Part shown: one piece after another, positions 1 to 64,000 of the stretch | Position numbering within the stretch: position 1 is the stretch's first letter | Layout of the letters: each line of letters begins with the position of its first letter | Source: a virus | Lineage: Duplodnaviria; Caudoviricetes | Reading direction: 5' to 3' (one strand) | DNA: 64,000 bases | IMG/VR virus record: IMGVR_UViG_2924263452_000001 | Coordinates: 32,001 to 96,000 of that record | Made by a program: the position numbers and the translations under genes | The notes under the pieces: model-generated | What the model was told of the DNA's origin: nothing | The model's input: only the letters and a program-made list of their open reading frames with translations | The model's database searches: none

Positions 1-256
1 CGTTAAATTGCTGGAATGTGGCGTTATTCTTAATGGCAGAAATCGCACTATCCTTTACTTTGTTATAATGCTCATAATAATCCTGTTCTGTTTTAAACTC
101 TGCTATTGAATCAAGAAATTCTTTATATTTTTCTACTGCCCCATATTGTTTGTCTAACAATTCAAGTCTGTTCTGGAAGTAAGGCTCTTCATATAAGCTA
201 ATGGGGATTCCGTAAAGCTTACAGAATCGCCCTTTAAGTCCATTTGTTATTTCCAT
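1..256 (-). CDS. Hypothetical protein, runs off the window edge
   Basis: ATG at 256 preceded by GGAG; open frame MEITNDLKGRFCKLYG... to the window edge. Confidence 0.6.
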   Translation of the reverse strand, partial: MEITNGLKGRFCKLYGIPISLYEEPYFQNRLELLDKQYGAVEKYKEFLDSIAEFKTEQDYYEHYNKVKDSAISAIKNNATFQQFN

Positions 257-269
257 TGTTGGATATCTC

Positions 270-1403
270 CTATTCTAATTCTTCTATGATTTTGTTAAAT
301 TGTTCAATTGCTTCTGATGAGAAATCATTTTCATAAAAATCACGCCACTGCTGCAATTTCTCTTTTACGGAAAAATCTCTGCCCCAGGATTCTTCGGCAA
401 GTTCTTTCATCCTTTCCTCAGTTGTACCTGATACAATTTGTGCGATTTCATATGGAACAAATACTGGCTTTCCACCAAGCTTTTTAACCTTATCATAGTC
501 TGACTGATTTCCTACCGGAATTGCGGAATGATTGTTTTCATCGAAGTCAGAAATAATCATATCCTTAACTTTACGTCCTTTTTCGGTATAGGTTTGATAT
601 TGGATATTACATATATCATAGAATGATCCGTCATTGGCAATTTCCATAAGGTCTTTTATATTAAGATCACCATTGTCTATTGCTTCACATATCATTTTTG
701 AAGTTGTACTTCGCATATCCCATGTACTGCAGCTTTTTCTATCACGTTCAACAGTAATATATTGTGGCTTAAAATCATATCCAAAATATAGATTTTTCTC
801 TTTTTCTACTGCAAGCCCATTTACAAATATTTCGCCACGCATATCTTTTTCTGTAAAAATGCGCCCATAACTTGTTTCTATTGCTTTATGATTTTCTGCA
901 CCCGGCATACCTATCCACACATCATATAGAGAGTTGTATTCATCTAAAGTCACATTTTCGATTTCGATAACAAGTCCATCATTGTTTGTATGGTTTGGAA
1001 TTATTTCAAACATAAGAACCTTTTCATTGAATACTTCCGAGTATTCAAATTTGGAAATCCATATTTCATCTTTACTATTATTGTATACAGAAAATGTTTT
1101 ACCAAGGCGATTTAACACAAGTGCTGCGATTTTATAGCCCTCTCCAAATTGTCCAACAGTATCAGTATTATTGGATTTTGTGCTACAACCAAGTAACAAG
1201 GTATTTATTTCCAGAGTCGATTCAGAATTACTTAACTGAAGGATATTTTCCTGTTCGTCATAGGATATTTTAAACACATTCTTCGGATCAAGTGTCTGCT
1301 GGTCAGTTCCATTTTGGATTAATTCTCTTACAGCATCCTGGAAGTTCCAATCAGACACATAATTTGGCGTTATTGTTAATTCAATTTTTCTTACTTTGTC
1401 CAA
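270..1403 (-). CDS. GHKL (HATPase-like) ATPase domain protein
   Basis: AVRELIQN motif and GQFGEGYK Gly-rich motif of the Bergerat fold. Confidence 0.75.
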   Translation of the reverse strand: MDKVRKIELTITPNYVSDWNFQDAVRELIQNGTDQQTLDPKNVFKISYDEQENILQLSNSESTLEINTLLLGCSTKSNNTDTVGQFGEGYKIAALVLNRLGKTFSVYNNSKDEIWISKFEYSEVFNEKVLMFEIIPNHTNNDGLVIEIENVTLDEYNSLYDVWIGMPGAENHKAIETSYGRIFTEKDMRGEIFVNGLAVEKEKNLYFGYDFKPQYITVERDRKSCSTWDMRSTTSKMICEAIDNGDLNIKDLMEIANDGSFYDICNIQYQTYTEKGRKVKDMIISDFDENNHSAIPVGNQSDYDKVKKLGGKPVFVPYEIAQIVSGTTEERMKELAEESWGRDFSVKEKLQQWRDFYENDFSSEAIEQFNKIIEELE

Positions 1404-1418
1404 TTTTGTTTTCCTCTC

Positions 1419-2012
1419 TTATTCTCCTAGCTTAAATGTTGCTAATTTCTTTTCGGCTTCTTCGCAATTAGTAAACCATGTTTGTCCGTATTCTGAATCA
1501 ATACAGATGACATCTGGGGCGTATATACTATCTTTATCGCATTGTATAAACCATCCGTTTTGAGAAATTACAATGTTGTAAACTTTTTGATGATATACTC
1601 TGTTATTTGTTTTATATCCATTCAGGACATTCAAATCATACTTAACTTTGCTTGGAATCTTATAAATATCATCGCCAATTTTAACAGGTAATCTCACAAG
1701 CAATCCCTGTTTTTCTGAATCTTCGTAGGATTTCAGTTCTTTCAACAGTCCTGCGACATCTTTCAGCCAAAACAAATCCCCATCTTCAAAACAGCAACCA
1801 TATTTCTGCTGATGATACGGGCAACCAACCGTTTCCTTCCCACTGATGAAATCTCTTAAAGTTTCGCCAGTTCCACAGACAATTCGTTTATGCTCATCAT
1901 CATCCATATGTATGAAGTTTTCGTGGTCTGAATAGCAATCGCCTACAGCATCCTGGCTGGCAACACATTTAAGTGCCTTTATCATATCGTCAATTATAAT
2001 CTTTTCCATCAT
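1419..2012 (-). CDS. Hypothetical phage protein
   Basis: ORF in a tightly packed operon with GAGGTG RBS. Confidence 0.6.
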   Translation of the reverse strand: MMEKIIIDDMIKALKCVASQDAVGDCYSDHENFIHMDDDEHKRIVCGTGETLRDFISGKETVGCPYHQQKYGCCFEDGDLFWLKDVAGLLKELKSYEDSEKQGLLVRLPVKIGDDIYKIPSKVKYDLNVLNGYKTNNRVYHQKVYNIVISQNGWFIQCDKDSIYAPDVICIDSEYGQTWFTNCEEAEKKLATFKLGE

Positions 2013-2566
2013 TTCACCTCTTTTAACTTCTCCACCGCCAGTTTCAATGATTCCTTAATTTCATCCGTTATTTTGATTTCGTGATCTGGAATTTGGATTA
2101 GTTTCTCAATATTTTTAATTGCTTTCTCTTCTTGTGATGGAACTGTAGTTCTACCCGATGCCACAATTTCAAGAATTTCGTCAATATTATCTTTCCAGTT
2201 TTCTATTCCACACAAACTTGAGTCACACTTAGTGTTATTTTTGCTCAATACACATTCTGAACATTTACGATTACCGCATGAAGAATATATATTGGCAATC
2301 CACTCAGCAAACTCTCTCGCTGTCATTTCTTTTGTGCCGAGAATTTCTGAGGCTTCGTAGACAGTGAAATCCGGATTAATACATGTAGCATAAGCAATAT
2401 CTTTATCTTCATAAAATTTTAAAATGTCTGGAAAATGTTGTGCTGGTAATGGTTCACAACTATCTCTCTTATACCAATGAAATCCTTGCTTCTCAGCTTC
2501 TTTAAGTAGTTTTTCGTTTTCTTCTTTCGTTCTAACTAGAACACATGTGTTTGTTAAATCAATCAT
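2009..2566 (-). CDS. Hypothetical phage protein (Cys-rich)
   Basis: Overlapping ATGA junctions, GGAGGTG RBS. Confidence 0.6.
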   Translation of the reverse strand: MIDLTNTCVLVRTKEENEKLLKEAEKQGFHWYKRDSCEPLPAQHFPDILKFYEDKDIAYATCINPDFTVYEASEILGTKEMTAREFAEWIANIYSSCGNRKCSECVLSKNNTKCDSSLCGIENWKDNIDEILEIVASGRTTVPSQEEKAIKNIEKLIQIPDHEIKITDEIKESLKLAVEKLKEVK

Positions 2567-3006
2567 GCTTTCACCTCCAGCTTTTTCAAATCCTCAATAC
2601 TCCAAGGCTCATCATCTTCCCGTTTGATAAAGTCAAATTTAATATCAAACATATTTATTAATGCACAGTTTGCTAATCCCCAAGTTTCTAATATTTTAAT
2701 TGGCTTTTCTGTACAGGCTAATAAGAAACCATTTTTGTCTCTTGCAATATATTTATAATTAGACAAAAGTAGATCAAGGAATTTCTTTTCTTTTGATGTG
2801 ATTACAGGTTTTTCTACATATTCATATTGTGATCATTCATATCGCTTTATTCTACAAGTTTTTTCAGAATTTTTAGAACTAAATATACACTTCTCACAGC
2901 TAATCTTACTGCAAGAGGTAATTTCACTTGACTTTGTAACTGCAAATGCTCCACCTCTGCATACAATATCCAAAATTTCTTTTGCGAACTTTTCTCTATT
3001 TGTCAT
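2563..3006 (-). pseudogene. Phage hypothetical gene interrupted by one in-frame TGA at codon 58
   Basis: ATG at 3006 with GAGG RBS; MTNREKFAKE...RYE*SQYEYVEKP continues in frame into ORF 2563..2766; TGA at 2833-2835. Confidence 0.65.
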
Positions 3007-3042
3007 GCTTTTACCTCACTATCTTCCGGCATCTGGAAATAC

Positions 3043-3492
3043 TTATCCTTTTTTCTGTTTTTTCTTCTTATATGCTTTGTTTAACTGCCTTTCCAGGGAA
3101 CTTCTTTCGAGTGGATTTTTACAATGTTTTATCTGCTTTTTGAGTTTTGAAATATTCATACACTCGTTTTCTTTCTTTTTATCAAATTCTGATAAAAAAT
3201 TTTCTGTATCTTGTACGGTAAAAATAATATCTCTAAGCGGAAGATTCTCTGGCATACAAATACAACCATCAAATATTCCTTTGGTTTCTTCACTAGAAGA
3301 GATTGCTACATCCACCAATCCAGAGACAAAATTGAACATTTCCATATGATTCATAGCTTTTACTCTTCTGGATATTTTCTCAAATGCTTCAGTTTTATCA
3401 ATGTGAAGATTTCTCCCAGCTACTTTATATTCATTCGTGCTATATGCTGGAATCGGCTTGTATAAAGTCTCAAGTTCTTCCATGTCTACCAT
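3043..3492 (-). CDS. Hypothetical protein
   Basis: ORF with RBS in operon context. Confidence 0.55.
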   Translation of the reverse strand: MVDMEELETLYKPIPAYSTNEYKVAGRNLHIDKTEAFEKISRRVKAMNHMEMFNFVSGLVDVAISSSEETKGIFDGCICMPENLPLRDIIFTVQDTENFLSEFDKKKENECMNISKLKKQIKHCKNPLERSSLERQLNKAYKKKKQKKG

Positions 3493-3613
3493 TTCCCTTC
3501 GTATAAATCTCCGTTATTGTGTGCATACGAAATATTTACAGCACAATCATTTTCCCATTGTTCAATCATTTCGCTGCCATCCATACAACCAAACTTAACC
3601 TTTCCATCTATTA

Positions 3614-3934
3614 TTACCTTTCATATAATTCAAATCTATATTTCTGTTTAATACAGGGATATTTATAATGATCCACTTCACTCATAAACATGTCATATGG
3701 TCTTACATATAATCCAAAGTTCACATTGTCTTTTTCGCTTTTATATAATGCCTGGTATACAACCATTTTTTCTTTGGTTTCTGTATGCTCTGCAATGCCA
3801 ATTATTTTGTAGAGATACTTGCTAGATATTCTAAACGTTTCACCTTTCAGAAACTCTCTTTTGAAGTGCTTAACAATATCTCCGGGTTTAAATTCTCTTT
3901 TAGATTCCATTACTGTTCTATAATCACCTGACAT
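3614..3934 (-). CDS. DUF1653 family protein
   Basis: VKHFK...[18 protein letters not shown]...[22 protein letters not shown] signature. Confidence 0.8.
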
Positions 3935-4252
3935 TTATTTTCCTCCTATAATTGCTTTTAAACACCAGTTCCACCCACATTTAAAACTTGGCAAACGATC
4001 TCCCCAACGGAATGTTTCTTTTATCTCTTTGTGTTCTGGTAGAGGTCTTAATGGACAATGTTCTGAAACTGATTCACAATCTTTTCCAGTTATATACTTT
4101 CCAATTACAGGACAATATACTGACACTTCTGATACACTATGATCTGTGGCAATAGGACACATCCAACATGATTCCGGTGTATCTATTACCAATACCGATT
4201 TATTCATCTGATTCCTCCCGTAATAATTCTGATTGATCGAAAATATTTCCAA
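3935..4252 (-). CDS. Hypothetical Cys-rich phage protein (true start probably MNKSVLVID)
   Basis: PESCWMCP...CPLRPLPE...GWNWCL pattern common in Firmicute phages. Confidence 0.55.
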   Translation of the reverse strand: MEIFSINQNYYGRNQMNKSVLVIDTPESCWMCPIATDHSVSEVSVYCPVIGKYITGKDCESVSEHCPLRPLPEHKEIKETFRWGDRLPSFKCGWNWCLKAIIGGK

Positions 4253-4293
4253 TCACTTCAACCCGCTTTGCCTTGAAAAGAATTTCTCTCATA

Positions 4294-4977
4294 TCACGCC
4301 TCCTTCGGTTTTTCACACCGTTCAAATTCGATCACCCAGACCCACGGGTTTGCATCCCAACCGTAGATGTCAAGATCAGATTTCTTGATGGTTCTGTCCC
4401 AGATTTCAATAAAATGTTCTCTAGCTGTATATATGCGATCATATTCATTCTCCGGGCTGTGAATAAGCCCTCTGTTATCTATCGCTCCTTCTGCTTCTGC
4501 ACCATCCTCTGTGATATCCTGTAACCGCTCCACCCTCACATCCGTAACCTTCAGCCAGATTCTCGCCGCTTCTTTCGGCATGTGGATGGACGGGTGCCAC
4601 TTCGCGTCTCCACTTATTTCATCTGTTGCCCGATACATGTAGCAACCACAAGCTTTATCCAAAACGCTTTTCTTTGGCTCTTTGGGGCAATTTCCTCTTT
4701 CATCTCCCTCACAGTTCCAACATTCAAAACGCTCCCATGTTTCCCGGACATACAGGATATCTCCCGGCTTGTACGGTGGAATCAACTGATTTTCGAACAT
4801 TCTCTCATCTTCGTCATATTCATATATTCCGGTAAATGAGCCGTCCGGTCTTTTCGTAACGTAGAACCCACAAGCGTCTTTTCGTCTGGTTTTTACCACC
4901 CGCCGTGTGCAAGTCTTTCTTCCGTCCAGGATTGCCTGCACCATCTCGGTATTGAATAAAATAGGCTTAATTGCCAT
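4294..4977 (-). CDS. Conserved phage protein (ASCH/PUA-like)
   Basis: KPILFNTEMVQAILDGRKTCTRR, GDILYVRETW, WHPSIHMP, NPWVWVIEF. Confidence 0.7.
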   Translation of the reverse strand: MAIKPILFNTEMVQAILDGRKTCTRRVVKTRRKDACGFYVTKRPDGSFTGIYEYDEDERMFENQLIPPYKPGDILYVRETWERFECWNCEGDERGNCPKEPKKSVLDKACGCYMYRATDEISGDAKWHPSIHMPKEAARIWLKVTDVRVERLQDITEDGAEAEGAIDNRGLIHSPENEYDRIYTAREHFIEIWDRTIKKSDLDIYGWDANPWVWVIEFERCEKPKEA

Positions 4978-5254
4978 CTACTCCACCGCCTTTCACGATT
5001 TCATCAATTGTTGCATCCCCTTCTATGCAATATTTTTCAAACAAATAATTCTCTAATTGTTCTGTAACTTCATTTACATCAAAAGCTGTCGGCTGATTAT
5101 CAATTTCCATGATCGTACTCAGCAAAGCAACATCCGAGTCAATCATTTCTTCTTCTGGTTCTAACGGTTTCAAGCATTTTATTATATTTTCTTTTAATAA
5201 GTCTGCATCAATCAGTCTGCTCATCTGTTCTATATCCTTTCTCGCTGAAACCAA
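4967..5254 (-). CDS. Hypothetical phage protein
   Basis: MSRLIDAD...QPTAFDV pattern typical of small Firmicute phage genes. Confidence 0.55.
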   Translation of the reverse strand: MVSARKDIEQMSRLIDADLLKENIIKCLKPLEPEEEMIDSDVALLSTIMEIDNQPTAFDVNEVTEQLENYLFEKYCIEGDATIDEIVKGGGVDGN

Positions 5255-5293
5255 AATCTTATTTTAACTGGATTAATCTATTTTTGATATGGC

Positions 5294-5608
5294 TCATGCT
5301 TCCGCCTCCGAATCTTCTGGCATCTGAAAGATAGCAAATCCATCTGTTTTTTCTTTAAATTCGTGAAGATAACTTACACTGAAATTCAACATGATTTGAT
5401 ATTCACTATAAGCTTCCTGAATCATATCCAATACTTTAAGTGCTACTTGATATGAGTGATACTGTCCCATTGTTTTAGATCCTTTAACATATTCAAATAC
5501 AATACTTGCAGATTCATCTGTTTCTTTATATATTTTAATTCCCTGGATATTTTCTAAAAAAGTTATAAATTCTTTATTTTGACTTCTGACCATCATCATA
5601 TCTACCAT
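5294..5608 (-). CDS. Hypothetical phage protein
   Basis: ORF in operon context. Confidence 0.5.
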   Translation of the reverse strand: MVDMMMVRSQNKEFITFLENIQGIKIYKETDESASIVFEYVKGSKTMGQYHSYQVALKVLDMIQEAYSEYQIMLNFSVSYLHEFKEKTDGFAIFQMPEDSEAEA

Positions 5609-5973
5609 TTCCCTTCATACATATCTTTTTTATCATTTGAATATGCAAGGTGTGCCGCACATTCTTCTTCCCAATATTCAATTAAATCACATGCCGAAGA
5701 TTCTCCAAAAAGAAAATATGCTACATTAATTATTCCTTTAATCTCTACTAATTTTTCGTTTATTTCTTTTACAATATCCCAACATACAATTTCACCACTT
5801 GTATCTCCAAGAACAATTTCAGATATCTTTTCTTCCAAACTATTATCTGAGTCACAACCAGTATAAGAAGTAGGGATTAATTTTTTATCTACAATCACAA
5901 TGAAAGGTATTTCATCATTTTCCACCATACATAAAATTTCTTTTTTAGTAAGTGGGTGTGTTATTAGTTCCAT
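5602..5973 (-). CDS. Hypothetical protein
   Basis: GGAGGTG RBS, operon context. Confidence 0.55.
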   Translation of the reverse strand: MELITHPLTKKEILCMVENDEIPFIVIVDKKLIPTSYTGCDSDNSLEEKISEIVLGDTSGEIVCWDIVKEINEKLVEIKGIINVAYFLFGESSACDLIEYWEEECAAHLAYSNDKKDMYEGKW

Positions 5974-5989
5974 ATGTACTCACCTCCAA

Positions 5990-6288
5990 TTAATAAATCT
6001 GCCACCATAAGTCAAACAATTTCTTATATGCATTGCCATTGAAAAGATCGCCTTTATAGTAACGTACTTTTCTGTTGGACACTTTCTTATATGTATAATA
6101 CCGTCCTTTATTTCTTCCAAGGCTTTTGTATGATTTTACAAAATATGGCTTATTCACTGTTTTATATGGATAGTCTGCATCAACATACCAAATAGCCGGT
6201 CTAATTGCTCCAAATGAATGAAGTCTTTTAAGTTTTCTCTTATATTTCCTATCTCTCCGTTTTTAGCGGCTCTTCCATAACAATGCAT
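5990..6288 (-). pseudogene. Basic hypothetical protein with an apparent frameshift at an A5 run
   Basis: MHCYGRAAK joins the open frame RRDRKYKRKLK...DLWWQIY if one A is added near 6260-6264. Confidence 0.4.
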
Positions 6289-6299
6289 ATCATTACCTC

Positions 6300-6536
6300 C
6301 TATAAATAGCAATCTCCTGTCTTTTTAAAATCTTCCTCAAAAGTTTTAAAGCACCGATATAAAATAATAGCCGTATTTTCCTTTGAAATTTTATCCTGAA
6401 GAAATCCAGTGTAAACAATTGTTGCGCCGTATTTTTCCATTTCATCAAGTTTATTTGCTACTCTGTCAGCAAATGCTTTCATACTTTCTTTTAATCCTCT
6501 ATAAAGGACACATGTTTTAGTTTTGCTCACTTTCAA
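6300..6536 (-). CDS. Hypothetical protein
   Basis: ORF with AAGGAGG RBS. Confidence 0.5.
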   Translation of the reverse strand: MKVSKTKTCVLYRGLKESMKAFADRVANKLDEMEKYGATIVYTGFLQDKISKENTAIILYRCFKTFEEDFKKTGDCYL

Positions 6537-7086
6537 GTTCCTCCTTATCTCTAATCTGTAACAATACCTTGTTTACTATCACATCATATCCAGCAACTTC
6601 TCCTGGAACTTCCTGATATGTGATTCCTCTTTGAGTTAAGAGATCAATGATGGGCTTTTTCATATCGTCGGATTCTTTTTCTGTCTGCTGTCTGCCAATA
6701 GGATTGTATGGTTTTGTTCTAGTAATAAGAAAATTCACATTTTTATATCCATTAAATACATCCATTACACTTGAATTAAAATTTTCAGTAAGCAGCGGAT
6801 CATGATTATAGAAAATGCTTAGTGGTAATGGGCTGTCAGTAATGATTACATCAACCTTATTTGCACATCGGCTTATCTTGAAACTTTGTTTCCCGAAAAT
6901 ATATGCCTGATTATTAAATACTTCTTCGTTATTCTCCCACACTTTATCTTTGGCAAATTCTGTAACTAACTCCGCATTAACTCCAAGCATTTTTAATCTT
7001 GAGAAAATATATGCTGCGCCAGTGCTTTTACCAGCTCCAGGGACTCCAAATAAATTTACAATTAACGCGCTCATATGTACCTCCAT
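6517..7086 (-). CDS. P-loop nucleotide kinase-like ATPase (AAA_28/NadR-like)
   Basis: NLFGVPGAGKST Walker A; ITDSPL. Confidence 0.75.
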   Translation of the reverse strand: MEVHMSALIVNLFGVPGAGKSTGAAYIFSRLKMLGVNAELVTEFAKDKVWENNEEVFNNQAYIFGKQSFKISRCANKVDVIITDSPLPLSIFYNHDPLLTENFNSSVMDVFNGYKNVNFLITRTKPYNPIGRQQTEKESDDMKKPIIDLLTQRGITYQEVPGEVAGYDVIVNKVLLQIRDKEELESEQN

Positions 7087-7108
7087 TATTTATATAGTTC
7101 TCTTTGTT

Positions 7109-7336
7109 TCAAATCATATATGTAATAATAGCTTTGATTATCTCTCTGTCTGTGTCTGTGTCTAAACTTTGGAAATATTGTACAGATATCTTTTTCGCAC
7201 CTTTATCTCTCAACTCGTCCATTTCTTTATTTACTGTTTCGCAAAACTCCTCTTCTGTTTGACATCTAATATATGGTATAGTTACCTTATGATCTATGAT
7301 AGATTTTCTGTAGATTAATTTGGCTTTATAATTCAA
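7109..7336 (-). CDS. Hypothetical protein
   Basis: ATGA overlap with the neighbouring gene. Confidence 0.45.
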   Translation of the reverse strand: MNYKAKLIYRKSIIDHKVTIPYIRCQTEEEFCETVNKEMDELRDKGAKKISVQYFQSLDTDTDREIIKAIITYMI

Positions 7337-7791
7337 TTTTTATTCCTCACTACTCTATATTTTGAAGTATCTTCTCCAAACTGAATACCAAGATTATTTA
7401 ACTGTTTAATTGCAACATCTCTTTCAAACACTATTTGCTCATATGCAAACCCCATTGAGATCAATGTTTTTATCAGTTTTGAATACTCTTCGCTTTGGCT
7501 CTTTAAAAGCTCATTCAGCTTTTTATCGAACTCCTTGTTACTGAGAACTCCTGCTTCAAGTCGCAACTTATTCAATCTGCTTTTTATAAGATTCGGACAC
7601 CAATCTGGGACTTTTGACCACTTTCTCAAATCCCAGTCATCTGATACAATAAGTCGAGGTTTTCCGTTTTTTAGAACTTCTTTGCAGTACGCACCTACTT
7701 CATGATCCCATGAATCTGCAGTAAGTATTCTGTCAACCAAACAACTATTGCAGTCCAAACAATTATCAATGATTTTTGTGCATGTATTCAT
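7333..7791 (-). CDS. Hypothetical protein
   Basis: AGGAG RBS, CxxC motif. Confidence 0.55.
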   Translation of the reverse strand: MNTCTKIIDNCLDCNSCLVDRILTADSWDHEVGAYCKEVLKNGKPRLIVSDDWDLRKWSKVPDWCPNLIKSRLNKLRLEAGVLSNKEFDKKLNELLKSQSEEYSKLIKTLISMGFAYEQIVFERDVAIKQLNNLGIQFGEDTSKYRVVRNKN

Positions 7792-7812
7792 AGTTCATTC
7801 CTCCTATTTTAT

Positions 7813-7976
7813 TTATTTCTTACTGGCTTTCTTTTTATTAACAACTATATAACCAAGTGCATATCCGTGAGTTCCGGCACACAATGTAGGGGAAAGCCCC
7901 CCCATGTTCTATAAATTGTTCCAGCTTGTGAATTACCAGTTGAAAGATTTCCAACTTTGAGCACCTTCTTATTCAT
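7813..7976 (-). CDS. C5-MTase target-recognition mini-module, frameshifted at G7 (7897-7903)
   Basis: MNKKVLKVGN...IYRTWG then GLSPTLCAGTHGYALGYIVV when one G is added. Confidence 0.6.
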
Positions 7977-8143
7977 GTTTTCTCCTGACGATTATTTTCG
8001 GCTGTCTTTGCCCCCCCCATCATCGTTGAAAGAGTAGGTGCTAATCCTTCTATAGAATAAATTCTTTTGATTATGTCAAGACCTTTTATATCTAATCGTC
8101 CTAATACCTTTATTTTTGGTTGTTGATTAATTGATTTCTTCAT
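7973..8143 (-). CDS. C5-MTase target-recognition mini-module, frameshifted at G8 (8011-8018)
   Basis: RIYSIEGLAPTLSTMMGG then QRQPKII when one G is removed. Confidence 0.6.
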   Translation of the reverse strand: MKKSINQQPKIKVLGRLDIKGLDIIKRIYSIEGLAPTLSTMMGGAKTAENNRQEKT

Positions 8144-8537
8144 ACAATCTATCCAATCCTTTTTCAAACGCTCCGATACCAGAGAAAAAGCTACTTACCT
8201 TTAAATCTTTGAAAAGATACGGCATTGCCTGATAAAGATTTTTATAAATGTGATACAGAACTCCCACACAAATAGAATTTCCTGCCTGCTTGTAGAGCTG
8301 TGTGTCTGACATTCCAGCTTCTTTGGCTTTATCAAAATCTTCATCTGAAAAATCCATCAATCTCCAACATTCTCTTGGTGTCAAACGGCGAATACCATAA
8401 TCTTCAATATTTACATCATTTTCCACAATCACTCTTTTATCTCCTCCTGCATTAATCGTCCGGATAGTGCCAAAAAGCCCCCCTTGAACGTTCTCATTCC
8501 TTCATCGCATCTTCGTTCACAAATATATCTGTTCATA
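8127..8537 (-). CDS. C5 cytosine MTase subunit: TRD + motifs IX, X + motif I (permuted), frameshifted at G6 (8478-8483)
   Basis: IRRLTPRECWRLMDF, LYKQAGNS, then FFSGIGAFE at the C-terminus; ATG at 8537 joins in frame with one extra G. Confidence 0.7.
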
Positions 8538-8671
8538 CTATTCCCTTCTGGTTGGTTTCTGTATAATCACCGCATTCATACTCTGTTTGCCAAATCCTTT
8601 ATAATCTCTTGCCATAAGTGTATTTGCACAATTGGTTATATGATTTACATGGTTTGCATAATCACTTACAA

Positions 8672-9488
8672 TTACTCCTTGACGATATTTTTCGTCTGTA
8701 TCAGATCCCACATGTGGCGATCTAATGAACAGCCCCCCCATGTCTGATTGTATGAGAATAGGATCTATACAGTTTTCCACTGTCAATCATTTCCTGTAAT
8801 GCCTTTTTCTCTTTGGCTGAATCAACGTAATATTTATCTGGCACGTTTTCTTCATTCTCAAGAATATCGTACATTGTTATGTCACTTTCAAACCCATCTG
8901 GAAGGTTGAAATTGCCGTTATCAAGTTCTTTTCTGATGATTACAAGATATAATCGTTCTCTGTTCTGTGGAATACCAAAATCTTTGGCATTCAGAACTTT
9001 CCAGTAAGTGTTATATCCATATTCGTGAAGCTCTTCGATAAACATATCGAATGTGTTTCTGAAAGATTTTCCTACAATATTTTTTACATTCTCATAAATT
9101 CCCCAGGCTGGCTTATTTGCTCGAACAACACGCAGCCATTCAACCAACAGAGAAGAACGTGTCTTATCAAGGTTTTCGCTCCCACAATTAGGACACTTAT
9201 CTCTTTTTGACCAATGAACTGTCAAAGGGTTATATGTAAATGGCTCTCCGTCATCACCTGTACAATCTTTACAAGTCCATCCACTACCAGCTTTCTTTCC
9301 AGCAATACTGAAATCTTGGCATGGCGATCCCCCACAAATCATATTGAATGGTAACATGCTGTTTTCATCAACTTTCGTAATATCTCCAATGTTAAGGTTT
9401 GGATCAACTCCATGAATAGCACAATATGAAGTTGCGGCAAACTTATCAACTTCGCAAAAATTTACCAGTTTCCAACTTTGAATTAATT
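8672..9488 (-). CDS. C5 cytosine MTase catalytic subunit (motifs II-VIII); start codon on an invertible segment; G7 switch at 8733-8739
   Basis: FCEVDKFA, GDITKV, GGSPCQDFS, YENVKN, PQNRERLY; no in-frame start upstream of WKLVNF in the current orientation. Confidence 0.8.
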
Positions 9489-9652
9489 TTTCATTGTAAA
9501 ACTATTGTAGAAAAGTGCTGATTTAGTGGCATTTATACTATATTTTGTATGCTATATGTATATGTTGACACTAAATATAGCGTTTATTGCCACTAAAAAT
9601 CAGGTAAAAGAGGTATAAAAATTGGAAAATAACGATAAAAAATTAATTTAAT
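9477..9652. mobile_element. Invertible segment A (OFF orientation) carrying RBS+TTG of the C5 MTase
   Basis: Sites TTTGAA-TTAATT-TTTCAT (9477-9494) and ATAAAA-AATTAA-TTTAAT (9635-9652); plus-strand AAGAGGT and TTG at 9622 become in frame after inversion. Confidence 0.75.
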
Positions 9653-9819
9653 CTATTTTTGCCACATTTCATTAATAACCATTGCAGCAGATATTCCAAG
9701 TAAAGCCCAAAACTTCGGGGTATTAGGCTTTGCGTCTGCTACTGTTGTAAGTGCCGCAAATAACACACCATATATCAGGCTTCCAATAATTGTTGTTTTC
9801 ATTTATTTATTTCATCTTT

Positions 9820-10062
9820 CTACAGCATTTCCGGATGTTCGTTGAACATCTGTAAGAATTTCTTTTCGTCATTTTTATTAGAACACCAAAGTTCCAACTC
9901 ATCGCCGTGTTCGCCCACAAGTGCTGCAATCGCTACATATTGTGTTAAAGTAGATTTGAGATTATACTTATCTCCATATACAGAAGTCAGTGTTACTTCA
10001 CCTTCGCACTCATTTACTACTTTTAAAAATGTTTCAACGTCTTTTACGTTTTTGATTTTCAT
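9820..10062 (-). CDS. Small HPr-like fold protein
   Basis: FLKVVNECEGEVTL...NLKSTL resembles small HPr-like Clostridial proteins. Confidence 0.5.
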   Translation of the reverse strand: MKIKNVKDVETFLKVVNECEGEVTLTSVYGDKYNLKSTLTQYVAIAALVGEHGDELELWCSNKNDEKKFLQMFNEHPEML

Positions 10063-10250
10063 TTACTTTTCCTTTCTTCTCTTTCAATTTCTGTCAATCT
10101 CTCTTGTGTTCCGCCAAATTCGTAACACTTACATGGTTCATTATCAACAGATACATCTTTTCCGTATTTCTTTCCGAAACATCTTCCAAGCCATTCTTTT
10201 CTACATAGTTGGCAGTTATGCTTATTTTGTTCTGGCGTAATATGCATCAT
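10059..10250 (-). CDS. Hypothetical Cys-containing protein
   Basis: AGGAGG RBS, overlapping junctions. Confidence 0.5.
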   Translation of the reverse strand: MMHITPEQNKHNCQLCRKEWLGRCFGKKYGKDVSVDNEPCKCYEFGGTQERLTEIEREERKSK

Positions 10251-10990
10251 TATCCTCCTATTAATTGGCTCTCATTTTCCTTCAATACAAGCTGACAAGC
10301 AATTCCGCAATCTTCCATGACTTCTAAATCCATACGCCCACGTTTAGGATCAAGTTTATCTAGGAACACTCCCTTAATGCAGCTATGCCCTATTTCCCTT
10401 TCCTGTCTTGCCCTACGTTCGAACACCTCTGGGAAATCTACTCTAATCTTATTCCAATATCCCATACCGCCTTTTACGCATCCAATACAGTTATTATTTG
10501 GATATCCAAGATCATACATAACTGGACGTTTTAATCCCAGTTCTTTTGCAAGTGCATGACAATCTTCTTTTGTGAATCCATTTTCGATTAACGGAAATTC
10601 ATGGTCGTAGTCTGTCATAGTATTTACCAATCTGTCAGCTCTACGCTTTTCATTTAAGTCATATCCCCATACATAAGTATGGTGGTCAAAGTTTTGTGCT
10701 TCCCATTTCTTTCTTACTTCTTTCTTCAAAAATTTTGTACAAGGTGCGCCATACGGAGTATTGATGCAACGTGTTTTTTCAATAACATCATCTACTGACG
10801 CATATCTTTCAGACTGTAATATGGTTATTTTTCTTCCTAATAATTTCTCGCAATCATGCAGAAAGCGTAAACTATCTGGATGCTGATTCGGAACGTGAGT
10901 ATAAATAAGCTCATCAATATCCTTTGATAAATAACATGCTACAAAACTTGAAATTCCTGTACTAAACCAACAAACTTTCACACCAGCCAC
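10250..10990 (-). CDS. PP-loop / PAPS-reductase-like protein, probably DNA modification
   Basis: CWFSTGISS PP-loop variant, APCTKFLK, GYPNNNCIGCVKGG. Confidence 0.7.
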   Translation of the reverse strand: MAGVKVCWFSTGISSFVACYLSKDIDELIYTHVPNQHPDSLRFLHDCEKLLGRKITILQSERYASVDDVIEKTRCINTPYGAPCTKFLKKEVRKKWEAQNFDHHTYVWGYDLNEKRRADRLVNTMTDYDHEFPLIENGFTKEDCHALAKELGLKRPVMYDLGYPNNNCIGCVKGGMGYWNKIRVDFPEVFERRARQEREIGHSCIKGVFLDKLDPKRGRMDLEVMEDCGIACQLVLKENESQLIGG

Positions 10991-11225
10991 TAACCGAATC
11001 CGGTGAATGGCAATTTTGTGGATTGCTATGTTTCGTACAAGCCTTACGTTTAGGTTTTACTTTACTTGTACTTTAGTTCAAACAAATTATGAACTGTTAG
11101 CCACGATCAGAAATTTTCCGGGCGTATATCTCTTTTCTCCAACACCCAACCTAGTTTCACTAGGATAAGGTGTTACTCCCTTCTTTTTTATTGTTATTTA
11201 TTTTATTCATCTTTTATTAAACCTT

Positions 11226-11950
11226 TCATCCCCACTGATCCGCCATTGCTTTGGCGATTCCTGGGAATGTTTTACTTCTTGCTTTTGCTCTCCCGGCTTG
11301 ACCACCAGTTGTATTTTTGATTCCCTCACACCAACCAATCCTTTTGCCTTTGCATTTTTTACCTTGGCAAATATATTGTGGCTCTGGAACTGGCAAATTA
11401 TTTTTTCTGTCAAGCACTGGAAGATTTTTAAGCCATAAACATGTTCTCTTCTGGAAATAATTCTCCGCATCATTCTTGTTACTAGCAAAATAATACGGAT
11501 GAACAATTTGATTTGGCTTTCTCCAATGTGTATTCATATACCCCACTGGATTTTCAATTGCAATTTTCTCACAATCTGCATTTGCTATTTTTAAGAAAAA
11601 TTGTTCTGCCTCATTTCTTTTTTCTATTCTAGCGGCTACTTTTTCTGGTGGATTACACTTTAATGAGTAATGCCGTGTTCCTGCAGATGTAAGATATGTA
11701 CATGGTGGAAATGCAATTATTATATCCCATTTCCCGTCTATCTTATGTTTGATTCCATCTGTTGTCTCGAACTCACAATTTCCGTTCAACAAAGGAATAA
11801 CATCTCCCATAACGTGCCATTCTGGATGATTACCAGAACATTCAATTATGTCACAGCTATATGCTTCATGTCCTTTATTTCTAAACTCAATACATACTCT
11901 TTGTGATTCTTCACACGCCACTAATATTTTTAATCTATGTTGAAAACAAC
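11226..11950 (-). CDS. Phage DNA cytosine methyltransferase-like protein; start codon on an invertible segment
   Basis: LVACEESQ, AFPPCTYL, IENPVG, RSKTFPGIAKAMADQWG; in-frame stop upstream and no RBS-linked start. Confidence 0.75.
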
Positions 11951-12095
11951 TTTCATTTTATAGTTTAAAAATACGATGGTTGTCGTATTAGAAATCAGAT
12001 ATGAAAGAGTTTCTTCCTATTATATATAGAAACAGAATTGTGAAAGGACGATTAGAACGTGAGTTCAGAGACAGTAGATAAAAGTTGTTTTTTAT
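11939..12095. mobile_element. Invertible segment B (OFF orientation)
   Basis: Sites GTTGAA-AACAAC-TTTCAT (11939-11956) and ATAAAA-GTTGTT-TTTTAT (12078-12095); plus-strand AAGGA and GTG at 12059 become in frame after inversion. Confidence 0.75.
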
Positions 12096-12637
12096 CCTAC
12101 TTCATGCTCTTTTAACCATTTCTTGAATACTTCTATATCCGGCTCCCAGAAATAACAATCTTCTGGTTTGCCGAAAACAACGCATGTAATTTTTCCATCA
12201 ATGATGCAATTTTCGTGATGTGAGCAGTTTTCACAACATTTTTTAAATCTGCATCTTGATTCAGTTGTCGGATAACGTTCTAAGAGATAGTCCAATTTAT
12301 TCAAATCCCTGTTTATCTCTTCAACTCTCCGCTTTATGATGTTTTGCTGCTGATCCAAAGTTCTTTTATGTAACTGCAAAACTTCATATTCTCTTGCTTC
12401 TTTTTCATCAAGAAATATTGAATTACCAAGCTCTACCAGCTTATGAGAAACATTTGTTTTAAATCCCCATACTCTTACATTTCCGAAAAATTCAACATTT
12501 CTAATTTTACAAGCTGTAACTCCTTGTCGTGGAAAAATATGAAATGCATCCATTCCAACAATTTCTTCGAGTGAATTTATATTATGTTTCTGTAAATATT
12601 CACATACTTTTTCATATCCACTACCAAGCTGGATCAT
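12092..12637 (-). CDS. Hypothetical protein
   Basis: AAGGAGG RBS. Confidence 0.55.
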   Translation of the reverse strand: MIQLGSGYEKVCEYLQKHNINSLEEIVGMDAFHIFPRQGVTACKIRNVEFFGNVRVWGFKTNVSHKLVELGNSIFLDEKEAREYEVLQLHKRTLDQQQNIIKRRVEEINRDLNKLDYLLERYPTTESRCRFKKCCENCSHHENCIIDGKITCVVFGKPEDCYFWEPDIEVFKKWLKEHEVG

Positions 12638-12647
12638 CTTTTCCTCC

Positions 12648-13007
12648 TTATAGATTGAGTTCTTCCAGTAATGGCAGAATCTTATCTTCCATTTCTGGGA
12701 ACAATTTATATAATGTTTGCCGGGCTGTCATAGGCTTATCTGGTTTCGTGAACCTACAGCACTCCCAGTCAATAATCATCTGAATATAATCCGCTTTTGT
12801 TCGCGCTCTTATAGGATGATGTCTGGAATATTTTCTGTGAAATTTAGAGACTTTTTTCTCCCAGCTTTTCGGAGTCACCAAATATATAAAAACTTTATCA
12901 AGGTCATGCAAAAATCCTCGAACAGTATTATGACCAAGCAATTCCTTTTCCACTCTGAGAAATGCTCTCTTATGTTTCATCGTATATACAATGTGACTTC
13001 TATTCAT
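12648..13007 (-). CDS. HD-like DUF5662-type protein
   Basis: KHK...LHDLDK...HRKYSRHH...MIIDW motifs. Confidence 0.6.
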   Translation of the reverse strand: MNRSHIVYTMKHKRAFLRVEKELLGHNTVRGFLHDLDKVFIYLVTPKSWEKKVSKFHRKYSRHHPIRARTKADYIQMIIDWECCRFTKPDKPMTARQTLYKLFPEMEDKILPLLEELNL

Positions 13008-13377
13008 TCTCAGCTTCTTCTCTTTTCATTCCAATAACTACTAATGCATTTTCAATCACTGCTTTAAATTCATCAAGATCAAGCATTGTTCTTCTCAGAT
13101 TTTCCTTCAAATCCAGGCTAGAATCCAACCAAGCAACAAGATATTCTGATAATCCAGTGGCAGAATAACCTTCCACTTCAAGATCATTGTCAATTGTAAT
13201 GGCTGCTTTATTATTGTTTACTGGATGAAGTAATCCGTCATAACCGACAATAATTTTATCTCCGGCTTTTATCTGCAGAGTATTTTCTTTGTTTACATAC
13301 TCTCTGTCGCGATTTGCCATCAGAATGCTTCCTCTTGATACTTTTAAAGCATCTGTAGTTCCATCAACACTTTTCAT
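13000..13377 (-). CDS. Hypothetical protein
   Basis: GAGG RBS. Confidence 0.5.
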   Translation of the reverse strand: MKSVDGTTDALKVSRGSILMANRDREYVNKENTLQIKAGDKIIVGYDGLLHPVNNNKAAITIDNDLEVEGYSATGLSEYLVAWLDSSLDLKENLRRTMLDLDEFKAVIENALVVIGMKREEAENE

Positions 13378-13729
13378 CTTTTACCTCTTTTTCGTTATTA
13401 AATTCTTCCTCTTGCGAGTCCATAGAAAGAACTTTTTGTGCATCTCTATGTTTCCAATTCACTGTAGAACCATAAAATCCACGATTGTTTGTACGTCGTC
13501 TGGCTTTTGAATGATAAATAGGGATTTTCCCTTTTATATATTGCCCGTCACATTTAACACGTAATCGCTTGCCATTCTTTGCGTCATTCACTCCAATGTC
13601 CGTTGCGGTACGTTTTTTCTTTCGTGCTTTAGAAAAATTTTTCTTTCTTCGCCATCCAATAGTTCTCTCCATAAGCTTTCTCCTATCTGATTTGCTATAC
13701 TTCGCGCATTCTTTGCACTGCCAAATCAT
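13364..13729 (-). CDS. Basic hypothetical protein (start probably MERTIGW)
   Basis: ORF with AGGAG upstream of an internal ATG. Confidence 0.45.
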   Translation of the reverse strand: MIWQCKECAKYSKSDRRKLMERTIGWRRKKNFSKARKKKRTATDIGVNDAKNGKRLRVKCDGQYIKGKIPIYHSKARRRTNNRGFYGSTVNWKHRDAQKVLSMDSQEEEFNNEKEVKDEKC

Positions 13730-13795
13730 AATATTTTTGTTTCAATTCAACACCAACATGTCATATTATATAATTTGTTGTATATTTATTTCTTT

Positions 13796-14649
13796 TTACT
13801 TGATATAATCAATTAACATCTCATCTTTGGCTTTTTGATAAAATGTTCGGTCAATTTCAAATCCGTATGAACTTCTTCCTAACTCACAAGCTGCTCTCAA
13901 TGTGCTTCCGCTTCCGCAACAAGGATCAATCACAACATCGCCAGGATCGGTAAATGTTTCAATCAGTCTCTTCAATAGTGCAACTGGTTTCTGTGCAGGG
14001 TGAATCTTTGGTATTTCTTTTGTATCTTTTTCCCATGTGAACCAGTTAAATATCATATGTCCAGTCCCTCTGATTGTTTTTCCGTTCTCATCATATTGTG
14101 CGCCATTACGGAATTTAGGAAGTCTGTCTCTATATAAAAGTAATGCATATTCTGTAGCCCCTACAACTCTCATATTTGCTTTCAACACCTGTGGGCTATA
14201 ATTCTTAACAAACACAAGTGGTATGTAATGAACAAATCCGTGTTTCGCTGCTGCATTAATAAGTGTCTGAATTTGTTCAAATGAACAAAACACGATCATA
14301 CAAGGTGAATCACTACTTCTCCCACGAATAGATTTCTTTTTATCCTCTTTCTTTAACATTTTTGAACAAAAATGGAAATATTCGTAGAGATTAAAGTTAA
14401 AATCTGAATTAAACGCCGACTTTCCAGCTAACTTGCTTTCTCCGTTTTTGTTATCTCCACCTTTATACCACATAGGATTTGAACCATAAAAATTATTTCC
14501 CACATTATACGGCACATCTGCTATAATAAGTTGTGCGGGACGAATACCATACTTTTTATAATTCTGCATTGAGTCACGAAAAATTTCACATTTTATTCTC
14601 GGCTCAATTGTCCCCCCGTGTAAGATTGATTAGTCTCAAGATTATTCAA
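13796..14649 (-). CDS. N6-adenine/N4-cytosine DNA methyltransferase (beta class), 5' end frameshifted at G6 (14612-14617)
   Basis: ADVPY, HPAQKP, DPCCGSGST; TTG at 14649 with GGAG RBS joins TIEPRIKCEIFRDSMQNY only with one extra G. Confidence 0.8.
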
Positions 14650-14735
14650 CTCTTTTTCTCCTTTGGTTGCATATTTATTTAGTTTATCTTATATATAAGA
14701 AATACTGACTGGGTTTTCCCACTCAGCTTTCTTAT

Positions 14736-14764
14736 ATAATATCATATTAAGTTGTATGTGTCAA
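14736..14764 (-). promoter_or_regulatory. SigA-type promoter upstream of the methyltransferase block
   Basis: TTGACA-17bp-TATTAT with extended -10 TG. Confidence 0.7.
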
Positions 14765-14781
14765 TATTTATTTCGTTTATC

Positions 14782-15396
14782 TTATGTGCAATAAATCTTA
14801 TTTAACTTTTCTATAATTGCTATTTCTTCCTGTCGCTTTTCTTCTTCAAATTCTTCTTTAAAGGAATCGCGCCACTTTTTCATCTCACCTGTATTTTCTG
14901 GATCAATCCATTGTGAGATAATCTTTGCAATGTCATCACCACATTTTTCCCGTACAATATCAATAACATGTCGTTTATTTCCTACGGTATCAATTTGCCC
15001 ATCTGGTAATTGTACTAAATCCATTTCTTCTTCCTTTTCACAGTTCTTCTTTAAATAATAACGTGTCGCGTCTTGTGGATTTTCAATACCATTGTAATTT
15101 TCTATAATATATTTTCCCTTAATGCCTCTCTTTGTTACTGGTACAATTTTATTGCAAAATAAATTATAATCTATCCCTTTTTGAATATATGACTCTGTTA
15201 ATGCCATTGATCTGCTAGTACAATTAACATTAAAGAATCTAATCGACGTTCCATCTGTTAATATAATTTTTAATTGATTTCTATAAATGCGGAATAAACA
15301 ATATCTTGGATAACTGTCTAAAATTTTTTCAAATAATAGTTTCGCCCATTTTATATCGTAATACCAAATACCGATATTTCTTGCGAAATTATTCAT
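14782..15396 (-). CDS. Hypothetical protein
   Basis: 204 aa ORF with RBS. Confidence 0.55.
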   Translation of the reverse strand: MNNFARNIGIWYYDIKWAKLLFEKILDSYPRYCLFRIYRNQLKIILTDGTSIRFFNVNCTSRSMALTESYIQKGIDYNLFCNKIVPVTKRGIKGKYIIENYNGIENPQDATRYYLKKNCEKEEEMDLVQLPDGQIDTVGNKRHVIDIVREKCGDDIAKIISQWIDPENTGEMKKWRDSFKEEFEEEKRQEEIAIIEKLNKIYCT

Positions 15397-15455
15397 CCTT
15401 TATACTTTCCTCCAATTGCCATATAAGTCATTTGGCTATAACTCTTATGTACAAT

Positions 15456-15752
15456 TTATTTTACAAACTCTGCTGTTCCATCTTTATAACTCTTTAGTTT
15501 CCAACCTTTGCTATTAAACCACTTTTGTTTATACCCATACCTTTTTATCCATTTTTTATTTATTCTCTTTTTCTTATGCTTTTTCGCTTGTACAGTTTTT
15601 AAATATTGGATAGTGTATGAATCTGGTTTTCCTGAAATATCCACACCAAAGATTTTCAATAATTTATCTATATTAATACCTTTATCTGGTTCTAATGTGA
15701 ATGAACTCTCAACCATATCGAACCTTTTTACACATTTTTCTTCCATTTGCAT
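15456..15752 (-). CDS. Hypothetical basic protein
   Basis: KKHKKKRINKKWIKRYGY motif. Confidence 0.5.
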   Translation of the reverse strand: MQMEEKCVKRFDMVESSFTLEPDKGINIDKLLKIFGVDISGKPDSYTIQYLKTVQAKKHKKKRINKKWIKRYGYKQKWFNSKGWKLKSYKDGTAEFVK

Positions 15753-15783
15753 AAATTATTTCTTTGTCACCTTTCAAAATATA

Positions 15784-16727
15784 TTACTCAACTTCTACCC
15801 CTATATAATCCATTACATGTCTTATTCCTAATCCGCCATTTTCAATAGGTTTCATACAATAATTCCAAAGTTTCGGATGCGTCTTTTTGAGCATTTGGAA
15901 ACGATTTGGTTCTTTTTCAAGATGACAACCAAACCCGCACCAGACGCAGCCACTTCTTCTCACTCCTGTTGTATGATATTTTCCATCTTCAAACACAATA
16001 TCACCATAAACTGAAGCATATGGAATTTTCTTAGTGTACAAATATTCAAGTACATCCTGCTCAGTCCAGAATCCCATAGGCTGACTCTGTGGACGTTTTT
16101 TATTAAAGGCGTTACATCCAGTTTTCATGTAGTCATTTTTCCTTTTATGACTTTCTTCTGCCATTAAGCCTAAAATTGGATGCTTACCTGTTTCTTTTTC
16201 ATACTCTAATGATGGTTTCTTTTTCATGATCGTACAACACTTATCAGAAATCAAGAAATCTGCATCAAGCAAATATTCATACTTCTTAAAATTATACTGA
16301 GTAGAAAGCTCGCCCGTTTTAGGATTTATGTACTCTCCGTGTAATTGCTGCCATCTGGTATTCCCAGGCTTCGCATAATGGACTTTGTTCGCCACCTCTT
16401 TGCTGATTACCGGATAGCCGTATTTTTGCACAACCTTTTTAAAATTTTCCTTTGGTCGTAGCCATGTGACATTATCAATAGTTTTTACAAATTCACGAAG
16501 TTCCGGATATTCTAAGCCAGTGTCAGTATATACAGCTTCAATGTCAGGATATATCTTTCTTGCTATATCAAGTAATACTGTACTGTCTTTACCACCGGAA
16601 AAAGCCACATAAACCTCTCCGCCATAAAACTCATACCATTCACGTATACGATTTTCAGTCTTTTTTATTTTCAGTTCAAGGGGAAGTGTCTGCAGTATCT
16701 TAAGACTTTCTTCCGTGTAAATTCTGT
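15784..16727 (-). CDS. PAPS-reductase family (PP-loop, Fe-S) protein; start codon on an invertible segment
   Basis: AFSGGKDS, DTGLEYPE, CCTIMKK, RSGCVWC; frame is open upstream of 16608 to a TAG with no start codon. Confidence 0.8.
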
Positions 16728-16872
16728 TTTTATTATGGACTCTGGAAAGCCTTAACTACGGCATTCCAGAATTGTACATAATAAACAAACAGTTAGTAAT
16801 ATAAGAACAATTATAAAAGGAATAGCATATTTATGGGAAAAATTGAAATAAACAATAAAAACAGAATTTTAT
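16716..16872. mobile_element. Invertible segment C (OFF orientation)
   Basis: Sites TGTAAA-TTCTGT-TTTTAT (16716-16733) and ATAAAA-ACAGAA-TTTTAT (16855-16872), with a 16-bp perfect inverted repeat; plus-strand AAGGA and ATG at 16833 become in frame after inversion. Confidence 0.8.
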
Positions 16873-16930
16873 TTAGTTTTAATATCTATATATTGTGTCT
16901 GTGATATTTTCAAGCACCATATATTGTGTG

Positions 16931-17164
16931 CTAATCTTTCCAAATAAAAGATCCTTGCACAACAGCTAATAATGCAAATATGAAATACAACAGTAAACAT
17001 TTTCCACATATTTCCAAAAATGCAATAATCGTAAATCCTTTTGTCATAATCAACGTGCAAGTTAAATATGCCGGGCATATAGTCATACAGCACGACATAG
17101 CAGCCAACAAAAGAATAAAAACGATAATCTGTATGTACCTAACATACTTTTTTATATATTTCAT
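16931..17164 (-). CDS. Small membrane protein
   Basis: Hydrophobic ORF abutting the PARP stop codon. Confidence 0.45.
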   Translation of the reverse strand: MKYIKKYVRYIQIIVFILLLAAMSCCMTICPAYLTCTLIMTKGFTIIAFLEICGKCLLLYFIFALLAVVQGSFIWKD

Positions 17165-18373
17165 TTATCTCAGCTCCACAAGATATTTTATAGTACATTG
17201 TTCTTCTTTATAAACAATAATCTCATCATTCCTTAACATCTTCCCAGCATGGGCGTGTAAGCAGTTTGCTCCGGGGCATTCTTTTTGTAATCGTTCATAA
17301 TTAAAGTTATAATATTTGCTATCAAATGAATGTACATCATATGGTTTTCCATATGCCACATCCATAAGTGCCATAAATCCGAAGTTTTCATGCTGTCCAC
17401 TCCAATATCCATCAAGGCTTGTATAGCCTTTTGACTTCTGAGCTTTTGGGGCATAGTACAGACCATATCCAAACATTTTTCCTGTTATTACGGCATTTGT
17501 TGGTCGAAGAACCAAACCAGTATTAATAATTGACCACCAATTCTCGTTCCTGCTGCCATGCCATAAAAGCTTTCGTGTCTTGATATTTTCTTTTTCTACA
17601 AAGTCGTCAAATCTCTTTTGTGTACGAATGTTGCGAACTCTCCAAGCTTTATGGAATCTGTTGCTGATTTCGCCCAACTTACCTTTAATCATTTCCACTT
17701 CTGAAGCATCAACTTCTTCAAAAATCAGCCCCATTGCTTCAATGATTGTTTCTTCATTATTTTCTTCTACTTTTTCTGGCTCGTTTTGAACAGTGTGTGT
17801 AACAACCTGACCTCTCATAACGTCAAGAAGATCCTGTTCATCTTTCAGAATTTTTGCGAAGTCATCTTTTCTTTTTGAAAGGTAATCATTCACGTTTCCC
17901 ATTTTTCGTGGGATTACAGTAAATAATGTAAGGAGCGTATTATTGAAATCTTCTACAGTTTCTTTGTTCATAAGATTATCAATGACATTTTGTGCCTCGT
18001 CCACCATAGCTTGTGTTACTTGCTGCGAAGATACTTTGTAATTTGCCTGGATTTTCTGACGTGCCATATCTTGTAGCCTTTGAACAATTTCAGCAATTAC
18101 TTTGTTTTCAATTTTTTTATAGCCATCATTAGATTTTACTGGTTCTTTCTGAATAAGATCCTGAACTAAGTGTGTCTGATCGACATAGCCTTTTTTGATT
18201 TTTTCTTTATACTTTTTATCCCACTGTGACATTGAGTAGGAAGCGTGCTGGCAAGTTGCACCAACACGTCCATATTCAACTTCAAAGATATCGCCATGTG
18301 GAATCATCTTATAATATTTGTTATTATTGTTTCTCGTTACCATAAGAAGGTAAACTGGCGATTTTTCTGACAT
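17165..18373 (-). CDS. PARP-like ADP-ribosyltransferase (WGR + regulatory + catalytic domains)
   Basis: NNNKYY..YGRVG (WGR), LLWHGSR, GKMFGYGLYYA, NDEIIVY; H-Y-E triad present. Confidence 0.9.
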   Translation of the reverse strand: MSEKSPVYLLMVTRNNNNKYYKMIPHGDIFEVEYGRVGATCQHASYSMSQWDKKYKEKIKKGYVDQTHLVQDLIQKEPVKSNDGYKKIENKVIAEIVQRLQDMARQKIQANYKVSSQQVTQAMVDEAQNVIDNLMNKETVEDFNNTLLTLFTVIPRKMGNVNDYLSKRKDDFAKILKDEQDLLDVMRGQVVTHTVQNEPEKVEENNEETIIEAMGLIFEEVDASEVEMIKGKLGEISNRFHKAWRVRNIRTQKRFDDFVEKENIKTRKLLWHGSRNENWWSIINTGLVLRPTNAVITGKMFGYGLYYAPKAQKSKGYTSLDGYWSGQHENFGFMALMDVAYGKPYDVHSFDSKYYNFNYERLQKECPGANCLHAHAGKMLRNDEIIVYKEEQCTIKYLVELR

Positions 18374-18382
18374 TCTTACCTC

Positions 18383-18829
18383 CTACTGTATACAAACAAG
18401 AATCTGTACATCAGAATCCGCGAAAACAAATTCAAACATACTCCGCACATCGTCCCACTCTAAACCATTTCTGCCACAACAAATTTTCGGTATAGCCAAT
18501 TTTTTAATCATCTTTGCGTCCATCTGATCTCTCATATTTACAATAGCATCCAGAAGTCTGTCAGAGTCCGGCTTGTTATAACTGTTTTCTTTTACAATCA
18601 AATTAAAAACATTATCAACAAGAATGGCTTCACCAAGTTCAATGTCAACATTATCTGTATAGTCATCTACATAGGACGCTTCAATTTTCTCTTTCATTCC
18701 ATACATTCTCTCAAAGAGTGCCGGAAGTCCTGTGGAAAAATTGAGATCTTTTGAAATCCCCTGTGCCAGATAATAGCTCTGTGGTGCGCTCATAATATTC
18801 AAATCAATTTCAATCATCTTCATATTCAT
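18383..18829 (-). CDS. Macro domain protein (TARG1/Poa1-like)
   Basis: LAQGISKD, VFNLIVKE, LAIPKICCGRNGLEW. Confidence 0.75.
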   Translation of the reverse strand: MNMKMIEIDLNIMSAPQSYYLAQGISKDLNFSTGLPALFERMYGMKEKIEASYVDDYTDNVDIELGEAILVDNVFNLIVKENSYNKPDSDRLLDAIVNMRDQMDAKMIKKLAIPKICCGRNGLEWDDVRSMFEFVFADSDVQILVCIQ

Positions 18830-18998
18830 AATCTCCTTTATTTTGTATGTCTTTTACGGTAATCATTTTCATACGCCTCATTGCAAGACATTTCACCAAA
18901 AACTACTCTCTTATCCTCGTTGTATTTGCAAGTTTTACAATCGCGGGCAATGCAATATTTATCGAATAATTTAGCAATATGTTTATTCATTATTTTTA

Positions 18999-20993
18999 TT
19001 ATCCTTTATTTCGTTTATCTAATAGTTTTAAAAATTCTTCCTCTGTAATAATAGGTACATCATTTTTCTTTGCATCTTTATTTTTACTGGAAGAACTTTC
19101 TACATCATTATTTATAAGATATGATGTTTTCTTTGAAACACTTCCTGCTACTTTGCCACCCAAAGACTCAATTTTCTTCTGAATCTCTTTTCTACTTGCA
19201 AAAATGTGAACATTTCCAGTGATGGCAAAAATCATATCTTTAAAAATTTGTGGTTCGTCTGATACCTGTTGCACCTGAAATTTCATAAGAGATACAAGTT
19301 CTTTATATATGTCATTGGCAAAGAACACTTCTTTGAAATACTTGTGAATACTCTTATTAATCTCAACGCCAAACGTTTCAAGCTGTGTAAAATCAAATCC
19401 GGAAATAACTGCTGCCTCAAATTTGTTCCAATCGCCGTTAAACTCTCTGCTGATTATTTTTGCCTTGCTGAGTGCCACATTCGGAATGCCTAATGCAGCA
19501 ATGAAATTTTCCAGCTTTACATTTTTACTTTTTTCAATGGACGAAAGGAGTTTGTCGAATGATTTTTCGCCCATTCCTTCAAATTCCACAATCTCAACCC
19601 TATGCAAATCCAGATTGTAAATGTCAAGTGGATTACTGATAATCCCGGCATCAACCAATTTCTCAATCTTTTTGTCTGAAAGCCCATCAATATTCATGCC
19701 ATCTTTTGAAGCAAAATATGATAACCCTCTGATGCTCTGAGCCGGGCAATTTGGATTTTTGCAATAGATGTTTATTGTTTCTCCATCCCCTGCAAATGTA
19801 GTTATTCCACCACACACCGGACAAGCTCTCGGAATCTCAAATTCATAAGATGTGCCGCCTGTACACTTGATAATCTGAGGGATAATTTCGTTTGATTTAA
19901 CCACTGTAACTGTTGCATACGGTCTGATTTTTAATTTCTGCATAGTGTTAATATTATGCAATGATGCTTTTGAGACTGTAGTGTTATCCAATATGACTGG
20001 TTTAAAGACTGCCACTGGCGTTATCTTTCCGGTTCTACCAACTTGCCACTCGATATTGGTTATCGTGGTTTCTTCCTCTTCTTCTTTGAATTTCAATGCT
20101 AATCCATTGCGATAATGATGCCCTGTCTTTCCAAGACTTTTTCCATAAGCAATGTCATCGTACATAATAACGACTCCATCAATCGGAGTTTTTGTTTCCT
20201 CTGCAATATCAACCAGCTCATTCACAAAATTGTTAAATACCACAAAATCATGTTGCGCCACATCGTATTCAAAGAAGGTGCAAATATCAAATCCAAGATT
20301 GTTTACTGCATACAATCTGCCAGAAAGTGAATTGATTTCATCAAATCCCTCCAACACATTAAATGCATAAAAGCACACTTTTCTCTTTGAGCATATTTCA
20401 GAATTTAACTGCTGTACTGATCCACCAGCAAGATTTCGTGGTGTTTTGTATCTATCTTCTTCCGGTAGTTTTTCATTTATCTTTTCAAAATCGTCTCTGT
20501 GAATAATTCCTTCACCCGTAACCTTCAGATGACCTTTATACGGGATTTTCTGTGGAATATTCATAAAGGTTCTGGCATTATCCGTAATAAGACTTCCCTC
20601 TTCGCCATTTCCTCTTGTACTAGCAGAAACAAGTTCCCCATTTTTATAAATCAGGCAAATAGTAAGACCGTCCAATTTATGCATTAAAAGAGCTTTTCTA
20701 CCTTTTGCAAAATTCGCTGCAACCGTTCTATCTTTCGTCTTGTCAAGGCTCAACAACGGATAACTATGCTTAAATTTAGGTAACTCTGAATTGACAACAT
20801 ATCCAACTGTGTAATTTGGACTGTTGGCACAGTGAAAATCTGCTTTATCTTCAAGATTTTTTAATTCATCCATCATAGAATCATATGTAGAATCATCTAC
20901 CGACGGTCGAGATTCGTTATAATACTCATCACGATATTTATTCAGAATTTTAGTAAGATGTTTAATTCTTGTAATCTGGTCATTAGTATCCAT
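18999..20993 (-). CDS. ligA: NAD-dependent DNA ligase
   Basis: KLDGL, STRGNG, PRNLAGG, QVGRTG, Zn finger, HhH, BRCT. Confidence 0.95.
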   Translation of the reverse strand: MDTNDQITRIKHLTKILNKYRDEYYNESRPSVDDSTYDSMMDELKNLEDKADFHCANSPNYTVGYVVNSELPKFKHSYPLLSLDKTKDRTVAANFAKGRKALLMHKLDGLTICLIYKNGELVSASTRGNGEEGSLITDNARTFMNIPQKIPYKGHLKVTGEGIIHRDDFEKINEKLPEEDRYKTPRNLAGGSVQQLNSEICSKRKVCFYAFNVLEGFDEINSLSGRLYAVNNLGFDICTFFEYDVAQHDFVVFNNFVNELVDIAEETKTPIDGVVIMYDDIAYGKSLGKTGHHYRNGLALKFKEEEEETTITNIEWQVGRTGKITPVAVFKPVILDNTTVSKASLHNINTMQKLKIRPYATVTVVKSNEIIPQIIKCTGGTSYEFEIPRACPVCGGITTFAGDGETINIYCKNPNCPAQSIRGLSYFASKDGMNIDGLSDKKIEKLVDAGIISNPLDIYNLDLHRVEIVEFEGMGEKSFDKLLSSIEKSKNVKLENFIAALGIPNVALSKAKIISREFNGDWNKFEAAVISGFDFTQLETFGVEINKSIHKYFKEVFFANDIYKELVSLMKFQVQQVSDEPQIFKDMIFAITGNVHIFASRKEIQKKIESLGGKVAGSVSKKTSYLINNDVESSSSKNKDAKKNDVPIITEEEFLKLLDKRNKG

Positions 20994-21027
20994 TACTGTT
21001 TTATCCTTTCATTTATTTCGTACAACA

Positions 21028-21051
21028 ATAGGGGGAATCAAATCCCCCTAT
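21028..21051 (-). terminator. Hairpin between the ERCC4 nuclease gene and ligA
   Basis: Inverted repeat ATAGGGG...CCCCTAT. Confidence 0.45.
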
Positions 21052-21055
21052 CTGT

Positions 21056-21592
21056 TTATTTAATCAGATTTCGGAGATAATACTGCATAACACCATAAAT
21101 AAAAATTGGACTGTATGCGTTATCTGGCATAAACACAATTTCAAGATTGTACTTATGATTGAAGCTGTGAATACTTCCAAGATAACTTTTCTTATTGTAC
21201 TGTGTGTTATATCTACCGTTTACAATATCTTCATAATTGGCATTTTCTATAAGCAAATATTTTTTGTGAGCTTTAGCAACTGCCAGTTCTTCTTCAAAAT
21301 CTGCACGTTTCGTAGAAAGATTTCCGGACAATTCTTCTAAACTTGCCTTTCTCTCTACAAAAATATCGTCGTGGAAATAAGTATCACGGAATATCCCTAA
21401 TTTCTCGTTTTGTGGTACGAAAAAACTATAATCTCCGTTCTTTAATGCTTTTTTCTTGTATGGTATGTCATGTTTATCAAAGTAACCTGTAATATGATCG
21501 TTTACCTTTTCCCTTGTATCTACCAATATAACAATAGAATCCAGCAATTCTTTTTCCTCGGAATCTGTGTATTTATATTTTCCAAATAACAT
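21056..21592 (-). CDS. ERCC4-domain nuclease
   Basis: DTRE, GDY, VERKAS motifs. Confidence 0.85.
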   Translation of the reverse strand: MLFGKYKYTDSEEKELLDSIVILVDTREKVNDHITGYFDKHDIPYKKKALKNGDYSFFVPQNEKLGIFRDTYFHDDIFVERKASLEELSGNLSTKRADFEEELAVAKAHKKYLLIENANYEDIVNGRYNTQYNKKSYLGSIHSFNHKYNLEIVFMPDNAYSPIFIYGVMQYYLRNLIK

Positions 21593-24500
21593 TATTTTCT
21601 TCCTATAACTTCATATTTGGTAAGCCACCAGTCAAACTCGTTTTCTACTGGAACAAATTTTCCTTCTGATGACATTTTCACCCTTGCTTTTTTCTTCTGG
21701 TCGTTTACTCTAACTACATCTCCTACTTGAAGTGGATTCTTATTAAAATCCTTTTTCGAAATTTTTACCGTTATGGTATTTCCATTGGCAAGTGCATAAA
21801 CCTTCAGTTTTGGTGTATATTTTGTTTCAACGTCCATTACAACAACATATCCTTTGTAATCTTGACTTACAATGTCAACATATCCCAAATCGTTGATCTG
21901 ATATCCTACCTTATCTACGAAAGTTGTCTTTTCATATGGCATTACTGCAACAAAATCGTGCAATAATCCATTCATATCAACTTTTGTAAATGTCTTTTCA
22001 CTTTCTTTTTCAGCGTTTTTTCTTACCAATTCAAGTGGAATACCAAGCTTTTCAGCTTTTTCTTTTTTCATCTGCTTTTTGCCAAAAAGTTCATTGAAAA
22101 AATCATACTGTTTTAATAAACATTTAGCTTCGCCAAACTCTCCAAAAAATCCAAGTTCTATCAAAATCTTCATTTGCTTTGAGTTTACCGGAAGCTTTTT
22201 TTCTTCTATAACAGCCAACAGATGAATAAAATCTTTAAACTGCATATCTTTAATTGACTGAAACGCATCCGCAACTTTGCTATTCAAATATTTAATAGAG
22301 GCAATTCCTTTATAAATTACATTTTTTTCTTTATCAAAAGTATAGTTACTTGTAGAGTGTCGAAATTTAATTCCTTCAACTTTTATTCCTTTTTTTCTGG
22401 TATAGTTTGTAATATTTAAGGTTTTTTCTTCTTTTCCCTCAAAAATATTTAACGCAGCAGTTAAAAATTCCAATGGATAATAGTGCCTTAAATATCCACA
22501 TATATATCCAATACAAGAGTACGCGTCTGAATGATTCCAGGAAAATGCGTATCTTGTTGCATCTAAAATACCCTGTTTAATAGGTGGGAATATTTCTTCT
22601 AATACTTCTACTGATGTCCCATATGTTTCATTGGAATAGCTTATAAACCTATCGTGAATTTCATCAATGAATTTCTCAGTGCCATATTTCTTTGCAATTC
22701 CACGTCGGACTGTATCTGATTCTGCATCAGAATATCCACAAAATTTTACTAGGAATCTCATGATATCTTCCTGCATGGTTATTCGTCCGGAAGTAACCGA
22801 AAGGAATTTATCCAATTCATTAAATCCCGTAATCATAATATTTCCGTCTGCAACATCATCACGGAAACTTGCACATCCAGGACGTAAAAGACCATTTCCA
22901 AACGAAAACCACTTGATATATGAGAAATCTTTGTTATGCGCTTTGGCAATAGCAATTGTTTCGTCTGACATAAATCTTTTCAAATAAGATTGTGCGGATG
23001 TGCTCTCCCACTGGAATATAAGTGTTGTGTCGTCTCGTATGTCTTTCCAAACTTCTTCATCATCCAGATCAACATTGTCAGGAGTCATTCTCTCAATTCC
23101 TGCAAGTTTGCATGTTTCGTTAATAACACCAATGTTGTCCAAACCAAGGATATCTAGTTTAACGTACATCAGTGCATCAAGTTCTTTCATATTAAGCATT
23201 GACACTGGATAATCAGAAGTTGCAAGGCTACACATTCCAACTTCTTCTTCAATATCCAAATCACTTACCAATACACCGGATGGATGAGATCCAATAGAAA
23301 CTATTGTTCCATTTACAATATCAACATATTTGAATAATTCTGGATATCTCTTTCTGAAAGCATCATCAATAACCCATTTGTTATTTTCGTCAAGATATAC
23401 AGCTTCAGAGATTGCAGATGTTTCAACAATAGACATTCTCAAAGCTCGTCCCACATCTTTTATCGCGCCTTTTAATGCAATAGTATTAAATGTAATAATC
23501 TCACTTGCTCTTATGTTCGGAAGATCCATATGATCCCTAAGAATGAATTGTTTAATAATATCTCTGTCTTTTGAGGAATAATCTGTATCTATATCGGCAT
23601 TTGTTACTCGACTTGGATTCATAAATCGGAAGAAGTTTAACCCAAATTTCTTACTATCCATCTGAGTAATACCAAGAATATACGCTACTTCACTTCCTGA
23701 AACAGATCCTCTTCCATATCCACAAAAAATACCATGTTTTCTTTCCCATTCTCTAAGATATGTTTGTAAAAGCATAAAATCTATTGACTTTGTTGTATCA
23801 TATACGCTTACTTCTTCTCTTATGGTGGGATTTATTTCTTCTGGCTTATACCTTTTTCTTACATACGGATGATGTTTATACGCTTCATTTATTTTGTTTT
23901 TGTATGTTTCTAAAGGATGGTCATAGATTTTTGGATATTTGGTATTCTTATCAAGTGTAAACTCTTCAATTCTATCTGCCATGCGGCAAGTCTCAGCAAT
24001 CGCTTCTCGCCAAACCTCTTCTGGTAAAGAATTTTGTATTTCATAGGCTTTACACAATTCAAGATAAGATTTGAATGTCAAATCCCAGGCATCTTCCTCT
24101 GCAAAATGTACGCCCTTGCTCAACTGAAGAATTTTACGTCCTGCCATATGTGACTCATTAAGTGCGTGTGTATCAGTCCCGGCAATTAACGGAATCTTAT
24201 ATTTTTTGCTAAGTTCATATAACTTCCTGTTGTATTGTATCTGATCTTCTACGTTATGGTGCTGAATTTCAAGATAACATCTATCCCTATTTTCTATGAA
24301 AAATTTTAGAAATCTATTTTTTACTTCGTCAGTTCCTTTATTTAGCGCACCTCCAAGACAAGCAGAGGTAATAATAATGTTGTCGGAAGTATTGAATAGA
24401 TCGTCCATGTAAATTCGTGGTGCATAGTAAAAATGACTATCATTTCTGCAAAAAGATTGTGATGTTAATTTATTTATTTCACGAACACCATCGAGATTTT

Positions 24501-24981
24501 TAGCAATTAAAACACAGTGATAATTGTCTCTGGTTTTAATAACTTTTTCTTCTTTAATGGTTATTGTTTCAGGATCAATTAAAACTTCTTTCCCGTCAAC
24601 ACTTTCTGCAATATATGCCCCATCTTCACGCTTCCAGTATTTTTCAAAAGTAATTTTTACTTCTTTTTTTGTTTTAACAGATGAGAGCAAATCGACTGCG
24701 GTATATGTTGTTTTTGTCTTTCTATTGGTTGTATTATTATCTTCTGTGATATATGCTTCTATTGCATGTATATATTTCATTCCGGCAGCTTCAATAGCTT
24801 CTTTTTTGTGATACCATTCAAATACTGATCCATGTTCACTAAATGCCATTGCTTTCATGCCAAATTCTTTTGCTTTTTCAATATACTCTTTGAACTTGGT
24901 AACGCTATCTACATTTGTGACACCATTTGAAAGGTCACTATGAAGATGATATACAACATAATTCAAATCAATTTGTGACAA
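21592..24981 (-). CDS. dnaE: DNA polymerase III alpha subunit (phage C-family)
   Basis: PHP domain HLHS, GRGS, DIDTD, KLDILGL. Confidence 0.95.
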   Translation of the reverse strand: MSQIDLNYVVYHLHSDLSNGVTNVDSVTKFKEYIEKAKEFGMKAMAFSEHGSVFEWYHKKEAIEAAGMKYIHAIEAYITEDNNTTNRKTKTTYTAVDLLSSVKTKKEVKITFEKYWKREDGAYIAESVDGKEVLIDPETITIKEEKVIKTRDNYHCVLIAKNLDGVREINKLTSQSFCRNDSHFYYAPRIYMDDLFNTSDNIIITSACLGGALNKGTDEVKNRFLKFFIENRDRCYLEIQHHNVEDQIQYNRKLYELSKKYKIPLIAGTDTHALNESHMAGRKILQLSKGVHFAEEDAWDLTFKSYLELCKAYEIQNSLPEEVWREAIAETCRMADRIEEFTLDKNTKYPKIYDHPLETYKNKINEAYKHHPYVRKRYKPEEINPTIREEVSVYDTTKSIDFMLLQTYLREWERKHGIFCGYGRGSVSGSEVAYILGITQMDSKKFGLNFFRFMNPSRVTNADIDTDYSSKDRDIIKQFILRDHMDLPNIRASEIITFNTIALKGAIKDVGRALRMSIVETSAISEAVYLDENNKWVIDDAFRKRYPELFKYVDIVNGTIVSIGSHPSGVLVSDLDIEEEVGMCSLATSDYPVSMLNMKELDALMYVKLDILGLDNIGVINETCKLAGIERMTPDNVDLDDEEVWKDIRDDTTLIFQWESTSAQSYLKRFMSDETIAIAKAHNKDFSYIKWFSFGNGLLRPGCASFRDDVADGNIMITGFNELDKFLSVTSGRITMQEDIMRFLVKFCGYSDAESDTVRRGIAKKYGTEKFIDEIHDRFISYSNETYGTSVEVLEEIFPPIKQGILDATRYAFSWNHSDAYSCIGYICGYLRHYYPLEFLTAALNIFEGKEEKTLNITNYTRKKGIKVEGIKFRHSTSNYTFDKEKNVIYKGIASIKYLNSKVADAFQSIKDMQFKDFIHLLAVIEEKKLPVNSKQMKILIELGFFGEFGEAKCLLKQYDFFNELFGKKQMKKEKAEKLGIPLELVRKNAEKESEKTFTKVDMNGLLHDFVAVMPYEKTTFVDKVGYQINDLGYVDIVSQDYKGYVVVMDVETKYTPKLKVYALANGNTITVKISKKDFNKNPLQVGDVVRVNDQKKKARVKMSSEGKFVPVENEFDWWLTKYEVIGRK

Positions 24982-24992
24982 ATCAGCACCTC

Positions 24993-25781
24993 CTAATAGT
25001 TCTTATATTCACAATAGGAGTTTCTATATCTGCAGAGATTGTGACAGTAGTAAAAATCTACGTTTGGATTAAAATTCTCTTCTTCGTTTATTTCTGCTAT
25101 CGTACTTAAAGCCCAGTTCTGTGCTTCGTCATAATCTTCCTTATCAAAGTCAAGAAACAACCATTTCCTATTCTTAAAGTAATTCCATCCAACCTTTTCC
25201 GGGTAAACTCCGTATTCGTTGTATACTTGAATTGCATATAAATATAGCTGCCGCTTATATGATTTGAATTTCTTTTCTTCTGACTTTAAAACCTGTCCTC
25301 TTTTGCCTAGCGGATATTCTGAAGATTTATGATCTAGTATTATAATTCCGCCTGTCTTTTTATCTCTGAGAAGTAAATCTATGTAACCGACAAATGGTTT
25401 ACCACCAACCGTAAAATTACATTTCTTTTCAATTCCCAGGATTTCATATTTTTCAAGATCAAGATCAATGTTTTCAAAATACTCAACCGCTTTATCTCTA
25501 TAATTCTTCCGGATATCTGCAGTCTTGTGATATACCATTGATGGAACTTCTTCATCATAATGAGCGTCAAAATAATCAGCCAGCTCAAAAAGACTAAGTT
25601 CACCTTTGGCATATTTCTCTAATATGGTGTGGCAAAACTTTCCAAATTCTGCATAAAAATTATTTTGTCCTACTGCCGATTCGATATATTGCAAGTACCA
25701 TTCATACTTACATTGACAAAATGAATTTATGCGGCTAAAAGACCACTCCATAGAATCTATCAGAAATGAATACTCTGACAT
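24993..25781 (-). CDS. PD-(D/E)XK exonuclease (AddB/Cas4-like)
   Basis: SFSRI..C, GYIDLL, LDHKS, QLYLYA, C-terminal Cys cluster. Confidence 0.85.
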   Translation of the reverse strand: MSEYSFLIDSMEWSFSRINSFCQCKYEWYLQYIESAVGQNNFYAEFGKFCHTILEKYAKGELSLFELADYFDAHYDEEVPSMVYHKTADIRKNYRDKAVEYFENIDLDLEKYEILGIEKKCNFTVGGKPFVGYIDLLLRDKKTGGIIILDHKSSEYPLGKRGQVLKSEEKKFKSYKRQLYLYAIQVYNEYGVYPEKVGWNYFKNRKWLFLDFDKEDYDEAQNWALSTIAEINEEENFNPNVDFYYCHNLCRYRNSYCEYKNY

Positions 25782-25791
25782 TTTTCACCTC

Positions 25792-26796
25792 TTAAATTTT
25801 AATTCTCTGTTTATAAAGTTCTTCCCAGATTTCTTTTCCTTTGTCTACCGGACTATTTTTTTCAGTTTTACCACCTAATAATCCATTGCTGTCATATACA
25901 ACATATACATTTGTAAAGTGGCAGAGAAGTTGTATAGTATCTTTCTTTTTAATTTCTTCAAGCGAAACATCGCTATCGAATGCAATAACAACATCACAAT
26001 GAAGCTGCACTAACTCTCTGACCTGAAAAATATTAATCTGGCTTGTCTCAGAAGATATTGAATTATAGATACCGAAACTATCCAATTTCATAACTGACTT
26101 CAGTGATTCAAATATAATTACTTCTTTACTTCTATCAAGAATCTTTTTTTTGAAACAGAATGCTTGGAAGTAATCTAAATCTCCAACAGGATAATAATTC
26201 ATATATTTCGGTATATTATAATCTTTATAATTATCAAAAAGAGTTCTGCCCTTCACATTGATTAAATTCCCGGAATTATCAAATACTGGATATACAATTC
26301 TGTTTGATTCTTTATCATACATTACCATGTAATAATCCATTATTGATTGCGGTATTCCTTCTTCGATCCATTTTGTTATTTTTCGTCGCTCGAAATCAGA
26401 CAGAACACTTTTATCAAGTATCTTATGTGGCTCTGGGATTTGTTTATTTTTTCTTTTTCTGGTTGATTTTCTCAGATAGCGCACAGTGGGAGAAATTTTT
26501 GTTTTTACAGTGCTTATTCCAGCTTCACTACCAAGATAATTAATAGCCTGCTCATAAGTCATATTTAAGTAGTCTTGGCAAAAATCAATAATATCTCCAC
26601 CCTTTTTGCAACCAAAGCAATAGTAGACACCTTTATGCGGCGTTACTGAAAATGATCCCGTTCTTTCATCATGAAACGGACAATTTCCAAAATATTCTCT
26701 ACCTTTCTTTTTAAGTTCAACGTATTCTCCGATGAAATCAACTATATCTATACTTTCTTTGATTTTCTCAATAAGTTCTTCGCTGTACTCTTCCAT
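25792..26796 (-). CDS. dnaG: DNA primase (CHC2 zinc finger + TOPRIM)
   Basis: CPFHDERTGSF...CFGC; AFDSD. Confidence 0.85.
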   Translation of the reverse strand: MEEYSEELIEKIKESIDIVDFIGEYVELKKKGREYFGNCPFHDERTGSFSVTPHKGVYYCFGCKKGGDIIDFCQDYLNMTYEQAINYLGSEAGISTVKTKISPTVRYLRKSTRKRKNKQIPEPHKILDKSVLSDFERRKITKWIEEGIPQSIMDYYMVMYDKESNRIVYPVFDNSGNLINVKGRTLFDNYKDYNIPKYMNYYPVGDLDYFQAFCFKKKILDRSKEVIIFESLKSVMKLDSFGIYNSISSETSQINIFQVRELVQLHCDVVIAFDSDVSLEEIKKKDTIQLLCHFTNVYVVYDSNGLLGGKTEKNSPVDKGKEIWEELYKQRIKI

Positions 26797-26807
26797 TTAG
26801 TTCACCT

Positions 26808-28151
26808 TTAAAATGGTTTCTCTTGCTCCGTATGCTGTTTCGCCTCTTCAATTCGCATGACTGATCCAGAAAATTTGAAATCAATATATTCGTCCTCAAA
26901 CATTCCCTCTCCCAATCTGTTTAGTTTTACATTAAGTGCATAATTTCCGCATTCTTTTCCATCGTTTGCAATTTCATCAGAAGTCTTTTTCCTCCACTTT
27001 GCACTTACACTCGCATATCTCTCCAACTTGTCTGAATCTGCAACTTCATCATTTCTATTAAGCTGCGCTCCAGCCAACACAGGAAGATCAAGTTCACCAG
27101 CAATTCTATTTTTCATAAAATCACATTTTGCTCCCAAATCATTGTATTGTGCTGAAGAATCTGATTCGGAACTTTTAAAATAATCATAAATTACAAATTG
27201 GAGATTCATACTATACTTTAAAGATTTGCAGATTAGATAGAGTTCTTCATTTGTAGAATTTGGAATAAAGATATGTACAAACGGTTTACCGGAAAGCCAA
27301 TCATTTGTTTCATCAATTATTTTTTCTTCCTCTGGTAACAAATTACCTTTTTTTATTTTATCCTGTGGTATACCAGTAAGATTTGCCATCATCCTGATAT
27401 AAAATAGTCTGTCGCTCATTTCCGTATCGAAGTATACAGTAGGAATATCTTTCTGTATTTTATCCATTGCCTCATTAAGCATATAGGAACTTTTTCCCAT
27501 CTTCATTCGTCCAGAAATCATCACCAGTTCACCACGTTCGTAGCAGAAATATTGTCCTACTTTATTGAATTTTGATGGAATACCGATAATACCATTTTCG
27601 TCACGCCTATCTTTAATCTCCTGATATATGTCTTTTGCTTTATCACCAAATCTCAACACATTTCTGTTGAATATATATTTGCTTGTTAATTTTTCAAGTT
27701 CTGTGTATACATCATTACTTAATTCATTCAATTCCATTGGAGTCTGAATTATCTTTTTCTTCATTCTATCAAACAGTTTGATAAGATCTCTTTTAAAAGA
27801 TAATGTAACAACTTGAGCAACAAGCAAGTTATATTCTTCTATGGTCGTTCTGGCAGCATCTTCACACATATCAAAGAAATCATCCATGTCTGGCATGTTG
27901 ACACTATCAATTTTCTTTTTTACTGCCGCATTCGATTGTAGCTTATTTGTAATATTAAAAGTATCAATAACTTTTACACCGGACTTAAATAATTCATCTA
28001 TAGCCCAGTATATGCAGCCATTTTCTTTGTGGTAAAAATATCCGGGCTTCAAGTAATCGCTCTGAAGTATAAATTCCGGGTGATGAACTAATGTCGCAAT
28101 CACACCAGCTTCCGCTTGGGTATCACATAATACATTTAATTCATCTGACAT
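26808..28151 (-). CDS. dnaB: Replicative DNA helicase
   Basis: GRMKMGKS, DTEM, IYDY, AQLNR. Confidence 0.9.
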   Translation of the reverse strand: MSDELNVLCDTQAEAGVIATLVHHPEFILQSDYLKPGYFYHKENGCIYWAIDELFKSGVKVIDTFNITNKLQSNAAVKKKIDSVNMPDMDDFFDMCEDAARTTIEEYNLLVAQVVTLSFKRDLIKLFDRMKKKIIQTPMELNELSNDVYTELEKLTSKYIFNRNVLRFGDKAKDIYQEIKDRRDENGIIGIPSKFNKVGQYFCYERGELVMISGRMKMGKSSYMLNEAMDKIQKDIPTVYFDTEMSDRLFYIRMMANLTGIPQDKIKKGNLLPEEEKIIDETNDWLSGKPFVHIFIPNSTNEELYLICKSLKYSMNLQFVIYDYFKSSESDSSAQYNDLGAKCDFMKNRIAGELDLPVLAGAQLNRNDEVADSDKLERYASVSAKWRKKTSDEIANDGKECGNYALNVKLNRLGEGMFEDEYIDFKFSGSVMRIEEAKQHTEQEKPF

Positions 28152-28702
28152 TATTTTCCTCCTTTTAAGATGCTACCAAATCCAATTGTATTTCCTTTTT
28201 GAGTGGTAGATTTAACTTGCACACTTACTGGCACACTTACTGGAGCAGAAGCAGTATTCTCTTCGTGTTTCATTTCTTCTTTTATTTCTTTTTGTATTCT
28301 CAATTCATTCTCTTTTTGATATGCTTTTTTAATTCTTGCGTTATCAATCAGATAATACATTCCTGGTGGATGTGTTAATGGAATTTTATTCGCAATAGCA
28401 AATTTAAGACAAAAACTTAAATATCTTCCGGCATTAAGATTTGATTCCCACTTTTCAATATTTGCATTTTCCAATTTTTCCCCAAATACAATTTCATTAA
28501 TAACTTTTCTTAAATATGCGATAGGGACAGATTTGCTAACATGTTGTATATAATCTTCTTCAATTTCTGCAATTAGTCCTTGAAGTTCATAGCAATCTTT
28601 ATGCCATCTTCTAGTATTAATTTTTACAGACTCAGGCTCATAGACAATTTTGTTTTTGTGGGCGCAATGTCCATAACCACATTTGAATTGTTTTGTACCC
28701 AT
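28151..28702 (-). CDS. Hypothetical replication-module protein
   Basis: Cys/His-rich N-terminus, adjacent to the helicase. Confidence 0.55.
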   Translation of the reverse strand: MGTKQFKCGYGHCAHKNKIVYEPESVKINTRRWHKDCYELQGLIAEIEEDYIQHVSKSVPIAYLRKVINEIVFGEKLENANIEKWESNLNAGRYLSFCLKFAIANKIPLTHPPGMYYLIDNARIKKAYQKENELRIQKEIKEEMKHEENTASAPVSVPVSVQVKSTTQKGNTIGFGSILKGGK

Positions 28703-28759
28703 TGATTATTCCTCTTTCTATATAATAAAAAGGGAGAACATAAGCTCTCCCAAATTTCA

Positions 28760-29401
28760 TTAATCAGACTTCATATCTTTTTCAAGAAGATATGTTGCTT
28801 CCAAATCAGATTGATGTAGAGCCAATATTACCGGATATTTTTCAATTGCTGTTCCAAGAGTATTCCAGTTTTCCTTTGGCTCTGAAAAACCCATATGCCA
28901 TCTAATAGCATATCTCTCAAAAGGTTGCAATTTAATATACTCTTCGATCATCATGACCGATTTTTCTCCGTGTCCATAAGGAACACGATCATTTATTGTG
29001 TAATATTCGACTGCCGCCCAATCGAATCTTCCTTTTTCATCTCTCTTTGATCCAGTATCATTGTAGATTTTCTTATTCCTATAATCAATCTCATACATAT
29101 ATGTCTTACATACATCATGCAAAAGAGTAATTATTTTTCTGGAATCTTCCGGCATATCACCTAAAATGCCTTTAAATGGTTCTGACTTGCATTTATGCTC
29201 GAACATATGATATACATTTAAGCTATGTAATGCTAATCCACCAGGGAGTGAGCAATGGAATCTTGTGGAGGCTGGGGCTGTGAAAAAATCAGATTTTTCT
29301 AAAAATACCACAAGCTCCTTAATTCCATCTCTTTCAATTGAGCCAACCAGATCAAGAAAAAGTTTCTTATTTTCTTTAATATTTATTGTTGGTGCGTTCA
29401 T
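28760..29401 (-). CDS. HD-domain phosphohydrolase
   Basis: APASTRFH, HSLNV, LLHDVCK, GHGEKS, RWHMG. Confidence 0.85.
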   Translation of the reverse strand: MNAPTINIKENKKLFLDLVGSIERDGIKELVVFLEKSDFFTAPASTRFHCSLPGGLALHSLNVYHMFEHKCKSEPFKGILGDMPEDSRKIITLLHDVCKTYMYEIDYRNKKIYNDTGSKRDEKGRFDWAAVEYYTINDRVPYGHGEKSVMMIEEYIKLQPFERYAIRWHMGFSEPKENWNTLGTAIEKYPVILALHQSDLEATYLLEKDMKSD

Positions 29402-29409
29402 ATTTTCTC

Positions 29410-29841
29410 CTAGTTAAATGGCAGCTCGTCATCTACTCCGTCCGGAATATTCATAAATCCGTCTTTTGATGGTACTGATTTAGCTGGTTTTGCTGTATTT
29501 CCCGCTGCTGGCGCATCGCCTTTTTTCTCACAAAATTCCTGTGTAGCAACAACAACGTCTGTTGTATATACTTTCTTTCCGTCTTTTCCATCGTAATTTC
29601 CTGTCTGGATTCTTCCAGTAACAGCAAACATCATACCCTGTTTCATGTATTTCTCTGCAAACTCAGCAGATTTTCCGAAAGCTACACATGAAATGAAATC
29701 TGCATCCTGCCCGCCATTATTGCTTTTAAATGGACGTGATACTGCAAGTGTATATCTCGCAACACCAGTAGGATTTTCTCCCTGGCTATAACGTACTTCC
29801 GGATCTCTCACTAATCTTCCTGTTAAACTAACGTTATTCAT
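29410..29841 (-). CDS. ssb: Single-stranded DNA-binding protein
   Basis: GRLVRDPE N-terminus and acidic DDELPF tail. Confidence 0.95.
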   Translation of the reverse strand: MNNVSLTGRLVRDPEVRYSQGENPTGVARYTLAVSRPFKSNNGGQDADFISCVAFGKSAEFAEKYMKQGMMFAVTGRIQTGNYDGKDGKKVYTTDVVVATQEFCEKKGDAPAAGNTAKPAKSVPSKDGFMNIPDGVDDELPFN

Positions 29842-29865
29842 TATTTCTTTCTCCTTATAAGATAA

Positions 29866-30495
29866 TTATTTTAATTTTTTTAACTCTTCAATCAAAGATT
29901 TTGTATCTTCAATATTTTTAATAGTTTTTGGGTTACCATTTGTAGTGTATTTTTTACAAATAGCTGCCACTTCAGTATTATGTTGTTTTGAAAGTTCTTT
30001 TGCTAATTGAAATGCTTCTGTGTTTGCAATGTCCAGTTCACTTTTAGCTTTTTCCTGTTTTTTCTTTTCTTCTTTTGCTTCTTCAGGAAGATCTTCTCCC
30101 TCGTAAATATACAGCCCTAATCCATGACGCGCGCACGCTTTTGTAAGAGAACGCTGAATTGCTTTATTAGCATCGACAGATGTAACCTCTGTGCTTAACA
30201 TTGATTTATTTTTAAAGTTCATAATCGGAAGATCTTCAATATGTTCAATCTCATTTATCTTCACGCCAGTTTTAACCCAGCATGTGCCACTAATCGGATC
30301 AACGAACCAAGGACGTTTATTTCCCATATCATCCATTGTTTGTTCATAGATTGTGAACTCTGCATCAGGATGACGTTTTTTTACTTCAGCCCATGCAGCA
30401 CTCCAGCTCAGATAATTCAGCCCATTTTTAGCTTTTACCTTTTCTGAAACATCTACATTATAAAGCTCACTAAAATAATTTTTTGAATCCATCAA
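29866..30495 (-). CDS. Sak-like single-strand annealing protein (DUF1071)
   Basis: YLSWSAAW, NKAIQRSLTKA.A.HGLGLYIYEGED. Confidence 0.85.
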   Translation of the reverse strand: MMDSKNYFSELYNVDVSEKVKAKNGLNYLSWSAAWAEVKKRHPDAEFTIYEQTMDDMGNKRPWFVDPISGTCWVKTGVKINEIEHIEDLPIMNFKNKSMLSTEVTSVDANKAIQRSLTKACARHGLGLYIYEGEDLPEEAKEEKKKQEKAKSELDIANTEAFQLAKELSKQHNTEVAAICKKYTTNGNPKTIKNIEDTKSLIEELKKLK

Positions 30496-30533
30496 TTTAC
30501 CTTCTTTATATTTATTTTTATTATCTTATCTAT

Positions 30534-30845
30534 TTATTTTTTTGTAGAATTTACAGAGGTAGAAACCTGTTTCATGTTTTTTATAAGCTGCAAATTATCG
30601 TTTAACATAAGCGCAAGTGCCTGATCTTCTGTGAATCCAACTTCTGTATATGCCAAAAATGTTTTTCTTTTCGCCATTGCACATAAGCGGTGTAATTCAT
30701 CATTTTCAACATAGTCTTTTGCAATCTCCAGGCATTCATTGCCAAGTCCATAGACAACAGGTTTATATTTTTCAATATATCCATGTACCAGGTTAATTGC
30801 TACTTCTGGATTTTCATTAAGAAGCTTTAATATAATTTCTAACAT
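30534..30845 (-). CDS. Hypothetical protein
   Basis: GFTEDQALAL motif, operon context. Confidence 0.55.
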   Translation of the reverse strand: MLEIILKLLNENPEVAINLVHGYIEKYKPVVYGLGNECLEIAKDYVENDELHRLCAMAKRKTFLAYTEVGFTEDQALALMLNDNLQLIKNMKQVSTSVNSTKK

Positions 30846-31405
30846 TACATGTGTTCCTTTCCTTCTTTAATAATTCTAAGTCCTTTTGCATCCGCTTTCG
30901 CACCGTTGTATTCTTTCCCAGTTTTAATAATCATGTTTACTAATCGTTTGCTCAGATTATATTTTTCTGCACAATATAGAAACAATTCGGATTTTTTATC
31001 AAAATACCAATACTCATCATCTTTGTATAAATGGTATCTTAATTTTGGATATTTCCGTTGAAATGAAGTATCACCCTCATTATTACAATATGCTTCTCCA
31101 ATTTTCTTCAGTTTATATATAAGTTGAAACTCTGCTTTTTGAGCTTCTATTGGATCGTCACAGTATTGCACGATTTCAACTATAAGATTACAAGTGCCAC
31201 CAAAAGATTTTACTTCTTCTTTCCATTGTTGGTTGCGGTGTTTATCGAACTCATAAGCCCTCATACAGTTCCCTTGTGCTGATCCGACATAGAATATTTT
31301 GTTTGTCAGAGGATTTTTATGGACATATACATAATATTTTTCTGTCGGTAGCACAAGATCCTTATGGTATAACATATACAAGTCAAACTTAGTTGTCATA
31401 ATCAA
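30845..31405 (-). CDS. GIY-YIG-like nuclease
   Basis: YYVYVH...FYVG...R...E...N pattern. Confidence 0.6.
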   Translation of the reverse strand: MIMTTKFDLYMLYHKDLVLPTEKYYVYVHKNPLTNKIFYVGSAQGNCMRAYEFDKHRNQQWKEEVKSFGGTCNLIVEIVQYCDDPIEAQKAEFQLIYKLKKIGEAYCNNEGDTSFQRKYPKLRYHLYKDDEYWYFDKKSELFLYCAEKYNLSKRLVNMIIKTGKEYNGAKADAKGLRIIKEGKEHM

Positions 31406-31442
31406 ACTATCATGTTGTTCCGTGTAACTGTCGATATTTTAA

Positions 31443-32414
31443 TTATTTATCTGAAGAGACAACCTTAACTGTAGCTCCTGCCTGAACTGTTGCAGTTGCC
31501 ACTTCGTTCATCTTCTTGTATGCGTCATCAAGTTTATTCGTTAATTCATTGTTAGCCTGTTTTAATGATTCAACCTGACTCTTGAGGTTGGCGATTTCTG
31601 CCGCTGCCATTTCCTCTGCATGTTTTTTATCAGACTCAATTGCACGCTTCTCATATGCAAAACTTCTTTCGGCTTTCGCTTTCGCTTCTTTCGCAGCCTC
31701 TTCTTTTGCAGCTTCCAGTTCACCAGGGAATGCTTCAATCTTCTCTTTCATCTCCTGGATTTCTTTCTCTTTTTCTGTAATTGCATCTTCGCGGGCTTTT
31801 ACTGCCTCTTCCTGCTTCTGGATTTCTGCTTCTCTTTTAGATTTTTCATCATCCCATGCGTCAGAATCAACTTTCTTATTCATTCTCAGATTGTATTTGT
31901 ATTCATCTGCTTCACGGATTCTCTTCTTTTTGAGTTCTTCTTCATATTCTTCCGCTTCTTTATCAGCTTTACTTTTTGCCTTAGAAAGCTTATTTTCAAG
32001 TTCTTCAATCTCTTCGTCAACTTCCGCTTTACGTTTCGCTAACTTAGAATCCTGTTCATCTTTCAGCTTTTTATATTCTGTGTCCATATCAGCAATTTTA
32101 AATTTGTGAGCATTAATAATTGCTGCAAGGCTATCTGCTTCGGTTTTGATTCCGTACAGACTTTCAAGTTCTTTTTTATATTCATCAATCGCAATTTTCA
32201 AATCTTTATACTGCTTAATGATTTCTTCTGAGAACACTGAATTTTTTGCTGCTGTTTCTGCATTTTTGAGTGATGCTCTAAGTGCTTCATTTTTTGCTGT
32301 TTCAATTGGAGAGTCATTCATTGCTTTTAAAGCTTCCAGTTCTTTTAAAGCCTGGTTATATGCTTCTAAAATCTGTGCCTTTGTTGACTTCTCTGTAATT
32401 TTAATTTCTCCCAT
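31443..32414 (-). CDS. Long coiled-coil protein
   Basis: E/K/A-rich heptad composition. Confidence 0.7.
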   Translation of the reverse strand: MGEIKITEKSTKAQILEAYNQALKELEALKAMNDSPIETAKNEALRASLKNAETAAKNSVFSEEIIKQYKDLKIAIDEYKKELESLYGIKTEADSLAAIINAHKFKIADMDTEYKKLKDEQDSKLAKRKAEVDEEIEELENKLSKAKSKADKEAEEYEEELKKKRIREADEYKYNLRMNKKVDSDAWDDEKSKREAEIQKQEEAVKAREDAITEKEKEIQEMKEKIEAFPGELEAAKEEAAKEAKAKAERSFAYEKRAIESDKKHAEEMAAAEIANLKSQVESLKQANNELTNKLDDAYKKMNEVATATVQAGATVKVVSSDK

Positions 32415-32556
32415 TCGAGATCCTTTCTTTTTACTTTTAATTTCTCTTTGTCATCTATGTAAAATTGATTGATTTTCTAAATAAAATCAACATTTTATCT
32501 TCGTTCTACTTACAAAACCAACCAACAATAAAATATAATCACCTGTGCCAGATTTA

Positions 32557-33414
32557 CTATTTCCGATCTATTTTATTCGTTACTGTACGAATATTCTTAA
32601 ACCGCTTCTCAATGTAATCACGATCTTTGGTAAATGTGGGGATTTCCTTATCAATAACCCACTTGCTACGCGTAAACTCGTCTGGTGTTCCTTCATTATA
32701 GGTCTGTGGAACTTTGACACAACAAGTTCCTCTTTTAAGGTAAATTGGATAATCGTTCCAGTTCACACCCTTCTTCAACATGAGCATATCCATAAGTTCT
32801 TTTTGGTTCTTATGTTCAAGCTGCTTTGCTGAAAAGTTTGCCTGTGCAACTGACTGAATAGAATTTCTCACACAGTCATTTTGTCTCCAGATAAACCCAT
32901 TAATAACTTCAAATTCTGGCATATTCCATGCCCGACTGTCGAACATTGCCTTTCCGCATTTCCTAGCGTATTTGGTATAATAATCTGTTACTTTCTTTTT
33001 ATCGGCTTCTGTTTCGCATCCTTTAAGTTCCTTTCTGACTCTCTCTTTAACGATGTCAGTATAGAACTTGTTAAATGCCATTGTTGCCATGCTTGCAGAA
33101 ATTGTTTCAACCTTACGCTTTACATATCCAAACCATGCTCCCTGTGCCATTGATTTATAATCAATCAGTAAAAGGGTAATCTCATCGCTCTGTGTATATC
33201 CCAGTACGCAACCGGAAATATTCTCGCAAAGATATTTCATAGTCTGCTGCATTGCTTCTATCAAAATATTATCAAAAGGCTTTGCCAAACCTCTTGTAAA
33301 TGTATGGAATGCTTTACCATCAATCCTAATCATTACAGGAACTCTTTTTGTCAGATAATCTTTTCTTACATCCTCATACTCTTTCATTCGTTTCGCGAAA
33401 TCGCTTGTGTCCAC
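32557..33414 (-). CDS. tRNA(His) guanylyltransferase Thg1-like (3'-5' polymerase)
   Basis: RIDGKAFHTFT, YTQSDEI, FDSR, WRQND. Confidence 0.9.
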   Translation of the reverse strand: MDTSDFAKRMKEYEDVRKDYLTKRVPVMIRIDGKAFHTFTRGLAKPFDNILIEAMQQTMKYLCENISGCVLGYTQSDEITLLLIDYKSMAQGAWFGYVKRKVETISASMATMAFNKFYTDIVKERVRKELKGCETEADKKKVTDYYTKYARKCGKAMFDSRAWNMPEFEVINGFIWRQNDCVRNSIQSVAQANFSAKQLEHKNQKELMDMLMLKKGVNWNDYPIYLKRGTCCVKVPQTYNEGTPDEFTRSKWVIDKEIPTFTKDRDYIEKRFKNIRTVTNKIDRK

Positions 33415-33432
33415 TTTTATTTTCTCCTTTTG

Positions 33433-34524
33433 TTACAGATCGTTCTTAATTAAGAACTCTGGATTTATGCATTTGAAAGAAATGTTCTGTTCAACATTTC
33501 TGAATACACAGCCTTCTCTTTCTCTCGGATAAATCTGGGATTTCCCCTGTACATAATGCACCAAATCTGAAATTTCCCAATCTTCCGGGATAACAAATTT
33601 TTCATCAAAAATCGGCACTATGTATATTCCATAATGCAGGAGGGTTCTCTGCATCTCTTCTGTTGTGAGCTTTCCTTCTGGTGAAATCAGATTGAACGCC
33701 CAGAATCTTTCACCGCCATCCATCGGATATTTGTTTCCCTGGATTCCTTCTCCGGTAATTTCTCCCTGAAGAACAATCCAATCAAGTCCACCGATAAGCG
33801 TCTGTAATGTTTCTTTGATTTTGAACTTTCTCGCCACATTCCAATAATACGAATTATCCTCTGTCACAAGCCGTTTGTTTCGACTGCAAACTCCAAACTC
33901 ATATTTATTCTTTCCTACTTTCTTTAAGAAAAATGTGGCAGAAGTGCCATCAACCTTTTCCGTCACACTCAACACTGTTTTGTCTCTTTTCAGCTTTTCA
34001 AACAGTCTTGTCATGTTCTGGATTCTTTCTTCATCTGTCTTTTTAATCCAATTCGGGAAAGTGTCTTTTACGGATGGTTTCAGATAGATTTTTCTGAACC
34101 ATTTGAATCGCATGAGAAACTTGATAATTGGATTTCGAGACTTCTTCTTGTTTTCTGATACAACTGCGTTCTCTTGCTCCGCTTCTGGATCATATTTCGT
34201 AACACCTAATATCTCTGTTACATCATCACCAATTTTATAATCGCCAGGCGGCAAAACAGCCAAAGGCAAAACAAGTCCCTGTGAGACTTGACCACGTAAC
34301 TTAATGGTCTTAACAACATACTTTCTTGATTTCAGGAAATCATATTCCGGAGTTTTTGGCATTTTACTATCAATTTCGATGTAAACTACCTTGTCCCCCT
34401 GAGAAAAATTATCACTTTTGGAGATAATTACTTCCCATCCATCAATTTGTGCTACCTCAATTCTGTCAGCATTCGGAATCGGCTTGATATTAGCAATTGT
34501 TCTGATTGTTGCTAACTTTCTCAT
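33433..34524 (-). CDS. RNA ligase (Rnl2/DRB0094 family); true start MRKLATIR at 34524
   Basis: LRGQVSQGL, KTDEERIQN, EKVDGTS, QGE, REG, FKCIN; GAGGA RBS. Confidence 0.88.
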   Translation of the reverse strand: MRKLATIRTIANIKPIPNADRIEVAQIDGWEVIISKSDNFSQGDKVVYIEIDSKMPKTPEYDFLKSRKYVVKTIKLRGQVSQGLVLPLAVLPPGDYKIGDDVTEILGVTKYDPEAEQENAVVSENKKKSRNPIIKFLMRFKWFRKIYLKPSVKDTFPNWIKKTDEERIQNMTRLFEKLKRDKTVLSVTEKVDGTSATFFLKKVGKNKYEFGVCSRNKRLVTEDNSYYWNVARKFKIKETLQTLIGGLDWIVLQGEITGEGIQGNKYPMDGGERFWAFNLISPEGKLTTEEMQRTLLHYGIYIVPIFDEKFVIPEDWEISDLVHYVQGKSQIYPREREGCVFRNVEQNISFKCINPEFLIKNDL

Positions 34525-34623
34525 TAATTCCTCTATCTCGAAAATATTTATTTTTAAACTGGTGGAATTGGTGATGCTTGATAGAATCACTTCCATCCAC
34601 CAATGTAAGAAATATACGTTTTC

Positions 34624-34688
34624 GAGACACTTATTTTGCTCGTTCAATTAAAAGTTGAATGCAGAATTAGGTTTGCTGTATGTGTCTC
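34624..34688 (-). ncRNA. Stand-alone helix+ACAGCAA motif RNA
   Basis: GAGACAC-AUACAGCAAA...GUGUCUC closing stem. Confidence 0.6.
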
Positions 34689-34741
34689 ACACGGACATTT
34701 TTTAGCCTTTGGCTGTATATGTCACCGTATAAATTTTTGCT

Positions 34742-36262
34742 CTATAATAAATCTTTTACTGCAACTTCTACCGGATCATATCTCTCGGAGTCAAGCTGAT
34801 CTGTCAGGCACTTGTACGGATCAAGTTCACCGCTAAGTACCATTTTTACAATGTTTACTGAGAACCCAGAAACAAGTGCAACGCCAAGTTCGTTTTCCTT
34901 TACAGGAATTGCCCCAGTTCTTGAATTTACATTCCAGAATACCAAGCGCGGCATTTTATATCCATGTGCTTCAAATTTCTCAGCAATCGTATCAAAAAGT
35001 TTCTGATTTGGTCTGCCTGTCGTAGCACGATCAAATTCCATATCGCTTACGATAAGGATGTTTTTTGGCATATCTTCCTGTTTCATTTTCCCGTTGATTG
35101 CTACATTAAGGATCAAATCAAATGTTGCTGCAATATTTGTGTTGGAACAATCTGATTCTCTATATGATCTGATAAGCTTATTTCTCAGTAAATCCATTCC
35201 AGTAAGGTCTACTACTTTTGGTCTATTTCCAAATGTAATATATTTATCTTTGAACTCTCCAGATGATCTTTCAGAAAAATAGATAGCCAATGCTGTTGCT
35301 ACATCCAATGCCGTAACACTGCTATTCGAATCAACTCTGCAAGTCATACTTCCTGATCCGTCTCTTACAACCAATGTAGAAGAATCACCCTCTACTAAAT
35401 CCGGAAGTGCTTTCCATAATGCTTCAATCGCGGTATCTTTATTCTTTACAGAATAATAACTTCCATATTTATGAACGATATCATGCGGGAAAAGTACGCT
35501 TGCATTAATCTTGGCTTCACCTTTTTCAAGGCTTCCCAGATATTCTCTACGTCTTTCCTCATCGTTTCTAAGGAATGCATCATTGTAAATCAGGTTTGCT
35601 CTTGATGGAACTGCTTCATAATTGATTTTGCCCCATTCTTTTGCAGACATCTGGCGTTCAACGATTTTAATATATTCACGAAGTTTTGATAGTATTTTTC
35701 TGTAATTCTTCTCACTCAGTCCAAGATATGTTCTAACAACAGTTCCATTCTTCTTTGTCTGTTTAGAAGAAGCATTACAGCTCGGAAGCCATTTTCCAAG
35801 TAAGGATATTGGTTTTCCTTCTTCCATATTTTTTAAATCTTTTTCTAACTGCTCTTTAATCGCAGCCAACGCATAAACTTCGCACTCTGTTCCAAGCAGG
35901 CACATCAGATCATCGTATCTGCCATATTCAGGAATGAGTTTCACAAACGCTTTCACAATATCTGGTTCAGTGTTTGCCAGATGGTTCATAATAACTCTGA
36001 AGCTTCTTCTTTCTCCAAGCCCCTCCCTTGCGTCACGCAGATAGAAGAGCCATTTCAGTGCATACAGTTTGTTATCCAGAAACGCATCAGTAAATTTACC
36101 AGTGATTTCTGTTGGTTGCATTTTTCTTAATGATGCAGTGGCGAAATTCAGATCAAGCAGATATTTCCCGGTTGTTCTGTATCCCAGTGCGCCATTCTCT
36201 GTCCGGCTTCTGTTCATATCGCCGTTTATTAATTCTTTTTCTACAGAATCCATAAAACCCAT
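34742..36262 (-). CDS. DUF2828 family protein (helical domain + vWA, TROVE/Ro60-like architecture); start MGFMD at 36262
   Basis: TENGA, RDAREGLGER, YGRYDD, KWLP, VPSRA, DGSGSM MIDAS, SDMEFD, FWNV; AGGAGG RBS. Confidence 0.8.
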   Translation of the reverse strand: MGFMDSVEKELINGDMNRSRTENGALGYRTTGKYLLDLNFATASLRKMQPTEITGKFTDAFLDNKLYALKWLFYLRDAREGLGERRSFRVIMNHLANTEPDIVKAFVKLIPEYGRYDDLMCLLGTECEVYALAAIKEQLEKDLKNMEEGKPISLLGKWLPSCNASSKQTKKNGTVVRTYLGLSEKNYRKILSKLREYIKIVERQMSAKEWGKINYEAVPSRANLIYNDAFLRNDEERRREYLGSLEKGEAKINASVLFPHDIVHKYGSYYSVKNKDTAIEALWKALPDLVEGDSSTLVVRDGSGSMTCRVDSNSSVTALDVATALAIYFSERSSGEFKDKYITFGNRPKVVDLTGMDLLRNKLIRSYRESDCSNTNIAATFDLILNVAINGKMKQEDMPKNILIVSDMEFDRATTGRPNQKLFDTIAEKFEAHGYKMPRLVFWNVNSRTGAIPVKENELGVALVSGFSVNIVKMVLSGELDPYKCLTDQLDSERYDPVEVAVKDLL

Positions 36263-36359
36263 ATTGGTTTTCCTCCTAATTTTTCGAATCACTTTTAAAG
36301 TTATTAATTCCTATACATTATTACTTTTATCTTTGATGAAATGTATAAAAAATTAGAAT

Positions 36360-36478
36360 GTGCATGGCAAGACTTGAACTTGCGACTAATCCGATTCCCA
36401 TATCTATAGTTGCTGTTAAAGGCTTTCCACAAGTCTTATTATTCTTGTCAGATGCTCTCCCGACTGAGCTACATGCAC
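36360..36478 (-). ncRNA. tRNA-like RNA with anticodon loop replaced by a ~50-nt insert containing hairpin+ACAGCAA
   Basis: Acceptor GTGCATG/CATGCAC, D arm GCTC..GAGC, T arm GCAAG-TTCAAGT-CTTGC. Confidence 0.75.
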
Positions 36479-36486
36479 ATTTTTAC

Positions 36487-36545
36487 AAGACACGTTTTTT
36501 CTTTACCTACGCACAATAATTTGATTCTTTGCTGTTTTGTGTCTT
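36487..36545 (-). ncRNA. Stand-alone helix+ACAGCAA motif RNA
   Basis: AAGACAC-AAAACAGCAA...GUGUCUU. Confidence 0.6.
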
Positions 36546-36551
36546 TAATAG

Positions 36552-36625
36552 TGGAATGTATGGGACTCGAACCCATGACCATCCGCTTATGAGGCGGACG
36601 CTCTAACCAACTGAGCTAACATTCC
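36552..36625 (-). tRNA. tRNA with CAT anticodon (Met or Ile2), CCA not encoded
   Basis: Canonical cloverleaf; anticodon arm TCCGC-CTCATAA-GCGGA. Confidence 0.9.
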
Positions 36626-36630
36626 TAAAA

Positions 36631-36778
36631 GGCAAGTGTGATTAAATCATGTAAAATCTATACCCTGCATTTTTGATTTTCTTCAAACTGTTATATTTTA
36701 AGTTTGCTGTATGTGTCTAAATACTAGACACCGTTCATAATTTTTTATTGATATATGTATATTGTTTTACCACTTGCC
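36631..36778 (-). ncRNA. Degenerate tRNA-like RNA carrying the motif
   Basis: Terminal stem GGCAAGTG/CACTTGCC enclosing GTGTCTA-GTATT-TAGACAC-ATACAGCAA. Confidence 0.55.
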
Positions 36779-36781
36779 TAA

Positions 36782-36848
36782 GCGAATAATAGGACTCGAA
36801 CCTATGCTCAACATTAATTGTCAGCTCTACCAACTGAGCTATATTCGC
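36782..36848 (-). ncRNA. 67-nt tRNA-like RNA with a shrunken anticodon arm
   Basis: Acceptor GCGAATA/TATTCGC with canonical D and T arms; no canonical anticodon arm. Confidence 0.7.
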
Positions 36849-36930
36849 TACATTCTGTCTTTCCAGAATGTCATAAAAACGTAACAATGATAGATGTAAA
36901 AACTGTAACAAATTGTAATGTGGATATCCA

Positions 36931-37033
36931 GTCTTTGCTAAAAGGCACTAACACGCCAATCGAAACTTCGCAAAGACATTTGTGCCTCAAATGCTATCTG
37001 CTTTAGCATTCATCCGTTGGCATCAGAAGTTTC
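36931..37033 (-). ncRNA. Putative multiply pseudoknotted RNA
   Basis: Four complementary pairs arranged A-B-C-D-A'-B'-C'-D' plus one hairpin. Confidence 0.45.
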
Positions 37034-37142
37034 ACCGTCTGTATAAATCTTGATAGCAGAAATCAAAATTTTACAGCTAGCGTAGATTATACAACCAGAC
37101 ATGCGCTTGTCCTGTACATCGTACAAGGTTACATAATCTATT

Positions 37143-37242
37143 GGCGTAGCCGGGATTCGAACCCGACACATTTCGGTTTTGTGGAGGGTGGAACAGATAA
37201 ACGATTTTTAACCGATGACTTTACCCATTTTGTCTATACGCC
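37143..37242 (-). ncRNA. tRNA-like RNA with a 33-nt anticodon loop
   Basis: GGCGTA/TACGCC, D arm GAC..GTC, TCGGT/ACCGA stem, TTCGAAT T loop. Confidence 0.65.
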
Positions 37243-37245
37243 GAC

Positions 37246-37369
37246 GCTGTGACTTGGACTCGAACCAAGAACCTACGGCTTAACATGCTATCGTTAAAAT
37301 TGCTGTATATGCCTAATACTAGACACATTGGTTGACTTAACGTTGCTCTACCATTTGAGCTATCACAGC
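37246..37369 (-). ncRNA. tRNA-like RNA (tRNA-Asn-like remnant) with motif insert
   Basis: GCTGTGA/TCACAGC, D and T arms; insert GTGTCTAGTATTAGGCAT-ATACAGCAA. Confidence 0.75.
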
Positions 37370-37422
37370 TTTTTCTTTATTTTGTTTATCTTATTCAAAA
37401 AATAAATGGTGGGGGAGATTTT

Positions 37423-37540
37423 GGGATCGTGCGGAATTGAACCGCAACTAAAAACTTGACAGAGTTTTCATCTTGTGTAAAATTGCTGTATGTGCTTCCC
37501 ACCACAATACACATTCAAAAGCATCAACCAGATCAATCCC
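37423..37540 (-). ncRNA. tRNA-like RNA with reduced D arm and motif insert
   Basis: GGGATTG/CGATCCC, T arm TGCGG-TTCAATT-CCGCA, GCAC-ATACAGCAA. Confidence 0.65.
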
Positions 37541-37669
37541 ATATTTATTATTTTGGTGTTGACTAAGATACCCCTCTTAGTAGGTTATACAATACCCAAT
37601 AAATCCAATGCAGTCCGGGTCAGATAACACTGAACACCCACAATGTCAAGTTACAAACTCTGCATTTTC

Positions 37670-37751
37670 AAGACACAGAACGGATTTGAACCGTTTCGTC
37701 AGACCACCAAAATCTTTCTTTATCCTTTTATTCATTTGCTGCGTGTGTCTT
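37670..37751 (-). ncRNA. Permuted motif RNA: motif helix used as the terminal stem next to a T arm
   Basis: AAGACAC-ACGCAGCAAA...AACGG-TTCAAAT-CCGTT-CT-GTGTCTT. Confidence 0.65.
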
Positions 37752-37756
37752 TGATC

Positions 37757-37880
37757 GCTAGGGATGAGACTCGAACTCATAACAACATCCTGTATGTAAT
37801 GGAAAAGAATTTTTGCTGTAAGTGTCTGAATGCTAGACACATTTTTCTTTTATGTGCTCTACCTATTGAGCTACCCTAGC
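37757..37880 (-). ncRNA. tRNA-like RNA with motif insert
   Basis: GCTAGGG/CCCTAGC, D and T arms; GTGTCT-AGCATTC-AGACAC-TTACAGCAA. Confidence 0.75.
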
Positions 37881-37915
37881 CTATTTATTTCTTTTGTTCT
37901 CTCTTGAACAATTAT

Positions 37916-37944
37916 ATATTATCATACTTTTCTGTTTTTGTCAA
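37916..37944 (-). promoter_or_regulatory. SigA-type promoter of the ncRNA-DUF2828-RNA ligase-Thg1 operon
   Basis: TTGACA-17bp-TAATAT with extended -10 TG, about 35 nt upstream of the first RNA. Confidence 0.7.
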
Positions 37945-38014
37945 TAGTATTTTAACATATTTTTTTATTTCTTTTATCTTTCGATATTCGATAGGGTGAG
38001 AAAGTTCCCACCCA

Positions 38015-38995
38015 TTAATTTTGATAAAATGCCTTTTCCCAAGTTTCATATAATTTCTTCAGATTAAATAACCTGGAATACATCGTTGTACCTTTTATAT
38101 TCGGTTCTTTTACAAGGATTTCATTTCTAATTATTGTATCAATATATTCCATAGGTGTACCGGATTTGTGTATTCTAATTAATCTGTGGCTTTCTGCCAG
38201 TTTTGATTGAGTAAGTTTTTTATATATATTACTCTCTTCATAATATTTTTCATAAAATTCTCTGGCAGTGCGCATGATCCTAACAGTGCTTATTGTGGCA
38301 TTCTCAGATCTTCCTTTTCTCAATGCACTAACTCTTGATCTTATCAAATATTCATTATCACAAATGCGTTCTTTTTTATCTTTTGACCTCTCTGATTCTG
38401 CATAATCAACGGATTCCTGCTCTGCGCAAAATCTACATAACAACAGTTCCTTTTGCGACACATGATAGTCAATTGGATATAAAGGACTATGAATTATCAT
38501 ATTCTCATAATCAACATCAGTTTTCTTTAAATTCATAATCTCTTCCGGTTCTAACTCAAGGAACATCAAACGAACTAACAGCTCATTTGGCTTTTCTACA
38601 CCATCGTTGTAATCTGATGTTATCTTATATACCTCAGAACACATTTTTTCAAATTCTTCTTCATCTTTTAAATATTGCACTAGAAGAGAGCGTGACTGGT
38701 TAACTTCGCTAAAATCTATTTTTTCAAAATTATTTTCCCCAACAATTTTTCCATTTTGCAAGCACCAATCAACATAACTTTTTAATAAACTCATTGTTTG
38801 TATAAGGTTTCCGGCTTTTGCTCCTGTTTTAAGATCCAAAACCGTAAGTATTTCATCCGTATTCATTTCACAAATATCTTTATTGAATGTTGATTCAAGA
38901 TCTTCAATGCCTTGGAAAATACGTATATATGCTTTATAAGAATTTTCGTTCGCTAATGTGTTCAAAAAATCTTTTTTCATTTTATCATTGTACAT
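38015..38995 (-). CDS. Integrase-fold repressor, SPbeta YopR (MrpR)-like
   Basis: MYN..K..FL.TL...IF...E...NKDI...L..Y.DW N-terminus recalls YopR; 326 aa; tyrosine-recombinase box I Arg absent (FLELEPEEIMNLK). Confidence 0.65.
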   Translation of the reverse strand: MYNDKMKKDFLNTLANENSYKAYIRIFQGIEDLESTFNKDICEMNTDEILTVLDLKTGAKAGNLIQTMSLLKSYVDWCLQNGKIVGENNFEKIDFSEVNQSRSLLVQYLKDEEEFEKMCSEVYKITSDYNDGVEKPNELLVRLMFLELEPEEIMNLKKTDVDYENMIIHSPLYPIDYHVSQKELLLCRFCAEQESVDYAESERSKDKKERICDNEYLIRSRVSALRKGRSENATISTVRIMRTAREFYEKYYEESNIYKKLTQSKLAESHRLIRIHKSGTPMEYIDTIIRNEILVKEPNIKGTTMYSRLFNLKKLYETWEKAFYQN

Positions 38996-40278
38996 ATAGC
39001 GTCCTCCTTTTCTTTACAAAACTGGAAAAAGTGTCGTCTGTTACCATCTACGCAATATTTTTTAATTTCATTATCTGTAAAGTCAGTATTTGCGATAATT
39101 TGAGTTAATATTTCTCTCCATTCAGGGTTTCCCTTTAAAATGCTGCTTATCATTATATAATAGTTAATCGCCAGATAATGAACTGACCATTTTGTTTTCT
39201 TTACCTTCGCAAAATTACTAAAATCACCATACATAATTTTTGTAAGATAATTCATAAATGTAATCAACCAGTCTCTTAATTCATCCTGATCTGCTTTTGT
39301 TTTTAACAATTCTACATCATAATATCTTGATATAGCCTCTGCAAATTCAATATATAGAATAAAGCCGCTTCCTCTTCTAAGTTCAACGCCATCTTTCGTA
39401 ATATTCTTTACATACAACTCATCTGCATCACTACTTCTCATAATTGAGTCAACAATCTTATTCTGTACAGTCAGCTTCATAGCATCTTTGTGGCGTTTTG
39501 GAATAGGAACAGTTGTCCATTCCTGATTTAAGATTCTTCTGGTGTCTGTTGCGGTTAAATATGTGAAAAATATACCAAATTTATCATCCTGATGTTTTGT
39601 AGATAATTCACACGCAATAGAACGATGATTTCCGTCTGGTACAATAATTGTTCCTGATGTTATTGTCAAAGTTTCATTATCCTCATTATAAACTGGAGGA
39701 TCAGCTTCACCGTCGTCCATCAGATTAAATCTTATACCATTATAAAAGAACTCACCGTTATTTATAAGATTTGCAATTTCTCTAGCACTTTTCTTATTTA
39801 CTTTTGTTTTTAACTCACCGTATTTATCTTTTTTATAGTTTCGCTGCAACTCAGGTATGATTTGTAGTTTATTGGCATTTTTCAGTTTCTTAATTTCGCC
39901 TACACTTAACGGAAACATATATTGATTATCGGCAAGCTTTTGTACATGCTTAAAAACGATTCCATTTTTATAACTATTATTATCATTTTCTGGATCGTAA
40001 TATTTATAATTCATAATTTCTGCTGGTTCAAAATAATCTTCTATTTTCCCAACAGTTTTTGATACTTTTGAGGCAGCATTTAAAATCCAATATAATTCTG
40101 CATCGCTTGCATCTTCAAGTGAATATCTTCCAGACAGCATCTTTAAGAAATCACCTGTTGTAATCTTATTGTCATGCATGATTTCTTCTTCAAGCTCTTT
40201 AGTCTTTGCTGGGCTAATACCCATAATGAATGATTTCACTTTTTCAATTAACTGATTCCTACTGTCTGTTGATTTCAT
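38977..40278 (-). CDS. DGQHR/DndB-like domain protein, SPbeta YopQ-like
   Basis: QRNY and IIVPDGNHR motifs; directly upstream of the YopR-like gene. Confidence 0.65.
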   Translation of the reverse strand: MKSTDSRNQLIEKVKSFIMGISPAKTKELEEEIMHDNKITTGDFLKMLSGRYSLEDASDAELYWILNAASKVSKTVGKIEDYFEPAEIMNYKYYDPENDNNSYKNGIVFKHVQKLADNQYMFPLSVGEIKKLKNANKLQIIPELQRNYKKDKYGELKTKVNKKSAREIANLINNGEFFYNGIRFNLMDDGEADPPVYNEDNETLTITSGTIIVPDGNHRSIACELSTKHQDDKFGIFFTYLTATDTRRILNQEWTTVPIPKRHKDAMKLTVQNKIVDSIMRSSDADELYVKNITKDGVELRRGSGFILYIEFAEAISRYYDVELLKTKADQDELRDWLITFMNYLTKIMYGDFSNFAKVKKTKWSVHYLAINYYIMISSILKGNPEWREILTQIIANTDFTDNEIKKYCVDGNRRHFFQFCKEKEDAICTMIK

Positions 40279-40300
40279 GCGACTACCCCTTTCTATATTT

Positions 40301-40339
40301 TGTTATCTTTAAGATAACATATTTTTCAAGAGGTGTCAA
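40301..40339 (-). promoter_or_regulatory. Promoter with a perfect palindromic operator over the -10
   Basis: TTGACA-17bp-TATCTT; palindrome TGTTATCTT-T-AAGATAACA at 40301-40319. Confidence 0.7.
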
Positions 40340-40362
40340 CATGAAAACAACAATTATTTCCT

Positions 40363-40644
40363 TTAGCTTATGTGGGTGCTCAATTCTTTCACGATTAAAT
40401 CTCTTTCTTCATCTGTCATTTCCAGGTCTTTTTCTCGAATCTTCAGACAATCAGTATCGTTTTTTACAATTTCGACGCTTACAATATCATGGATTTCGTC
40501 ATACACAATAATCGCCTCAAAATAAGAAGATTTATGTACAATAACTCCAAGTGCATCGCCAAAATCTACGTAATCATTTTTTGTGGATTTCTCAATAGCT
40601 TCTTTTACATTCACACACATGTTTTCTTGATAGTTAAACTTCAT
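40363..40644 (-). CDS. Small hypothetical protein, possibly SOS-regulated
   Basis: GAGGA RBS; downstream of the promoter with a LexA-like box. Confidence 0.55.
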   Translation of the reverse strand: MKFNYQENMCVNVKEAIEKSTKNDYVDFGDALGVIVHKSSYFEAIIVYDEIHDIVSVEIVKNDTDCLKIREKDLEMTDEERDLIVKELSTHIS

Positions 40645-40694
40645 TCCTCTATTCCCCTTTCGACAGAATCCAAGTAGTAGCGAAATTTTCTAAT

Positions 40695-40738
40695 CGAACG
40701 TATGTTTTTATATTACTCTTAATAACAGCATACGTCAA
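40695..40738 (-). promoter_or_regulatory. Promoter with a Firmicute LexA (Cheo)-like box
   Basis: TTGACG-17bp-TAATAT followed immediately by CGAAC-GTAT-GTTTT (40695-40708). Confidence 0.6.
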
Positions 40739-40748
40739 TAGAATATTT

Positions 40749-41993
40749 TCAAAATCTTGAAATTCTTGCGACCTCAATTAATTTTTCATTATTATTTTCT
40801 ACTGCCTCAGTAACCACAAGTTGCAAAAGTCCATTAAGATAATGACCAAGTTCAACATCTGGAACACCAATCTTCTTTAAATCATGTCCATTTATATCTA
40901 AATGTTTCAAATCATAACAATATTCACATGGATTTAAGCATATTTCTTCAACGATATCTTGTGCTTTATATAAGCACCGCATCATTAATTTGTCTGCATT
41001 TTCATCGTATATCATTTTTGCCAACTTAAAATTGATAGTTTTTATTATATCTTCTTTTTGATATTTCGATAATAAACGTCTTATATTCCCAACAGAATCC
41101 GTAATAAGTTCTTTTCTGCACTCCATAATATTACACACAGACTTTGAAACTTTGTTCGGGTATTTTATAAGAATATCAACTACTTTATGATAATTCTCTA
41201 TTTTAGCCATATCAATTAAAATCGCCAGCTTTTCGCATAAGTCATCACAGTTCTGAACCATATCTATTGTTTTATCCCACTCTGTTATATTGGCAATGTC
41301 TGGCATAACATATTCCAAAATATCCTGGTATTCTTTCAATATATCAAAGTTACCACTAATTCCATCTGTGCAAATAGTCTTTATAAACTCACTTTGCTTT
41401 CTTTCAATCGCAATATGATCGAGTAACCCCATATGCTTTCTCATTGCTGTTGCAGTGCTTTCTTCTATTTTAAACTTGAATCTAACGGCAAATCTTAAAG
41501 CCCTAAGAATGCGAAGGGGATCTTCTCTGAATCTGTCATCCGGATTTCCTACGCATCTTATTATTTTATTTTTAATATCATCAACACCATTATGTAAGTC
41601 AATGATATTTTCTCCGTCATAGGCAATTGCATTAATCGTAAAATCTCTTCGCAGCAAATCTTCAGCCAAATTTCTTGTGTAACTTACTGTATCAGGGCGA
41701 CGATAATCCGTATATTTTCCATCAACTCTATATGTAGTTATCTCATATGGTTCATGGTCAATTATTATTGTTACTGTACCATGCTTTAATCCAGCAGTCA
41801 TAATACGGAAATCTTTGAATATTTCTATTATTTCTGTTGGCTGTGCTGATGTAGCAATATCCCAGTCGTGCGGCGTATATTCCATAATAGAATCTCTCAC
41901 ACATCCCCCAACAATAACCGCCTCATGTTTATTTTCTTTTATTTTGTTTAAAATCATTTTTACATTACTTGGCATAATTATATCAAGGTTCAT
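40749..41993 (-). CDS. cca: CCA-adding tRNA nucleotidyltransferase
   Basis: VGGCVRD, DWDIAT, RRDFTINAIA, EDPLRILRALRF. Confidence 0.9.
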   Translation of the reverse strand: MNLDIIMPSNVKMILNKIKENKHEAVIVGGCVRDSIMEYTPHDWDIATSAQPTEIIEIFKDFRIMTAGLKHGTVTIIIDHEPYEITTYRVDGKYTDYRRPDTVSYTRNLAEDLLRRDFTINAIAYDGENIIDLHNGVDDIKNKIIRCVGNPDDRFREDPLRILRALRFAVRFKFKIEESTATAMRKHMGLLDHIAIERKQSEFIKTICTDGISGNFDILKEYQDILEYVMPDIANITEWDKTIDMVQNCDDLCEKLAILIDMAKIENYHKVVDILIKYPNKVSKSVCNIMECRKELITDSVGNIRRLLSKYQKEDIIKTINFKLAKMIYDENADKLMMRCLYKAQDIVEEICLNPCEYCYDLKHLDINGHDLKKIGVPDVELGHYLNGLLQLVVTEAVENNNEKLIEVARISRF

Positions 41994-42288
41994 AATTCTT
42001 TTTGTACACTCCTATCTCTGGTTTTCCATTTTTATCAACGATGTAATATGGAGATACAGACATACAACCATCCCAGGTATCATAAAAATACCAATACATA
42101 ACTTTTGTATTTTTATCATACACAAGGCTTTCTCTCTTAGTTGTATTATAATCTCGATGACTAATTTCTATAAGATCACCATAAACGAAAGTTTCTTCTC
42201 CATATTCATTTACAACTACTTCTTTCCCACATCCAGCAGTAGAAAACATAAGCGTTAATGCTGTTAAAAATACAATTGCCTTCTTCAT
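41983..42288 (-). CDS. Small lipoprotein
   Basis: Signal peptide with TAGC lipobox; YDKNTKVMY. Confidence 0.6.
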   Translation of the reverse strand: MKKAIVFLTALTLMFSTAGCGKEVVVNEYGEETFVYGDLIEISHRDYNTTKRESLVYDKNTKVMYWYFYDTWDGCMSVSPYYIVDKNGKPEIGVYKKNYEP

Positions 42289-42317
42289 ATTAATACACCT
42301 CCTGATTACTAAATCTC

Positions 42318-42346
42318 ATTTTACCATATATGTCATAATATGTAAA
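42318..42346 (-). promoter_or_regulatory. SigA-type promoter
   Basis: TTTACA-17bp-TAAAAT with extended -10 TG. Confidence 0.55.
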
Positions 42347-42369
42347 TATTTATTTCTTTTAACTGGAAA

Positions 42370-43530
42370 TTATTTCCAGGAACATTTAGTTCTTAGAATG
42401 TGTTCTTTATTCATTTCAACAAGTATTTCATAAGTAGCCTCTTTATCTGGCTGTTCTGGTAATGATGTATTTTCTGCAGCGTACTTCATCTTCTTTTCAA
42501 GATTATCAACCAACTCAAAAAATTCAGAACGATACGTCCCATCCGATTTTTGATATTCACCGTTACGAATGCTCATAAGTAAGTCGTGATCTTCTTCCCG
42601 GTATGTAATGATTTCTTCTTTTGTTAAAATATCAATACACATAAGATACAGTCGAACAAGATGCATAGCGTGCTTGTTAAGGTGTAAATCATCTTTTTTA
42701 GTATTTCTCTTACCCAGTTTGTCGTAATCTTTTACGATGGTGTTAATTTCATTCCATATATTCCTGTAATCTCTTAGGGGGTAATGGTGTAAAACTACGT
42801 CACAAAACATTTCCACTTCCATATCTTCCCTTTCAGAGACATCCGAATATAGCTCAATACTGCCATATTCAAACTGTTTCATATTCTCCATGCGGCGCAT
42901 TGCGGTATTATATTCACTAAATGCGTGCCGTAAAGCCCCATGATCGCCACAAAATGAGTATTTTATTGGTTCGCCATTGATTTTATGATACCGGCTCACA
43001 ATGTCCTCCATAGCATGTGTGATTGAACCCAGGATATGTTTTTCTTTTTCTGCTTGTGGGTATGAATCTCTTGCAAGCGCATTCTGCAGTCTGCGTAACT
43101 GGCTATTCGCATATCCACCAAAAGTTTTAATTGCCCTCCTGGACAAGAAGATTTTTCTGTTATCAAGAAGTAACTGCCCTTCTGGACTGATAATAAAGTA
43201 GTGTTCTGGCTTACATCCAAGAATTTCTATGCAGTTAGGATTACAAGAAAGCAACAAGTCAATCATTTTGTTCAATCCATAAATTACAGTATCGGTGTTG
43301 CGATCCTCGAACTGCTCAAACTCAATGTTTCCAAGTAAACTTTCGATAGGATTAAAAGTGATTCCTCGAATGTCCGTATCTGATGTAGCAATATTCGTAC
43401 CATAGGCGTGACTGCCACCATATGTAAGAAGAATAACATTATCTCCTAATGCTGGATCTTCTGTTAAAAAAGCATAATCCTTATTTGCCAGAAATTCCCA
43501 GTTCATGTTCTTTTCACTCATTTTCTTCAC
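42370..43530 (-). CDS. DNA polymerase beta-superfamily nucleotidyltransferase (RlaP-like)
   Basis: GGSHAYG..SDTDIRG, NPNCIE, KHAMHLVRL. Confidence 0.8.
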   Translation of the reverse strand: MKKMSEKNMNWEFLANKDYAFLTEDPALGDNVILLTYGGSHAYGTNIATSDTDIRGITFNPIESLLGNIEFEQFEDRNTDTVIYGLNKMIDLLLSCNPNCIEILGCKPEHYFIISPEGQLLLDNRKIFLSRRAIKTFGGYANSQLRRLQNALARDSYPQAEKEKHILGSITHAMEDIVSRYHKINGEPIKYSFCGDHGALRHAFSEYNTAMRRMENMKQFEYGSIELYSDVSEREDMEVEMFCDVVLHHYPLRDYRNIWNEINTIVKDYDKLGKRNTKKDDLHLNKHAMHLVRLYLMCIDILTKEEIITYREEDHDLLMSIRNGEYQKSDGTYRSEFFELVDNLEKKMKYAAENTSLPEQPDKEATYEILVEMNKEHILRTKCSWK

Positions 43531-43909
43531 TCCGTTCTTTATTCATAATCGGCTGCAATACATTTTCGATAAAGTCATCGGAAAGTTCCGGGCGATCTGT
43601 GCCGTTACATTTAAGCACAACTTCACAACCCCAAGTTAAAACGCCACAATAATTAAGTGGCAGATTAGTAAGAATTGCTTTTATCTCACCATAGAAACCA
43701 TCGTCATTATATTTCTTTTTATCTTCTGGTGTTACCCATCCCCAGGTACTTTCTCCACATCCATCAGCATCTTCCGGTGGAATATAGAATTTAATACATC
43801 CAGCCTTAAACTCTTCTTCTGATAATGACTCAATAAAATCGCCTTTATAAACCATACCACGTTCCTTGAACAGTTTCTTGATTTCTTCAATGTTCTCTGT
43901 ATTACCCAT
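43514..43909 (-). CDS. Hypothetical protein
   Basis: Operon context. Confidence 0.5.
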   Translation of the reverse strand: MGNTENIEEIKKLFKERGMVYKGDFIESLSEEEFKAGCIKFYIPPEDADGCGESTWGWVTPEDKKKYNDDGFYGEIKAILTNLPLNYCGVLTWGCEVVLKCNGTDRPELSDDFIENVLQPIMNKERSEENE

Positions 43910-44393
43910 TTCTTCTCTCCAATTCTTTATAGATATACTTTTTCATTTTTTCTTCAGCTTCCATCATCCACCAATATTTGCCGTATACATCTCGCACAGT
44001 TCCGCCACTATATACATAATAGTGTTTGAGTGGCAAATCCTTATACTCTGGCAAAAACAGGTCAACATGCCGCTTTACCTTATACCAAATAGCTCTAATG
44101 ATACGATCCTCGAAATCTTCTATCGGATTTTCAATAGGATAATACAATCGCAACTGAGTGCCACATTTCTTCGCATCATATCCAGATAGCTCTCTTAGTT
44201 CATCTTTTGCCGGACATTCATCTGAAATACCAAGCCAAAACCAATACGCCTCTACAGACATAAACTTTCCGTCTTTTGTCTCTATTTCTTGCCTGTAGAA
44301 ATTGCTCAACATGCGTCCAAGTTCTGTTTGACTCCCACTGTACACATTGATATGATTTTTGCCATCCATGTTCGGATCGAGTCTTTTCATCAT
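43902..44393 (-). CDS. NADAR-like protein
   Basis: LGRMLSNF...GKFMSVEAYW pattern of phage NADAR proteins. Confidence 0.6.
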   Translation of the reverse strand: MMKRLDPNMDGKNHINVYSGSQTELGRMLSNFYRQEIETKDGKFMSVEAYWFWLGISDECPAKDELRELSGYDAKKCGTQLRLYYPIENPIEDFEDRIIRAIWYKVKRHVDLFLPEYKDLPLKHYYVYSGGTVRDVYGKYWWMMEAEEKMKKYIYKELERRNG

Positions 44394-44710
44394 ATTACCT
44401 TCTTATATAATTCTGGAAGTGGTTGCCAGGCTGTAACAGAAGCTCCAAGATTTCTGCTATAACTCCACGAATTACTATATTCCCAATACATTCGCTTCAC
44501 GACAGTAACACGGTTGTTTTTCAATGACACCATGACCGTCACTTCTCTTCGTTTCTTTTCACTATCATTAAAAAATTCTTCTGGCTTATAAATTGCAGAA
44601 ATCCAACCATTTTCATCACGATATTTTTCTATCAATTCTTTATTAAAAATTTCTTTTCTCATAATCCCACTTTTTATTCCCATTAAATACTCTAACAAAT
44701 ACATGTACAT
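44390..44710 (-). CDS. Hypothetical protein (DUF551-like C-terminus)
   Basis: VTAWQPLPE. Confidence 0.5.
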   Translation of the reverse strand: MYMYLLEYLMGIKSGIMRKEIFNKELIEKYRDENGWISAIYKPEEFFNDSEKKRREVTVMVSLKNNRVTVVKRMYWEYSNSWSYSRNLGASVTAWQPLPELYKKVI

Positions 44711-45008
44711 GTGTATTTTTGTAATTTTCTATAAGTTCATTTTTATCCATTTTTGAATAATACACTTTCCATTTAGAATACACATCTTCTGGAACTTCAT
44801 TATCTTTCAATGATTCTGTAAATATTTCTAACTTATTACAACAACAATACTCTTTTGTATTATCATATTCTCTCCCACATATGAAAAATTCAGCACTTTG
44901 GTATATAATTTTTTCATCAATAGGAAGATCGTGTATTCCCATGTACAAAACGTATTCACCTTTATAGGGTATTTCTTTTGCCTCAATCACTAATGGTTTC
45001 ATATACAA
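44643..45008 (-). CDS. Hypothetical protein
   Basis: GAGGA RBS. Confidence 0.5.
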   Translation of the reverse strand: MYMKPLVIEAKEIPYKGEYVLYMGIHDLPIDEKIIYQSAEFFICGREYDNTKEYCCCNKLEIFTESLKDNEVPEDVYSKWKVYYSKMDKNELIENYKNTHVHVFVRVFNGNKKWDYEKRNF

Positions 45009-45159
45009 TTATTCCTCTTATAGTAATGGCGGAACAGAATAAATCCTGTTCCACCAAACATACTTTATCTTTTATGTTTTTTAGCTTTTGCAATACCGAA
45101 ACCAACAACAAAAGCTGTTGCGATACAAACGACAAATGCTCCGATATTTATAACAATCA

Positions 45160-45927
45160 TTATTTGTTACCTCGTCTACGTCTCATTTCTGCCAGAATAT
45201 CATCAGCTTCGCGATTTCTTTCTTGCGCTTCCATTCTACGGTTCATAGCTTCAGAACTGGTATCATATGCAATTTGAGCACCTGCAGCACGTTCTCTGGT
45301 TCTCTGCGCACCCTCTCTTACTCTTTCAAGCATACGATCACTTTCGCTTGAACTTGCACTTGCATTCATTCCCTCATGTAAAGAAATAATCTGCTGATCT
45401 GCTTCCATCTGGTAAACTGTTCTTTCTTTTTCTTCTTTGAGTTCATCAAGCTCCTGCTTAATTGCATTGCGGATTTCTTCCTGCTGTTCTTTTGCTTTTT
45501 TGTACTCTTCGATAGTTTCCTTTAATGTATTGATTTTTCCCTGAACAGTAACTTTTTTCATTGCATACTGTCTGGCATTTTCTTCATCACCAGAATCAAA
45601 GCAACTGTTAATAGATTTGTCAATCTTCATTAACTCTTTCTTTAAGTCGTACTGCTCTTTCTCTGCTTCATCCAGCTTCCCAGCAATTTCTGTATATGAC
45701 CGTTCTGCATTGCTGTATAAAGTTTCTTTTTCTCTAATTGCATTGTTGAAATAATCTCTTGCACCATCTGGTGTAGAAGCATCCTGTCTCACTACTTCTT
45801 CGGTTCTTCCTCTAAACTTGATTACAAGCTGCTTAAAGAATGTTTTATTGACTATTAGTGCCACTACTGCAACAACAACCAAAAGGCAAATACAAAAAAT
45901 TACTACGTTACTTGTACCTACTGTCAT
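45160..45927 (-). CDS. PspA/IM30-like membrane-anchored coiled-coil protein
   Basis: N-terminal TM segment and long coiled coil with PspA-like pattern; adjacent to the TerD cluster. Confidence 0.65.
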   Translation of the reverse strand: MTVGTSNVVIFCICLLVVVAVVALIVNKTFFKQLVIKFRGRTEEVVRQDASTPDGARDYFNNAIREKETLYSNAERSYTEIAGKLDEAEKEQYDLKKELMKIDKSINSCFDSGDEENARQYAMKKVTVQGKINTLKETIEEYKKAKEQQEEIRNAIKQELDELKEEKERTVYQMEADQQIISLHEGMNASASSSESDRMLERVREGAQRTRERAAGAQIAYDTSSEAMNRRMEAQERNREADDILAEMRRRRGNK

Positions 45928-45928
45928 T

Positions 45929-46507
45929 TTACGCTACCTCAATTCCAAATTTTTCACAGAGTTCTTCAAGCCCTCTTACAACACCCTCACCGATTGCGTG
46001 GAATTTCCAATCATTTCCATCACGATAAATTTCTCCGGCAATAATAGCAGTAGAATTTCCGAACTTTTCTTTAAGATCATATCTTGCGATTTCTTTTCCA
46101 TTCTTGTTATTAATAACGCGAATGTATGAGTTATCAACCATTCCAAAATTCTGCATACGGCGTTCTGCTTCAAAGATAGTTGCACAAAATACAATTCTTT
46201 CTGCATATTTTGGCAGTTTTTCAAGAATGACCTTAATAACCTCATCATCTCCATCGCCAGATCCGGTAAGATTATCACCACTATGTATAACACCACCGCT
46301 CGGATGTTCAAGGTTATTGTAGAATATAAAATCTTCATCGCATCTTGTCATTCCAGTTTTTGTAACAACAAAAGCGGATGCATCTAAATCAAAATCTCCA
46401 TCGTCATCGTATTTTGCTGTGTCCCAACCAAGACATACAGAGATTCCGTCTACAATACTATCTTTTGATAATGCAACTCTTTCTCCCTTTTTAAGACTTA
46501 CTGACAT
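45929..46507 (-). CDS. terD: TerD family protein
   Basis: [34 protein letters not shown]. Confidence 0.9.
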   Translation of the reverse strand: MSVSLKKGERVALSKDSIVDGISVCLGWDTAKYDDDGDFDLDASAFVVTKTGMTRCDEDFIFYNNLEHPSGGVIHSGDNLTGSGDGDDEVIKVILEKLPKYAERIVFCATIFEAERRMQNFGMVDNSYIRVINNKNGKEIARYDLKEKFGNSTAIIAGEIYRDGNDWKFHAIGEGVVRGLEELCEKFGIEVA

Positions 46508-46525
46508 GTTACTTTATCTCCTTCC

Positions 46526-47179
46526 TTATTTATATCTTTTTGCCATATCTGGAATACTGCTATCATGTGTTCCTTCTCCGATGGCTTTAAACTGCCACTC
46601 GTTGTTTTCATCACGATATAATTCACCAACAATAAGTGCTGTACATCTGTTATAATCATCTGTAAGATTGTAGCGACAGATTTCTTCTTTGGTTGCATCA
46701 TCTACGATTCTTGTATAACAGTTTTTAATCATTCCGAAATGCTGCCCTCTTACCCTGCAGTTATAAATATTCACGGCTACAACTAACTTTTTAATATCTT
46801 CTGGCATTTTCTTCAGATCAATTGCAATCTGTTCATCATCATTCCTTTTACCTGTTCCACCAACAAGGTTGTCGCCTCTGTGCTTAATGCAACCACTGTC
46901 ATGTGTAAGGTTTCCATAATAAACAATATCATCAGATCTTGTCAGACCACATTCTGCAACTTCTTCTGTTTTTGTTTTTGAGAAAAGCCCGAACAGCCCA
47001 GATGTTATTTTCTTTGAGATTTGTTTTGTGGATTCACGAAGTACGAACACAGAAGAATCACAATCAATACTGTTTCCATTCTGTGCCATATCCCATCCAA
47101 GTCCTACAGTTACATTTGCCAGTTTCTCTACTGCTTTTGAAAGATTTACTTTTTGTCCTTTTGTTAAACTTACCGCCAT
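46526..47179 (-). CDS. TerD family protein
   Basis: VGLGWD, GDNLVG, DDEQI, WQFKAIGEG. Confidence 0.88.
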   Translation of the reverse strand: MAVSLTKGQKVNLSKAVEKLANVTVGLGWDMAQNGNSIDCDSSVFVLRESTKQISKKITSGLFGLFSKTKTEEVAECGLTRSDDIVYYGNLTHDSGCIKHRGDNLVGGTGKRNDDEQIAIDLKKMPEDIKKLVVAVNIYNCRVRGQHFGMIKNCYTRIVDDATKEEICRYNLTDDYNRCTALIVGELYRDENNEWQFKAIGEGTHDSSIPDMAKRYK

Positions 47180-47196
47180 TCTTTATTTCCTCCTAC

Positions 47197-47763
47197 TTAA
47201 ACCCCGAAGCTATTGCAAAGTGCCTGTAAACCGCCAGAATATCCCTGTCCGATTGCATTGAACTTCCATTCTCCATTGTGGCGGTACAGTTCGCCAAGAA
47301 CCATTGCTGTCTCTGTTGAATAATCTTCTCCAAGGTCATAACGAATCATTTCTTCATTTGTTTCTTTATTCACCATTCTAATATGAGAGTTTGAAACCAT
47401 ACCGAAGTTCTGTAATCTTTCTTCTGCCATATAGATAGTTACAGTAAATGCAACTTTTTCAATATCATCAGGAATTTTTGTCAGATCAACGATAATCTGC
47501 TCATCATCTCCATTGCCTGAACCAGTGAGATTATCTCCCATATGCTGAACTGCGCCACTTGGATGCTTTTTATTGTTAAAGTATATAAAGTCTTTATCAC
47601 TCTTTACTTTTCCATTTGCACCGAGAAGAAATGCTGATGCATCCAGGTCAAAATCATCACCGTCATACTTATTTGCATCCCATCCAAGACCGACGATAAT
47701 TTGCTTTAATCCTTCATTTCCTTTTGTAAGATCCACTTTCTGTCCTTTTACTAAACTTACCAT
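47197..47763 (-). CDS. terD: TerD family protein
   Basis: [29 protein letters not shown]. Confidence 0.9.
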
Positions 47764-47781
47764 TTTATTTCTCCTTATTAT

Positions 47782-47970
47782 TTATTTTGTTTTACAGGAG
47801 CGGCTTTTTCGCCACTCCCTATTTATTAAATAAAACGAAATCGGATATGCCATAATGGTCAAAAAGATAAATGGTAAAAATTTTATTAGGCATGTTAAGA
47901 TTAATCCAGTCGCATAACAAATCAATGTAATATTCTCAACTCTCTTATGCTCTTTATCTCTTTTAACCAT
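47782..47970 (-). CDS. Small membrane protein
   Basis: Two hydrophobic stretches. Confidence 0.45.
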   Translation of the reverse strand: MVKRDKEHKRVENITLICYATGLILTCLIKFLPFIFLTIMAYPISFYLINREWRKSRSCKTK

Positions 47971-47978
47971 ATGATTTC

Positions 47979-50603
47979 CTACTTTCTTCTAGTGATTGCT
48001 TTTCTCACAAGATCAATCGGAATAATTAAGAATGCCAGGGCTACCGTTACACCCCACTGTGTAAGTGTCATTGCTGTACATCCCATAATTTCCCCACCAA
48101 ACTGTGCAAGTAAAAATGTAATGACAAAAATCGCAATTGCTATCTCTACAAAAAGTTTGTTCTTGCCGATTCCTTTAAACAGGTTAAATCCATCTGTTCT
48201 GATATTGAAACCGTTGAATGTTGCCATCATCACAAGTAATGCAAATCTCGCTGTTGCATAAACTTCTTCGTTATTTCCAAATATATTCTGTATAGCTGGC
48301 AATAATGTGAGTCCAAAAATTCCTATAAATGCCATAACTGATACCGCAATCTGACTAACAGTTTCTTTTGATAACAGTTTTGATCCTTTTGGAATAGGCT
48401 TTTCTTTCATATACTCTTCTTTTGCTGGTTCTCCACCAAAGGAAAGAGAATTAAGAGAATCCATAACGATGTTAATTACAAGAATCTGCACTGCTGCAAC
48501 TGCTTCTACAGCCATAATAATCGGATATAAAATACTGAGAATTACCAGACCTACATTGATAGGTAACTGGAATTTCAGGAACTTCATAACATTGTGCATG
48601 AATGTTCTTCCAAGAAGAACTGCATCCGTAATTGACACAAAATTATCATCTGTAATAATAATGTCCCCGGCTTCTTTGCATACATCTGTTCCAGATCCCA
48701 TTGAAAAGCCAACGTCCGCAGCTTTTAAAGCTGGTGCATCGTTTGTGCCATCACCAGTCATACCAACACAAAGTCCAAGTTCCTGTGCCAGTCGCACAAT
48801 TCTCAGCTTTGTATTCGGTGTAGCTCTTGCGATAACCTTGATATGTGGCAATTTTTCTTTTGCTTCTTCGTCGGATAATGCATCAAAATCAATAGCTGAC
48901 ATCGCAATATCTGTGTCATCTTTGATAAGCCCGGCATCTTTCGAAATAGCTTTTGCTGTGTCAATGACATCGCCAGTTACCATCATAACCTGAACACCTG
49001 CATCATGCATTCTTTCAACTGCTTCTGGTACTTCTGGACGTACATCATCACGAATAGCAACCAATGAAGTAATGATAAGATCATCAGGTAAACCATTTTC
49101 CGGCAATGCTGATCTACTATAGCCTGTTGCAATTACTCGCATTGCTTTTACCGTGTATGATTTTACAATATCTTTTAATTTATTTCTTTCAACTGTATGT
49201 GTGCCATTTTCATCTTCATATGAAACGGCTACATCAATCAAACGCTCTGGTGCGCCTTTATAGTATGTGATTTTTCCGTCTTTTCCATCAGTTTCAACTG
49301 CACTGAATTTATTTGCACTGTTAAAGCTCTTTGCATTCGTTACCTTTACAGAATCAGTGATTGTTTTATATTCATCACTATCAATCATAGTAAGTAATGC
49401 TCTTTCTGTTGCATTTCCACCTACAATGTTTTTATTCTCGTCATACATAGCACTGCTATTTAACGCTACATTCAACTTGAATAAGCTATCCACCATTGTT
49501 CCACTTGTAACTTTTTCTCTATTACACATTACATTTTCAACTGGAACAAGTTTTCCGACTGTAAGTGTTCCTGTCTTATCAGTACAAAGCAACTGAATAT
49601 TTCCCGCTTCCGGAATTTTATTCGTATGTTTTGCCAGGACATTGTGCTTAATCATAATCTTCGCATTCTGTGCTGTTATAAGATTAATGATAAGTGGTAA
49701 ACCTTCCGGCACTGCTGCAACAATAATGGTAAGTGCGGTTACTGCAATAGTAAGAATATTCTTCAGAACTCCAATCCAACCAATTCCAAAATATTCTGCA
49801 ACGCCACCATATTGAATGATGTTTGTGATGATTAACGCTACTACAATAATTGAAGCTCCAATATACCCGAATTTGCTAATCTGTTTAGCAAGATCCTCTA
49901 ACTGGATTTCCAACGATGTTTTTGTTTCTTCAATTTCATCAATAGTTGAGATTGTTTGACCGTTTACCGTATTAACTCCAACATTGGTTACAATCATTTT
50001 TCCCTCACCGTCAACCACTGTTGTTCCGGAGAATAATGCATAATAATTTACATAATCATCTGAATTTGCTTTTCTTTTTCCACCGATTTCGATATGTGGA
50101 TTTCCTTTATTCCAGGCACTTTTTTTACATGGCTCAGATTCTCCATTTAAAACAGAATTATCTACTTTTAAATTTCCTTCAACAAGATATCCGTCTGCAT
50201 AAATAGCCTCACCTGATTGAACAATAACCAAATCTCCAACAACAAGATCATCCGTGTTAATATGTTCTATCTTTCCATCCCTAACCACATTGCAATAATG
50301 AACCGATGTCCTATCCCTTAATTCTTTCTCACTTTTCTGGCTTTTTAATCCTATATTCATTCCAAGAAGCGCAATAGCAAGTAATACTACTGCAACGCCA
50401 ATCGGTTCTGAATAAGAACCCTGTCCAAACACTGCAATAACTGTGAACACAATCATCATGGCTAAAAGAATCTGGTTTATGTGATCCTTAAATGTTTCCA
50501 TGAAGAACTGCAGTCCAGTTTTCATTTTTTTCTCTGGTAACTTGTTTGTCCCAAATTTTTCTCGGTTTTCAACCACCTGTCTACTTGTTAGTCCTTTTTC
50601 CAT
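47979..50603 (-). CDS. P-type II (Ca2+-type) cation-transporting ATPase
   Basis: NGES, PEGLP, DKTGTLT, KGAPE, GDGTNDAPAL. Confidence 0.92.
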   Translation of the reverse strand: MEKGLTSRQVVENREKFGTNKLPEKKMKTGLQFFMETFKDHINQILLAMMIVFTVIAVFGQGSYSEPIGVAVVLLAIALLGMNIGLKSQKSEKELRDRTSVHYCNVVRDGKIEHINTDDLVVGDLVIVQSGEAIYADGYLVEGNLKVDNSVLNGESEPCKKSAWNKGNPHIEIGGKRKANSDDYVNYYALFSGTTVVDGEGKMIVTNVGVNTVNGQTISTIDEIEETKTSLEIQLEDLAKQISKFGYIGASIIVVALIITNIIQYGGVAEYFGIGWIGVLKNILTIAVTALTIIVAAVPEGLPLIINLITAQNAKIMIKHNVLAKHTNKIPEAGNIQLLCTDKTGTLTVGKLVPVENVMCNREKVTSGTMVDSLFKLNVALNSSAMYDENKNIVGGNATERALLTMIDSDEYKTITDSVKVTNAKSFNSANKFSAVETDGKDGKITYYKGAPERLIDVAVSYEDENGTHTVERNKLKDIVKSYTVKAMRVIATGYSRSALPENGLPDDLIITSLVAIRDDVRPEVPEAVERMHDAGVQVMMVTGDVIDTAKAISKDAGLIKDDTDIAMSAIDFDALSDEEAKEKLPHIKVIARATPNTKLRIVRLAQELGLCVGMTGDGTNDAPALKAADVGFSMGSGTDVCKEAGDIIITDDNFVSITDAVLLGRTFMHNVMKFLKFQLPINVGLVILSILYPIIMAVEAVAAVQILVINIVMDSLNSLSFGGEPAKEEYMKEKPIPKGSKLLSKETVSQIAVSVMAFIGIFGLTLLPAIQNIFGNNEEVYATARFALLVMMATFNGFNIRTDGFNLFKGIGKNKLFVEIAIAIFVITFLLAQFGGEIMGCTAMTLTQWGVTVALAFLIIPIDLVRKAITRRK

Positions 50604-50917
50604 CCTGTTTCCTTTCTTTTATTTTGTTTATCTTTATCTATATCAACAGTACAGGTTTTTATACCTGTACTGGAAATAACAACAACACACTCTCTAAGTA
50701 TGTGTTCTTTTATAGGAAATGTACACGAAATATCAATATGCCATTTATCATAAATAACATACCAGTTGAATTTTACATTCCACCACTTTATTGATAATAT
50801 ATATGTTCCTGATTGAAAATAATTTCCTGAACTTCCAAACGGTTCAAAAAATCTAAAATAATCTCTCCCATATATAAAACCAAATACAATTATTAAACAA
50901 ATTATTATTTTTACCAC
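50588..50917 (-). CDS. Hypothetical membrane protein
   Basis: N-terminal hydrophobic segment. Confidence 0.45.
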   Translation of the reverse strand: MVKIIICLIIVFGFIYGRDYFRFFEPFGSSGNYFQSGTYILSIKWWNVKFNWYVIYDKWHIDISCTFPIKEHILRECVVVISSTGIKTCTVDIDKDKQNKRKETGWKKD

Positions 50918-50924
50918 CTTCTAT

Positions 50925-50953
50925 ATAATATCACCATTTCTTTTGTATGTCAA
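50925..50953 (-). promoter_or_regulatory. SigA-type promoter of the ATPase-TerD operon
   Basis: TTGACA-17bp-TATTAT with extended -10 TG. Confidence 0.7.
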
Positions 50954-50977
50954 CTATTATTTCTTTTATCTTATTGA

Positions 50978-51646
50978 TTATTTTTTATACCTGGTATCTT
51001 TTTTGTCTCTTGATTTTAAAATAACGCTGCGATATTTCTCATAGCTTTTTATGGACACATATTTTCCATTTATTACGTCGAAGCACTGTTCCCCTCTTGC
51101 CATTTCATATGCATTTGCTGTAATTACAATGTATACTTCCTTATCCTTATGAATATCCAGAATCAATTTAAAAAGTTCATCTTTCAATTCAACAACATTG
51201 TCAATACTAAACCCACTGTCTACTGCATCAGCAAAAATCCAATATTCGTTGTCATTCGGATTATTTCGGAACATTGATCCAATCATTTTCGCAAAGTTCC
51301 CCATATTTAATGCTATGTTCTCTCCCTCACTGGAACACATACTCGTTGCAAGAAATGTAATATCTCCGTAAAATTCGGCTTTGCTTCTTGCATTGCTGCC
51401 ATCATTCTTTAGATTGTCAAACATTACACACGGGATATTTTCTTTTTGTACAATTCCGTATAACTGTTTCAATAGTGTTGACTTACCAGCACCATTGCAA
51501 CCAACCAAAACCGTAACACCAGGAACAAGTTCTATCGTGGCTTTATTATACATTTTGATACCTTCACCATAGGCATCATTATCAATTTTGAATTTCCGTC
51601 CCATAGTTTTTCTACTCTCCATAAACTTGTACTGTACCATCAGCAT
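50978..51646 (-). CDS. ABC-class ATPase (start probably MGRKF)
   Basis: GCNGAGKST, SEGE signature, FADAVDSG. Confidence 0.7.
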   Translation of the reverse strand: MLMVQYKFMESRKTMGRKFKIDNDAYGEGIKMYNKATIELVPGVTVLVGCNGAGKSTLLKQLYGIVQKENIPCVMFDNLKNDGSNARSKAEFYGDITFLATSMCSSEGENIALNMGNFAKMIGSMFRNNPNDNEYWIFADAVDSGFSIDNVVELKDELFKLILDIHKDKEVYIVITANAYEMARGEQCFDVINGKYVSIKSYEKYRSVILKSRDKKDTRYKK

Positions 51647-51914
51647 TATATAATGGTGTTATACCAAATTTATAACCAGATTTGGCGATAAAATATTTCA
51701 CTTTGGTATCTTTCGCATACACAATCCTATAAATTGCTCCTGAATCATCCCACTCTGTTATAAGTGTAAAATAGTTTCCACAAAGGCTATACTCTGTATT
51801 ATCCTTTTGCCCAGTTACTTCTTGATATGTTTTTCCACATGCCGTACATGTAGTACATAGAATGAATATAATAGCTGCAAAACAAGCAACTTTGTTAATA
51901 ATTTTCTTTCTCAT
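51612..51914 (-). CDS. Small lipoprotein
   Basis: CTAC lipobox; YAKDTKVKY...GITPLYNADG. Confidence 0.6.
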   Translation of the reverse strand: MRKKIINKVACFAAIIFILCTTCTACGKTYQEVTGQKDNTEYSLCGNYFTLITEWDDSGAIYRIVYAKDTKVKYFIAKSGYKFGITPLYNADGTVQVYGE

Positions 51915-52220
51915 TTATTTACCTCTACTTTTTATTGGTGTTCTTACCAGTGGCGAAGCTGTTGTATAATCACCATTCTCTTTTATGAGAGTCAACTGGC
52001 ATCCACCCATTACTTCATAAGTAATTCCCTTTTTGTTATCAAGAAAAGCAAGTGCTTCATCTGCATCTTTAAAAACTTCCGGATAAATAGTTCCGTATGG
52101 ATATGAAACCCACTGGTATATATCATGTCCATCAAAATGTCCACTGCCACTTCCACATAACATAAATGTGTTCACATGTTTTCCGGATTCAGCAGAAAAT
52201 ATTTTTACAATTCGTTTCAT
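51915..52220 (-). CDS. Hypothetical protein
   Basis: Operon context. Confidence 0.5.
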   Translation of the reverse strand: MKRIVKIFSAESGKHVNTFMLCGSGSGHFDGHDIYQWVSYPYGTIYPEVFKDADEALAFLDNKKGITYEVMGGCQLTLIKENGDYTTASPLVRTPIKSRGK

Positions 52221-52239
52221 GTTTATTTAATTCGCCTTT

Positions 52240-52473
52240 CTAAAATAAATTTCCTTGACTGTCTACCAGTCCTTCATATCCGCACCATTTACATCTGCAA
52301 TGCAATGACGCTCCATCAAAACCAGTTGTTTCATAATCTTTCATGTGACAATGCCAGCCTCTCTTGCAATAAATCTTTTGTAACGGTTTTACATGATTTG
52401 CTATGGCATATCCAATCCCGTCAAGAATAATAAGTGACATTAAAATTACACCTACAAATAAACCAATACTCAC
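52240..52473 (-). CDS. Small membrane protein with Cys/His motif
   Basis: TM segment and C..GWH...CKWC. Confidence 0.5.
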   Translation of the reverse strand: MSIGLFVGVILMSLIILDGIGYAIANHVKPLQKIYCKRGWHCHMKDYETTGFDGASLHCRCKWCGYEGLVDSQGNLF

Positions 52474-52475
52474 AA

Positions 52476-52922
52476 TTACGCCAACCTCCTCTCTAAGATT
52501 TGATTTACCAATTTTCCATCTGCTTTACCCTTAACCTGTGGCATGAGAACTTTCATGATCTTTCCTTTTTCTTTTTTGGTTGGACTATCTAATTCCAGAT
52601 CCTTCAGTACATCAGAAATAACCTTTTCAATTTCTGCTTCATTCATCATCTGCGGCGCGAATTGCTGCAGAACTGCCAGGCGGTTATTACACTGTTGAAT
52701 AATGTCCGTTCTGTCTGCCGGTGTCATTTCCAGTGTTTCTTTTGTCTGTTTGATCTCTTTCTGTACTACTGCATCCTCTTCTTCTGGTGATAAAACTCGC
52801 ATTTTATCAATTTCTGCATTCTTCAAAGCCGCCAAGAGTAGAGCCAATGTATCTTTCTTCTCCTTATCTTTTTCTTTCATGGATTTAACCATTTCGTTTC
52901 TTACTAATTCCTGTTTACTCAT
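52476..52922 (-). CDS. yqeY: GatB/YqeY domain protein
   Basis: MKEKDK...LKNAEID...GKIMK..KGKADGKLV. Confidence 0.85.
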   Translation of the reverse strand: MSKQELVRNEMVKSMKEKDKEKKDTLALLLAALKNAEIDKMRVLSPEEEDAVVQKEIKQTKETLEMTPADRTDIIQQCNNRLAVLQQFAPQMMNEAEIEKVISDVLKDLELDSPTKKEKGKIMKVLMPQVKGKADGKLVNQILERRLA

Positions 52923-52952
52923 TCTTGTTTTCTCCTTTATATAATATTTTTA

Positions 52953-55655
52953 TTATGCCATTTGTAATTTAGGTATTCTATCAACATCTCTGTTTGAAAA
53001 CACTTCTATAAAATTCCCTTTTATATTAATACAACGTTCCCCAAGCTTTCCAATATGTTCAATATCACTAAGCTTACGAAACCTATTTTTCCCAATCCTT
53101 ACTGTATATTTATAATAAATTTTGCTTAAATTAGCACAGGTCATATTCTCTTGTTTTAAAATATCCTGATATATCTCATTTGGAACTACTGCCACATTTA
53201 TTTTTTTATATTCAATATTTCGTACACATTTATTTTCTTTTAACAATTCTCCACTTTCACAATAACTATATATATGAACTTCATCATTGAGTGGATTTAT
53301 TGTACCTATGCTCGCCTTATACCCATCAATGTCATTTTGAGCTATTAAATTGACACTGATATTATCCCACACATTATTCATATAATCTGCATTTTTGTAT
53401 GGTATTTTTAACTGACCATTATTTCTATCAAGTAGATTATATGTGTTTTCCAATAAGCTTTCGTCATATATTTTATAAGAAAATGATTCCGGAACTGTAA
53501 CATACAAATAAACATCTTCATTATTAGAATGCTCTCTTATAGTTCCCAAGTCGTCGTGTCTACGTAATCTTCCGATAAACTGTATTAAACTTCCAATCGG
53601 ACACAAACTGGAAATCCCATAGTCAAAATCAATATCAAGCGACTGCTCTATTATAGAAGTTGCAATCACTATACATCTTTTTCCTCTATGCTCTCTATTC
53701 TTTCCGAATTTCTTCAAAAGTTGCTGCGAAATACTGTCCTTTTGTTCTTGTGTCATTTCACTATGAAATTTTATAATTTCTGCATCTGGTATTTTATCAA
53801 TCAACAAATCATATAATTCATCAACCTCTCTTATTAAATTCCTTTTTATACATATACACGAACCATTGCCAATTAAACTTTTGGCTAATTCAACGATTTT
53901 ATCATAATCATTGTCAATATGCCTCTGTTCATATAATGTAATTCTCTTATTTCCTTCTTCAAATACTTTTTCCTGAATAAGTTTTCCTTCTCTGTCTATG
54001 ATTGAAATTAACGGATATGCAGTTGATATTTCGTTGTACTCACCATATACTCCCAGTAGTTCTTTCTTCATTCTTACTGGTAATGTTGCAGATAACATAA
54101 CAACTCTAATCCCAAATATCTTGCACATCTCTAAAAATCTTTTTATTACTTCTAACTGAAAATAATCTATGTCGTGAATTTCATCTATAATAACCGTTTT
54201 GTTTAGCAATCCCATAAATTCCAAACCATAATACGGAATCTTTCTCACAGACATTAAAATTTGATCTATTGTTCCCACTACATAAGGGTACATCAATTTA
54301 AGTCTTTCATCTGAAAGAATATACGATCTATCTAACACGTTATCCTCGTTGAAGTACGAAGTTCCAGTATATAATAATGCTTTTTCATTTATATTGCACT
54401 CTTTAAGAATGTCCCTAACTCTCCCCAACAATCCTTGCGCTGTACAAGTTGTTGGAGTGGCAAAATAAACACCGCCAGGGGATCTTGATAGTGCAGCATA
54501 TATAGCCGCCTCTGTTTTTCCTCCACCACAAGCATCCTCAATAAGAATCAGCGAATAATCGTTTCTATCACAATATCCGCAAATAACATTCTGAATATTA
54601 TTGGGACACTTAAATTTCCCAAAAATATTATGATATAATGAGTCTTTTTGTTCATAAGACATTGAAAAGTTGCTTATATACTGTTCCTTACATCTCTCAG
54701 ATATATTATCATATAAATATTTCATATATTCAGAATCTTCTTTAAAATCAAGACTCGTTTTTAATCCAATCGTCATTTGCCCTGAAGCCAACCAATCAGC
54801 AAAAACAACTATACTTGTTATTATTAAAGAAACTAGATCAATAATCTCATTTCCGTCTACATCACTGTATAATTTCATATTTGTATTTTCTCCATTATGA
54901 TACGGAAATAGTTTACAAATATATTTATACATACTTTTAATATCGTCCGGGATTTCGCAACAACTCAAAAAATCTCGCGTTTCTGATCTTCCCACTTTAT
55001 TTTGATGGTGGCACGAAATAATCTTTTTGGCAATCCCTATATTATATCTATCTAAAATCCCATCCTTTTTTAAGAGCTGCTCCAAAATGATTTCAGAGTA
55101 TACTTCATGCCGGAATTTTTTACAATCTCTTTCTGTTGGATTTTTCCAAAATTCATCGTGCATTTTTCCTATATCATGAATCGCCGCTAAAAAGATGACA
55201 AATCTTTTTACATCGTTTGTATCTGACTCCGTTAATTCAGATATTCTTTTAATAGTATTCCTGAATATTGTATTACACAAATATTTTGCTATTACACCAG
55301 ATTCTATTAAATGAATGTGTAAATATTTATCTGGTTTTGCATAATAGTTCATCCAGTTCGTTATTTCTTTTTCGTAATTTTTTGTAATCAAATTTATTCC
55401 TTCAAAATCATTAAGTTTATATCTTGTTTCTCTAATTGTCTTTATAGAGAATTTTTGCTCTGCTTTATCACTGTAAATAAGTGTGGCAGAAATTTCTATA
55501 TTTTCTTTAGATTCGTTTTCTAGCATATTCCATATGTATTCTCTTGTATTCGCAGGACAAGTTGACAAAAATACATATGGCTTTATTTCATAACAAAATC
55601 TAGTTAATTCACCTCTGATTTTATCTGGAATATTTTCACATATAATCAAAAACAT
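52953..55655 (-). CDS. cas3: Cas2 (type I-E)-Cas3 fusion: Cas2 + HD nuclease + SF2 helicase
   Basis: aa 1-90 ENIPDKIRGELTRF..EIKPYVF...REYIW...DFEGINLI match I-E Cas2; HDIGK, RHE, CHH, ADWLAS; GGGKTEAA, DEIH, LSAT, EQSLDIDFD, GRLRRH. Confidence 0.88.
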   Translation of the reverse strand: MFLIICENIPDKIRGELTRFCYEIKPYVFLSTCPANTREYIWNMLENESKENIEISATLIYSDKAEQKFSIKTIRETRYKLNDFEGINLITKNYEKEITNWMNYYAKPDKYLHIHLIESGVIAKYLCNTIFRNTIKRISELTESDTNDVKRFVIFLAAIHDIGKMHDEFWKNPTERDCKKFRHEVYSEIILEQLLKKDGILDRYNIGIAKKIISCHHQNKVGRSETRDFLSCCEIPDDIKSMYKYICKLFPYHNGENTNMKLYSDVDGNEIIDLVSLIITSIVVFADWLASGQMTIGLKTSLDFKEDSEYMKYLYDNISERCKEQYISNFSMSYEQKDSLYHNIFGKFKCPNNIQNVICGYCDRNDYSLILIEDACGGGKTEAAIYAALSRSPGGVYFATPTTCTAQGLLGRVRDILKECNINEKALLYTGTSYFNEDNVLDRSYILSDERLKLMYPYVVGTIDQILMSVRKIPYYGLEFMGLLNKTVIIDEIHDIDYFQLEVIKRFLEMCKIFGIRVVMLSATLPVRMKKELLGVYGEYNEISTAYPLISIIDREGKLIQEKVFEEGNKRITLYEQRHIDNDYDKIVELAKSLIGNGSCICIKRNLIREVDELYDLLIDKIPDAEIIKFHSEMTQEQKDSISQQLLKKFGKNREHRGKRCIVIATSIIEQSLDIDFDYGISSLCPIGSLIQFIGRLRRHDDLGTIREHSNNEDVYLYVTVPESFSYKIYDESLLENTYNLLDRNNGQLKIPYKNADYMNNVWDNISVNLIAQNDIDGYKASIGTINPLNDEVHIYSYCESGELLKENKCVRNIEYKKINVAVVPNEIYQDILKQENMTCANLSKIYYKYTVRIGKNRFRKLSDIEHIGKLGERCINIKGNFIEVFSNRDVDRIPKLQMA

Positions 55656-55678
55656 TTTACATTTTCCTTAACCTAAAA

Positions 55679-56937
55679 TATAATACCTTCTCTATATAAG
55701 AAGAAATACAGACGGGTTTTCCACTACCATTTGCATTTTTAGAACCACCTTCTCATGCAGAGAAGAAACCTTACAAAAGGATATGCTCAGTGTTACAATA
55801 CAGGAATTACCTTCTCATATAGAGAAGAAGCATCGAACATATGTATCTATGTGACAAACACGAAGAATTACCTTCTCGTATAGAGAAGAAACTTCTGTTT
55901 ATCTGTATTTATGCTCGAACATTTAGAATAACCTTCTCATGTAGAGAAGAAACATCGGTGCTGCCAATCAAGAGCAATCAACCGCTCAGAATAACCTTCT
56001 CATATAGAGAAGAAATTGAAATCCCCATTTCGAGGCAACAAATAGATTTAGAGTTACCTTCTCATATAGAGAAGAAATAAAGAAGCTATAAAAAAGCCAA
56101 GCGAGGACACAGAGTTACCTTCTCATATAGAGAAGAAATTTTTGATATGGATTCCGGCAGCAGTCGCGCCATAGAGTTACCTTCTCATATAGAGAAGAAG
56201 CCCTGACAAGTCCTTATGATACGATACACTATGAGAATTACCTTCTCATACAGAGAAGAAATGTCTGCACAACTGCATCGTGATCTGACTCTTTAGAATT
56301 ACCTTCTCATATAGAGAAGAAATTAAAAGCTTACTTTCCCACTTCTTTCTGCGGTGAGAACTACCTTCTCATATAGAGAAGAAACAGAGGGATAATTGGA
56401 GGATCAGATTCTTTTTCGGAATTACCTTCTCATATAGAGAAGAAACACAAAAACTTGCGGGCTATCTCTTGATGCGTGGGGAATGACCTTCTCATGTAGA
56501 GAAGAAACTGTGCCACGCACCGGAAGCTCTCCATATTCAAGAATCACCTTCTCATATAGAGAAGAAACAGCGGCTAGCACTGTAAGAAATGGCTTGTCTT
56601 TAGAACTACCTTCTCATATAGAGAAGAAACCGGCAATATTCACCTTTATGGCACACCTGCAAGAGAATAACCTTCTCATGTAAAGAAGAAACGTACTCAG
56701 ATTTTCTTGAAAGTTCTCTCCTGGAGAATAACCTTCTCATGTAGAGAAGAAACTTGATCCATTTGAGATCTTTTCCCTCGCAATTAGAATAACCTTCTCA
56801 TATAGAGAAGAAACTGATAAGAATTTTTATGTCTATTGATTGCCTCAGAATAACCTTCTCATGTAGAGAAGAAACATGTTCCGCGGTTGCAAATGCTGAT
56901 CTGATCTGAGAATAACCTTCTCATGTAGAGAAGAAAC
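55679..56937 (-). CRISPR. Type I-E CRISPR array, 21 repeats (one degenerate) and 20 spacers of 31-34 nt
   Basis: 29-nt repeat GTTTCTTCTCTACATGAGAAGGTTATTCT (minus strand): CTTCTC/GAGAAG stem and 8-nt handle; period 60-63 nt. Confidence 0.97.
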
Positions 56938-56945
56938 TCCATAGT

Positions 56946-57545
56946 TTATAAGATTACAAACGGTAACATAAGCCCACTTCCATATGATTTTTGCTGCCCG
57001 ATTCCATTTTTGCAAGCTTCAATGAATTTGTCACGATCATCTATTCTTACACGTAAAATGAATGTCGATATTCCTAATTCTCTGCTCTTCACACCGTCCT
57101 TTGCAATATAGCACGATGTTTGGATTTCTTTATAAATTTTTTTCACCGTTGCACCGGATTCCAACATCTTTCTTATAACCCAATTTTCTTTTTCATATGA
57201 ATCAGTAATGAGCATTTTTCTACTACTATTTTTTTCTTTTGACTTTATAACGTCAGTTTTTACTGGGTTCACATGAATCTCAATATCAATTTCGTCATCT
57301 TCTATACATTCATCATAATTGATTTCTTCAGAATGAACCACAGAAAATCCTGTACATGCTTCAACATTTGGTTTATTTATAGACTGTAGAAAAATCACCT
57401 GATCTTTTTCATCGTTATAAAATAACACGCCTTCTTCTTTTCTATTTGATTTAAACATCCGCATAATTGTCTTATGCATCTTATCAAAATCATGCAACTC
57501 CATTCGCATTTTTTTTATGTCATATTTTAAAATATATAAATACAT
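56946..57545 (-). CDS. cas6e: Cas6e (Cse3); start MYLY at 57545
   Basis: MYL...H..IM, LQS, NPVK, G-rich loop GIGQQKSYGSGL. Confidence 0.88.
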   Translation of the reverse strand: MYLYILKYDIKKMRMELHDFDKMHKTIMRMFKSNRKEEGVLFYNDEKDQVIFLQSINKPNVEACTGFSVVHSEEINYDECIEDDEIDIEIHVNPVKTDVIKSKEKNSSRKMLITDSYEKENWVIRKMLESGATVKKIYKEIQTSCYIAKDGVKSRELGISTFILRVRIDDRDKFIEACKNGIGQQKSYGSGLMLPFVIL

Positions 57546-57550
57546 AGCAT

Positions 57551-58090
57551 CTAACCTCTGCAATTCCTATACGAACACCTTTTTGTTATTTTGTACATCT
57601 TACTTACATCAACTCTTTCTACTCCTTTGAAAACATTCCCTGCCGGATATTCCTTTCGACCAAGGTATAAATCTCTCTTCGGATGTTCAAGACAATAACC
57701 AATTCCTTTTGTAATATAATCATCATAAAGTCTAAAATACAAAACGAATTTCTTATCTACTATGGCTTCTTTTCTTACGATAGAAAGCCCTTTAGGATCT
57801 ATTTTCCCATTTCCACACATATGCTTATCCATGTTCGATTTATGAAAATCTTCCATGATTGAACATGCTCCACTCATATCTGACTGTTCTGTATCTAAAT
57901 ATAGTTCAATATTATCTTCGATATAATCAATAAGTGGATTTTTATAAGTTAGATTTAGTGCGTTTTCAATTAATCCTCCAACTCCTGATAAGGTTGGTAT
58001 GTATGATGTTCTTTTAAATATAGGTGTACTTGCAGTACCCCACGATTGAAGTGGGGCAGCAAATACTAATTTTCCGTATAACTTTTCCAT
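57551..58090 (-). CDS. cas5e: Cas5e (CasD), compact
   Basis: APLQSWG...RT..PTLSGVGGL...LYLGRK. Confidence 0.88.
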   Translation of the reverse strand: MEKLYGKLVFAAPLQSWGTASTPIFKRTSYIPTLSGVGGLIENALNLTYKNPLIDYIEDNIELYLDTEQSDMSGACSIMEDFHKSNMDKHMCGNGKIDPKGLSIVRKEAIVDKKFVLYFRLYDDYITKGIGYCLEHPKRDLYLGRKEYPAGNVFKGVERVDVSKMYKITKRCSYRNCRG

Positions 58091-59370
58091 TAGATATTTT
58101 CCTTTACAAAATCCATAATATCTTTTTCCTTATATGTCACACTTACATTTTCATCCGTAAGTCCAAATTCTTCTTTTCTAGCAAAATATGAAGGACGTAA
58201 AAACAGCTTTTTCTTCTCTTCTTTTATCCCCTCATTGTTTTTAATAATAGCAGAATCAATAAATGTGTTTAAAGCATCAATCGAATCTTTGGCTGGAATA
58301 CGAAAATCCACATCATATGCATCTCTTCTTTGACCAAATGTAACATACATTAATATAGGTTCTGATTCTGAAAAGTATGAATTTCGTCCTCCTGTTGGAT
58401 GTGACCAATAGATAGCTTCCATGTAAATGCCGATAATTAAACGTGCTATTTCTCTCGCTTCTTCTCTTGTTTCTATTCCATTGTATCTCATTTCATTTTC
58501 GATCATCTGATTTATGTCAATACAGTATTCTTCCAGTAAAAGTGGTGAACTAATATCTATATCAAATAAGTTTGCTGCACCAGGATTCTTATACGGATCG
58601 TATTTGTTTCCAAAAACAGTTTCTCTTCTTGACTGATAACTAGAATTGTATGCCTCTTCAATTACACTAAAAGCACAAGCAACGGAAACAGAGCTATTAA
58701 TTGTTTTAATGAAGCATGTGCTCATTCTTCCAAGTAAACAAAGTAAATGTCCGCAGCTATGTAATTTCCCAATTCTTAAAATAACTTCGTTTTTAAATTT
58801 AGTCTGAAGCTCTTTATCCGAAAAATCATCTACCGTTTTGAAAAATTCAATAAATGTATCTGCAATACATTTAATCTCATTTACAGAATATTTATTACTT
58901 TCTTTTGTTGTAATTGAAATACTTTCACTGCTTGATTTTTTTGGTTTCTTGTTACATTTACTATCACTCTTATCATTTCCATCTTTAAAAATATTTTTCA
59001 AAATCAATAAAATTCTATCTTCCTCATCATCACTTAACTCTACACCAGTTTCCTTTTTGAAATAACCTCTAAGATATTCGGCTAAAATAAGTTCACCAAT
59101 TCTTCTTGTATCTCTTCCAATATCTAATCCCTTATATAGCTGCTTAATATATTCTTTCTGTCCATTCTTGATCGCCGCACTACTGCAAAACGTTCTGTCA
59201 ACTCCATTGTAAGTAATAGTTTTAATATTACCAACGCCATCGCAATTTAAACGGGCAGCTTTGTATGATCTTAATACATGTACATTGATAATATTATTTT
59301 CATTGTCATTCATTCTTCTTTCAATAATTTCTTTAATGCATTCAATTTCTGTCATTTTTCTTTCCTCCAC
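58090..59370 (-). CDS. cas7e: Cas7e (Cse4)
   Basis: HVLRSY...LNCDGVGNIKT..YNGVDR..SS..IK; LLGRM; PTGGRNS. Confidence 0.85.
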   Translation of the reverse strand: MEERKMTEIECIKEIIERRMNDNENNIINVHVLRSYKAARLNCDGVGNIKTITYNGVDRTFCSSAAIKNGQKEYIKQLYKGLDIGRDTRRIGELILAEYLRGYFKKETGVELSDDEEDRILLILKNIFKDGNDKSDSKCNKKPKKSSSESISITTKESNKYSVNEIKCIADTFIEFFKTVDDFSDKELQTKFKNEVILRIGKLHSCGHLLCLLGRMSTCFIKTINSSVSVACAFSVIEEAYNSSYQSRRETVFGNKYDPYKNPGAANLFDIDISSPLLLEEYCIDINQMIENEMRYNGIETREEAREIARLIIGIYMEAIYWSHPTGGRNSYFSESEPILMYVTFGQRRDAYDVDFRIPAKDSIDALNTFIDSAIIKNNEGIKEEKKKLFLRPSYFARKEEFGLTDENVSVTYKEKDIMDFVKENI

Positions 59371-61489
59371 TTGATAAATATTTTATTAATTTTTTCCCTG
59401 AATATTCCCAATTGCAAGCAAGCATATATAAATCATACATGTCACAACCATTTTCTTTTGATAATGATTTTATTAACCTCTGACATATCCTCTTTGCTGT
59501 ATGATTAAATTCCTTCTGTGTTACAAATGTTTCTATATTGCTTTTTGCTGATCCTGAAATTTCTGATGAATAGTAGTTTCTTTTTAATATATCACCTATT
59601 TTACTTGCCCCTGCTCCAATTGGATCTCTCATATTTAAAGCTAAAGAAACTACAAAAAGCAAATTTCCATCAAACTTCTTGATTTCAGGAAAACTTGTAT
59701 AATACGCAAGCAACTGTTCTCCACTAAGCTCATCTTCCGAATCTACATTTATTGCTTTTTTCAAATCTCTTCTTCTTTTAGAATTTTCTCTTTTAGTAAG
59801 AAGATTAAGTCCTTTATAAAACTCTTCTCTGCTTAACATATACACTCCCCGCACATTGTAAACCGTATTATCCGGAATATCATTTGCACCATATTCTTTA
59901 TATAAATATGCGAAAAATTTATTCTTTCTTCGTTCACATTCGATTCCTATAAACCTATCGCCATACTTTTTAAATATTTTTATGGCTTCGGTTGTTACCC
60001 ATTTAATCGCATTGTCTTTGTCGCCACTATTTATAATATCCATTAAGTTCTTATTTATAAAAAGTGCAGTTTCACATTGATACATGAAATTGTTTAATGC
60101 TGACTCTGCGATAACTGATCCTTTTGCTTTTCGGTTCTCTCCAAAACGTCTAATAGTGTCTATATCTTTAATTGCTTTGTAAATCTCTTTTGCAATCGCT
60201 GCTATGTCATCACAAACTAATCGCAATAGTTTTACATTTACATTTTTATTTATTTGATACTCCAAGTTAATCATTTCTCTAACCTGACTGGTGTTTATTA
60301 TATCAAACCCAACCAACTTAATAGAAAAATCGTCTGGGAGAAATTCGATATTATCTCTAGCACTATTTAATCCGCTTATACCCATACCAGAAGCGATAGA
60401 GTTTCCTGATGACGGTATAAGAGCGTACATTTTCAAAAATGGCTTGTTATCTATTCCAGATCCTTCTAAGTCAATACAATTGCAAGCTTTCAGTTGCTTC
60501 CCATTCACTTTATAAACATTTGGATCGCGAACCTTCCATATTTTTGAGATCTTTTCTCTTTGTCCCGCATTTATTGATGGTTTTTTAAAATAAATGCTTC
60601 TTATAACCCCATTTTCATAGTCAACATTTCCGTATCTTATAAAATTATACGGTGTCATATAACAATTCATAAATTTTATTTCGTGCAAGCCATTCTTATC
60701 ATTTTTGTCGCGGTCAATTTCTGAATATATTTTCAGCATATCCGAATACTGTTTTCTTCTATAAAATGGTACTCCTGAATAGTCAATATCCTTCGACGAA
60801 ATATTTAGAAGTAATGTTTCAAAAACATTATTCGCTTTTATAATGCCAATCATAACAGTATTACCTAATAATGTAGAAGCCCATCCAAGTCCATTCGCTC
60901 CAGAATAAAACATTCTGAGACACAATATATACAAATATTCTTGGAATGTCACACTTGCAAATTTTATATAACTGTTTTCCTTTGAATACACAAAGCCGTT
61001 TCGTGTGGTATCTTCCTTGTAATAATTTTCATATGCTTCTACATCCATATACCCGTAAAACATATCATTTGTTTCTTTTTTACAGGTTGGAACAATAAAA
61101 CCAATTGGTCTTTCTTTTGCTTCAATTTCTCCGGCTGCATACTGTGCGAATGCTTTTTTCTCACCAAGCAGCTCAAATGACGTTCCTTCTTTTCTGCAGT
61201 TGTCAAAATATTCTCTAATAATATCCATATCAAATCTGCCTTTTTTAAGAAGATCATATATATCACTTTTTCTTTCAGTTGATCGCGGTTTATAGATGTC
61301 ACACAAGAACAAATCTAACAATCGAATAATTCCAACTGCAGTCATATCAACTCCCAGAACTGGCAATATTTCTTTGTATTCATGAGCATTTTCAAAAAGT
61401 TCAAGAACAGATACATTTATATCATTTCCACTCTTATCTTTAACTCTGATGCATTTACTTTCTAAAATATCGTATGTTGTATTCATCAA
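59342..61489 (-). CDS. cas8e: Cas8e-Cas11 (Cse1-Cse2) fusion with an internal start at 59839
   Basis: N-terminus YDILESKCIRV..G..VSVLELFENAHEY..I...RLL is Cse1-like; the last 165 aa are helical and Cse2-like, preceded by GGGGAG-5nt-ATG. Confidence 0.75.
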   Translation of the reverse strand: MMNTTYDILESKCIRVKDKSGNDINVSVLELFENAHEYKEILPVLGVDMTAVGIIRLLDLFLCDIYKPRSTERKSDIYDLLKKGRFDMDIIREYFDNCRKEGTSFELLGEKKAFAQYAAGEIEAKERPIGFIVPTCKKETNDMFYGYMDVEAYENYYKEDTTRNGFVYSKENSYIKFASVTFQEYLYILCLRMFYSGANGLGWASTLLGNTVMIGIIKANNVFETLLLNISSKDIDYSGVPFYRRKQYSDMLKIYSEIDRDKNDKNGLHEIKFMNCYMTPYNFIRYGNVDYENGVIRSIYFKKPSINAGQREKISKIWKVRDPNVYKVNGKQLKACNCIDLEGSGIDNKPFLKMYALIPSSGNSIASGMGISGLNSARDNIEFLPDDFSIKLVGFDIINTSQVREMINLEYQINKNVNVKLLRLVCDDIAAIAKEIYKAIKDIDTIRRFGENRKAKGSVIAESALNNFMYQCETALFINKNLMDIINSGDKDNAIKWVTTEAIKIFKKYGDRFIGIECERRKNKFFAYLYKEYGANDIPDNTVYNVRGVYMLSREEFYKGLNLLTKRENSKRRRDLKKAINVDSEDELSGEQLLAYYTSFPEIKKFDGNLLFVVSLALNMRDPIGAGASKIGDILKRNYYSSEISGSAKSNIETFVTQKEFNHTAKRICQRLIKSLSKENGCDMYDLYMLACNWEYSGKKLIKYLSSGGKKNDRN

Positions 61490-61507
61490 TTTCCTTTCTA
61501 TTATATT

Positions 61508-61927
61508 TTATATTTTCCCTATAGTTAAAATTCCTTCGTCTAACAACTGATTTATATATTGCAAAAGTGTTTCCTGAGTTTCCAAATCTTTTTCTGTTTC
61601 AATTTCTTGATAATCGAAAAACTTTTTAAAATTGTTTTTACCCATACCGCCCCAACAAGTACAATAACAATGAACTTCGTGGCGATAATACGGCTTATCA
61701 TAAATTCCAATCCATACAGAATTGTCAGTACAATACTTTCTATCTGCATCTGTTCCAATGCTTTTTGAAATACACCAGGCATTTATCACATCATTTCGCC
61801 AGAACAACGGCTCTTTGATTTTAGAGCAATCATTTACAATCAGTTTATTTATGTCTGAAGGTTTCAAGTTATATTTATTCTCGACTTTTGGTTTTCTCAT
61901 ATTGCAGCCTCCTAGAATGATAACCAC
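61508..61927 (-). CDS. Hypothetical protein (start probably MRKPKV)
   Basis: AGGAGG RBS before the internal ATG. Confidence 0.55.
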   Translation of the reverse strand: MVIILGGCNMRKPKVENKYNLKPSDINKLIVNDCSKIKEPLFWRNDVINAWCISKSIGTDADRKYCTDNSVWIGIYDKPYYRHEVHCYCTCWGGMGKNNFKKFFDYQEIETEKDLETQETLLQYINQLLDEGILTIGKI

Positions 61928-62190
61928 GAATCTTCATCGTTTGGATCAATATAAGAACTAGATAACATATGTATTTCACCACAACATTTACACACCACTT
62001 CATGTCTTTCCCTGTCATTGATAATATCACAATATTTTACATTCATAGGTAAGTGGCAATAATACCCAACTGCATTCTTAGTGTGACCACAAGGGGCTTT
62101 AGGTCTTTTCCCAAACAGTTTGAATAATAACCATTGGAATTTTGCATATCTGCGTTCATCCAATTGAATTTTCCAAAGTAAAAATCTCAT
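61912..62190 (-). CDS. Hypothetical Zn-binding protein
   Basis: Cys/His motifs. Confidence 0.45.
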   Translation of the reverse strand: MRFLLWKIQLDERRYAKFQWLLFKLFGKRPKAPCGHTKNAVGYYCHLPMNVKYCDIINDRERHEVVCKCCGEIHMLSSSYIDPNDEDSWLSF

Positions 62191-62223
62191 TCATATCATC
62201 CTTTTTTGCTATGTATTTTTAGG

Positions 62224-62655
62224 TCACGACATCCAAGCAGAGACAACTTTCAAATCTTCTTTCTTTACAAGATCTTCCGAAATAACTAAATCATTTTCAT
62301 TCATTTCGTATATTTCCTTGCATTGTTTCTCAATTCTGTCTCTATCCCTAGGTGTAAATAACCCGCCGCGTCTTATTTTTATCTCGTTACATTTGGCTTC
62401 TATTGCATCTTCAATAGGGACACCATTCATACGCATTTCGATAATACCATTACTGCCACAAGGCAAATAGAAATGTTTCTGGCACTTTGTACAAGACTCT
62501 TTATAATACGTGTAATTTTCGTGTCCTTTAATCTGAAAAGCACATCCAGAACTAATCCATCTTTCACTACGTTTCTTACAAAGCGGGCAAAATAATATGT
62601 TATTAATTGGAAACATCCTGTTCTTTCCTCCTTGTACCATAATCAAAAGCTCCAA
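62224..62655 (-). CDS. Hypothetical Zn-ribbon protein (start probably MFPIN)
   Basis: Two CxxC motifs, AGGAGG RBS. Confidence 0.5.
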   Translation of the reverse strand: MELLIMVQGGKNRMFPINNILFCPLCKKRSERWISSGCAFQIKGHENYTYYKESCTKCQKHFYLPCGSNGIIEMRMNGVPIEDAIEAKCNEIKIRRGGLFTPRDRDRIEKQCKEIYEMNENDLVISEDLVKKEDLKVVSAWMS

Positions 62656-63376
62656 TATCTTCTGTGTCTACACATTTTACAAAGTCCTCTATACAAGCAT
62701 CCATATCTTCGAAATACATACTGGTCAACGAATGCGTGAATATTCCAGGAGCACGTTCTTCTATGGTTTCACAATCTTCTTTAGCATATCCCCCACCAAC
62801 CAAAACAAAAACTGTTTTATAGTCTTTCTTATGTTCATCCCAGAATTTCTTTATTGCTTCGAGAAGTTTTACTCTTTCAAGAATTTTACTGTTTTCAATA
62901 ACATCTTCTATAACGCCTTTCTCTGGTGTAACTTCAGAACATGCTCCATATTTTTTATATCTTGCAGCATACTCTTCGCTAATTGGCGCATATAAGCCTT
63001 CTGGGATTTTTTCATTGTATGCGATTTTTAAGTTAGTTCTTAATCCCGGCAAATCATTTCCTTCAAGCAAAATATCATAACCATGTTCCTGATCCACTTT
63101 TATCCTTGCTAATTGGTTGTAAGGAACGATAGTATCTGGATCAATTGCAACTCTTTTGAGTCCCAAATATGCTGACTCAACACCACAACCATACGATCTA
63201 TAATCATTATACTCTATGTAATATTTCCAAGTATTTTTTGGACAATATGCTGCCTTTGCTACCACAACATAACCAACAGCAATCTCATTTGTGCCGATTA
63301 TTCGCGCCATATATGTAAATGGTTCTTGTGCATTTGTGGAATCAAAATTATAATGTGGAGTTCCTACTCGCATCAT
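62603..63376 (-). CDS. Hypothetical protein
   Basis: 257 aa ORF in operon context. Confidence 0.55.
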   Translation of the reverse strand: MMRVGTPHYNFDSTNAQEPFTYMARIIGTNEIAVGYVVVAKAAYCPKNTWKYYIEYNDYRSYGCGVESAYLGLKRVAIDPDTIVPYNQLARIKVDQEHGYDILLEGNDLPGLRTNLKIAYNEKIPEGLYAPISEEYAARYKKYGACSEVTPEKGVIEDVIENSKILERVKLLEAIKKFWDEHKKDYKTVFVLVGGGYAKEDCETIEERAPGIFTHSLTSMYFEDMDACIEDFVKCVDTEDIGAFDYGTRRKEQDVSN

Positions 63377-63801
63377 TTTATTTCTTTCTCCTGTACATAT
63401 TTCGCAAAATCAACAAGCTGCTTTCTTTTACTTTCAGCATCACTGTCATTCGTATAAACATATCCAAGTGTTATTTCAATTGTCTTACATACTCCAATGA
63501 TGCATCTTAAATTTTCGTCTTTCCCTGAATATTCATATTTTATTCCGGACGCAGCAAGGTCAACAACTGAAAGCACCCAGTCTATAACTGTTGTATCTTT
63601 TCCTGCCAGCTTATCAAAAAATCGCTTGTACTTTATAAACACGTATTTACAGGCATATCCAAGTGACTTGAATATTGCGTCACATATTCCAATGATTTCC
63701 ATAAAAGCTTTATCCTTGTCACTTGAAGTTCCTGATCCGCATGATGATCTTGCAATTTCCAATATGCTATCAGCCCAGTCAATTACAATATTCCCACTCA
63801 T
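63373..63801 (-). CDS. Hypothetical protein with an internal duplication
   Basis: VIDW...IIGIC..I...LGY occurs twice. Confidence 0.55.
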   Translation of the reverse strand: MSGNIVIDWADSILEIARSSCGSGTSSDKDKAFMEIIGICDAIFKSLGYACKYVFIKYKRFFDKLAGKDTTVIDWVLSVVDLAASGIKYEYSGKDENLRCIIGVCKTIEITLGYVYTNDSDAESKRKQLVDFAKYVQEKEIK

Positions 63802-64000
63802 GTTATACCTTTCTTACCTGAATAAACTTGCCTGTTTTTCAAGCATATGTGCGAAAATTCCGCCTATGGCTTTATTTACTGCACTGTAAATATCTCTCTG
63901 TGTTGCCTCTTTATTGGCTTTACACGCTTTACTACAATATTTTAATCTCCGGCAGAGTTTACAATTTCCATCGGAAAGCCAGCGTTCATTGTCAATTGAT

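Follow-up and report, generated by a model that had tools for sequence, protein, structure and literature searches.

A set of short flippable segments situated in front of DNA-modification genes was identified in a large phage of gut bacteria, and these segments are very likely programmed DNA-inversion switches, a reading to which a probability of about 0.85 is given. The virus record G000 harbors six of them, which belong to five methyltransferase genes and one PAPS-reductase-like gene. Three, termed inv1, inv2 and inv3, lie within the window, that is, the stretch of 64,000 nucleotides (positions 32,001 to 96,000 of the record) that was analysed, and had been described in an earlier note made from sequence alone; the genome scan added three more a short way beyond the window, two of them at further methyltransferase genes and one upstream of another such gene; of these three, one is ON. 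Since start signals are located on flippable segments and many on/off combinations occur in relatives, gene-by-gene variation of the phage DNA modification is probable, and the six switches would permit up to 64 combinations of modification-gene states. No description of phage switches of this kind was found in the literature searched.

Each switch takes up an entire intergenic spacer (120-140 bp) separating two genes of the same orientation and is flanked by an inverted pair of 18-bp sites, each constructed from an asymmetric 6-bp core and, around it, two short arms whose consensus, read inwards from both sides, is ATNAAA. On the segment lie the first 9-11 codons of the downstream gene together with its start codon and ribosome-binding site; the gene would be translated in the ON orientation and is left as an open frame without a start in the OFF orientation, the state of all three switches in the window. 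In the proposed mechanism, a phage-encoded tyrosine recombinase would most likely bind the common arms and exchange strands across the core, which would have to match between the two partners, every pair having its own core. Given pair-specific cores and the need for partner identity, it is proposed that each switch flips alone, without recombination between different switches. The layout is compact, with upstream sites that adjoin or overlap the stop codons of the preceding genes, and therefore the switch must act at the translation start; no promoter was assignable to the invertible segments.

The first switch is associated with gene 1 (8127..9501, minus strand), a circularly permuted C5 cytosine methyltransferase matching Pfam PF00145 (DNA_methylase, E 8e-44). 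Its gene-side site (9477..9494), reading ATGAAA-AATTAA-TTCAAA on the minus strand, falls within codons 7-12 of the ON-form methylase, and its upstream site (9635..9652, ATAAAA-AATTAA-TTTAAT) adjoins the stop of a preceding 49-aa gene (9653-9802). The OFF segment between them (9495..9634) bears AAGAGG (9608-9613), a TTG start (9622-9624) and the first codons on the plus strand. Natural flipped forms are shown: the segment is reversed, at 95-99% identity and with collinear flanks, in L002-L004, L011 (G001) and L022 (G012), and opposite-strand joints 9492/9638 were observed in runs X1 and X2 with 11 joint letters in common, equal to the repeat length. The crossover is limited to the identical 11 bp at 9481-9491, and the ON N-terminus was seen in relatives, whose proteins P0001/P0002/P0004 begin MENNDKKLIQSWE. 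Gene 1 is also broken into three frames in the window genome, with motifs II-VIII at 9501-8722, target-recognition parts at 8786-8538 and motifs IX, X and then I at 8501-8127, and it holds a G7 tract at 8733-8739; the relative protein P0115 is a single frame of 429 aa with motif I at the C-end. Enzyme activity of the methylases is inferred from sequence alone.

Gene 2 (11226..11945, minus strand) is DNA methyltransferase-like, with PPC and ENP motifs; it matched PHROG 757 'DNA methyltransferase' (E 3e-57) and had no match in Pfam or NCBIfam. The sites of inv2 are found at 11939..11956 on the gene side (minus strand ATGAAA-GTTGTT-TTCAAC) and at 12078..12095 upstream (ATAAAA-GTTGTT-TTTTAT), the latter sharing bases with the stop codon of the gene before it (12092-12637). 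The OFF segment (11957..12077) carries AAAGGA (12043-12048) and a GTG start (12059-12061) on the plus strand, as well as the hairpin motif ATACGA-TGGTTG-TCGTAT. In the present orientation, the sole start of gene 2 is a GTG at 11921 without a ribosome-binding site. Reversed segments with collinear flanks occur in L006, L011 (G001) and L012 (G002); across 13.4 kb, L005 and L006 show 99.97% identity (3 mismatches, 1 gap), yet inv2 is flipped between them. The ON product in L006 has 246 aa and begins (GTG)SSEAVDKSCFQN.

Gene 3 (15784..16722, minus strand) is a start-less gene for a PAPS-reductase-like PP-loop protein with the motif SGGKDS, matched by Pfam PF01507 (PAPS_reduct, E 7e-20) and PHROG 424. 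The gene-side site of inv3 (16716..16733) reads ATAAAA-ACAGAA-TTTACA on the minus strand, and the upstream site (16855..16872, ATAAAA-ACAGAA-TTTTAT) overlaps the stop of a preceding small gene (16869-17093). Between them, the OFF segment (16734..16854) contains AAAGGA (16816-16821) and ATG (16833-16835) on the plus strand and a hairpin at 16742-16769. The ON orientation was revealed by a contig of run X3 that joins 16853(+) to 16734(-) with 16 letters in common, again the repeat length; G001, G003, G012 and L005 share the window orientation. Gene 3 is deleted (15801-16816) in many relatives, with deletion joints in X2, X5 and L002. Stop-codon recoding as the reason for the start-less frames was rejected, since the upstream frames end at mixed TAA/TAG/TGA.

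The inverted repeats themselves are shown directly, at 9478-9497/9632-9651 for inv1 (20 nt, 85% identity), 11943-11956/12078-12091 for inv2 (14 nt, 93%) and 16719-16734/16854-16869 for inv3 (16 nt, 100%). Their core offsets are 158, 139 and 139 bp, and the cores AATTAA, GTTGTT and ACAGAA are the same within each pair and unlike between pairs. On these points the earlier note held, as it did in claiming a Shine-Dalgarno-like motif and start codon (TTG, GTG and ATG) on the opposite strand of each segment, in-frame N-termini in all three after flipping at the core, no usable start at present (all three OFF, gene 2 having only its unsupported GTG), the gene types (genes 1 and 3 by Pfam, gene 2 by PHROG 757), and common arms with pair-specific cores, a pattern that holds at all six loci of this genome and at further ones in a second clade. 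Its site formula ATRAAA-N6-TTTYAT held only in part: ATRAAA-N6-TT fits 6/6 window sites and the full palindrome only 2/6. The gene-side sites have degenerate outer arms (TTCAAA, TTCAAC, TTTACA) that lie inside coding sequence, and the upstream site of inv1 ends TTTAAT.

Site specificity is shown by the scans. A search for ATRAAA-N6-TT sites paired, no more than 3 kb away, with an inverted site bearing an identical core gave 4 pairs in the 127-kb record and 0 in 100 second-order Markov simulations. The site model ATNAAA-N6-TTTNAT (arms matching at >=16/20 positions, identical inverted core, partners 60-1000 bp apart) recovered in G000 exactly the six flipping loci, the chance mean being about 1.1 pairs, and found 0 pairs in G011, a relative with an ordinary methylase start. 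Inverted repeats of 10-12 bp within 600 bp number 115 pairs in this AT-rich record, and only those with ATNAAA arms flip. The inv1 core covaries, being TAATTT/AAATTA in the L005 clade versus TTAATT/AATTAA in the window, changed on both partners. The half-site table is partly circular, because the sites were chosen using the arm model, and arms of six bases are short for a tyrosine recombinase, which counts against the main reading.

Whole-genome comparison of G000 with seven relatives (95-97% identity) disclosed only five short loci that were locally inverted, and the seven relatives display seven different state vectors. The breakpoints of the flips are shown to fall in the identical 11-16 bp of the repeats. 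Independent combinations are likewise shown, all four inv1/inv2 combinations being present among relatives, which supports the independent toggling claimed in the earlier note. Each of the six switches lies at the 5' end of a DNA-modification gene, and 5/6 carry exactly a ribosome-binding site plus start; the fourth switch, which is not in the window, has a segment that includes neither the ATG nor the ribosome-binding site of its gene, and therefore it must work differently. A second clade, whose methylase is 75% identical, employs the same arms with other cores; four predicted switches were seen flipped there, and three sites with one common core recombine together to give a 723-bp inversion. 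The earlier note was to be refuted if no relatives were flipped, and natural relatives displayed each of inv1, inv2 and inv3 the other way round, with database proteins bearing the predicted ON N-termini. In all seven whole-genome relatives inv3 has the window orientation or is deleted, its flipped form being seen only in run X3. Apart from the L005/L006 pair, the compared genomes are strains 3-5% apart, and contigs of one run presented one orientation per switch only, with no within-sample mixture seen. Reversibility within a lineage is inferred only, and switching in a clonal population is not shown: no experiment or read-level count reveals both orientations in one such population. The genome size of this gut phage is about 170 kb, and the record analysed is 127 kb.

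A tyrosine recombinase, which the earlier note had expected, was found in the genome; which enzyme acts is inferred. The evidence leans towards a 240-aa tyrosine recombinase, encoded just past the window end (G000:C1:97242-97964), as the best candidate for the invertase. Its frame matches Pfam PF00589 (E 7e-17), and the gene is shown to be intact, the catalytic R, H-x-x-R, H and Y of XerA being matched in the alignment. Orthologs (>=64% identity) exist in 14 inverton-bearing records whose length suffices for the gene, and nine loci with zero site pairs gave matches of only 28-33% identity, or none. The distance of the recombinase genes from the switches, 45-120 kb, is a point against the main reading. 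Restriction evasion, which the earlier note offered only as a possibility, is not shown.

It remains possible that the switches are real and the invertase is a 345-aa two-domain Xer-like tyrosine recombinase (G001:28224-29258), alone or heteromeric with the 240-aa enzyme. It co-occurs with the switches as well as the 240-aa one does: inverton-bearing genomes that are complete or nearly so contain it in both clades (G001, 100%; G014 and G019, 78% identity), and genomes lacking site pairs of this type have either no match or one under 31% identity. The 345-aa enzyme reaches 50% identity in G026, whose site pairs carry these arms too, versus 35% at best for the 240-aa recombinase, and its N-terminal SAM-like core-binding domain is typical of simple-site recombinases. 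However, G010 lacks the 345-aa enzyme, and its syntenic position is occupied by a diverged gene resembling the small recombinase; it nevertheless holds two candidate switches that follow this design with AAGAAA as variant arms, one at its methylase and one at a start-less PAPS-reductase gene. Moreover, arms of about 6 conserved bases better fit a catalytic-domain-only, FimB-sized enzyme than a normal reader of 11-13 bp arms, and the 345-aa gene lies within an opposite-strand gene block resembling an integration or resolution module.

Regarding purpose, the preferred reading infers bet-hedging of DNA modification against hosts that would restrict unmodified or modified DNA, without methylation or restriction-escape phenotype data. 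Alternatively, the switching might keep cost or toxicity of the modification enzymes low, or constitute a phage-borne phasevarion that varies lysogen methylome or expression, rather than serving mainly restriction escape. The phage may be temperate, as the relatives G006, G023 and G027 are classed as proviruses; gene regulation by phase-variable methylases of bacteria is known (reference list of PMC9881135; 10.1101/2025.01.11.632565), which supports this alternative; and the frequent simple deletion of the PAPS-reductase gene suggests a cost of that gene. On the other side, six modification genes at one bit each, together with the poly-G tracts of a multispecific methylase, resemble a diversified protective pattern and not regulation. 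No data bear on the choice between restriction escape and a regulatory role.

Rare accidental inversions at chance short repeats, through template switching or homologous recombination and fixed as strain polymorphisms, are very unlikely. The abundance of the 115 short repeat pairs, the divergence of most strains that differ in orientation and the lack of within-sample mixture speak for them. Against them, flips among those 115 pairs are confined to ATNAAA arms, six of six lie at 5' ends of modification genes (five with the exact start signals), arms are kept as cores vary by locus and covary in pairs between clades, the near-identical L005/L006 differ by one flip, and the recombinase-free G011, without a match to the 240-aa enzyme, has no pairs and an ordinary AGGAGG-TTG start. 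Inversion by a large serine recombinase (573-aa frame, G000:C1 about 1631-2074, left record end), the only other recombinase in the 127-kb record, is all but excluded, as G001 (100% complete) has all six switches, five flipped versus G000, without a Resolvase-family match, and the first 2.1 kb of G000, holding this gene, does not align to G001; enzymes of the large serine class cross over at 2 bp within long sites, unlike the layout here of an identical 6-bp core with 6-bp arms.

The preferred reading, tyrosine-recombinase switching, finds partial parallels in known systems. Heterospecific lox/FRT spacer variants share arms, differ in spacers and recombine only with their own partner under one enzyme; these are man-made, and by analogy the phage would exploit an equivalent principle in nature, on arms that are much shorter. 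The Gin/G segment of phage Mu and the Cin/C segment of P1 also represent phage-encoded site-specific inversion that diversifies progeny (PMC5903667), but they rely on small serine invertases and one large segment that swaps the tail-fibre C-terminus and thereby host range, whereas six short segments with modification-gene targets are used here, and no small serine recombinase was found in searches of the G000 record and G001. Bacteroides fragilis Mpi likewise governs many (at least 13) independent switches with combinatorial states through one recombinase (PMC5903667); it differs as a bacterial serine recombinase acting on promoter invertons of capsule loci with a single repeat consensus at all sites. 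Type I hsdS 'epigenetic invertons' and phase-variable methylases (PMC7672463) also alter the methylation pattern by DNA inversion, as epigenetic phase variation, but hsdS invertons shuffle specificity domains of one host defence system, whereas here whole orphan phage genes would be turned on or off at the start. The partial intergenic invertons described in bacteria (Chanin et al., bioRxiv 10.1101/2023.03.11.532203) similarly have one repeat in a gene and one outside, but are mostly long, shufflon-like elements. In 2026, 16 candidate invertons on viral contigs were proposed (PMC13501310), with no methyltransferase link for the viral candidates (the word is absent) and no multi-locus system.

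Clostridioides difficile RecV, a tyrosine recombinase, inverts switches at cwpV, flgB and others (PMC5903667), and resembles the phage system in that one trans-acting enzyme serves several short segments with differing inverted repeats scattered in a gut Firmicute genome, as ON/OFF switches upstream of genes without a recombinase gene alongside. RecV is bacterial and acts on transcription or termination in 5' leaders of surface and motility genes, whereas the phage segments hold the translation start and first codons, target only DNA modification, and combine common arms with pair-specific cores. In E. coli fimS, small catalytic-domain-only tyrosine recombinases (FimB/FimE) invert a short segment with short inverted repeats, as here, but fimS is a single locus with a promoter within the segment and adjacent recombinase genes. 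The phage recombinase scored 24 and 21 bits with the NCBIfam Fim invertase models PRK09870/PRK09871, far under the cut-offs of 221-222, and is therefore not a member.

In this phage genome, short segments flip at paired sites, and their ON form supplies the ribosome-binding site, the start codon and the first codons of the gene downstream, each switch being independent of the others. It is very likely (with a probability of about 0.85) that these segments constitute a phage-borne register of six or more independent inversion bits for DNA-modification genes. The three inverted-repeat pairs that the earlier note had claimed were all confirmed in place, with repeats of 20, 14 and 16 nt, and they bound inv1 (9495-9634), inv2 (11957-12077) and inv3 (16734-16854), which lie upstream of the minus-strand genes 1, 2 and 3, respectively. 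Read on the gene strand, the gene-side sites are composed of ATRAAA, a 6-bp core and TT, and the upstream sites of ATAAAA, the identical core and TTTTAT or TTTAAT, the core being AATTAA in inv1, GTTGTT in inv2 and ACAGAA in inv3. Each segment harbors a Shine-Dalgarno-like motif and a start codon (TTG, GTG and ATG) on the plus strand, facing away from the gene, and the in-frame N-termini predicted by the same note were obtained for all three by in silico flipping at the core. The upstream sites adjoin or overlap the stop codons of the preceding open reading frames (9653-9802, 12092-12637 and 16869-17093), indicating that the invertible segment is the whole intergenic spacer.

Apart from the arms, no homology was detected among the three segments. 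The strict site pattern with a matching inverted partner occurs four times in the record, versus none in 100 Markov simulations. Stop-codon recoding was ruled out as the cause of the start-less frames, since the upstream frames are closed by a mixture of TAA, TAG and TGA and the genome is thus not recoded. An intron or structured RNA within the segments received no support from Rfam, either at the gathering threshold or at E values up to 1, the single match elsewhere being at chance level. A sigma-70 promoter scan returned 29 sites versus 36 expected, none of them convincing on the start-codon strand of the segments, and a promoter within the segments is therefore not shown. Upstream of inv3 lies a 296-bp stretch with small membrane-protein open reading frames (16878-17175), which is missing from the contigs of the public runs X2 and X3.

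The flipped orientation was found among natural relatives for all three segments, with unchanged flanks and with breakpoints inside the repeats. For inv1, three database proteins (P0001, P0002 and P0004), which are 90-93% identical to the product of gene 1, start with the predicted ON N-terminus; other homologs begin at a makeshift start just within the gene. In the relative contigs encoding these ON forms (L002-L004), the segment is reversed at 97% identity between two forward flanks, and in L005-L008 it is oriented as in the window. For inv2, the segment of L006 is reversed versus L005 and L008, and the gene called there gains 18 codons and the predicted N-terminus; L005 and L006, derived from different samples, are separated by only 3 mismatches and 1 gap over 13.4 kb, yet inv2 is flipped between them. 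Side-by-side comparison of the junctions confined the exchange to the identical stretch of 11, 11 and 16 bp, and a single variable arm base moves with the segment. Moreover, public contigs aligned to the window contain opposite-strand joints: for inv1, two runs join 9492 to 9638 over 11 shared letters, and a third run (X3) has the joint 16734/16853 over 16 shared letters, which represents the ON form of inv3. With 13 IMG/VR loci added, all four combinations of inv1 and inv2 were found. Within the assembled contigs, the only material considered here, each switch has a single orientation per run and none displays both. An assembly artefact was ruled out, because the repeats of 11-16 bp are shorter than the assembler k-mers and the same flips recur in the independent IMG/VR, ENA and Logan assemblies.

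The count of three switches in the earlier note proved to be too low. BLAST comparison of the whole record (G000, contig C1) with its closest complete relative (G001, 170,884 bp) revealed five short reversed stretches in an otherwise collinear genome, namely inv1, inv2 and three further stretches at 22.5, 24.4 and 26.5 kb, which are switches of the same site type just left of the window (about -9515 to -5018 in window coordinates) and are each flipped in some relatives. Among these, inv6 (G000:C1:22485-22671, 187 bp) holds the start region of a third C5-type methylase (ribosome-binding site, ATG and 33 codons, with motif I among them), its state being ON in G000 and OFF in G001. An NPPF adenine methylase has its first 146 codons within inv5 (G000:C1:26504-26982, 479 bp), the longest of the three, which is OFF in G000. 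Immediately upstream of a DPPY N6/N4 methylase gene lies the remaining inv4 (G000:C1:24364-24498, 135 bp); since the AGGAG and the ATG of this gene are not part of the segment, inv4 must act differently from the other switches; it likely acts on transcription, an inference from sequence alone. The inv2 and inv4 segments share a hairpin motif, ACGA-TGGTTG-TCG (stem ACGA/TCG, loop TGGTTG; 11973-11992 in the window), which is found in G001 at 52317, 52473, 132328 and 149796, the two near 52.3 kb being fixed copies on the sense strand, within non-coding G-rich DNA. By analogy, the orientation of this motif would place inv4 OFF in G000 and ON in G001, and the motif itself could be the 5' end of a transcript or an element associated with a promoter.

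In seven relatives at 95-97% identity, local inversion was observed only at inv1, inv2, inv4, inv5 and inv6, and the seven resulting state vectors are all different; inv3 in the same relatives is either in the window orientation or deleted, and run X3 alone has it flipped. None of the genomes compared shows a large inversion or deletion spanning from one pair to another. The pattern ATNAAA-N6-TTTNAT is present at 12 of 12 sites of the six verified switches, and all cores are non-palindromic and specific to their pair. A scored site model, which demanded at least 16 of 20 positions of the arms ATNAAA/TTTNAT and an identical inverted core 60-1000 bp apart, identified exactly the six flipping pairs in G000, versus a chance mean of 1.1, and zero pairs in the relative G011; it replaced a stricter invariant, AAA-N6-TTT on both partners, which had recovered only two of the six. 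A shufflon was not found in the window's own clade (clade A), in which each core is unique to its own pair.

Gene 1 encodes a C5 cytosine methyltransferase (PF00145, Pfam E 8e-44). The motifs GSPCQ (with the PC of motif IV), ENV (VI) and QNRER (VIII) are situated in 9501-8722, and RRLTPRE, GNS and then FSGIG (motif I) follow in the downstream frame 8501-8127, in the order IX, X, I. The AdoMet motif I is absent from the start frame even when flipped, and was located through stop-to-stop frames downstream. The 429-aa relative P0115 exhibits the identical motif order within a single frame, which implies that the gene 1 family is circularly permuted with motif I last and that the short N-terminus is normal. 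In G000 the gene is split over three frames (7813-9501, minus strand), with a G7 tract (8733-8739) at the first frame change, and its relatives continue in all three frames after a common HGG. The tract and the variety of frames suggest, from the nucleotide sequence alone, that target-recognition modules phase-vary by strand slippage in addition to the inversion of inv1. Gene 2 has no Pfam or NCBIfam match and is assigned to PHROG 757, "DNA methyltransferase" (E 3e-57). Gene 3 encodes a PAPS-reductase-like PP-loop protein (PF01507, 72 bits versus a cut-off of 22.5) with SGGKDS in its translation, whose role in DNA modification is tentative and inferred from context only. A deletion of 15801-16816, which removes gene 3, the gene-side site and half of the inv3 segment and leaves a lone upstream site, occurs in many relatives (L002, G002, G007, G008, G013 and run X5), and as a minor form in run X2.

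The search for a tyrosine recombinase suggested by the earlier note was successful, one being found in G000. This 240-aa open reading frame (G000:C1:97242-97964), located 1.2 kb beyond the window end, is essentially a catalytic domain only (PF00589, E 7e-17), and its alignment with XerA (5hxy) pairs LRAGD, HSLR, NH and RY with the catalytic Arg, His-x-x-Arg, His and Tyr. It scored far under the cut-offs of the Xer and Fim-invertase models (PRK09870 and PRK09871, 23.9 and 21.3 bits versus 221 and 222). Orthologs are present in the 14 sufficiently long inverton-bearing records, at 92-98% identity in clade A and 64-65% in clade B, the clade of phages whose methylase is approximately 75% identical; records without site pairs at these loci contain merely 28-33% matches or none, G011 having no match. 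The evidence tilts modestly towards this enzyme as the invertase, with its catalysis being inferred and co-occurrence being the only evidence.

The strongest rival is that inversion is catalyzed by a second tyrosine recombinase, a 345-aa Xer-like enzyme with a SAM-like N-domain that is encoded in G001, in a region missing from G000. Its presence and absence follow the same pattern as those of the 240-aa protein, and it is better conserved in G026, a genome that retains the arms; co-occurrence does not separate the two enzymes, catalysis by either of which is only inferred. G010, a more distant 154-kb phage, has no 345-aa enzyme and holds a diverged small-recombinase-like gene at the syntenic place. 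This rival is considered the rather less probable assignment, and what probability remains after the two single-enzyme readings falls to both recombinases together or to a host enzyme. The large serine recombinase at the left end of G000 (a 573-aa frame) was excluded because the complete G001 has none; PF00239 gave no match in G001 and only the large serine type in G000, which does not satisfy a Hin/Gin/Cin-type invertase. The 240-aa enzyme thus remains the preferred candidate.

The same design was encountered in other lineages. In the clade of L005, both partners of inv1 carry the core TAATTT/AAATTA versus TTAATT/AATTAA, with the arms unchanged. The second clade (L104-L118) retains the same arms and differs in its cores; each 21-kb locus has 5-7 pairs, and four of the clade's pairs are flipped among relatives. 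In this clade, three sites with one core surround the end of a PARP-like (ADP-ribosyltransferase) gene, whose 3' part they flank, and the start of a PAPS-reductase gene (L104, L105 and L106, approximately 4690-5650). A 723-bp inversion between two of these same-core sites, which splits the PARP gene in L106, was observed and is the outcome predicted by the core-identity rule; the set suggests a shufflon-like switch, and such a three-site set with one core occurs only in the second clade. Variant arms, AAGAAA, bound two candidate switches of this design in G010 (L020, L144), one at a methylase start (G010:C1:96174-96328) and the other at a start-less PAPS-reductase gene (G010:C1:111023-111181), the latter reading in frame when flipped; no flipped copy of either was seen. 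In G011 (98% complete), a terminator-like hairpin is followed by an ordinary start, AGGAGG-TTG, at the methylase ortholog.

It is generally acknowledged that two tyrosine recombinase monomers bind the inverted arms of each site, that cleavage is staggered across a 6-8 bp overlap, and that strand swapping needs identical overlaps, the asymmetry of which sets polarity, so that inverted sites yield inversion. In the proposed mechanism, a single enzyme would act on all pairs, and the differing cores would prevent cross-reaction between them. The arms of 6 bp are short and atypical for a tyrosine-recombinase core site. The reading of the earlier note, independent toggling of translation starts by a recombinase, is supported and extended; which enzyme does the flipping, whether switches change state inside one clone and what the phage gains from them are matters of inference only.

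A bolder reading would regard the system as a natural multi-bit recombination register: all sites would be recognized through their shared 6-bp arms by one small tyrosine recombinase, at least six switches would stay independent by virtue of 6-bp cores that differ from pair to pair, and every bit would give or remove the translation start of one modification enzyme. Together with the poly-G tracts in a multispecific methylase, each burst would be a mix of epigenetically different virions, which may serve as bet-hedging against modification-sensitive and modification-dependent restriction, and the design would recur in related clades, at least two to three of them, its arms having co-diverged. 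As a joint claim this is held with only a slight leaning in its favor; by analogy, it would be the viral counterpart of the bacterial phasevarions. If the proposed function is true, it would account for the ability of a phage lineage to live with hosts demanding opposite modification states, add an extra layer to the arms race between phage and restriction, affect what can be read from one reference genome about the methylomes and host ranges of phages, and offer a compact natural toolkit of orthogonal recombination sites. Since a reference may be in the OFF state, genes can be mis-called or truncated, as in many database entries here.

DNA inversion switches, master invertases and phase-variable methylases are known in bacteria, and phage inversions are known for tail fibres. 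One master invertase serves many switches in the RecV-dependent system of C. difficile and the Mpi system of B. fragilis (PMC5903667). The small tyrosine invertases FimB/FimE acting on fimS and the hsdS epigenetic invertons (PMC7672463) are functional analogues, and close analogues are found in the "partial intergenic" invertons of Chanin et al. (bioRxiv 10.1101/2023.03.11.532203) and, functionally, in the Gin/Cin inversions of phages Mu and P1. A phage genome, numerous loci, cassettes for the translation start and DNA-modification targets are not found together in any of these systems. From the literature searched on phage or viral invertons and invertible phage methylases, a single methods paper of 2026 emerged, which lists 16 viral candidates without annotation (PMC13501310); within this literature, there is no description of a phage that phase-varies its own DNA-modification repertoire, as the present one does gene by gene via mutually non-reactive sites.

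The G000 record (127,362 bp) is approximately 75% complete, and the window, its bases 32001-96000, has a G+C content of 34% and nearly all genes on the minus strand. No near-identical phage was found in the GenBank phage collection. The stretch is contained in public metagenome runs from gut (mostly of pigs), wastewater and bioreactors, with no RNA data among those listed, and one homolog is annotated from a Lachnospiraceae MAG, which does not establish the host. On the minus strand at 36359-36848, three Rfam tRNA matches were obtained, one of 120 nt, but just a single tRNA (Met) was recognized by ARAGORN. A second PAPS-reductase-like gene (10250-10990) is preceded on the minus strand by a 236-nt non-coding leader (10991-11225), which has no Rfam match, folds better than its shuffles (z -2.9) and persists as a gap in the relatives.

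What the first reader, a model, noticed from the sequence alone, without database searches (positions are those of the whole stretch)
52953..61489. Phage-borne type I-E variant: Cas2e-Cas3 fusion and no Cas1
Seen: the order is cas8e/11, cas7, cas5, cas6, array, cas2-3, flanked on both sides by unrelated phage genes, with no cas1 in the locus. The first ~90 aa of Cas3 match the I-E Cas2 family. HD and helicase motifs look intact, though motif VI reads QFIGR. Established: the Cas2-Cas3 fusion is the hallmark of I-F, while I-E Cas2 is free or fused to DnaQ. Inference: this is an independent fusion that may recruit a host Cas1 for primed acquisition.
Basis: partly seen in the sequence, partly recalled or inferred. 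Interest (0 to 1): 0.85.

Follow-up and report, generated by a model that had tools for sequence, protein, structure and literature searches.

The report
Phage type I-E CRISPR, Cas2-Cas3 fused
A large gut phage carries a DNA-cutting type I-E CRISPR system in which Cas2 is fused to Cas3 and cas1, the gene that captures new spacers, is missing; the fusion is inherited from a wider, apparently undescribed branch of type I-E, and the phage's spacer array has still changed at its leading end.

Summary
On the minus strand lie cas8e (with a Cas11-like tail), cas7e, cas5e, cas6e, a 21-repeat array and a 900-aa Cas2e-Cas3 fusion. No cas1 was found in the 127-kb phage record or in 16.5 kb beyond its end.

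The N-terminal domain is Cas2e by Pfam, by NCBIfam and by fold (best match E. coli Cas2). Five further assemblies show the locus without cas1, so it is not an artefact.

The fusion is independent of type I-F, but it did not arise in this phage.
- A Cas3 tree places it in one strongly supported type I-E sub-clade.
- At least 36 protein clusters at 50% identity carry the fusion, including cultured Lachnospiraceae bacterium NK4A144.
- Members usually keep cas1 next to cas2-3. One relative has exactly this locus plus cas1.
- cas1 was lost repeatedly on mobile elements, including a complete 467-kb phage. Two lineages later lost the Cas2 domain too.

Sibling phages share trailer spacers but differ at the cas6-proximal end, so spacers were gained after cas1 was lost. 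That fits a Cas1 supplied in trans, but this is unproven; no host, target or Cas1 source was found. The scan noted the same kind on other genomes (e1-5482144, e1-5482156).

The parts
61500..61528 (-). Promoter-like site (TTAACT-17-TATAAT) just upstream of cas8e; candidate operon promoter
   Evidence: Consensus scan, 10 of 12 matches. Pattern match only.
59342..61489 (-). cas8e-like large subunit, 715 aa, with a Cas11-like C-terminal domain in the same frame
   Evidence: Pfam CRISPR_Cse1 E 3.3e-8 over residues 10-231. It aligns with relatives' Cas8 up to about residue 555 and then has ~160 extra residues. Contigs of runs X1-X3 cover it without gaps.
59345..59839 (-). Cas11 (Cse2)-like domain, residues 551-715 of Cas8; an in-frame ATG at 59839 is preceded by GGGGAG, so a free small subunit may also be translated
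   Evidence: hhalign against six relatives' Cas11: probability 74%, E 2.8e-5, 137 columns. Internal ATG and Shine-Dalgarno-like motif read from the DNA. Internal initiation is an inference.
58090..59370 (-). cas7e (Cse4/CasC), 426 aa
   Evidence: Pfam Cas_CT1975 E 5e-19; NCBIfam casC_Cse4 E 1.2e-14, below its cut-off.
57551..58090 (-). cas5e (CasD), 179 aa
   Evidence: Pfam Cas_Cas5d E 2.2e-11; NCBIfam casD_Cas5e E 7e-11.
56946..57563 (-). cas6e (Cse3/CasE), 205 aa; its 3' end doubles as the leader side of the array
   Evidence: Pfam CRISPR_assoc E 1.4e-21; NCBIfam casE_Cse3 51.3 bits, above the 45.2 cut-off. The first repeat starts 9 nt after its stop.
55680..56937 (-). CRISPR array: 21 repeats (29 nt, consensus GTTTCTTCTCTAYATGAGAAGGTWATTCY, polymorphic in loop and handle; the last one, next to cas2-3, is degenerate) and 20 spacers of 32-35 nt
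   Evidence: The period of 61-62 nt and the 4 + stem-loop + 8-nt-handle geometry fit a type I-E repeat read on the minus strand.
52953..55655 (-). cas2e-cas3 fusion gene, 900 aa
55389..55655 (-). Cas2e domain (residues 1-89)
   Evidence: Pfam PF09707 E 1e-17, full length; TIGR01873 above cut-off; model matches E. coli Cas2.
54777..55322 (-). Cas3 HD nuclease domain (residues 112-293); H115, H160, D161, H216, H217 and D287 conserved
   Evidence: Pfam Cas3_HD E 2e-15; invariant columns in the clade alignment.
53427..54593 (-). Cas3 SF2 helicase core (residues ~355-743); motifs I GGGKTEA, II DEIH, III SAT, VI QFIGRLRRH
   Evidence: TIGR01587 cas3_core E 2.7e-47; alignment A1.

Best explanation
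This is a phage-borne, interference-competent type I-E CRISPR-Cas locus. It belongs to a distinct I-E sub-lineage in which Cas2e was fused long ago to the N-terminus of Cas3.

In that lineage cas1 normally sits beside cas2-3. By analogy with I-F Cas1-Cas2/3, the fusion probably ties spacer capture to the Cas3 nuclease-helicase. That analogy is an inference.

The SPbeta-like gut phage lineage studied here lost cas1. What remains is cas8e(+cas11)-cas7-cas5-cas6-array-cas2/3, probably read as one operon. Cas6e would cut the crRNAs, Cascade would find DNA targets, and the intact HD-helicase would degrade them.

Shown here:
- the domain identities;
- intact catalytic motifs;
- membership of the fused clade;
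- absence of cas1 in 127 kb plus 16.5 kb, and in the locus in six assemblies;
- arrays of sibling phages that share trailer spacers but differ at the cas6-proximal end.

Inferred (about 45%): new spacers are still integrated by a Cas1 supplied in trans, from a host or a co-resident element. The retained Cas2 domain may serve as its docking partner.
For: Domains.

Catalytic residues.

Conservation of the fusion:
- 12 fused rows form, with 5 unfused rows, one clade with SH-aLRT 100. The basal members are fused.
- 36 full-length clusters at 50% identity match from Cas2 through the start of the HD domain. All 8 that were sampled are Cas2e plus Cas3e.

Relatives that have cas1:
- L001 and P0008: cas1 lies after cas2-3.
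- L006, Lachnospiraceae bacterium NK4A144: cas1 is flanked by repeats.
- L091: order cas1-cas2/3-cse1.
- L105/L106: cas6-cas1-leader-array-cas2/3, which is the window's layout plus cas1.

cas1 absent. The complete 467-kb phage G001 has the same fusion and no cas1.

Independent assemblies of the same cas1-less locus: L086, L089 and runs X1-X4.

Array dynamics:
- L089 has two extra spacers at the cas6 end; its spacers 3 and 4 equal the window's 1 and 2.
- The last of the 19 spacers the script compared (the one before the 20th repeat) is shared with L089's last. The 20th spacer and the degenerate 21st repeat lie beyond it and were not compared.
- Leader-side repeats share one variant.

Cas2 domain dN/dS is 0.27-0.36, against 0.06-0.11 for the rest of the protein.
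Against: - No protospacer was found for any spacer in INPHARED, PLSDB or IMG/VR (three spacers tried in IMG/VR), nor in the phage itself. Targets and PAM are unknown.
- No host and no donor Cas1 were identified. No array with the same repeat was seen outside this phage.
- Roughly 30 kb of the ~175-kb genome was not seen.
- One strain (run X3) has an in-frame 174-nt deletion that removes most of the Cas2 domain. The Cas2 domain evolves about three times faster than the rest. Two sister lineages lost it altogether. All this fits a decaying vestige as well.
- The repeats are unusually polymorphic for an actively growing array.
Confidence: 0.75

Rival explanations
1. Interference-only system with a vestigial Cas2 domain. 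After cas1 was lost the Cas2 domain has no function and is decaying. The arrays differ among siblings because old arrays recombine and lose spacers, or because arrays are swapped with unsampled relatives that still have cas1.
For: - In-frame deletion of Cas2 residues ~17-74 in run X3.
- Cas2 domain dN/dS about three times that of the rest.
- L089 carries changes at otherwise invariant Cas2 positions.
- The Cas2 domain was lost in the P0015 and P0010-14 lineages, which also lack cas1.
- The Cas2 domain of the complete phage G001 has lost the N-terminal EN..RG motif.
- Shared spacers carry 2-3 mutations, so the arrays are old.
- The repeats are polymorphic.
Against: - dN/dS is still well below 1, although this rests on few changes.
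- Two extra spacers sit exactly at the leader end of L089, ahead of spacers identical to the window's first two.
- Leader-side repeats share one variant, as templated duplication of the first repeat would give.
- New spacers must have been integrated by a Cas1 somewhere.
Confidence: 0.3
2. The phage has its own cas1 elsewhere, in the part of the genome missing from this record.
For: The record is about 75% complete. Sibling scaffolds reach 157-176 kb.
Against: - No Cas1 in 127 kb, nor in 16.5 kb beyond the right end. That stretch holds the SPbeta-like RNA polymerase and the packaging and structural genes, so the missing part is probably the structural block.
- In every relative that has cas1, it lies within 2 kb of cas2-3.
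- The complete phage G001 has none.
Confidence: 0.07
3. One reading: the fusion arose in this phage as an independent invention to recruit host Cas1.
For: The fusion is independent of I-F, and the phage lacks cas1.
Against: The fusion is shared by bacterial and mobile-element relatives at 28-34% identity that have their own cas1. It is basal in a clade with SH-aLRT 100.
Confidence: 0.03
4. Assembly or sequencing artefact that joins a free cas2 to cas3.
For: None found.
Against: The same open frame is present in L086, L089, X1 and X2 (X3 has the frame with an in-frame deletion inside the Cas2 domain), and in at least 36 distant clusters.
Confidence: 0.01

Closest known systems
Canonical type I-E CRISPR-Cas (E. 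coli K-12; Streptococcus thermophilus CRISPR4)
   Same: Cas8e, Cas11, Cas7e, Cas5e and Cas6e lie in the canonical order. Repeats are 29 nt with 32-33-nt spacers and an 8-nt handle geometry. Cas3 has an HD domain plus an SF2 helicase. Cas2 is of the Cas2e family, and its model superposes on E. coli Cas2.
   Different: Cas2 is fused to the N-terminus of Cas3. cas1 is absent. cas3 lies at the 3' end behind the array, not at the 5' end. The array is embedded in the operon, with no free leader. cas11 is in frame with cas8. The proteins are very divergent: most fall below the NCBIfam equivalog cut-offs, and the closest Cas3 outside this phage group is about 34% identical.
Type I-F Cas2/3 (Pseudomonas aeruginosa; Vibrio phage ICP1; PDB 5B7I, 8FLJ, 8K22, 9P11)
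   Same: Same domain order, Cas2-linker-HD-helicase. In the wider fused I-E clade cas1 lies directly beside cas2-3, as in I-F, sometimes even in the I-F order cas1-cas2/3-cas8. ICP1 is the precedent for a phage with such a system.
   Different: Both halves belong to I-E families, not I-F (TIGR02562 scores 44 bits against a cut-off of 566; Foldseek to I-F Cas2/3 gives E >= 0.05). There are no Csy proteins. ICP1 has cas1 and this phage does not. The fusion is therefore convergent.
Adaptation-less CRISPR-Cas systems of large phages (Al-Shayeb et al. 2020, PMC7162821)
   Same: Phage-encoded, no cas1, catalytic residues of the effector intact. [quoted passage not shown]
   Different: Here a Cas2 domain is retained, fused to the effector nuclease, and the arrays of sibling phages differ at the leader end. 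The subtype and the Cas2e-Cas3 fusion are not among the cases that the terms searched in that paper turned up.
Cas8 genes that also encode the small subunit by internal translation (types I-B, I-C, I-D; from my own knowledge: McBride et al. 2020, Mol Cell, not checked here)
   Same: A Cas11-like domain lies in frame at the 3' end of cas8, with an internal ATG preceded by a Shine-Dalgarno-like motif.
   Different: Type I-E normally has a separate cse2 gene, as do this locus's own relatives. Internal initiation was not tested.

Membership tests
Type I-E CRISPR-Cas | Cas8e (Cse1) large subunit | tested here: met
   Pfam PF09481 E 3.3e-8, 33.6 bits against a cut-off of 24.7, N-terminal 230 aa only. 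Aligns with relatives' Cse1.
Type I-E CRISPR-Cas | Cas11/Cse2 small subunit | tested here: inconclusive
   No Pfam Cse2 hit at E <= 10. hhalign to the relatives' Cas11 gives probability 74%, E 2.8e-5. It is fused in frame to Cas8.
Type I-E CRISPR-Cas | Cas7e, Cas5e and Cas6e in that order | tested here: met
   PF09344, PF09704 and PF08798 are all above gathering score. casE_Cse3 is above the NCBIfam cut-off; casC and casD are below theirs.
Type I-E CRISPR-Cas | Cas3 with HD nuclease and SF2 helicase of the I-E kind | tested here: met
   PRK09694 is the best full-length model (E 4e-56, but 190 bits against a cut-off of 569). The cas3_core and cas3_HD domain models are above cut-off. It sits inside I-E Cas3s in the tree.
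Type I-E CRISPR-Cas | Own adaptation module: cas1e plus free cas2e | tested here: not met
   No Cas1 in the record. Cas2e is present only as a domain of Cas3.
Type I-E CRISPR-Cas | 29-nt repeat with stem-loop and 8-nt 5' handle; spacers of about 32 nt | tested here: met
Cas2e (Cas2 CT1978 family) | Full-length match to the family model above the curated cut-off | tested here: met
   PF09707: 64.5 bits against 24.7, positions 1-86 of 86. TIGR01873: 36.7 against 33.15.
Cas2e (Cas2 CT1978 family) | Ferredoxin-like Cas2 fold resembling E. coli Cas2 | tested here: met
   Model pLDDT 86.7. Foldseek to 5DQT, 5DS4, 4P6I and 4MAK gives E 3e-8 to 2e-6, TM up to 0.89.
Cas2e (Cas2 CT1978 family) | Forms the Cas1-Cas2 integrase with a Cas1 | not testable with these tools
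No cognate Cas1 is known.
Type I-F (Cas2/3 hallmark) | Cas2 fused to the N-terminus of Cas3 | tested here: met
   Same domain order.
Type I-F (Cas2/3 hallmark) | Cas3f family helicase and I-F type Cas2 | tested here: not met
   TIGR02562 scores 44 bits against a cut-off of 566. I-F Cas2/3 structures match only at E >= 0.05.
Type I-F (Cas2/3 hallmark) | Csy1-4 (Cas8f, Cas5f, Cas7f, Cas6f) effector genes | tested here: not met
   All effector genes match I-E families.
Fused Cas2e-Cas3 sub-clade of type I-E (defined here) | Cas3 falls in the clade with SH-aLRT 100 whose basal members carry the fusion | tested here: met
   a set of 17 rows, 12 fused. The window group is on a long branch (1.82).
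Fused Cas2e-Cas3 sub-clade of type I-E (defined here) | cas1 adjacent to cas2-3 | tested here: not met
   Present in L001, P0008, L006, L091 and L105/L106. Absent here and in L005.
Phage-encoded adaptation-less CRISPR systems | Encoded on a phage genome | tested here: met
   IMG/VR virus record. PHROG DNA polymerase and ligase. DnaE is closest to phages of Bacillota. SPbeta-like YonO, YonJ, YonG, terminase, YonD and YonB lie next to the record's end.
Phage-encoded adaptation-less CRISPR systems | Lacks Cas1, Cas2 and Cas4 | tested here: not met
   Cas1 is absent, but a Cas2 domain is retained. Cas4 was not searched for (I-E systems lack it).

The most novel reading that the evidence does not exclude
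A virus that has no integrase of its own keeps a Cas2 domain welded to its Cas3 nuclease so that it can capture a Cas1 made by its host or by a co-resident element. The hybrid primed-acquisition complex would then write new spacers into the phage's own array, whose leader is the 3' end of cas6. More broadly, the fused Cas2e-Cas3 lineage would be a second, convergent invention of the I-F style Cas1-Cas2/3 machine within type I-E.
Probability: 0.3. Interest if true: 0.85.

Novelty: new variant of a known kind. Interest (0 to 1): 0.58.

Why it matters
Fusing Cas2 to Cas3 is regarded as the signature of type I-F and underlies its tightly coupled primed adaptation. Here the same architecture evolved separately inside type I-E. 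It is spread over at least 36 protein clusters at 50% identity, including a cultured rumen bacterium. This gives a natural test of whether the fusion by itself couples interference to spacer capture.

The phage copies add a graded series: cas1 present; cas1 lost with Cas2 kept; both lost. In at least one cas1-less phage lineage the arrays still changed at the leader end. That makes it directly testable whether mobile elements can adapt using someone else's Cas1.

In six searches of the library available here I found no paper describing an I-E Cas2-Cas3 fusion. The main classification papers are not held, however, so it may already have been noted.

Tried and rejected
- Spacer targets: none found. 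The whole array against INPHARED phages and PLSDB plasmids gave only chance-level hits. Three spacers, with every sixth base left free, gave nothing in IMG/VR. There is no self-match in the phage outside the array.
- The repeat pattern found no other array in IMG/VR. In the metagenome collection it found only two contigs of the same phage, so there is no candidate host array.
- Records behind L089, L103 and L104 are not held, so a complete sibling genome could not be searched for Cas1. I walked 16.5 kb beyond the record's end by protein look-ups instead.
- L053 and L012 first looked fused. They are cas2-array-cas3 and cas1-cas2-cas3 with separate genes.
- Pfam found no Cse2 in the Cas8 tail.
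- Makarova et al. 2015 (PMC5426118) is not held.
I redid it from the files.
Full report
**What is there**

The window is bases 32001-96000 of a 127,362-bp IMG/VR virus record, linear, estimated 75% complete. All features lie on the minus strand:
- a 715-aa Cse1-like gene, 61489..59342;
- cas7e, 59370..58090;
- cas5e, 58090..57551;
- cas6e, 57563..56946;
- a CRISPR array, 56937..55680;
- a 900-aa gene, 55655..52953.

The 900-aa protein has these domains:
- residues 1-89: Pfam Cas_Cas2CT1978 end to end (E 1e-17), and above the NCBIfam Cas2e cut-off;
- residues 112-293: Cas3 HD domain;
- the remainder: a Cas3 helicase core (cas3_core E 2.7e-47).

An AlphaFold model of residues 1-100 (pLDDT 86.7) matches E. 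coli Cas2 in Cas1-Cas2 complexes best (5DQT, 5DS4, 4P6I, 4MAK; E 3e-8 to 2e-6). The I-F Cas2/3 structures match only at E >= 0.05.

The HD residues and helicase motifs I, II, III and VI are conserved.

Neither the Pfam Cas1 model nor a relative's Cas1 at E <= 10 finds anything in the record.

**Not an artefact**

- Logan contig L086 has the same open frame, 98% identical protein.
- Metagenome contig ADJT01012479.1 (L089) has it too, 97.9%.
- Contigs from pig-gut and bioreactor runs and one run of unrecorded source lie on the locus. X1 and X2 run through the Cas2-Cas3 junction without gaps. X3 covers the gene apart from a deletion described below. X4's contigs also cover it, in pieces.

In all of them cas6 is followed directly by array and the array by cas2-3, with no cas1.

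**The phage**

- PHROG DNA polymerase III alpha and NAD-dependent ligase are present.
- DnaE is closest to phages of Clostridioides, Bacillus and Thomasclavelia, at 41-45%.
- GC content is 34%.
- Look-ups of exact proteins gave sibling contigs that extend 16.5 kb beyond the record's right end. They carry a YonO-like RNA polymerase, YonJ, YonG, a terminase, YonD and YonB. This is an SPbeta-like phage of Bacillota.
- One sibling scaffold is 175,579 nt.

The missing quarter of the record is therefore probably the packaging and structural block.

**Where the fusion comes from**

The nearest homologues outside this phage group (28-34% identity) nearly all carry the same PF09707-Cas3 architecture.

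In a Cas3 tree of 97 proteins, built with the Cas2 part removed, 12 fused and 5 unfused proteins form one clade with SH-aLRT 100. That clade sits among I-E Cas3s of Bacillota. Its two basal members are fused. The simplest history is one fusion and two later losses of the Cas2 domain.

A search of 1.84 billion cluster representatives with the first 200 residues found 36 full-length proteins (877-1060 aa) matched continuously from Cas2 into the HD domain. All eight that I sampled are Cas2e plus I-E Cas3 by NCBIfam.

The fusion is therefore old and widespread, and convergent with I-F. It was not invented by this phage.

**Loci of the fused clade**

- L001 and P0008: cse1-cse2-cas7-cas5-cas6-cas2/3-cas1. 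P0008 lies on a contig with a relaxase and a resolvase.
- Lachnospiraceae bacterium NK4A144 (L006): cas6-array-cas1-two repeats-cas2/3-array, so cas1 is flanked by direct repeats.
- L091: cas1-cas2/3-cse1.
- L105/L106: cas8-cas11-cas7-cas5-cas6-cas1-140-nt leader-array-cas2/3. This is the window's layout plus cas1.

Lineages without cas1:
- this phage;
- the complete 467-kb phage G001 (direct terminal repeats). It has cas6, a mini-array of about five very divergent repeats, then cas2/3, and no Cas1 anywhere in the genome;
- probably L087 and L090, which show array then cas2/3 with no cas1 downstream.

Lineages that lost the Cas2 domain as well as cas1:
- P0015, a close relative of the L001 protein;
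- P0010 and P0012-14, the sister group of the window's branch.

L012 (Selenomonas) has adjacent but separate cas1, cas2 and cas3. It falls outside the clade.

The phage locus is thus best read as an L105-like or NK4A144-like locus from which cas1 was deleted. Recombination between flanking repeats is an obvious route, but that is an inference.

**Is adaptation still going on?**

I compared four arrays of this phage group: the window, L086, L088 and L089.
- L089 has two extra spacers next to cas6. Its spacers 3 and 4 are identical to the window's 1 and 2.
- The last spacer the script compared in the window (number 19, before the 20th repeat) is shared with L089's last (32 of 34). The window's 20th spacer and its degenerate 21st repeat lie beyond and were not compared.
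- L088 shares three spacers with the window, in the same order.
- L086 shares one spacer with each of L089 and L088, with about three mutations in each.
- All other spacers differ.
- The degenerate repeat lies at the cas2-3 end. The cas6-side repeats share one handle variant (GGTTATTC), while older ones read GGTAATTC, GGTAGTTC or GGTAACTC.
- The base after the 28-nt core is T or C. This resembles E. coli, where the last repeat base comes from the PAM (from my own knowledge).

This is the usual signature of polarised, templated integration at a leader. Here the leader must be the 3' end of cas6, since only 9 nt separate its stop from the first repeat.

All six assemblies lack cas1 in the locus, so the gains came after the loss. 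Some Cas1 must have acted. It could come from a host, from a co-resident element, from the unseen part of the genome, or from relatives whose arrays were acquired by recombination.

**Is the Cas2 domain still used?**

The evidence is mixed.
- Among three strains its dN/dS is 0.27-0.36, against 0.06-0.11 for the rest. The counts are small: 6-8 non-synonymous and 5 synonymous changes.
- The X3 contig has a 176-nt gap with 2 nt in its place. This is a net in-frame loss of 58 codons that removes about residues 17-74 of Cas2. It rests on a single contig.
- G001's Cas2 domain has lost the N-terminal EN...RG motif.
- Lineages without the domain show that Cas3 does not need it.

I put about 45% on a Cas1 in trans, with or without use of the Cas2 domain, and about 30% on a decaying vestige with array change by recombination.

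**Other features**

- The last ~165 residues of Cas8 align with the relatives' separate Cas11 (hhalign probability 74%, E 2.8e-5). An in-frame ATG at 59839 follows GGGGAG by 5 nt, so a free small subunit may be translated internally.
- A promoter-like site precedes cas8.
- No room for a separate promoter is evident between the array and cas2-3, so cas2-3 probably depends on transcription through the array.

**What could not be settled**

- No protospacer was found.
- No host array with this repeat was found.
- A complete sibling genome could not be searched.

**Comparison with what is known**

Al-Shayeb et al. [quoted passage not shown] Reviews that I could read list Cas2-Cas3 only for I-F and Cas2-DnaQ for I-E. 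Six searches of the library found no description of an I-E Cas2-Cas3 fusion, but the classification papers themselves are not held.

Earlier notes of this scan describe the same kind on other phage genomes (e1-5482144, e1-5482156). My results were obtained before I read those notes and agree with them on the main point.

**Verdict**

This is a real, divergent, phage-borne type I-E system. It is a new variant of a known kind.

Noticed in passing
window 59345-59839 (-): cas11 is fused in frame to cas8e. An internal ATG at 59839 is preceded by GGGGAG, so the small subunit may be translated separately from within cas8. Relatives have a separate cse2 gene.
   Followed up: partly
window 55680-56946 (-): The array sits inside the cas operon, between cas6 and cas2-3. 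Only 9 nt separate the cas6 stop from the first repeat, and ~24 nt separate the last (degenerate) repeat from the cas2-3 start. The repeats are polymorphic in loop and handle, and several score as terminator-like hairpins.
   Followed up: partly
window 55431-55608 (run X3 contig): One sibling strain has a net 174-nt in-frame deletion that removes about residues 17-74 of the Cas2 domain while the Cas3 part stays in frame. It rests on a single contig at ~8x depth.
   Followed up: no
L005 9600-9890: The complete 467-kb phage has a mini-array of about five repeats between cas6 and cas2/3. The stems differ in sequence but stay paired, and the 3' handle GTTTTTCT is kept.
   Followed up: no
L006 8262-13185 (Lachnospiraceae bacterium NK4A144): cas1 is flanked by CRISPR repeats on both sides (an 11-repeat array before it, two repeats after it), and a third array follows cas2/3. 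Recombination between repeats would delete cas1 cleanly.
   Followed up: partly
L089 7574-10981: The ADJT01012479.1 sibling has frame breaks in cas8 (near residue 476) and cas7 (near residue 150) relative to the window. These may be sequencing errors or real inactivation. Contigs of X1-X3 cover cas8 without gaps (one frame); in cas7, X1, X3 and X4 have replaced or diverged stretches.
   Followed up: no
window 45160-52922 (-): Downstream of cas2-3 lie a YqeY-like gene, a P-type cation ATPase (874 aa), a vWA/TerF-like protein, three TerD genes and a PspA-like gene. This is a stress or tellurite-resistance-like block, seen also in sibling L086.
   Followed up: no
L098-L104 (beyond the right end of the record): A YonO-like single-subunit RNA polymerase (PF05183), YonJ, YonG, a terminase, YonD and YonB. 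The phage is SPbeta-like, and sibling scaffolds reach 175.6 kb.
   Followed up: partly
L012 7370-11175 (Selenomonas ruminantium MAG): cas1, cas2 and cas3 are adjacent in the I-F-like order but are separate genes, and they fall outside the fused clade. This may be a precursor-like arrangement.
   Followed up: no
window spacers, 55710-56909: The 12 spacers measured (7 of the window's, 5 from siblings) are 45-66% GC, well above the phage's 34%. This hints at targets in other, more GC-rich genomes.
   Followed up: no

Follow-up and report, generated by a model that had tools for sequence, protein, structure and literature searches.

A Cas8e-Cas11 fusion in a phage-borne type I-E CRISPR locus and a candidate internal start for free Cas11

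Cascade has its reference system in type I-E, a subtype for which a separate cse2 gene is treated as a hallmark. Nested translation of Cas11 is attributed to types I-B, I-C, and I-D. A type I-E cas operon without a separate cse2, located on the minus strand of a phage record of 127 kb, raises the question of where its Cas11 is encoded and whether it is made in one form or two. The window analyzed here is a stretch of 64,000 nucleotides of this record; all coordinates below are window positions, and all features lie on the minus strand. The analysis points to a cas8e gene fused to a divergent cas11, with a putative cse2 start surviving inside the fused frame.

The fusion gene (61489..59342) is the first in a cas8e-cas7e-cas5e-cas6e operon adjoining a CRISPR array. 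It encodes 715 aa from TTG 61489, or 714 aa from the adjoining ATG 61486, and the latter length matches that of its relatives. It is followed by cas7e (58090..59355; 421 aa from ATG 59355; PF09344, E = 5e-19; PADLOC Cas7e, E = 2e-21), cas5e (57551..58090; PF09704 and TIGR01868), and cas6e (56946..57563; PF08798 and TIGR01907). The array (55734..56943) has 20 repeats with a period of 61-62 nt, which corresponds to the canonical I-E crRNA length. A 900-aa cas2e-cas3 fusion lies at 52953..55655, with PF09707 at aa 1-89 and, in addition, Cas3 HD and helicase domains. The start codon of cas7e, with GGAGG 8 nt upstream, overlaps the stop of cas8, which leaves no space in between for a cse2 gene. A separate cse2 was found neither in the operon nor elsewhere in the 127-kb record with PF09485 and a broader Cse2 HMM, which bears out the earlier note on this point. 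A 139-aa ORF upstream of cas8 was considered as a candidate Cas11 and rejected, as it matched neither any family nor the Cse2 HMM.

The N-terminal part of the fusion protein is a complete Cas8e. PF09481 (Cse1) matches aa 10-231 with 33.6 bits against a cut-off of 24.7 (E = 3e-8), PADLOC Cas8e matches with an E-value of 2e-10, and nearly all of the 218 relatives recovered with HMMER are Cas8e proteins of about 500 aa. A canonical Cas8e of 520 aa (P0008) aligns colinearly and end to end with residues 6-508 (BLASTP E = 5e-24), its residue 496 reaching residue 508 of the fusion protein; about 180 residues of the latter are therefore extra. The N-terminal globular domain, aa 1 to ~399 (60293..61489), aligns with canonical Cas8e P0008 and also with P0003. 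The C-terminal helical bundle, aa ~400-532 (59894..60292; pI 9.2), is retained according to the P0008 alignment, and four long helices are predicted at aa 400-509 in a low-confidence AlphaFold2 (AF2) model. Behind the bundle lies an acidic linker of 18 residues, aa 533-550 (59840..59893; pI 4.2), with no counterpart in canonical Cas8e or Cse2. Judging from these alignments, the linker is probably the former end of cas8e together with the intergenic region.

The remaining 165 residues, aa 551-715 (59342..59839; 18.9 kDa, pI 9.3), constitute a Cas11/Cse2-like domain, the candidate free Cas11. It occupies the place of cse2 in all canonical operons, with the Cas8e part before it and cas7e after it. 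It has the size and charge of Cse2 and is predicted to be all-helical, with nine helices in a low-confidence model. A combined profile of the phage domain sequences and three other long Cas8e extensions was compared with a profile of eight Cse2 proteins, and hhalign gave a probability of 93% and an E-value of 4e-8. The score rose from 38.9 to 49.3 when the phage-lineage sequences joined the other extensions, and dropped to 24.7 +/- 4.6 with 60 shuffled versions of the phage sequences. A Cse2 HMM built without the phage sequence matched a single one of 626 six-frame ORFs of the phage, the fusion C-terminus, with an E-value of 0.003; the runner-up had an E-value of 1. In the ESM Atlas, which compares protein-language-model features, every top match of the domain belonged to PF09485, with 197 shared features, and skipping this family left no usable match. 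Several motifs occur in the same order in the domain and in Cse2: an N-terminal E-x-F...L, an LRR-like motif, an RF-x-x-LL-like motif, and D-x-x-x-L...W. In the global profile alignment, Met551 pairs with residue 1 of Thermus thermophilus Cse2, and EEFYKGLNLL of the domain aligns with ERFLDWLKRL of Cse2. As far as structure is concerned, the proposal of a Cas11 hidden inside cas8e is thus supported: the profile alignments place a divergent Cas11/Cse2 domain behind a complete Cas8e, with the inner Met at the beginning of Cse2.

The last 165-180 residues might instead be another helical add-on, such as a module for Cas2-3 recruitment, anti-anti-CRISPR function, or DNA binding, whose resemblance to Cse2 would stem from helical composition. 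Consistent with this, Pfam, PADLOC (including its Cas11 models), PHROGs, and PDB sequences gave no match to aa 551-715 or 533-715, PF09485 found nothing in the domain at E-values up to 10, and a small Cse2 HMM placed the domain at only about the 8th percentile of shuffles. The three close phage-lineage sequences alone were not significant against Cse2 or against the other extensions (E = 0.1-0.4), the significance of the Cse2 match being due to the addition of the three other Cas8e extensions. AlphaFold2 models were unusable both for aa 384-715 as a single sequence (pLDDT 36) and for aa 551-715 with five near-identical rows (pLDDT 46), and Foldseek with the latter poor model returned only noise. 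The domain is too divergent for detection by single-sequence-to-profile comparison. Against an unrelated add-on speak the 93% probability of the combined profile, with shuffles 4-5 SD lower, the uniqueness of the domain as a Cse2-like frame in the genome, the restriction of its ESM Atlas matches to Cse2, and the cse2 position, the Cse2 size and charge, and the shared ordered motifs. An unrelated helical module is thus quite improbable.

It could also be supposed that a sequencing or assembly error had removed the stop codon of cas8e and merged two adjacent genes. Errors do occur in such data, as the related metagenome contig L001 has frameshifts at homopolymers in both cas8 and cas7. The L001 frameshift was considered as a naturally split gene, and this was rejected, since cas7 has a frameshift there too and the change falls within a run of T. 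However, records in ENA, Logan, and NCBI show a continuous frame of 710-714 aa in over 150 contigs, and the continuous fused frame is present in the window, in P0001 and P0002, and at the L001 junction. Because proteins of this length are known from so many contigs, the fused frame cannot be put down to faulty assembly, and an artefact is hardly credible. On the sequence comparisons above, the gene is very probably a real Cas8e-Cas11 fusion.

At the boundary between the linker and the Cas11 domain, a Shine-Dalgarno (SD)-like GGGGAG (59850..59845), encoded by Arg548 (CGG) and Gly549 (GGA), is followed by TGTAT (5 nt) and an in-frame ATG (59839-59837), which is codon 551 and the candidate start of free Cas11. 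The sequence agrees in full with what had been claimed from it, namely a Cas8 of 715 aa, an ATG at 59839 as codon 551 preceded by GGGGAG-TGTAT, and a frame of 165 aa. The SD pairing energy at Met551, -7.6 kcal/mol, ties for the best among 463 internal in-frame ATGs in 144 phage ORFs; the median of true phage starts is -7.35. In the 127 kb, the coding strand has only eight copies of GGGGAG. The SD-ATG site at Met551 exceeds chance, because its SD energy ties for the best of the internal ATGs and the hexamer is rare. The Arg548 codon inside the SD is the sole CGG among 37 Arg codons of cas8, and CGG is the rarest Arg codon (3.9%) of this AT-rich phage genome. Gene callers began products of 165 aa and 171 aa at Met551 on short contigs (P0189 and P0152).

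Other properties of the site are less favorable. The spacing of 5 nt between GGAG and the ATG is short for this phage, whose true genes peak at 8-10 nt; 8 of 75 have a spacing of 5 nt or less. The mRNA from -30 to +30 around Met551 has a folding energy of -8.4 kcal/mol, close to the mean of -6.9 at internal positions, and its accessibility lies at percentile 33, whereas the real starts of cas8 and cas7 are among the least folded 2-5%. Both the short spacing and the unrelaxed mRNA count against efficient initiation at Met551.

The internal start is kept in relatives of 90-97% identity, and in L001 the SD and the ATG are kept despite a synonymous change 2 nt downstream of the SD. The DNA relatives are two metagenome contigs (L001 and L002), both at least 94% identical, and therefore the conservation of the SD says little. 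More distant footprints were seen at the protein level only. The pattern RGG.{2,4}M occurs only twice in the 70,188 residues of 150 Cas8e homologues, and both occurrences, as RGG-xxx-M, fall at the same joint in P0025 and P0037, two distant fusion proteins of only about 25% identity. In a canonical operon, the Cas8e tail DEGGTA* encodes GAGGGAGGA, the SD of the overlapping cse2 gene. Another fusion, P0081, has no obvious Met at the joint.

Searches for further relatives returned little. When free-standing relatives of the domain were sought by word index, all that came up were gene calls of the same phage lineage. With the C-terminus of P0088 as the query for further Cse1-Cse2 Pfam fusions, P0088 itself was the only match. 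No match was found in genome contigs with A2 or P0088, in viral contigs with the phage fusion protein, P0003, P0025, P0037, or P0081, or in phage and plasmid collections with the fusion protein.

These observations can be accommodated in the following scenario. A complete cas8e, including its helical bundle, would have been joined to cas11/cse2 through the 18-residue linker, and the ancestral initiation region of cse2 (SD GGGGAG, 5 nt, ATG 59839) would survive inside the fused frame, so that ribosomes would make two products from one gene: an 83-kDa Cas8e-Cas11 fusion and a free Cas11 of 165 aa from Met551. Along the Cas7 filament of Cascade, two positions for Cas11 would have to be filled, as the canonical crRNA length implies, one by the tethered domain and the other by the free protein. 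The outlier SD, the rare codon, the match with the domain boundary, and the RGG-xxx-M footprints elsewhere make it plausible that free Cas11 is also produced from the fusion gene, with Met551 as the candidate start, and from the sequence we hold this to be reasonably probable. Initiation at Met551, its level, and the stoichiometry of Cascade are what we infer here; the complete reading, with fusion, retained start, fused and free Cas11, and one tethered and one free copy in Cascade, is given a probability of roughly 55%. A wider proposal extends it to a deep, mostly phage-borne I-E clade, in which cas8e and cas11 would be fused, the RBS and start of cse2 would be kept under selection, and one tethered and one free Cas11 would be used; this wider proposal is considered about as likely as not.

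The main competing view accepts the fusion and holds that the Cas11 domain functions only in its tethered form, the SD-ATG being a decaying relic or a chance occurrence with no functionally relevant free Cas11. On this view a single Cas11 domain would suffice for Cascade, as in the Cas5-HNH I-E variant, for which a single Cas11 is described (10.1101/2024.07.22.604555), or, more loosely, as in type I-F with its Cas8f helical bundle, and the operon here has an I-F-like Cas2-Cas3 fusion. Cas11 is reported to be dispensable for some I-E functions (PMC12235044) and partly so in some I-E systems (PMC12235044 and PMC10910872); given this and its absence in I-F, a free copy is not strictly required. 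The short spacing, the unrelaxed mRNA, and the joint of P0081 agree with the tethered-only view as well. It accounts poorly, however, for an SD that matches the median true start in strength and is an outlier among internal ATGs, for its maintenance through an Arg codon that this AT-rich genome uses least, for the persistence of the RGG-xxx-M footprint in lineages only about 25% identical, and for a crRNA length that implies two Cas11 positions. Moreover, an SD and ATG within a translated AT-rich message would likely initiate at some level. Exclusive use of the tethered domain is therefore considered rather unlikely.

If the reading with a fused and a free Cas11 is correct, nested Cas11 translation extends to the best-studied type I subtype. 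It would also reveal a fresh and traceable route to the arrangement of types I-B, I-C, and I-D, that is, the loss of a stop codon between overlapping genes, and merged I-E genes in which the inner start is kept would be a snapshot of the origin of a nested Cas11 gene. It would also be a warning to annotators not to score such loci as lacking Cas11. Tools based on types I-C and I-D were crippled by the omission of the inner product until its discovery, and for this reason the inner product would matter for reconstituting the compact phage-borne Cascade-Cas2/3. Since the mechanism of nested Cas11 is already known, the effect on the field would be incremental.

Dual products through an inner Cas11 start have so far been shown only in other CRISPR subtypes. 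In types I-B, I-C, and I-D, Cas11 arises by translation from within the gene of the large subunit (McBride et al. 2020, 10.1101/2020.04.18.045682), and archaeal Cas11b is likewise translated internally (PMC11899642). The phage locus resembles them in having no separate cas11 gene and an in-frame RBS and ATG at the domain boundary, and the expected outcome would by analogy be similar, a tethered Cas11 domain with free Cas11 copies forming the minor filament. It differs in that its subtype is I-E, with the separate cse2 gene as a hallmark, and in that its large subunit keeps the full helical bundle with Cas11 added behind. For the latter reason it looks like a recent fusion retaining a downstream start rather than an ancient nested gene.

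Canonical I-E Cascade, such as CasA/CasB of Escherichia coli, Cse1/Cse2 of T. thermophilus, and the loci L009 and L003, shares with the phage locus the order cas8e-(cas11)-cas7-cas5-cas6e, the Cas7e, Cas5e, and Cas6e families, the array period of 61-62 nt, and a Cse2-type Cas11 domain. In contrast to canonical I-E, cse1 and cse2 form one frame here, the proteins are very divergent (33 bits for the Cse1 Pfam model, and Cse2 below Pfam detection), the locus is phage-borne, Cas2e and Cas3 form a fusion, cas1 is absent, and the array lies inside the operon. The earlier note is right that I-E normally has a separate cse2 gene, but the literature already mentions Cas8-Cas11 fusions in I-E-related systems: in Cas5-HNH I-E variant loci, cas8 is 'additionally fused to cas11' (Altae-Tran et al. 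2023, PMC10910872). That report devotes one sentence to the fusion and contains no analysis of an internal start (PMC10910872). Those loci have Cas5-HNH and lack Cas3, while the phage locus has Cas2-Cas3 and an ordinary Cas5e. Finally, Cas8f of type I-F1 also carries a tethered Cas11-like helical domain, and its Cas2 is fused to Cas3 as well. Type I-F lacks both a conserved internal start and a free Cas11 (McBride 2020, 10.1101/2020.04.18.045682), whereas the domain of the phage protein corresponds to a whole Cse2 with its own start signal.

The CRISPR-Cas locus lies on the minus strand of a 127,362-base IMG/VR virus record (estimated completeness 75%), of which the window covers bases 32001-96000. 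The cas8 ORF (715 aa; 61489..59342) is followed by cas7e (ATG 59355 to 58090), cas5e (58090..57551), cas6e (57563..56946), a CRISPR array of 20 repeats with a 61-62 nt period (56943..55734), and a 900-aa Cas2e-Cas3 fusion (55655..52953), in which Cas2e is joined to the N-terminus of an I-E-type Cas3. The array is positioned between cas6e and cas2-3, and Cas1 is not encoded anywhere in the record. The locus is a phage-borne I-E variant lacking adaptation and with an I-F-like Cas2-3 fusion. Small phage ORFs that match no family flank it; genes for a PMCA-type Ca2+ P-type ATPase (874 aa; TIGR01517, 519 bits; 47979-50603) and a YqeY-like protein (52476-52922) also adjoin it. Cas7e (421 aa) exceeds E. 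coli CasC by ~60 aa, and its Pfam match spans only aa 28-349, leaving the C-terminal ~70 aa unexplained. A 139-aa ORF rich in Cys and aromatic residues (61508-61927, minus strand) precedes cas8 by 18 nt and is kept in the same place in the related contig ADJT01012479.1. It is not Cse2-like, and Pfam, PADLOC, and PHROGs gave no family match for it; it may represent an unrecognised accessory of this system.

Two other I-E loci were also observed. The phage-labelled scaffold MT835722.1 from human faeces (12187-13059) carries a canonical, GC-rich, complete operon in the order cas3, cas8e (545 aa), cse2 (213 aa), cas7, cas5, cas6, cas1, and a final 290-aa Cas2 with a C-terminal exonuclease-like extension. 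Streptomyces angustmyceticus plasmid p1 (1-4174) has an annotated casA of 4,620 nt (~1,539 aa), presumably a Cas3-Cse1 fusion of the kind known in this genus, followed by a separate casB (240 aa).

The cas8 ORF opens at TTG 61489, and the adjacent ATG 61486 is the more probable start, as relatives open with MNTTYD and are 714 aa long. The cas7e start lies 14 nt before the cas8 stop with its own GGAGG 8 nt upstream, and therefore a cse2 gene cannot fit between them. PF09485 (Cse2) has zero matches in the entire record, even at E 10. The absence of a separate cse2, claimed in the earlier note, was thus confirmed, as were its sequence details: the in-frame ATG at 59839-59837 is codon 551 of the ORF, GGGGAG (59850-59845) and the 5-nt spacer TGTAT precede it, and the product of the inner frame has 165 aa (18.9 kDa, pI 9.3).

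The fused frame is real, since 710-714-aa proteins of this family occur on >150 contigs from several sources. The corresponding region of ADJT01012479.1 (8001-11411 of 156,884 bp) is 96% identical; there, cas8 is frameshifted around codon 478 (homopolymer T6 versus T5), and another one breaks cas7 into frames of 151 aa and 301 aa. These are probably sequencing errors, but they could mark a decaying copy. Gene calls of 478 aa and 233 aa in the database (P0187 and P0196) result from these frameshifts. Another entry, P0197 (183 aa; ENA contig, 2,995 bp), begins with 18 unrelated residues, MYRRFRNRRTVRAEFAVY, that run straight into the Cas11 part (MLSREEF...). This could be a copy altered by a frameshift or rearrangement; if it is genuine, the Cas11 part could be made there independently of the Cas8e part.

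Searched exhaustively with HMMER, 1.84 billion representatives yielded 218 relatives of the cas8 product, nearly all of them Cas8e proteins of ~480-580 aa matching the N-terminal half of the query. Residues 3-496 of P0008, a canonical Cas8e of 520 aa, align colinearly with query residues 6-508, and a 551-aa relative aligns in the same manner. Therefore, a complete Cas8e including the C-terminal helical region ends near residue 530, with ~180 residues left over. P0003 (33% identity, 574 aa), the nearest of the diverged relatives, has no such tail.

Direct searches of this extra domain against Pfam, PADLOC, PHROGs, and PDB sequences gave no match, and it falls outside Cse2 (PF09485) by strict Pfam membership. 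The best three ESM Atlas clusters, based on protein-language-model features, are all PF09485 (score 0.88, 197 shared features), and no usable named match is left when PF09485 is excluded. One Cse1+Cse2 fusion among the relatives is recognisable by Pfam (P0088, 691 aa), and three other long Cas8e proteins (P0025, 746 aa; P0037, 732 aa; P0081, 765 aa) have unannotated helical tails of ~200 aa. Joint alignment with eight Cse2 proteins (Thermus, E. coli, Acaryochloris, Bifidobacterium, Ideonella, Deinococcus, Streptomyces, and P0088) revealed ordered Cse2 motifs common to these tails and the phage domain. With hhalign, the tails alone matched Cse2 at E 2e-5, and the tails plus two phage-lineage sequences reached a score of 49.3 (probability 93%; E 4e-7 local, 4e-8 global). 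The score fell to 24.7 +/- 4.6 (maximum 34.7, n=60) when column-shuffled phage-lineage sequences were added instead, and to 26.7 with reversed ones. An HMM of Cse2 and the three tails, built without the phage's own sequence, matched only the cas8 frame among 626 six-frame ORFs (~residues 556-699, E 0.003; next-best ORF, E 1). The domain also lies precisely at the position that cse2 takes in every canonical operon. Because these lines converge, together with size, charge, and position, the domain is very probably Cas11/Cse2 (probability about 0.85). The Cas11 proposed in the cas8e C-terminus is thus backed by profile-profile, HMM, and ESM Atlas evidence, and not by Pfam or by AlphaFold2, whose two runs gave pLDDT 36 and 46; a Foldseek search with the second model gave only noise.

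Several features favor Met551 as a start. In global profile alignment it lines up with the first residue of T. thermophilus Cse2, with the first-helix motif in register (M-L-S-R-E-E-F-Y-K-G-L versus V-S-P-G-E-R-F-L-D-W-L). Its SD-anti-SD energy (-7.6 kcal/mol) ties for the strongest among 463 internal in-frame ATGs in 144 phage ORFs; the median of chosen true starts is -7.35. The SD includes the sole CGG among 37 Arg codons of cas8, the rarest Arg codon in the phage genome (3.9%; 34% GC), and the 127-kb coding strand contains GGGGAG 8 times. As weak evidence, gene callers independently placed products exactly from Met551 on short contigs of the lineage (P0152 and P0189). Read at the protein level, RGG-x(2-4)-M occurs only twice in 70,188 residues of 150 Cas8e homologues, both at the Cas8e/tail joint (RGGQFTM in P0025, RGGYEYM in P0037); the phage protein, ~25% identical to each as they are to one another, reads RGVYM there. 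In MT835722.1, cse2 overlaps cas8e, and the SD of its ATG, GAGGGAGGA, is encoded by the Cas8e end (...D-E-G-G-T-A-stop); in several canonical Cas8e, K/R/E-G-G also stands within a few residues of the stop. The joint pattern is thus traced to the cse2 SD encoded by the canonical Cas8e tail. Most simply, the stop of cas8e would have been lost where the two genes overlapped, and the cse2 initiation region retained.

Other features count against this start. The GGAG-to-ATG spacing is 5 nt, while phage genes peak at 8-10 nt and only 8/75 have 5 nt or less. The surrounding mRNA is folded to much the same degree as internal positions in general (dG -8.4 kcal/mol versus a mean of -6.9; accessibility percentile 33); the true cas8 and cas7 starts are within the least folded 2-5%. 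P0081 has no obvious Met at its joint. Some I-E settings can partly dispense with Cas11 (PMC12235044; PMC10910872), and one I-E variant Cascade contains a single Cas11 (10.1101/2024.07.22.604555), both of which also weigh against it. ADJT01012479.1 keeps the SD and ATG with a synonymous GTG-to-GTA change between them, but the DNA relatives are all >=94% identical, so this conservation carries little weight. On balance, initiation at Met551 at a meaningful level is somewhat more likely than not.

The single gene would then yield Cas8e-Cas11 (83 kDa) together with free Cas11 (19 kDa). Given the canonical crRNA length, Cascade should offer six positions for Cas7 and two for Cas11; the tethered domain would sit beside the helical bundle of Cas8e, leaving the second position to the free copy. 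We infer this arrangement from the Cascade architecture of E. coli and T. fusca and from the precedent of types I-B, I-C, and I-D.

Reviews and structure papers describe Cas11 as an independent gene in I-E (PMC10161043), in agreement with the earlier note. A literature search found no published description of an internal start in an I-E fusion. The nested mechanism itself is known, and what is new is its variant in an I-E fusion, not a new kind of system. Inner translation of Cas11 is established in I-B, I-C, and I-D (10.1101/2020.04.18.045682; PMC11899642), whereas here it is a candidate, in an I-E fusion. A cas8-cas11 fusion is shared with the Cas5-HNH I-E-related loci, for which one sentence states that 'cas8 was additionally fused to cas11' (Altae-Tran et al. 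2023, PMC10910872).
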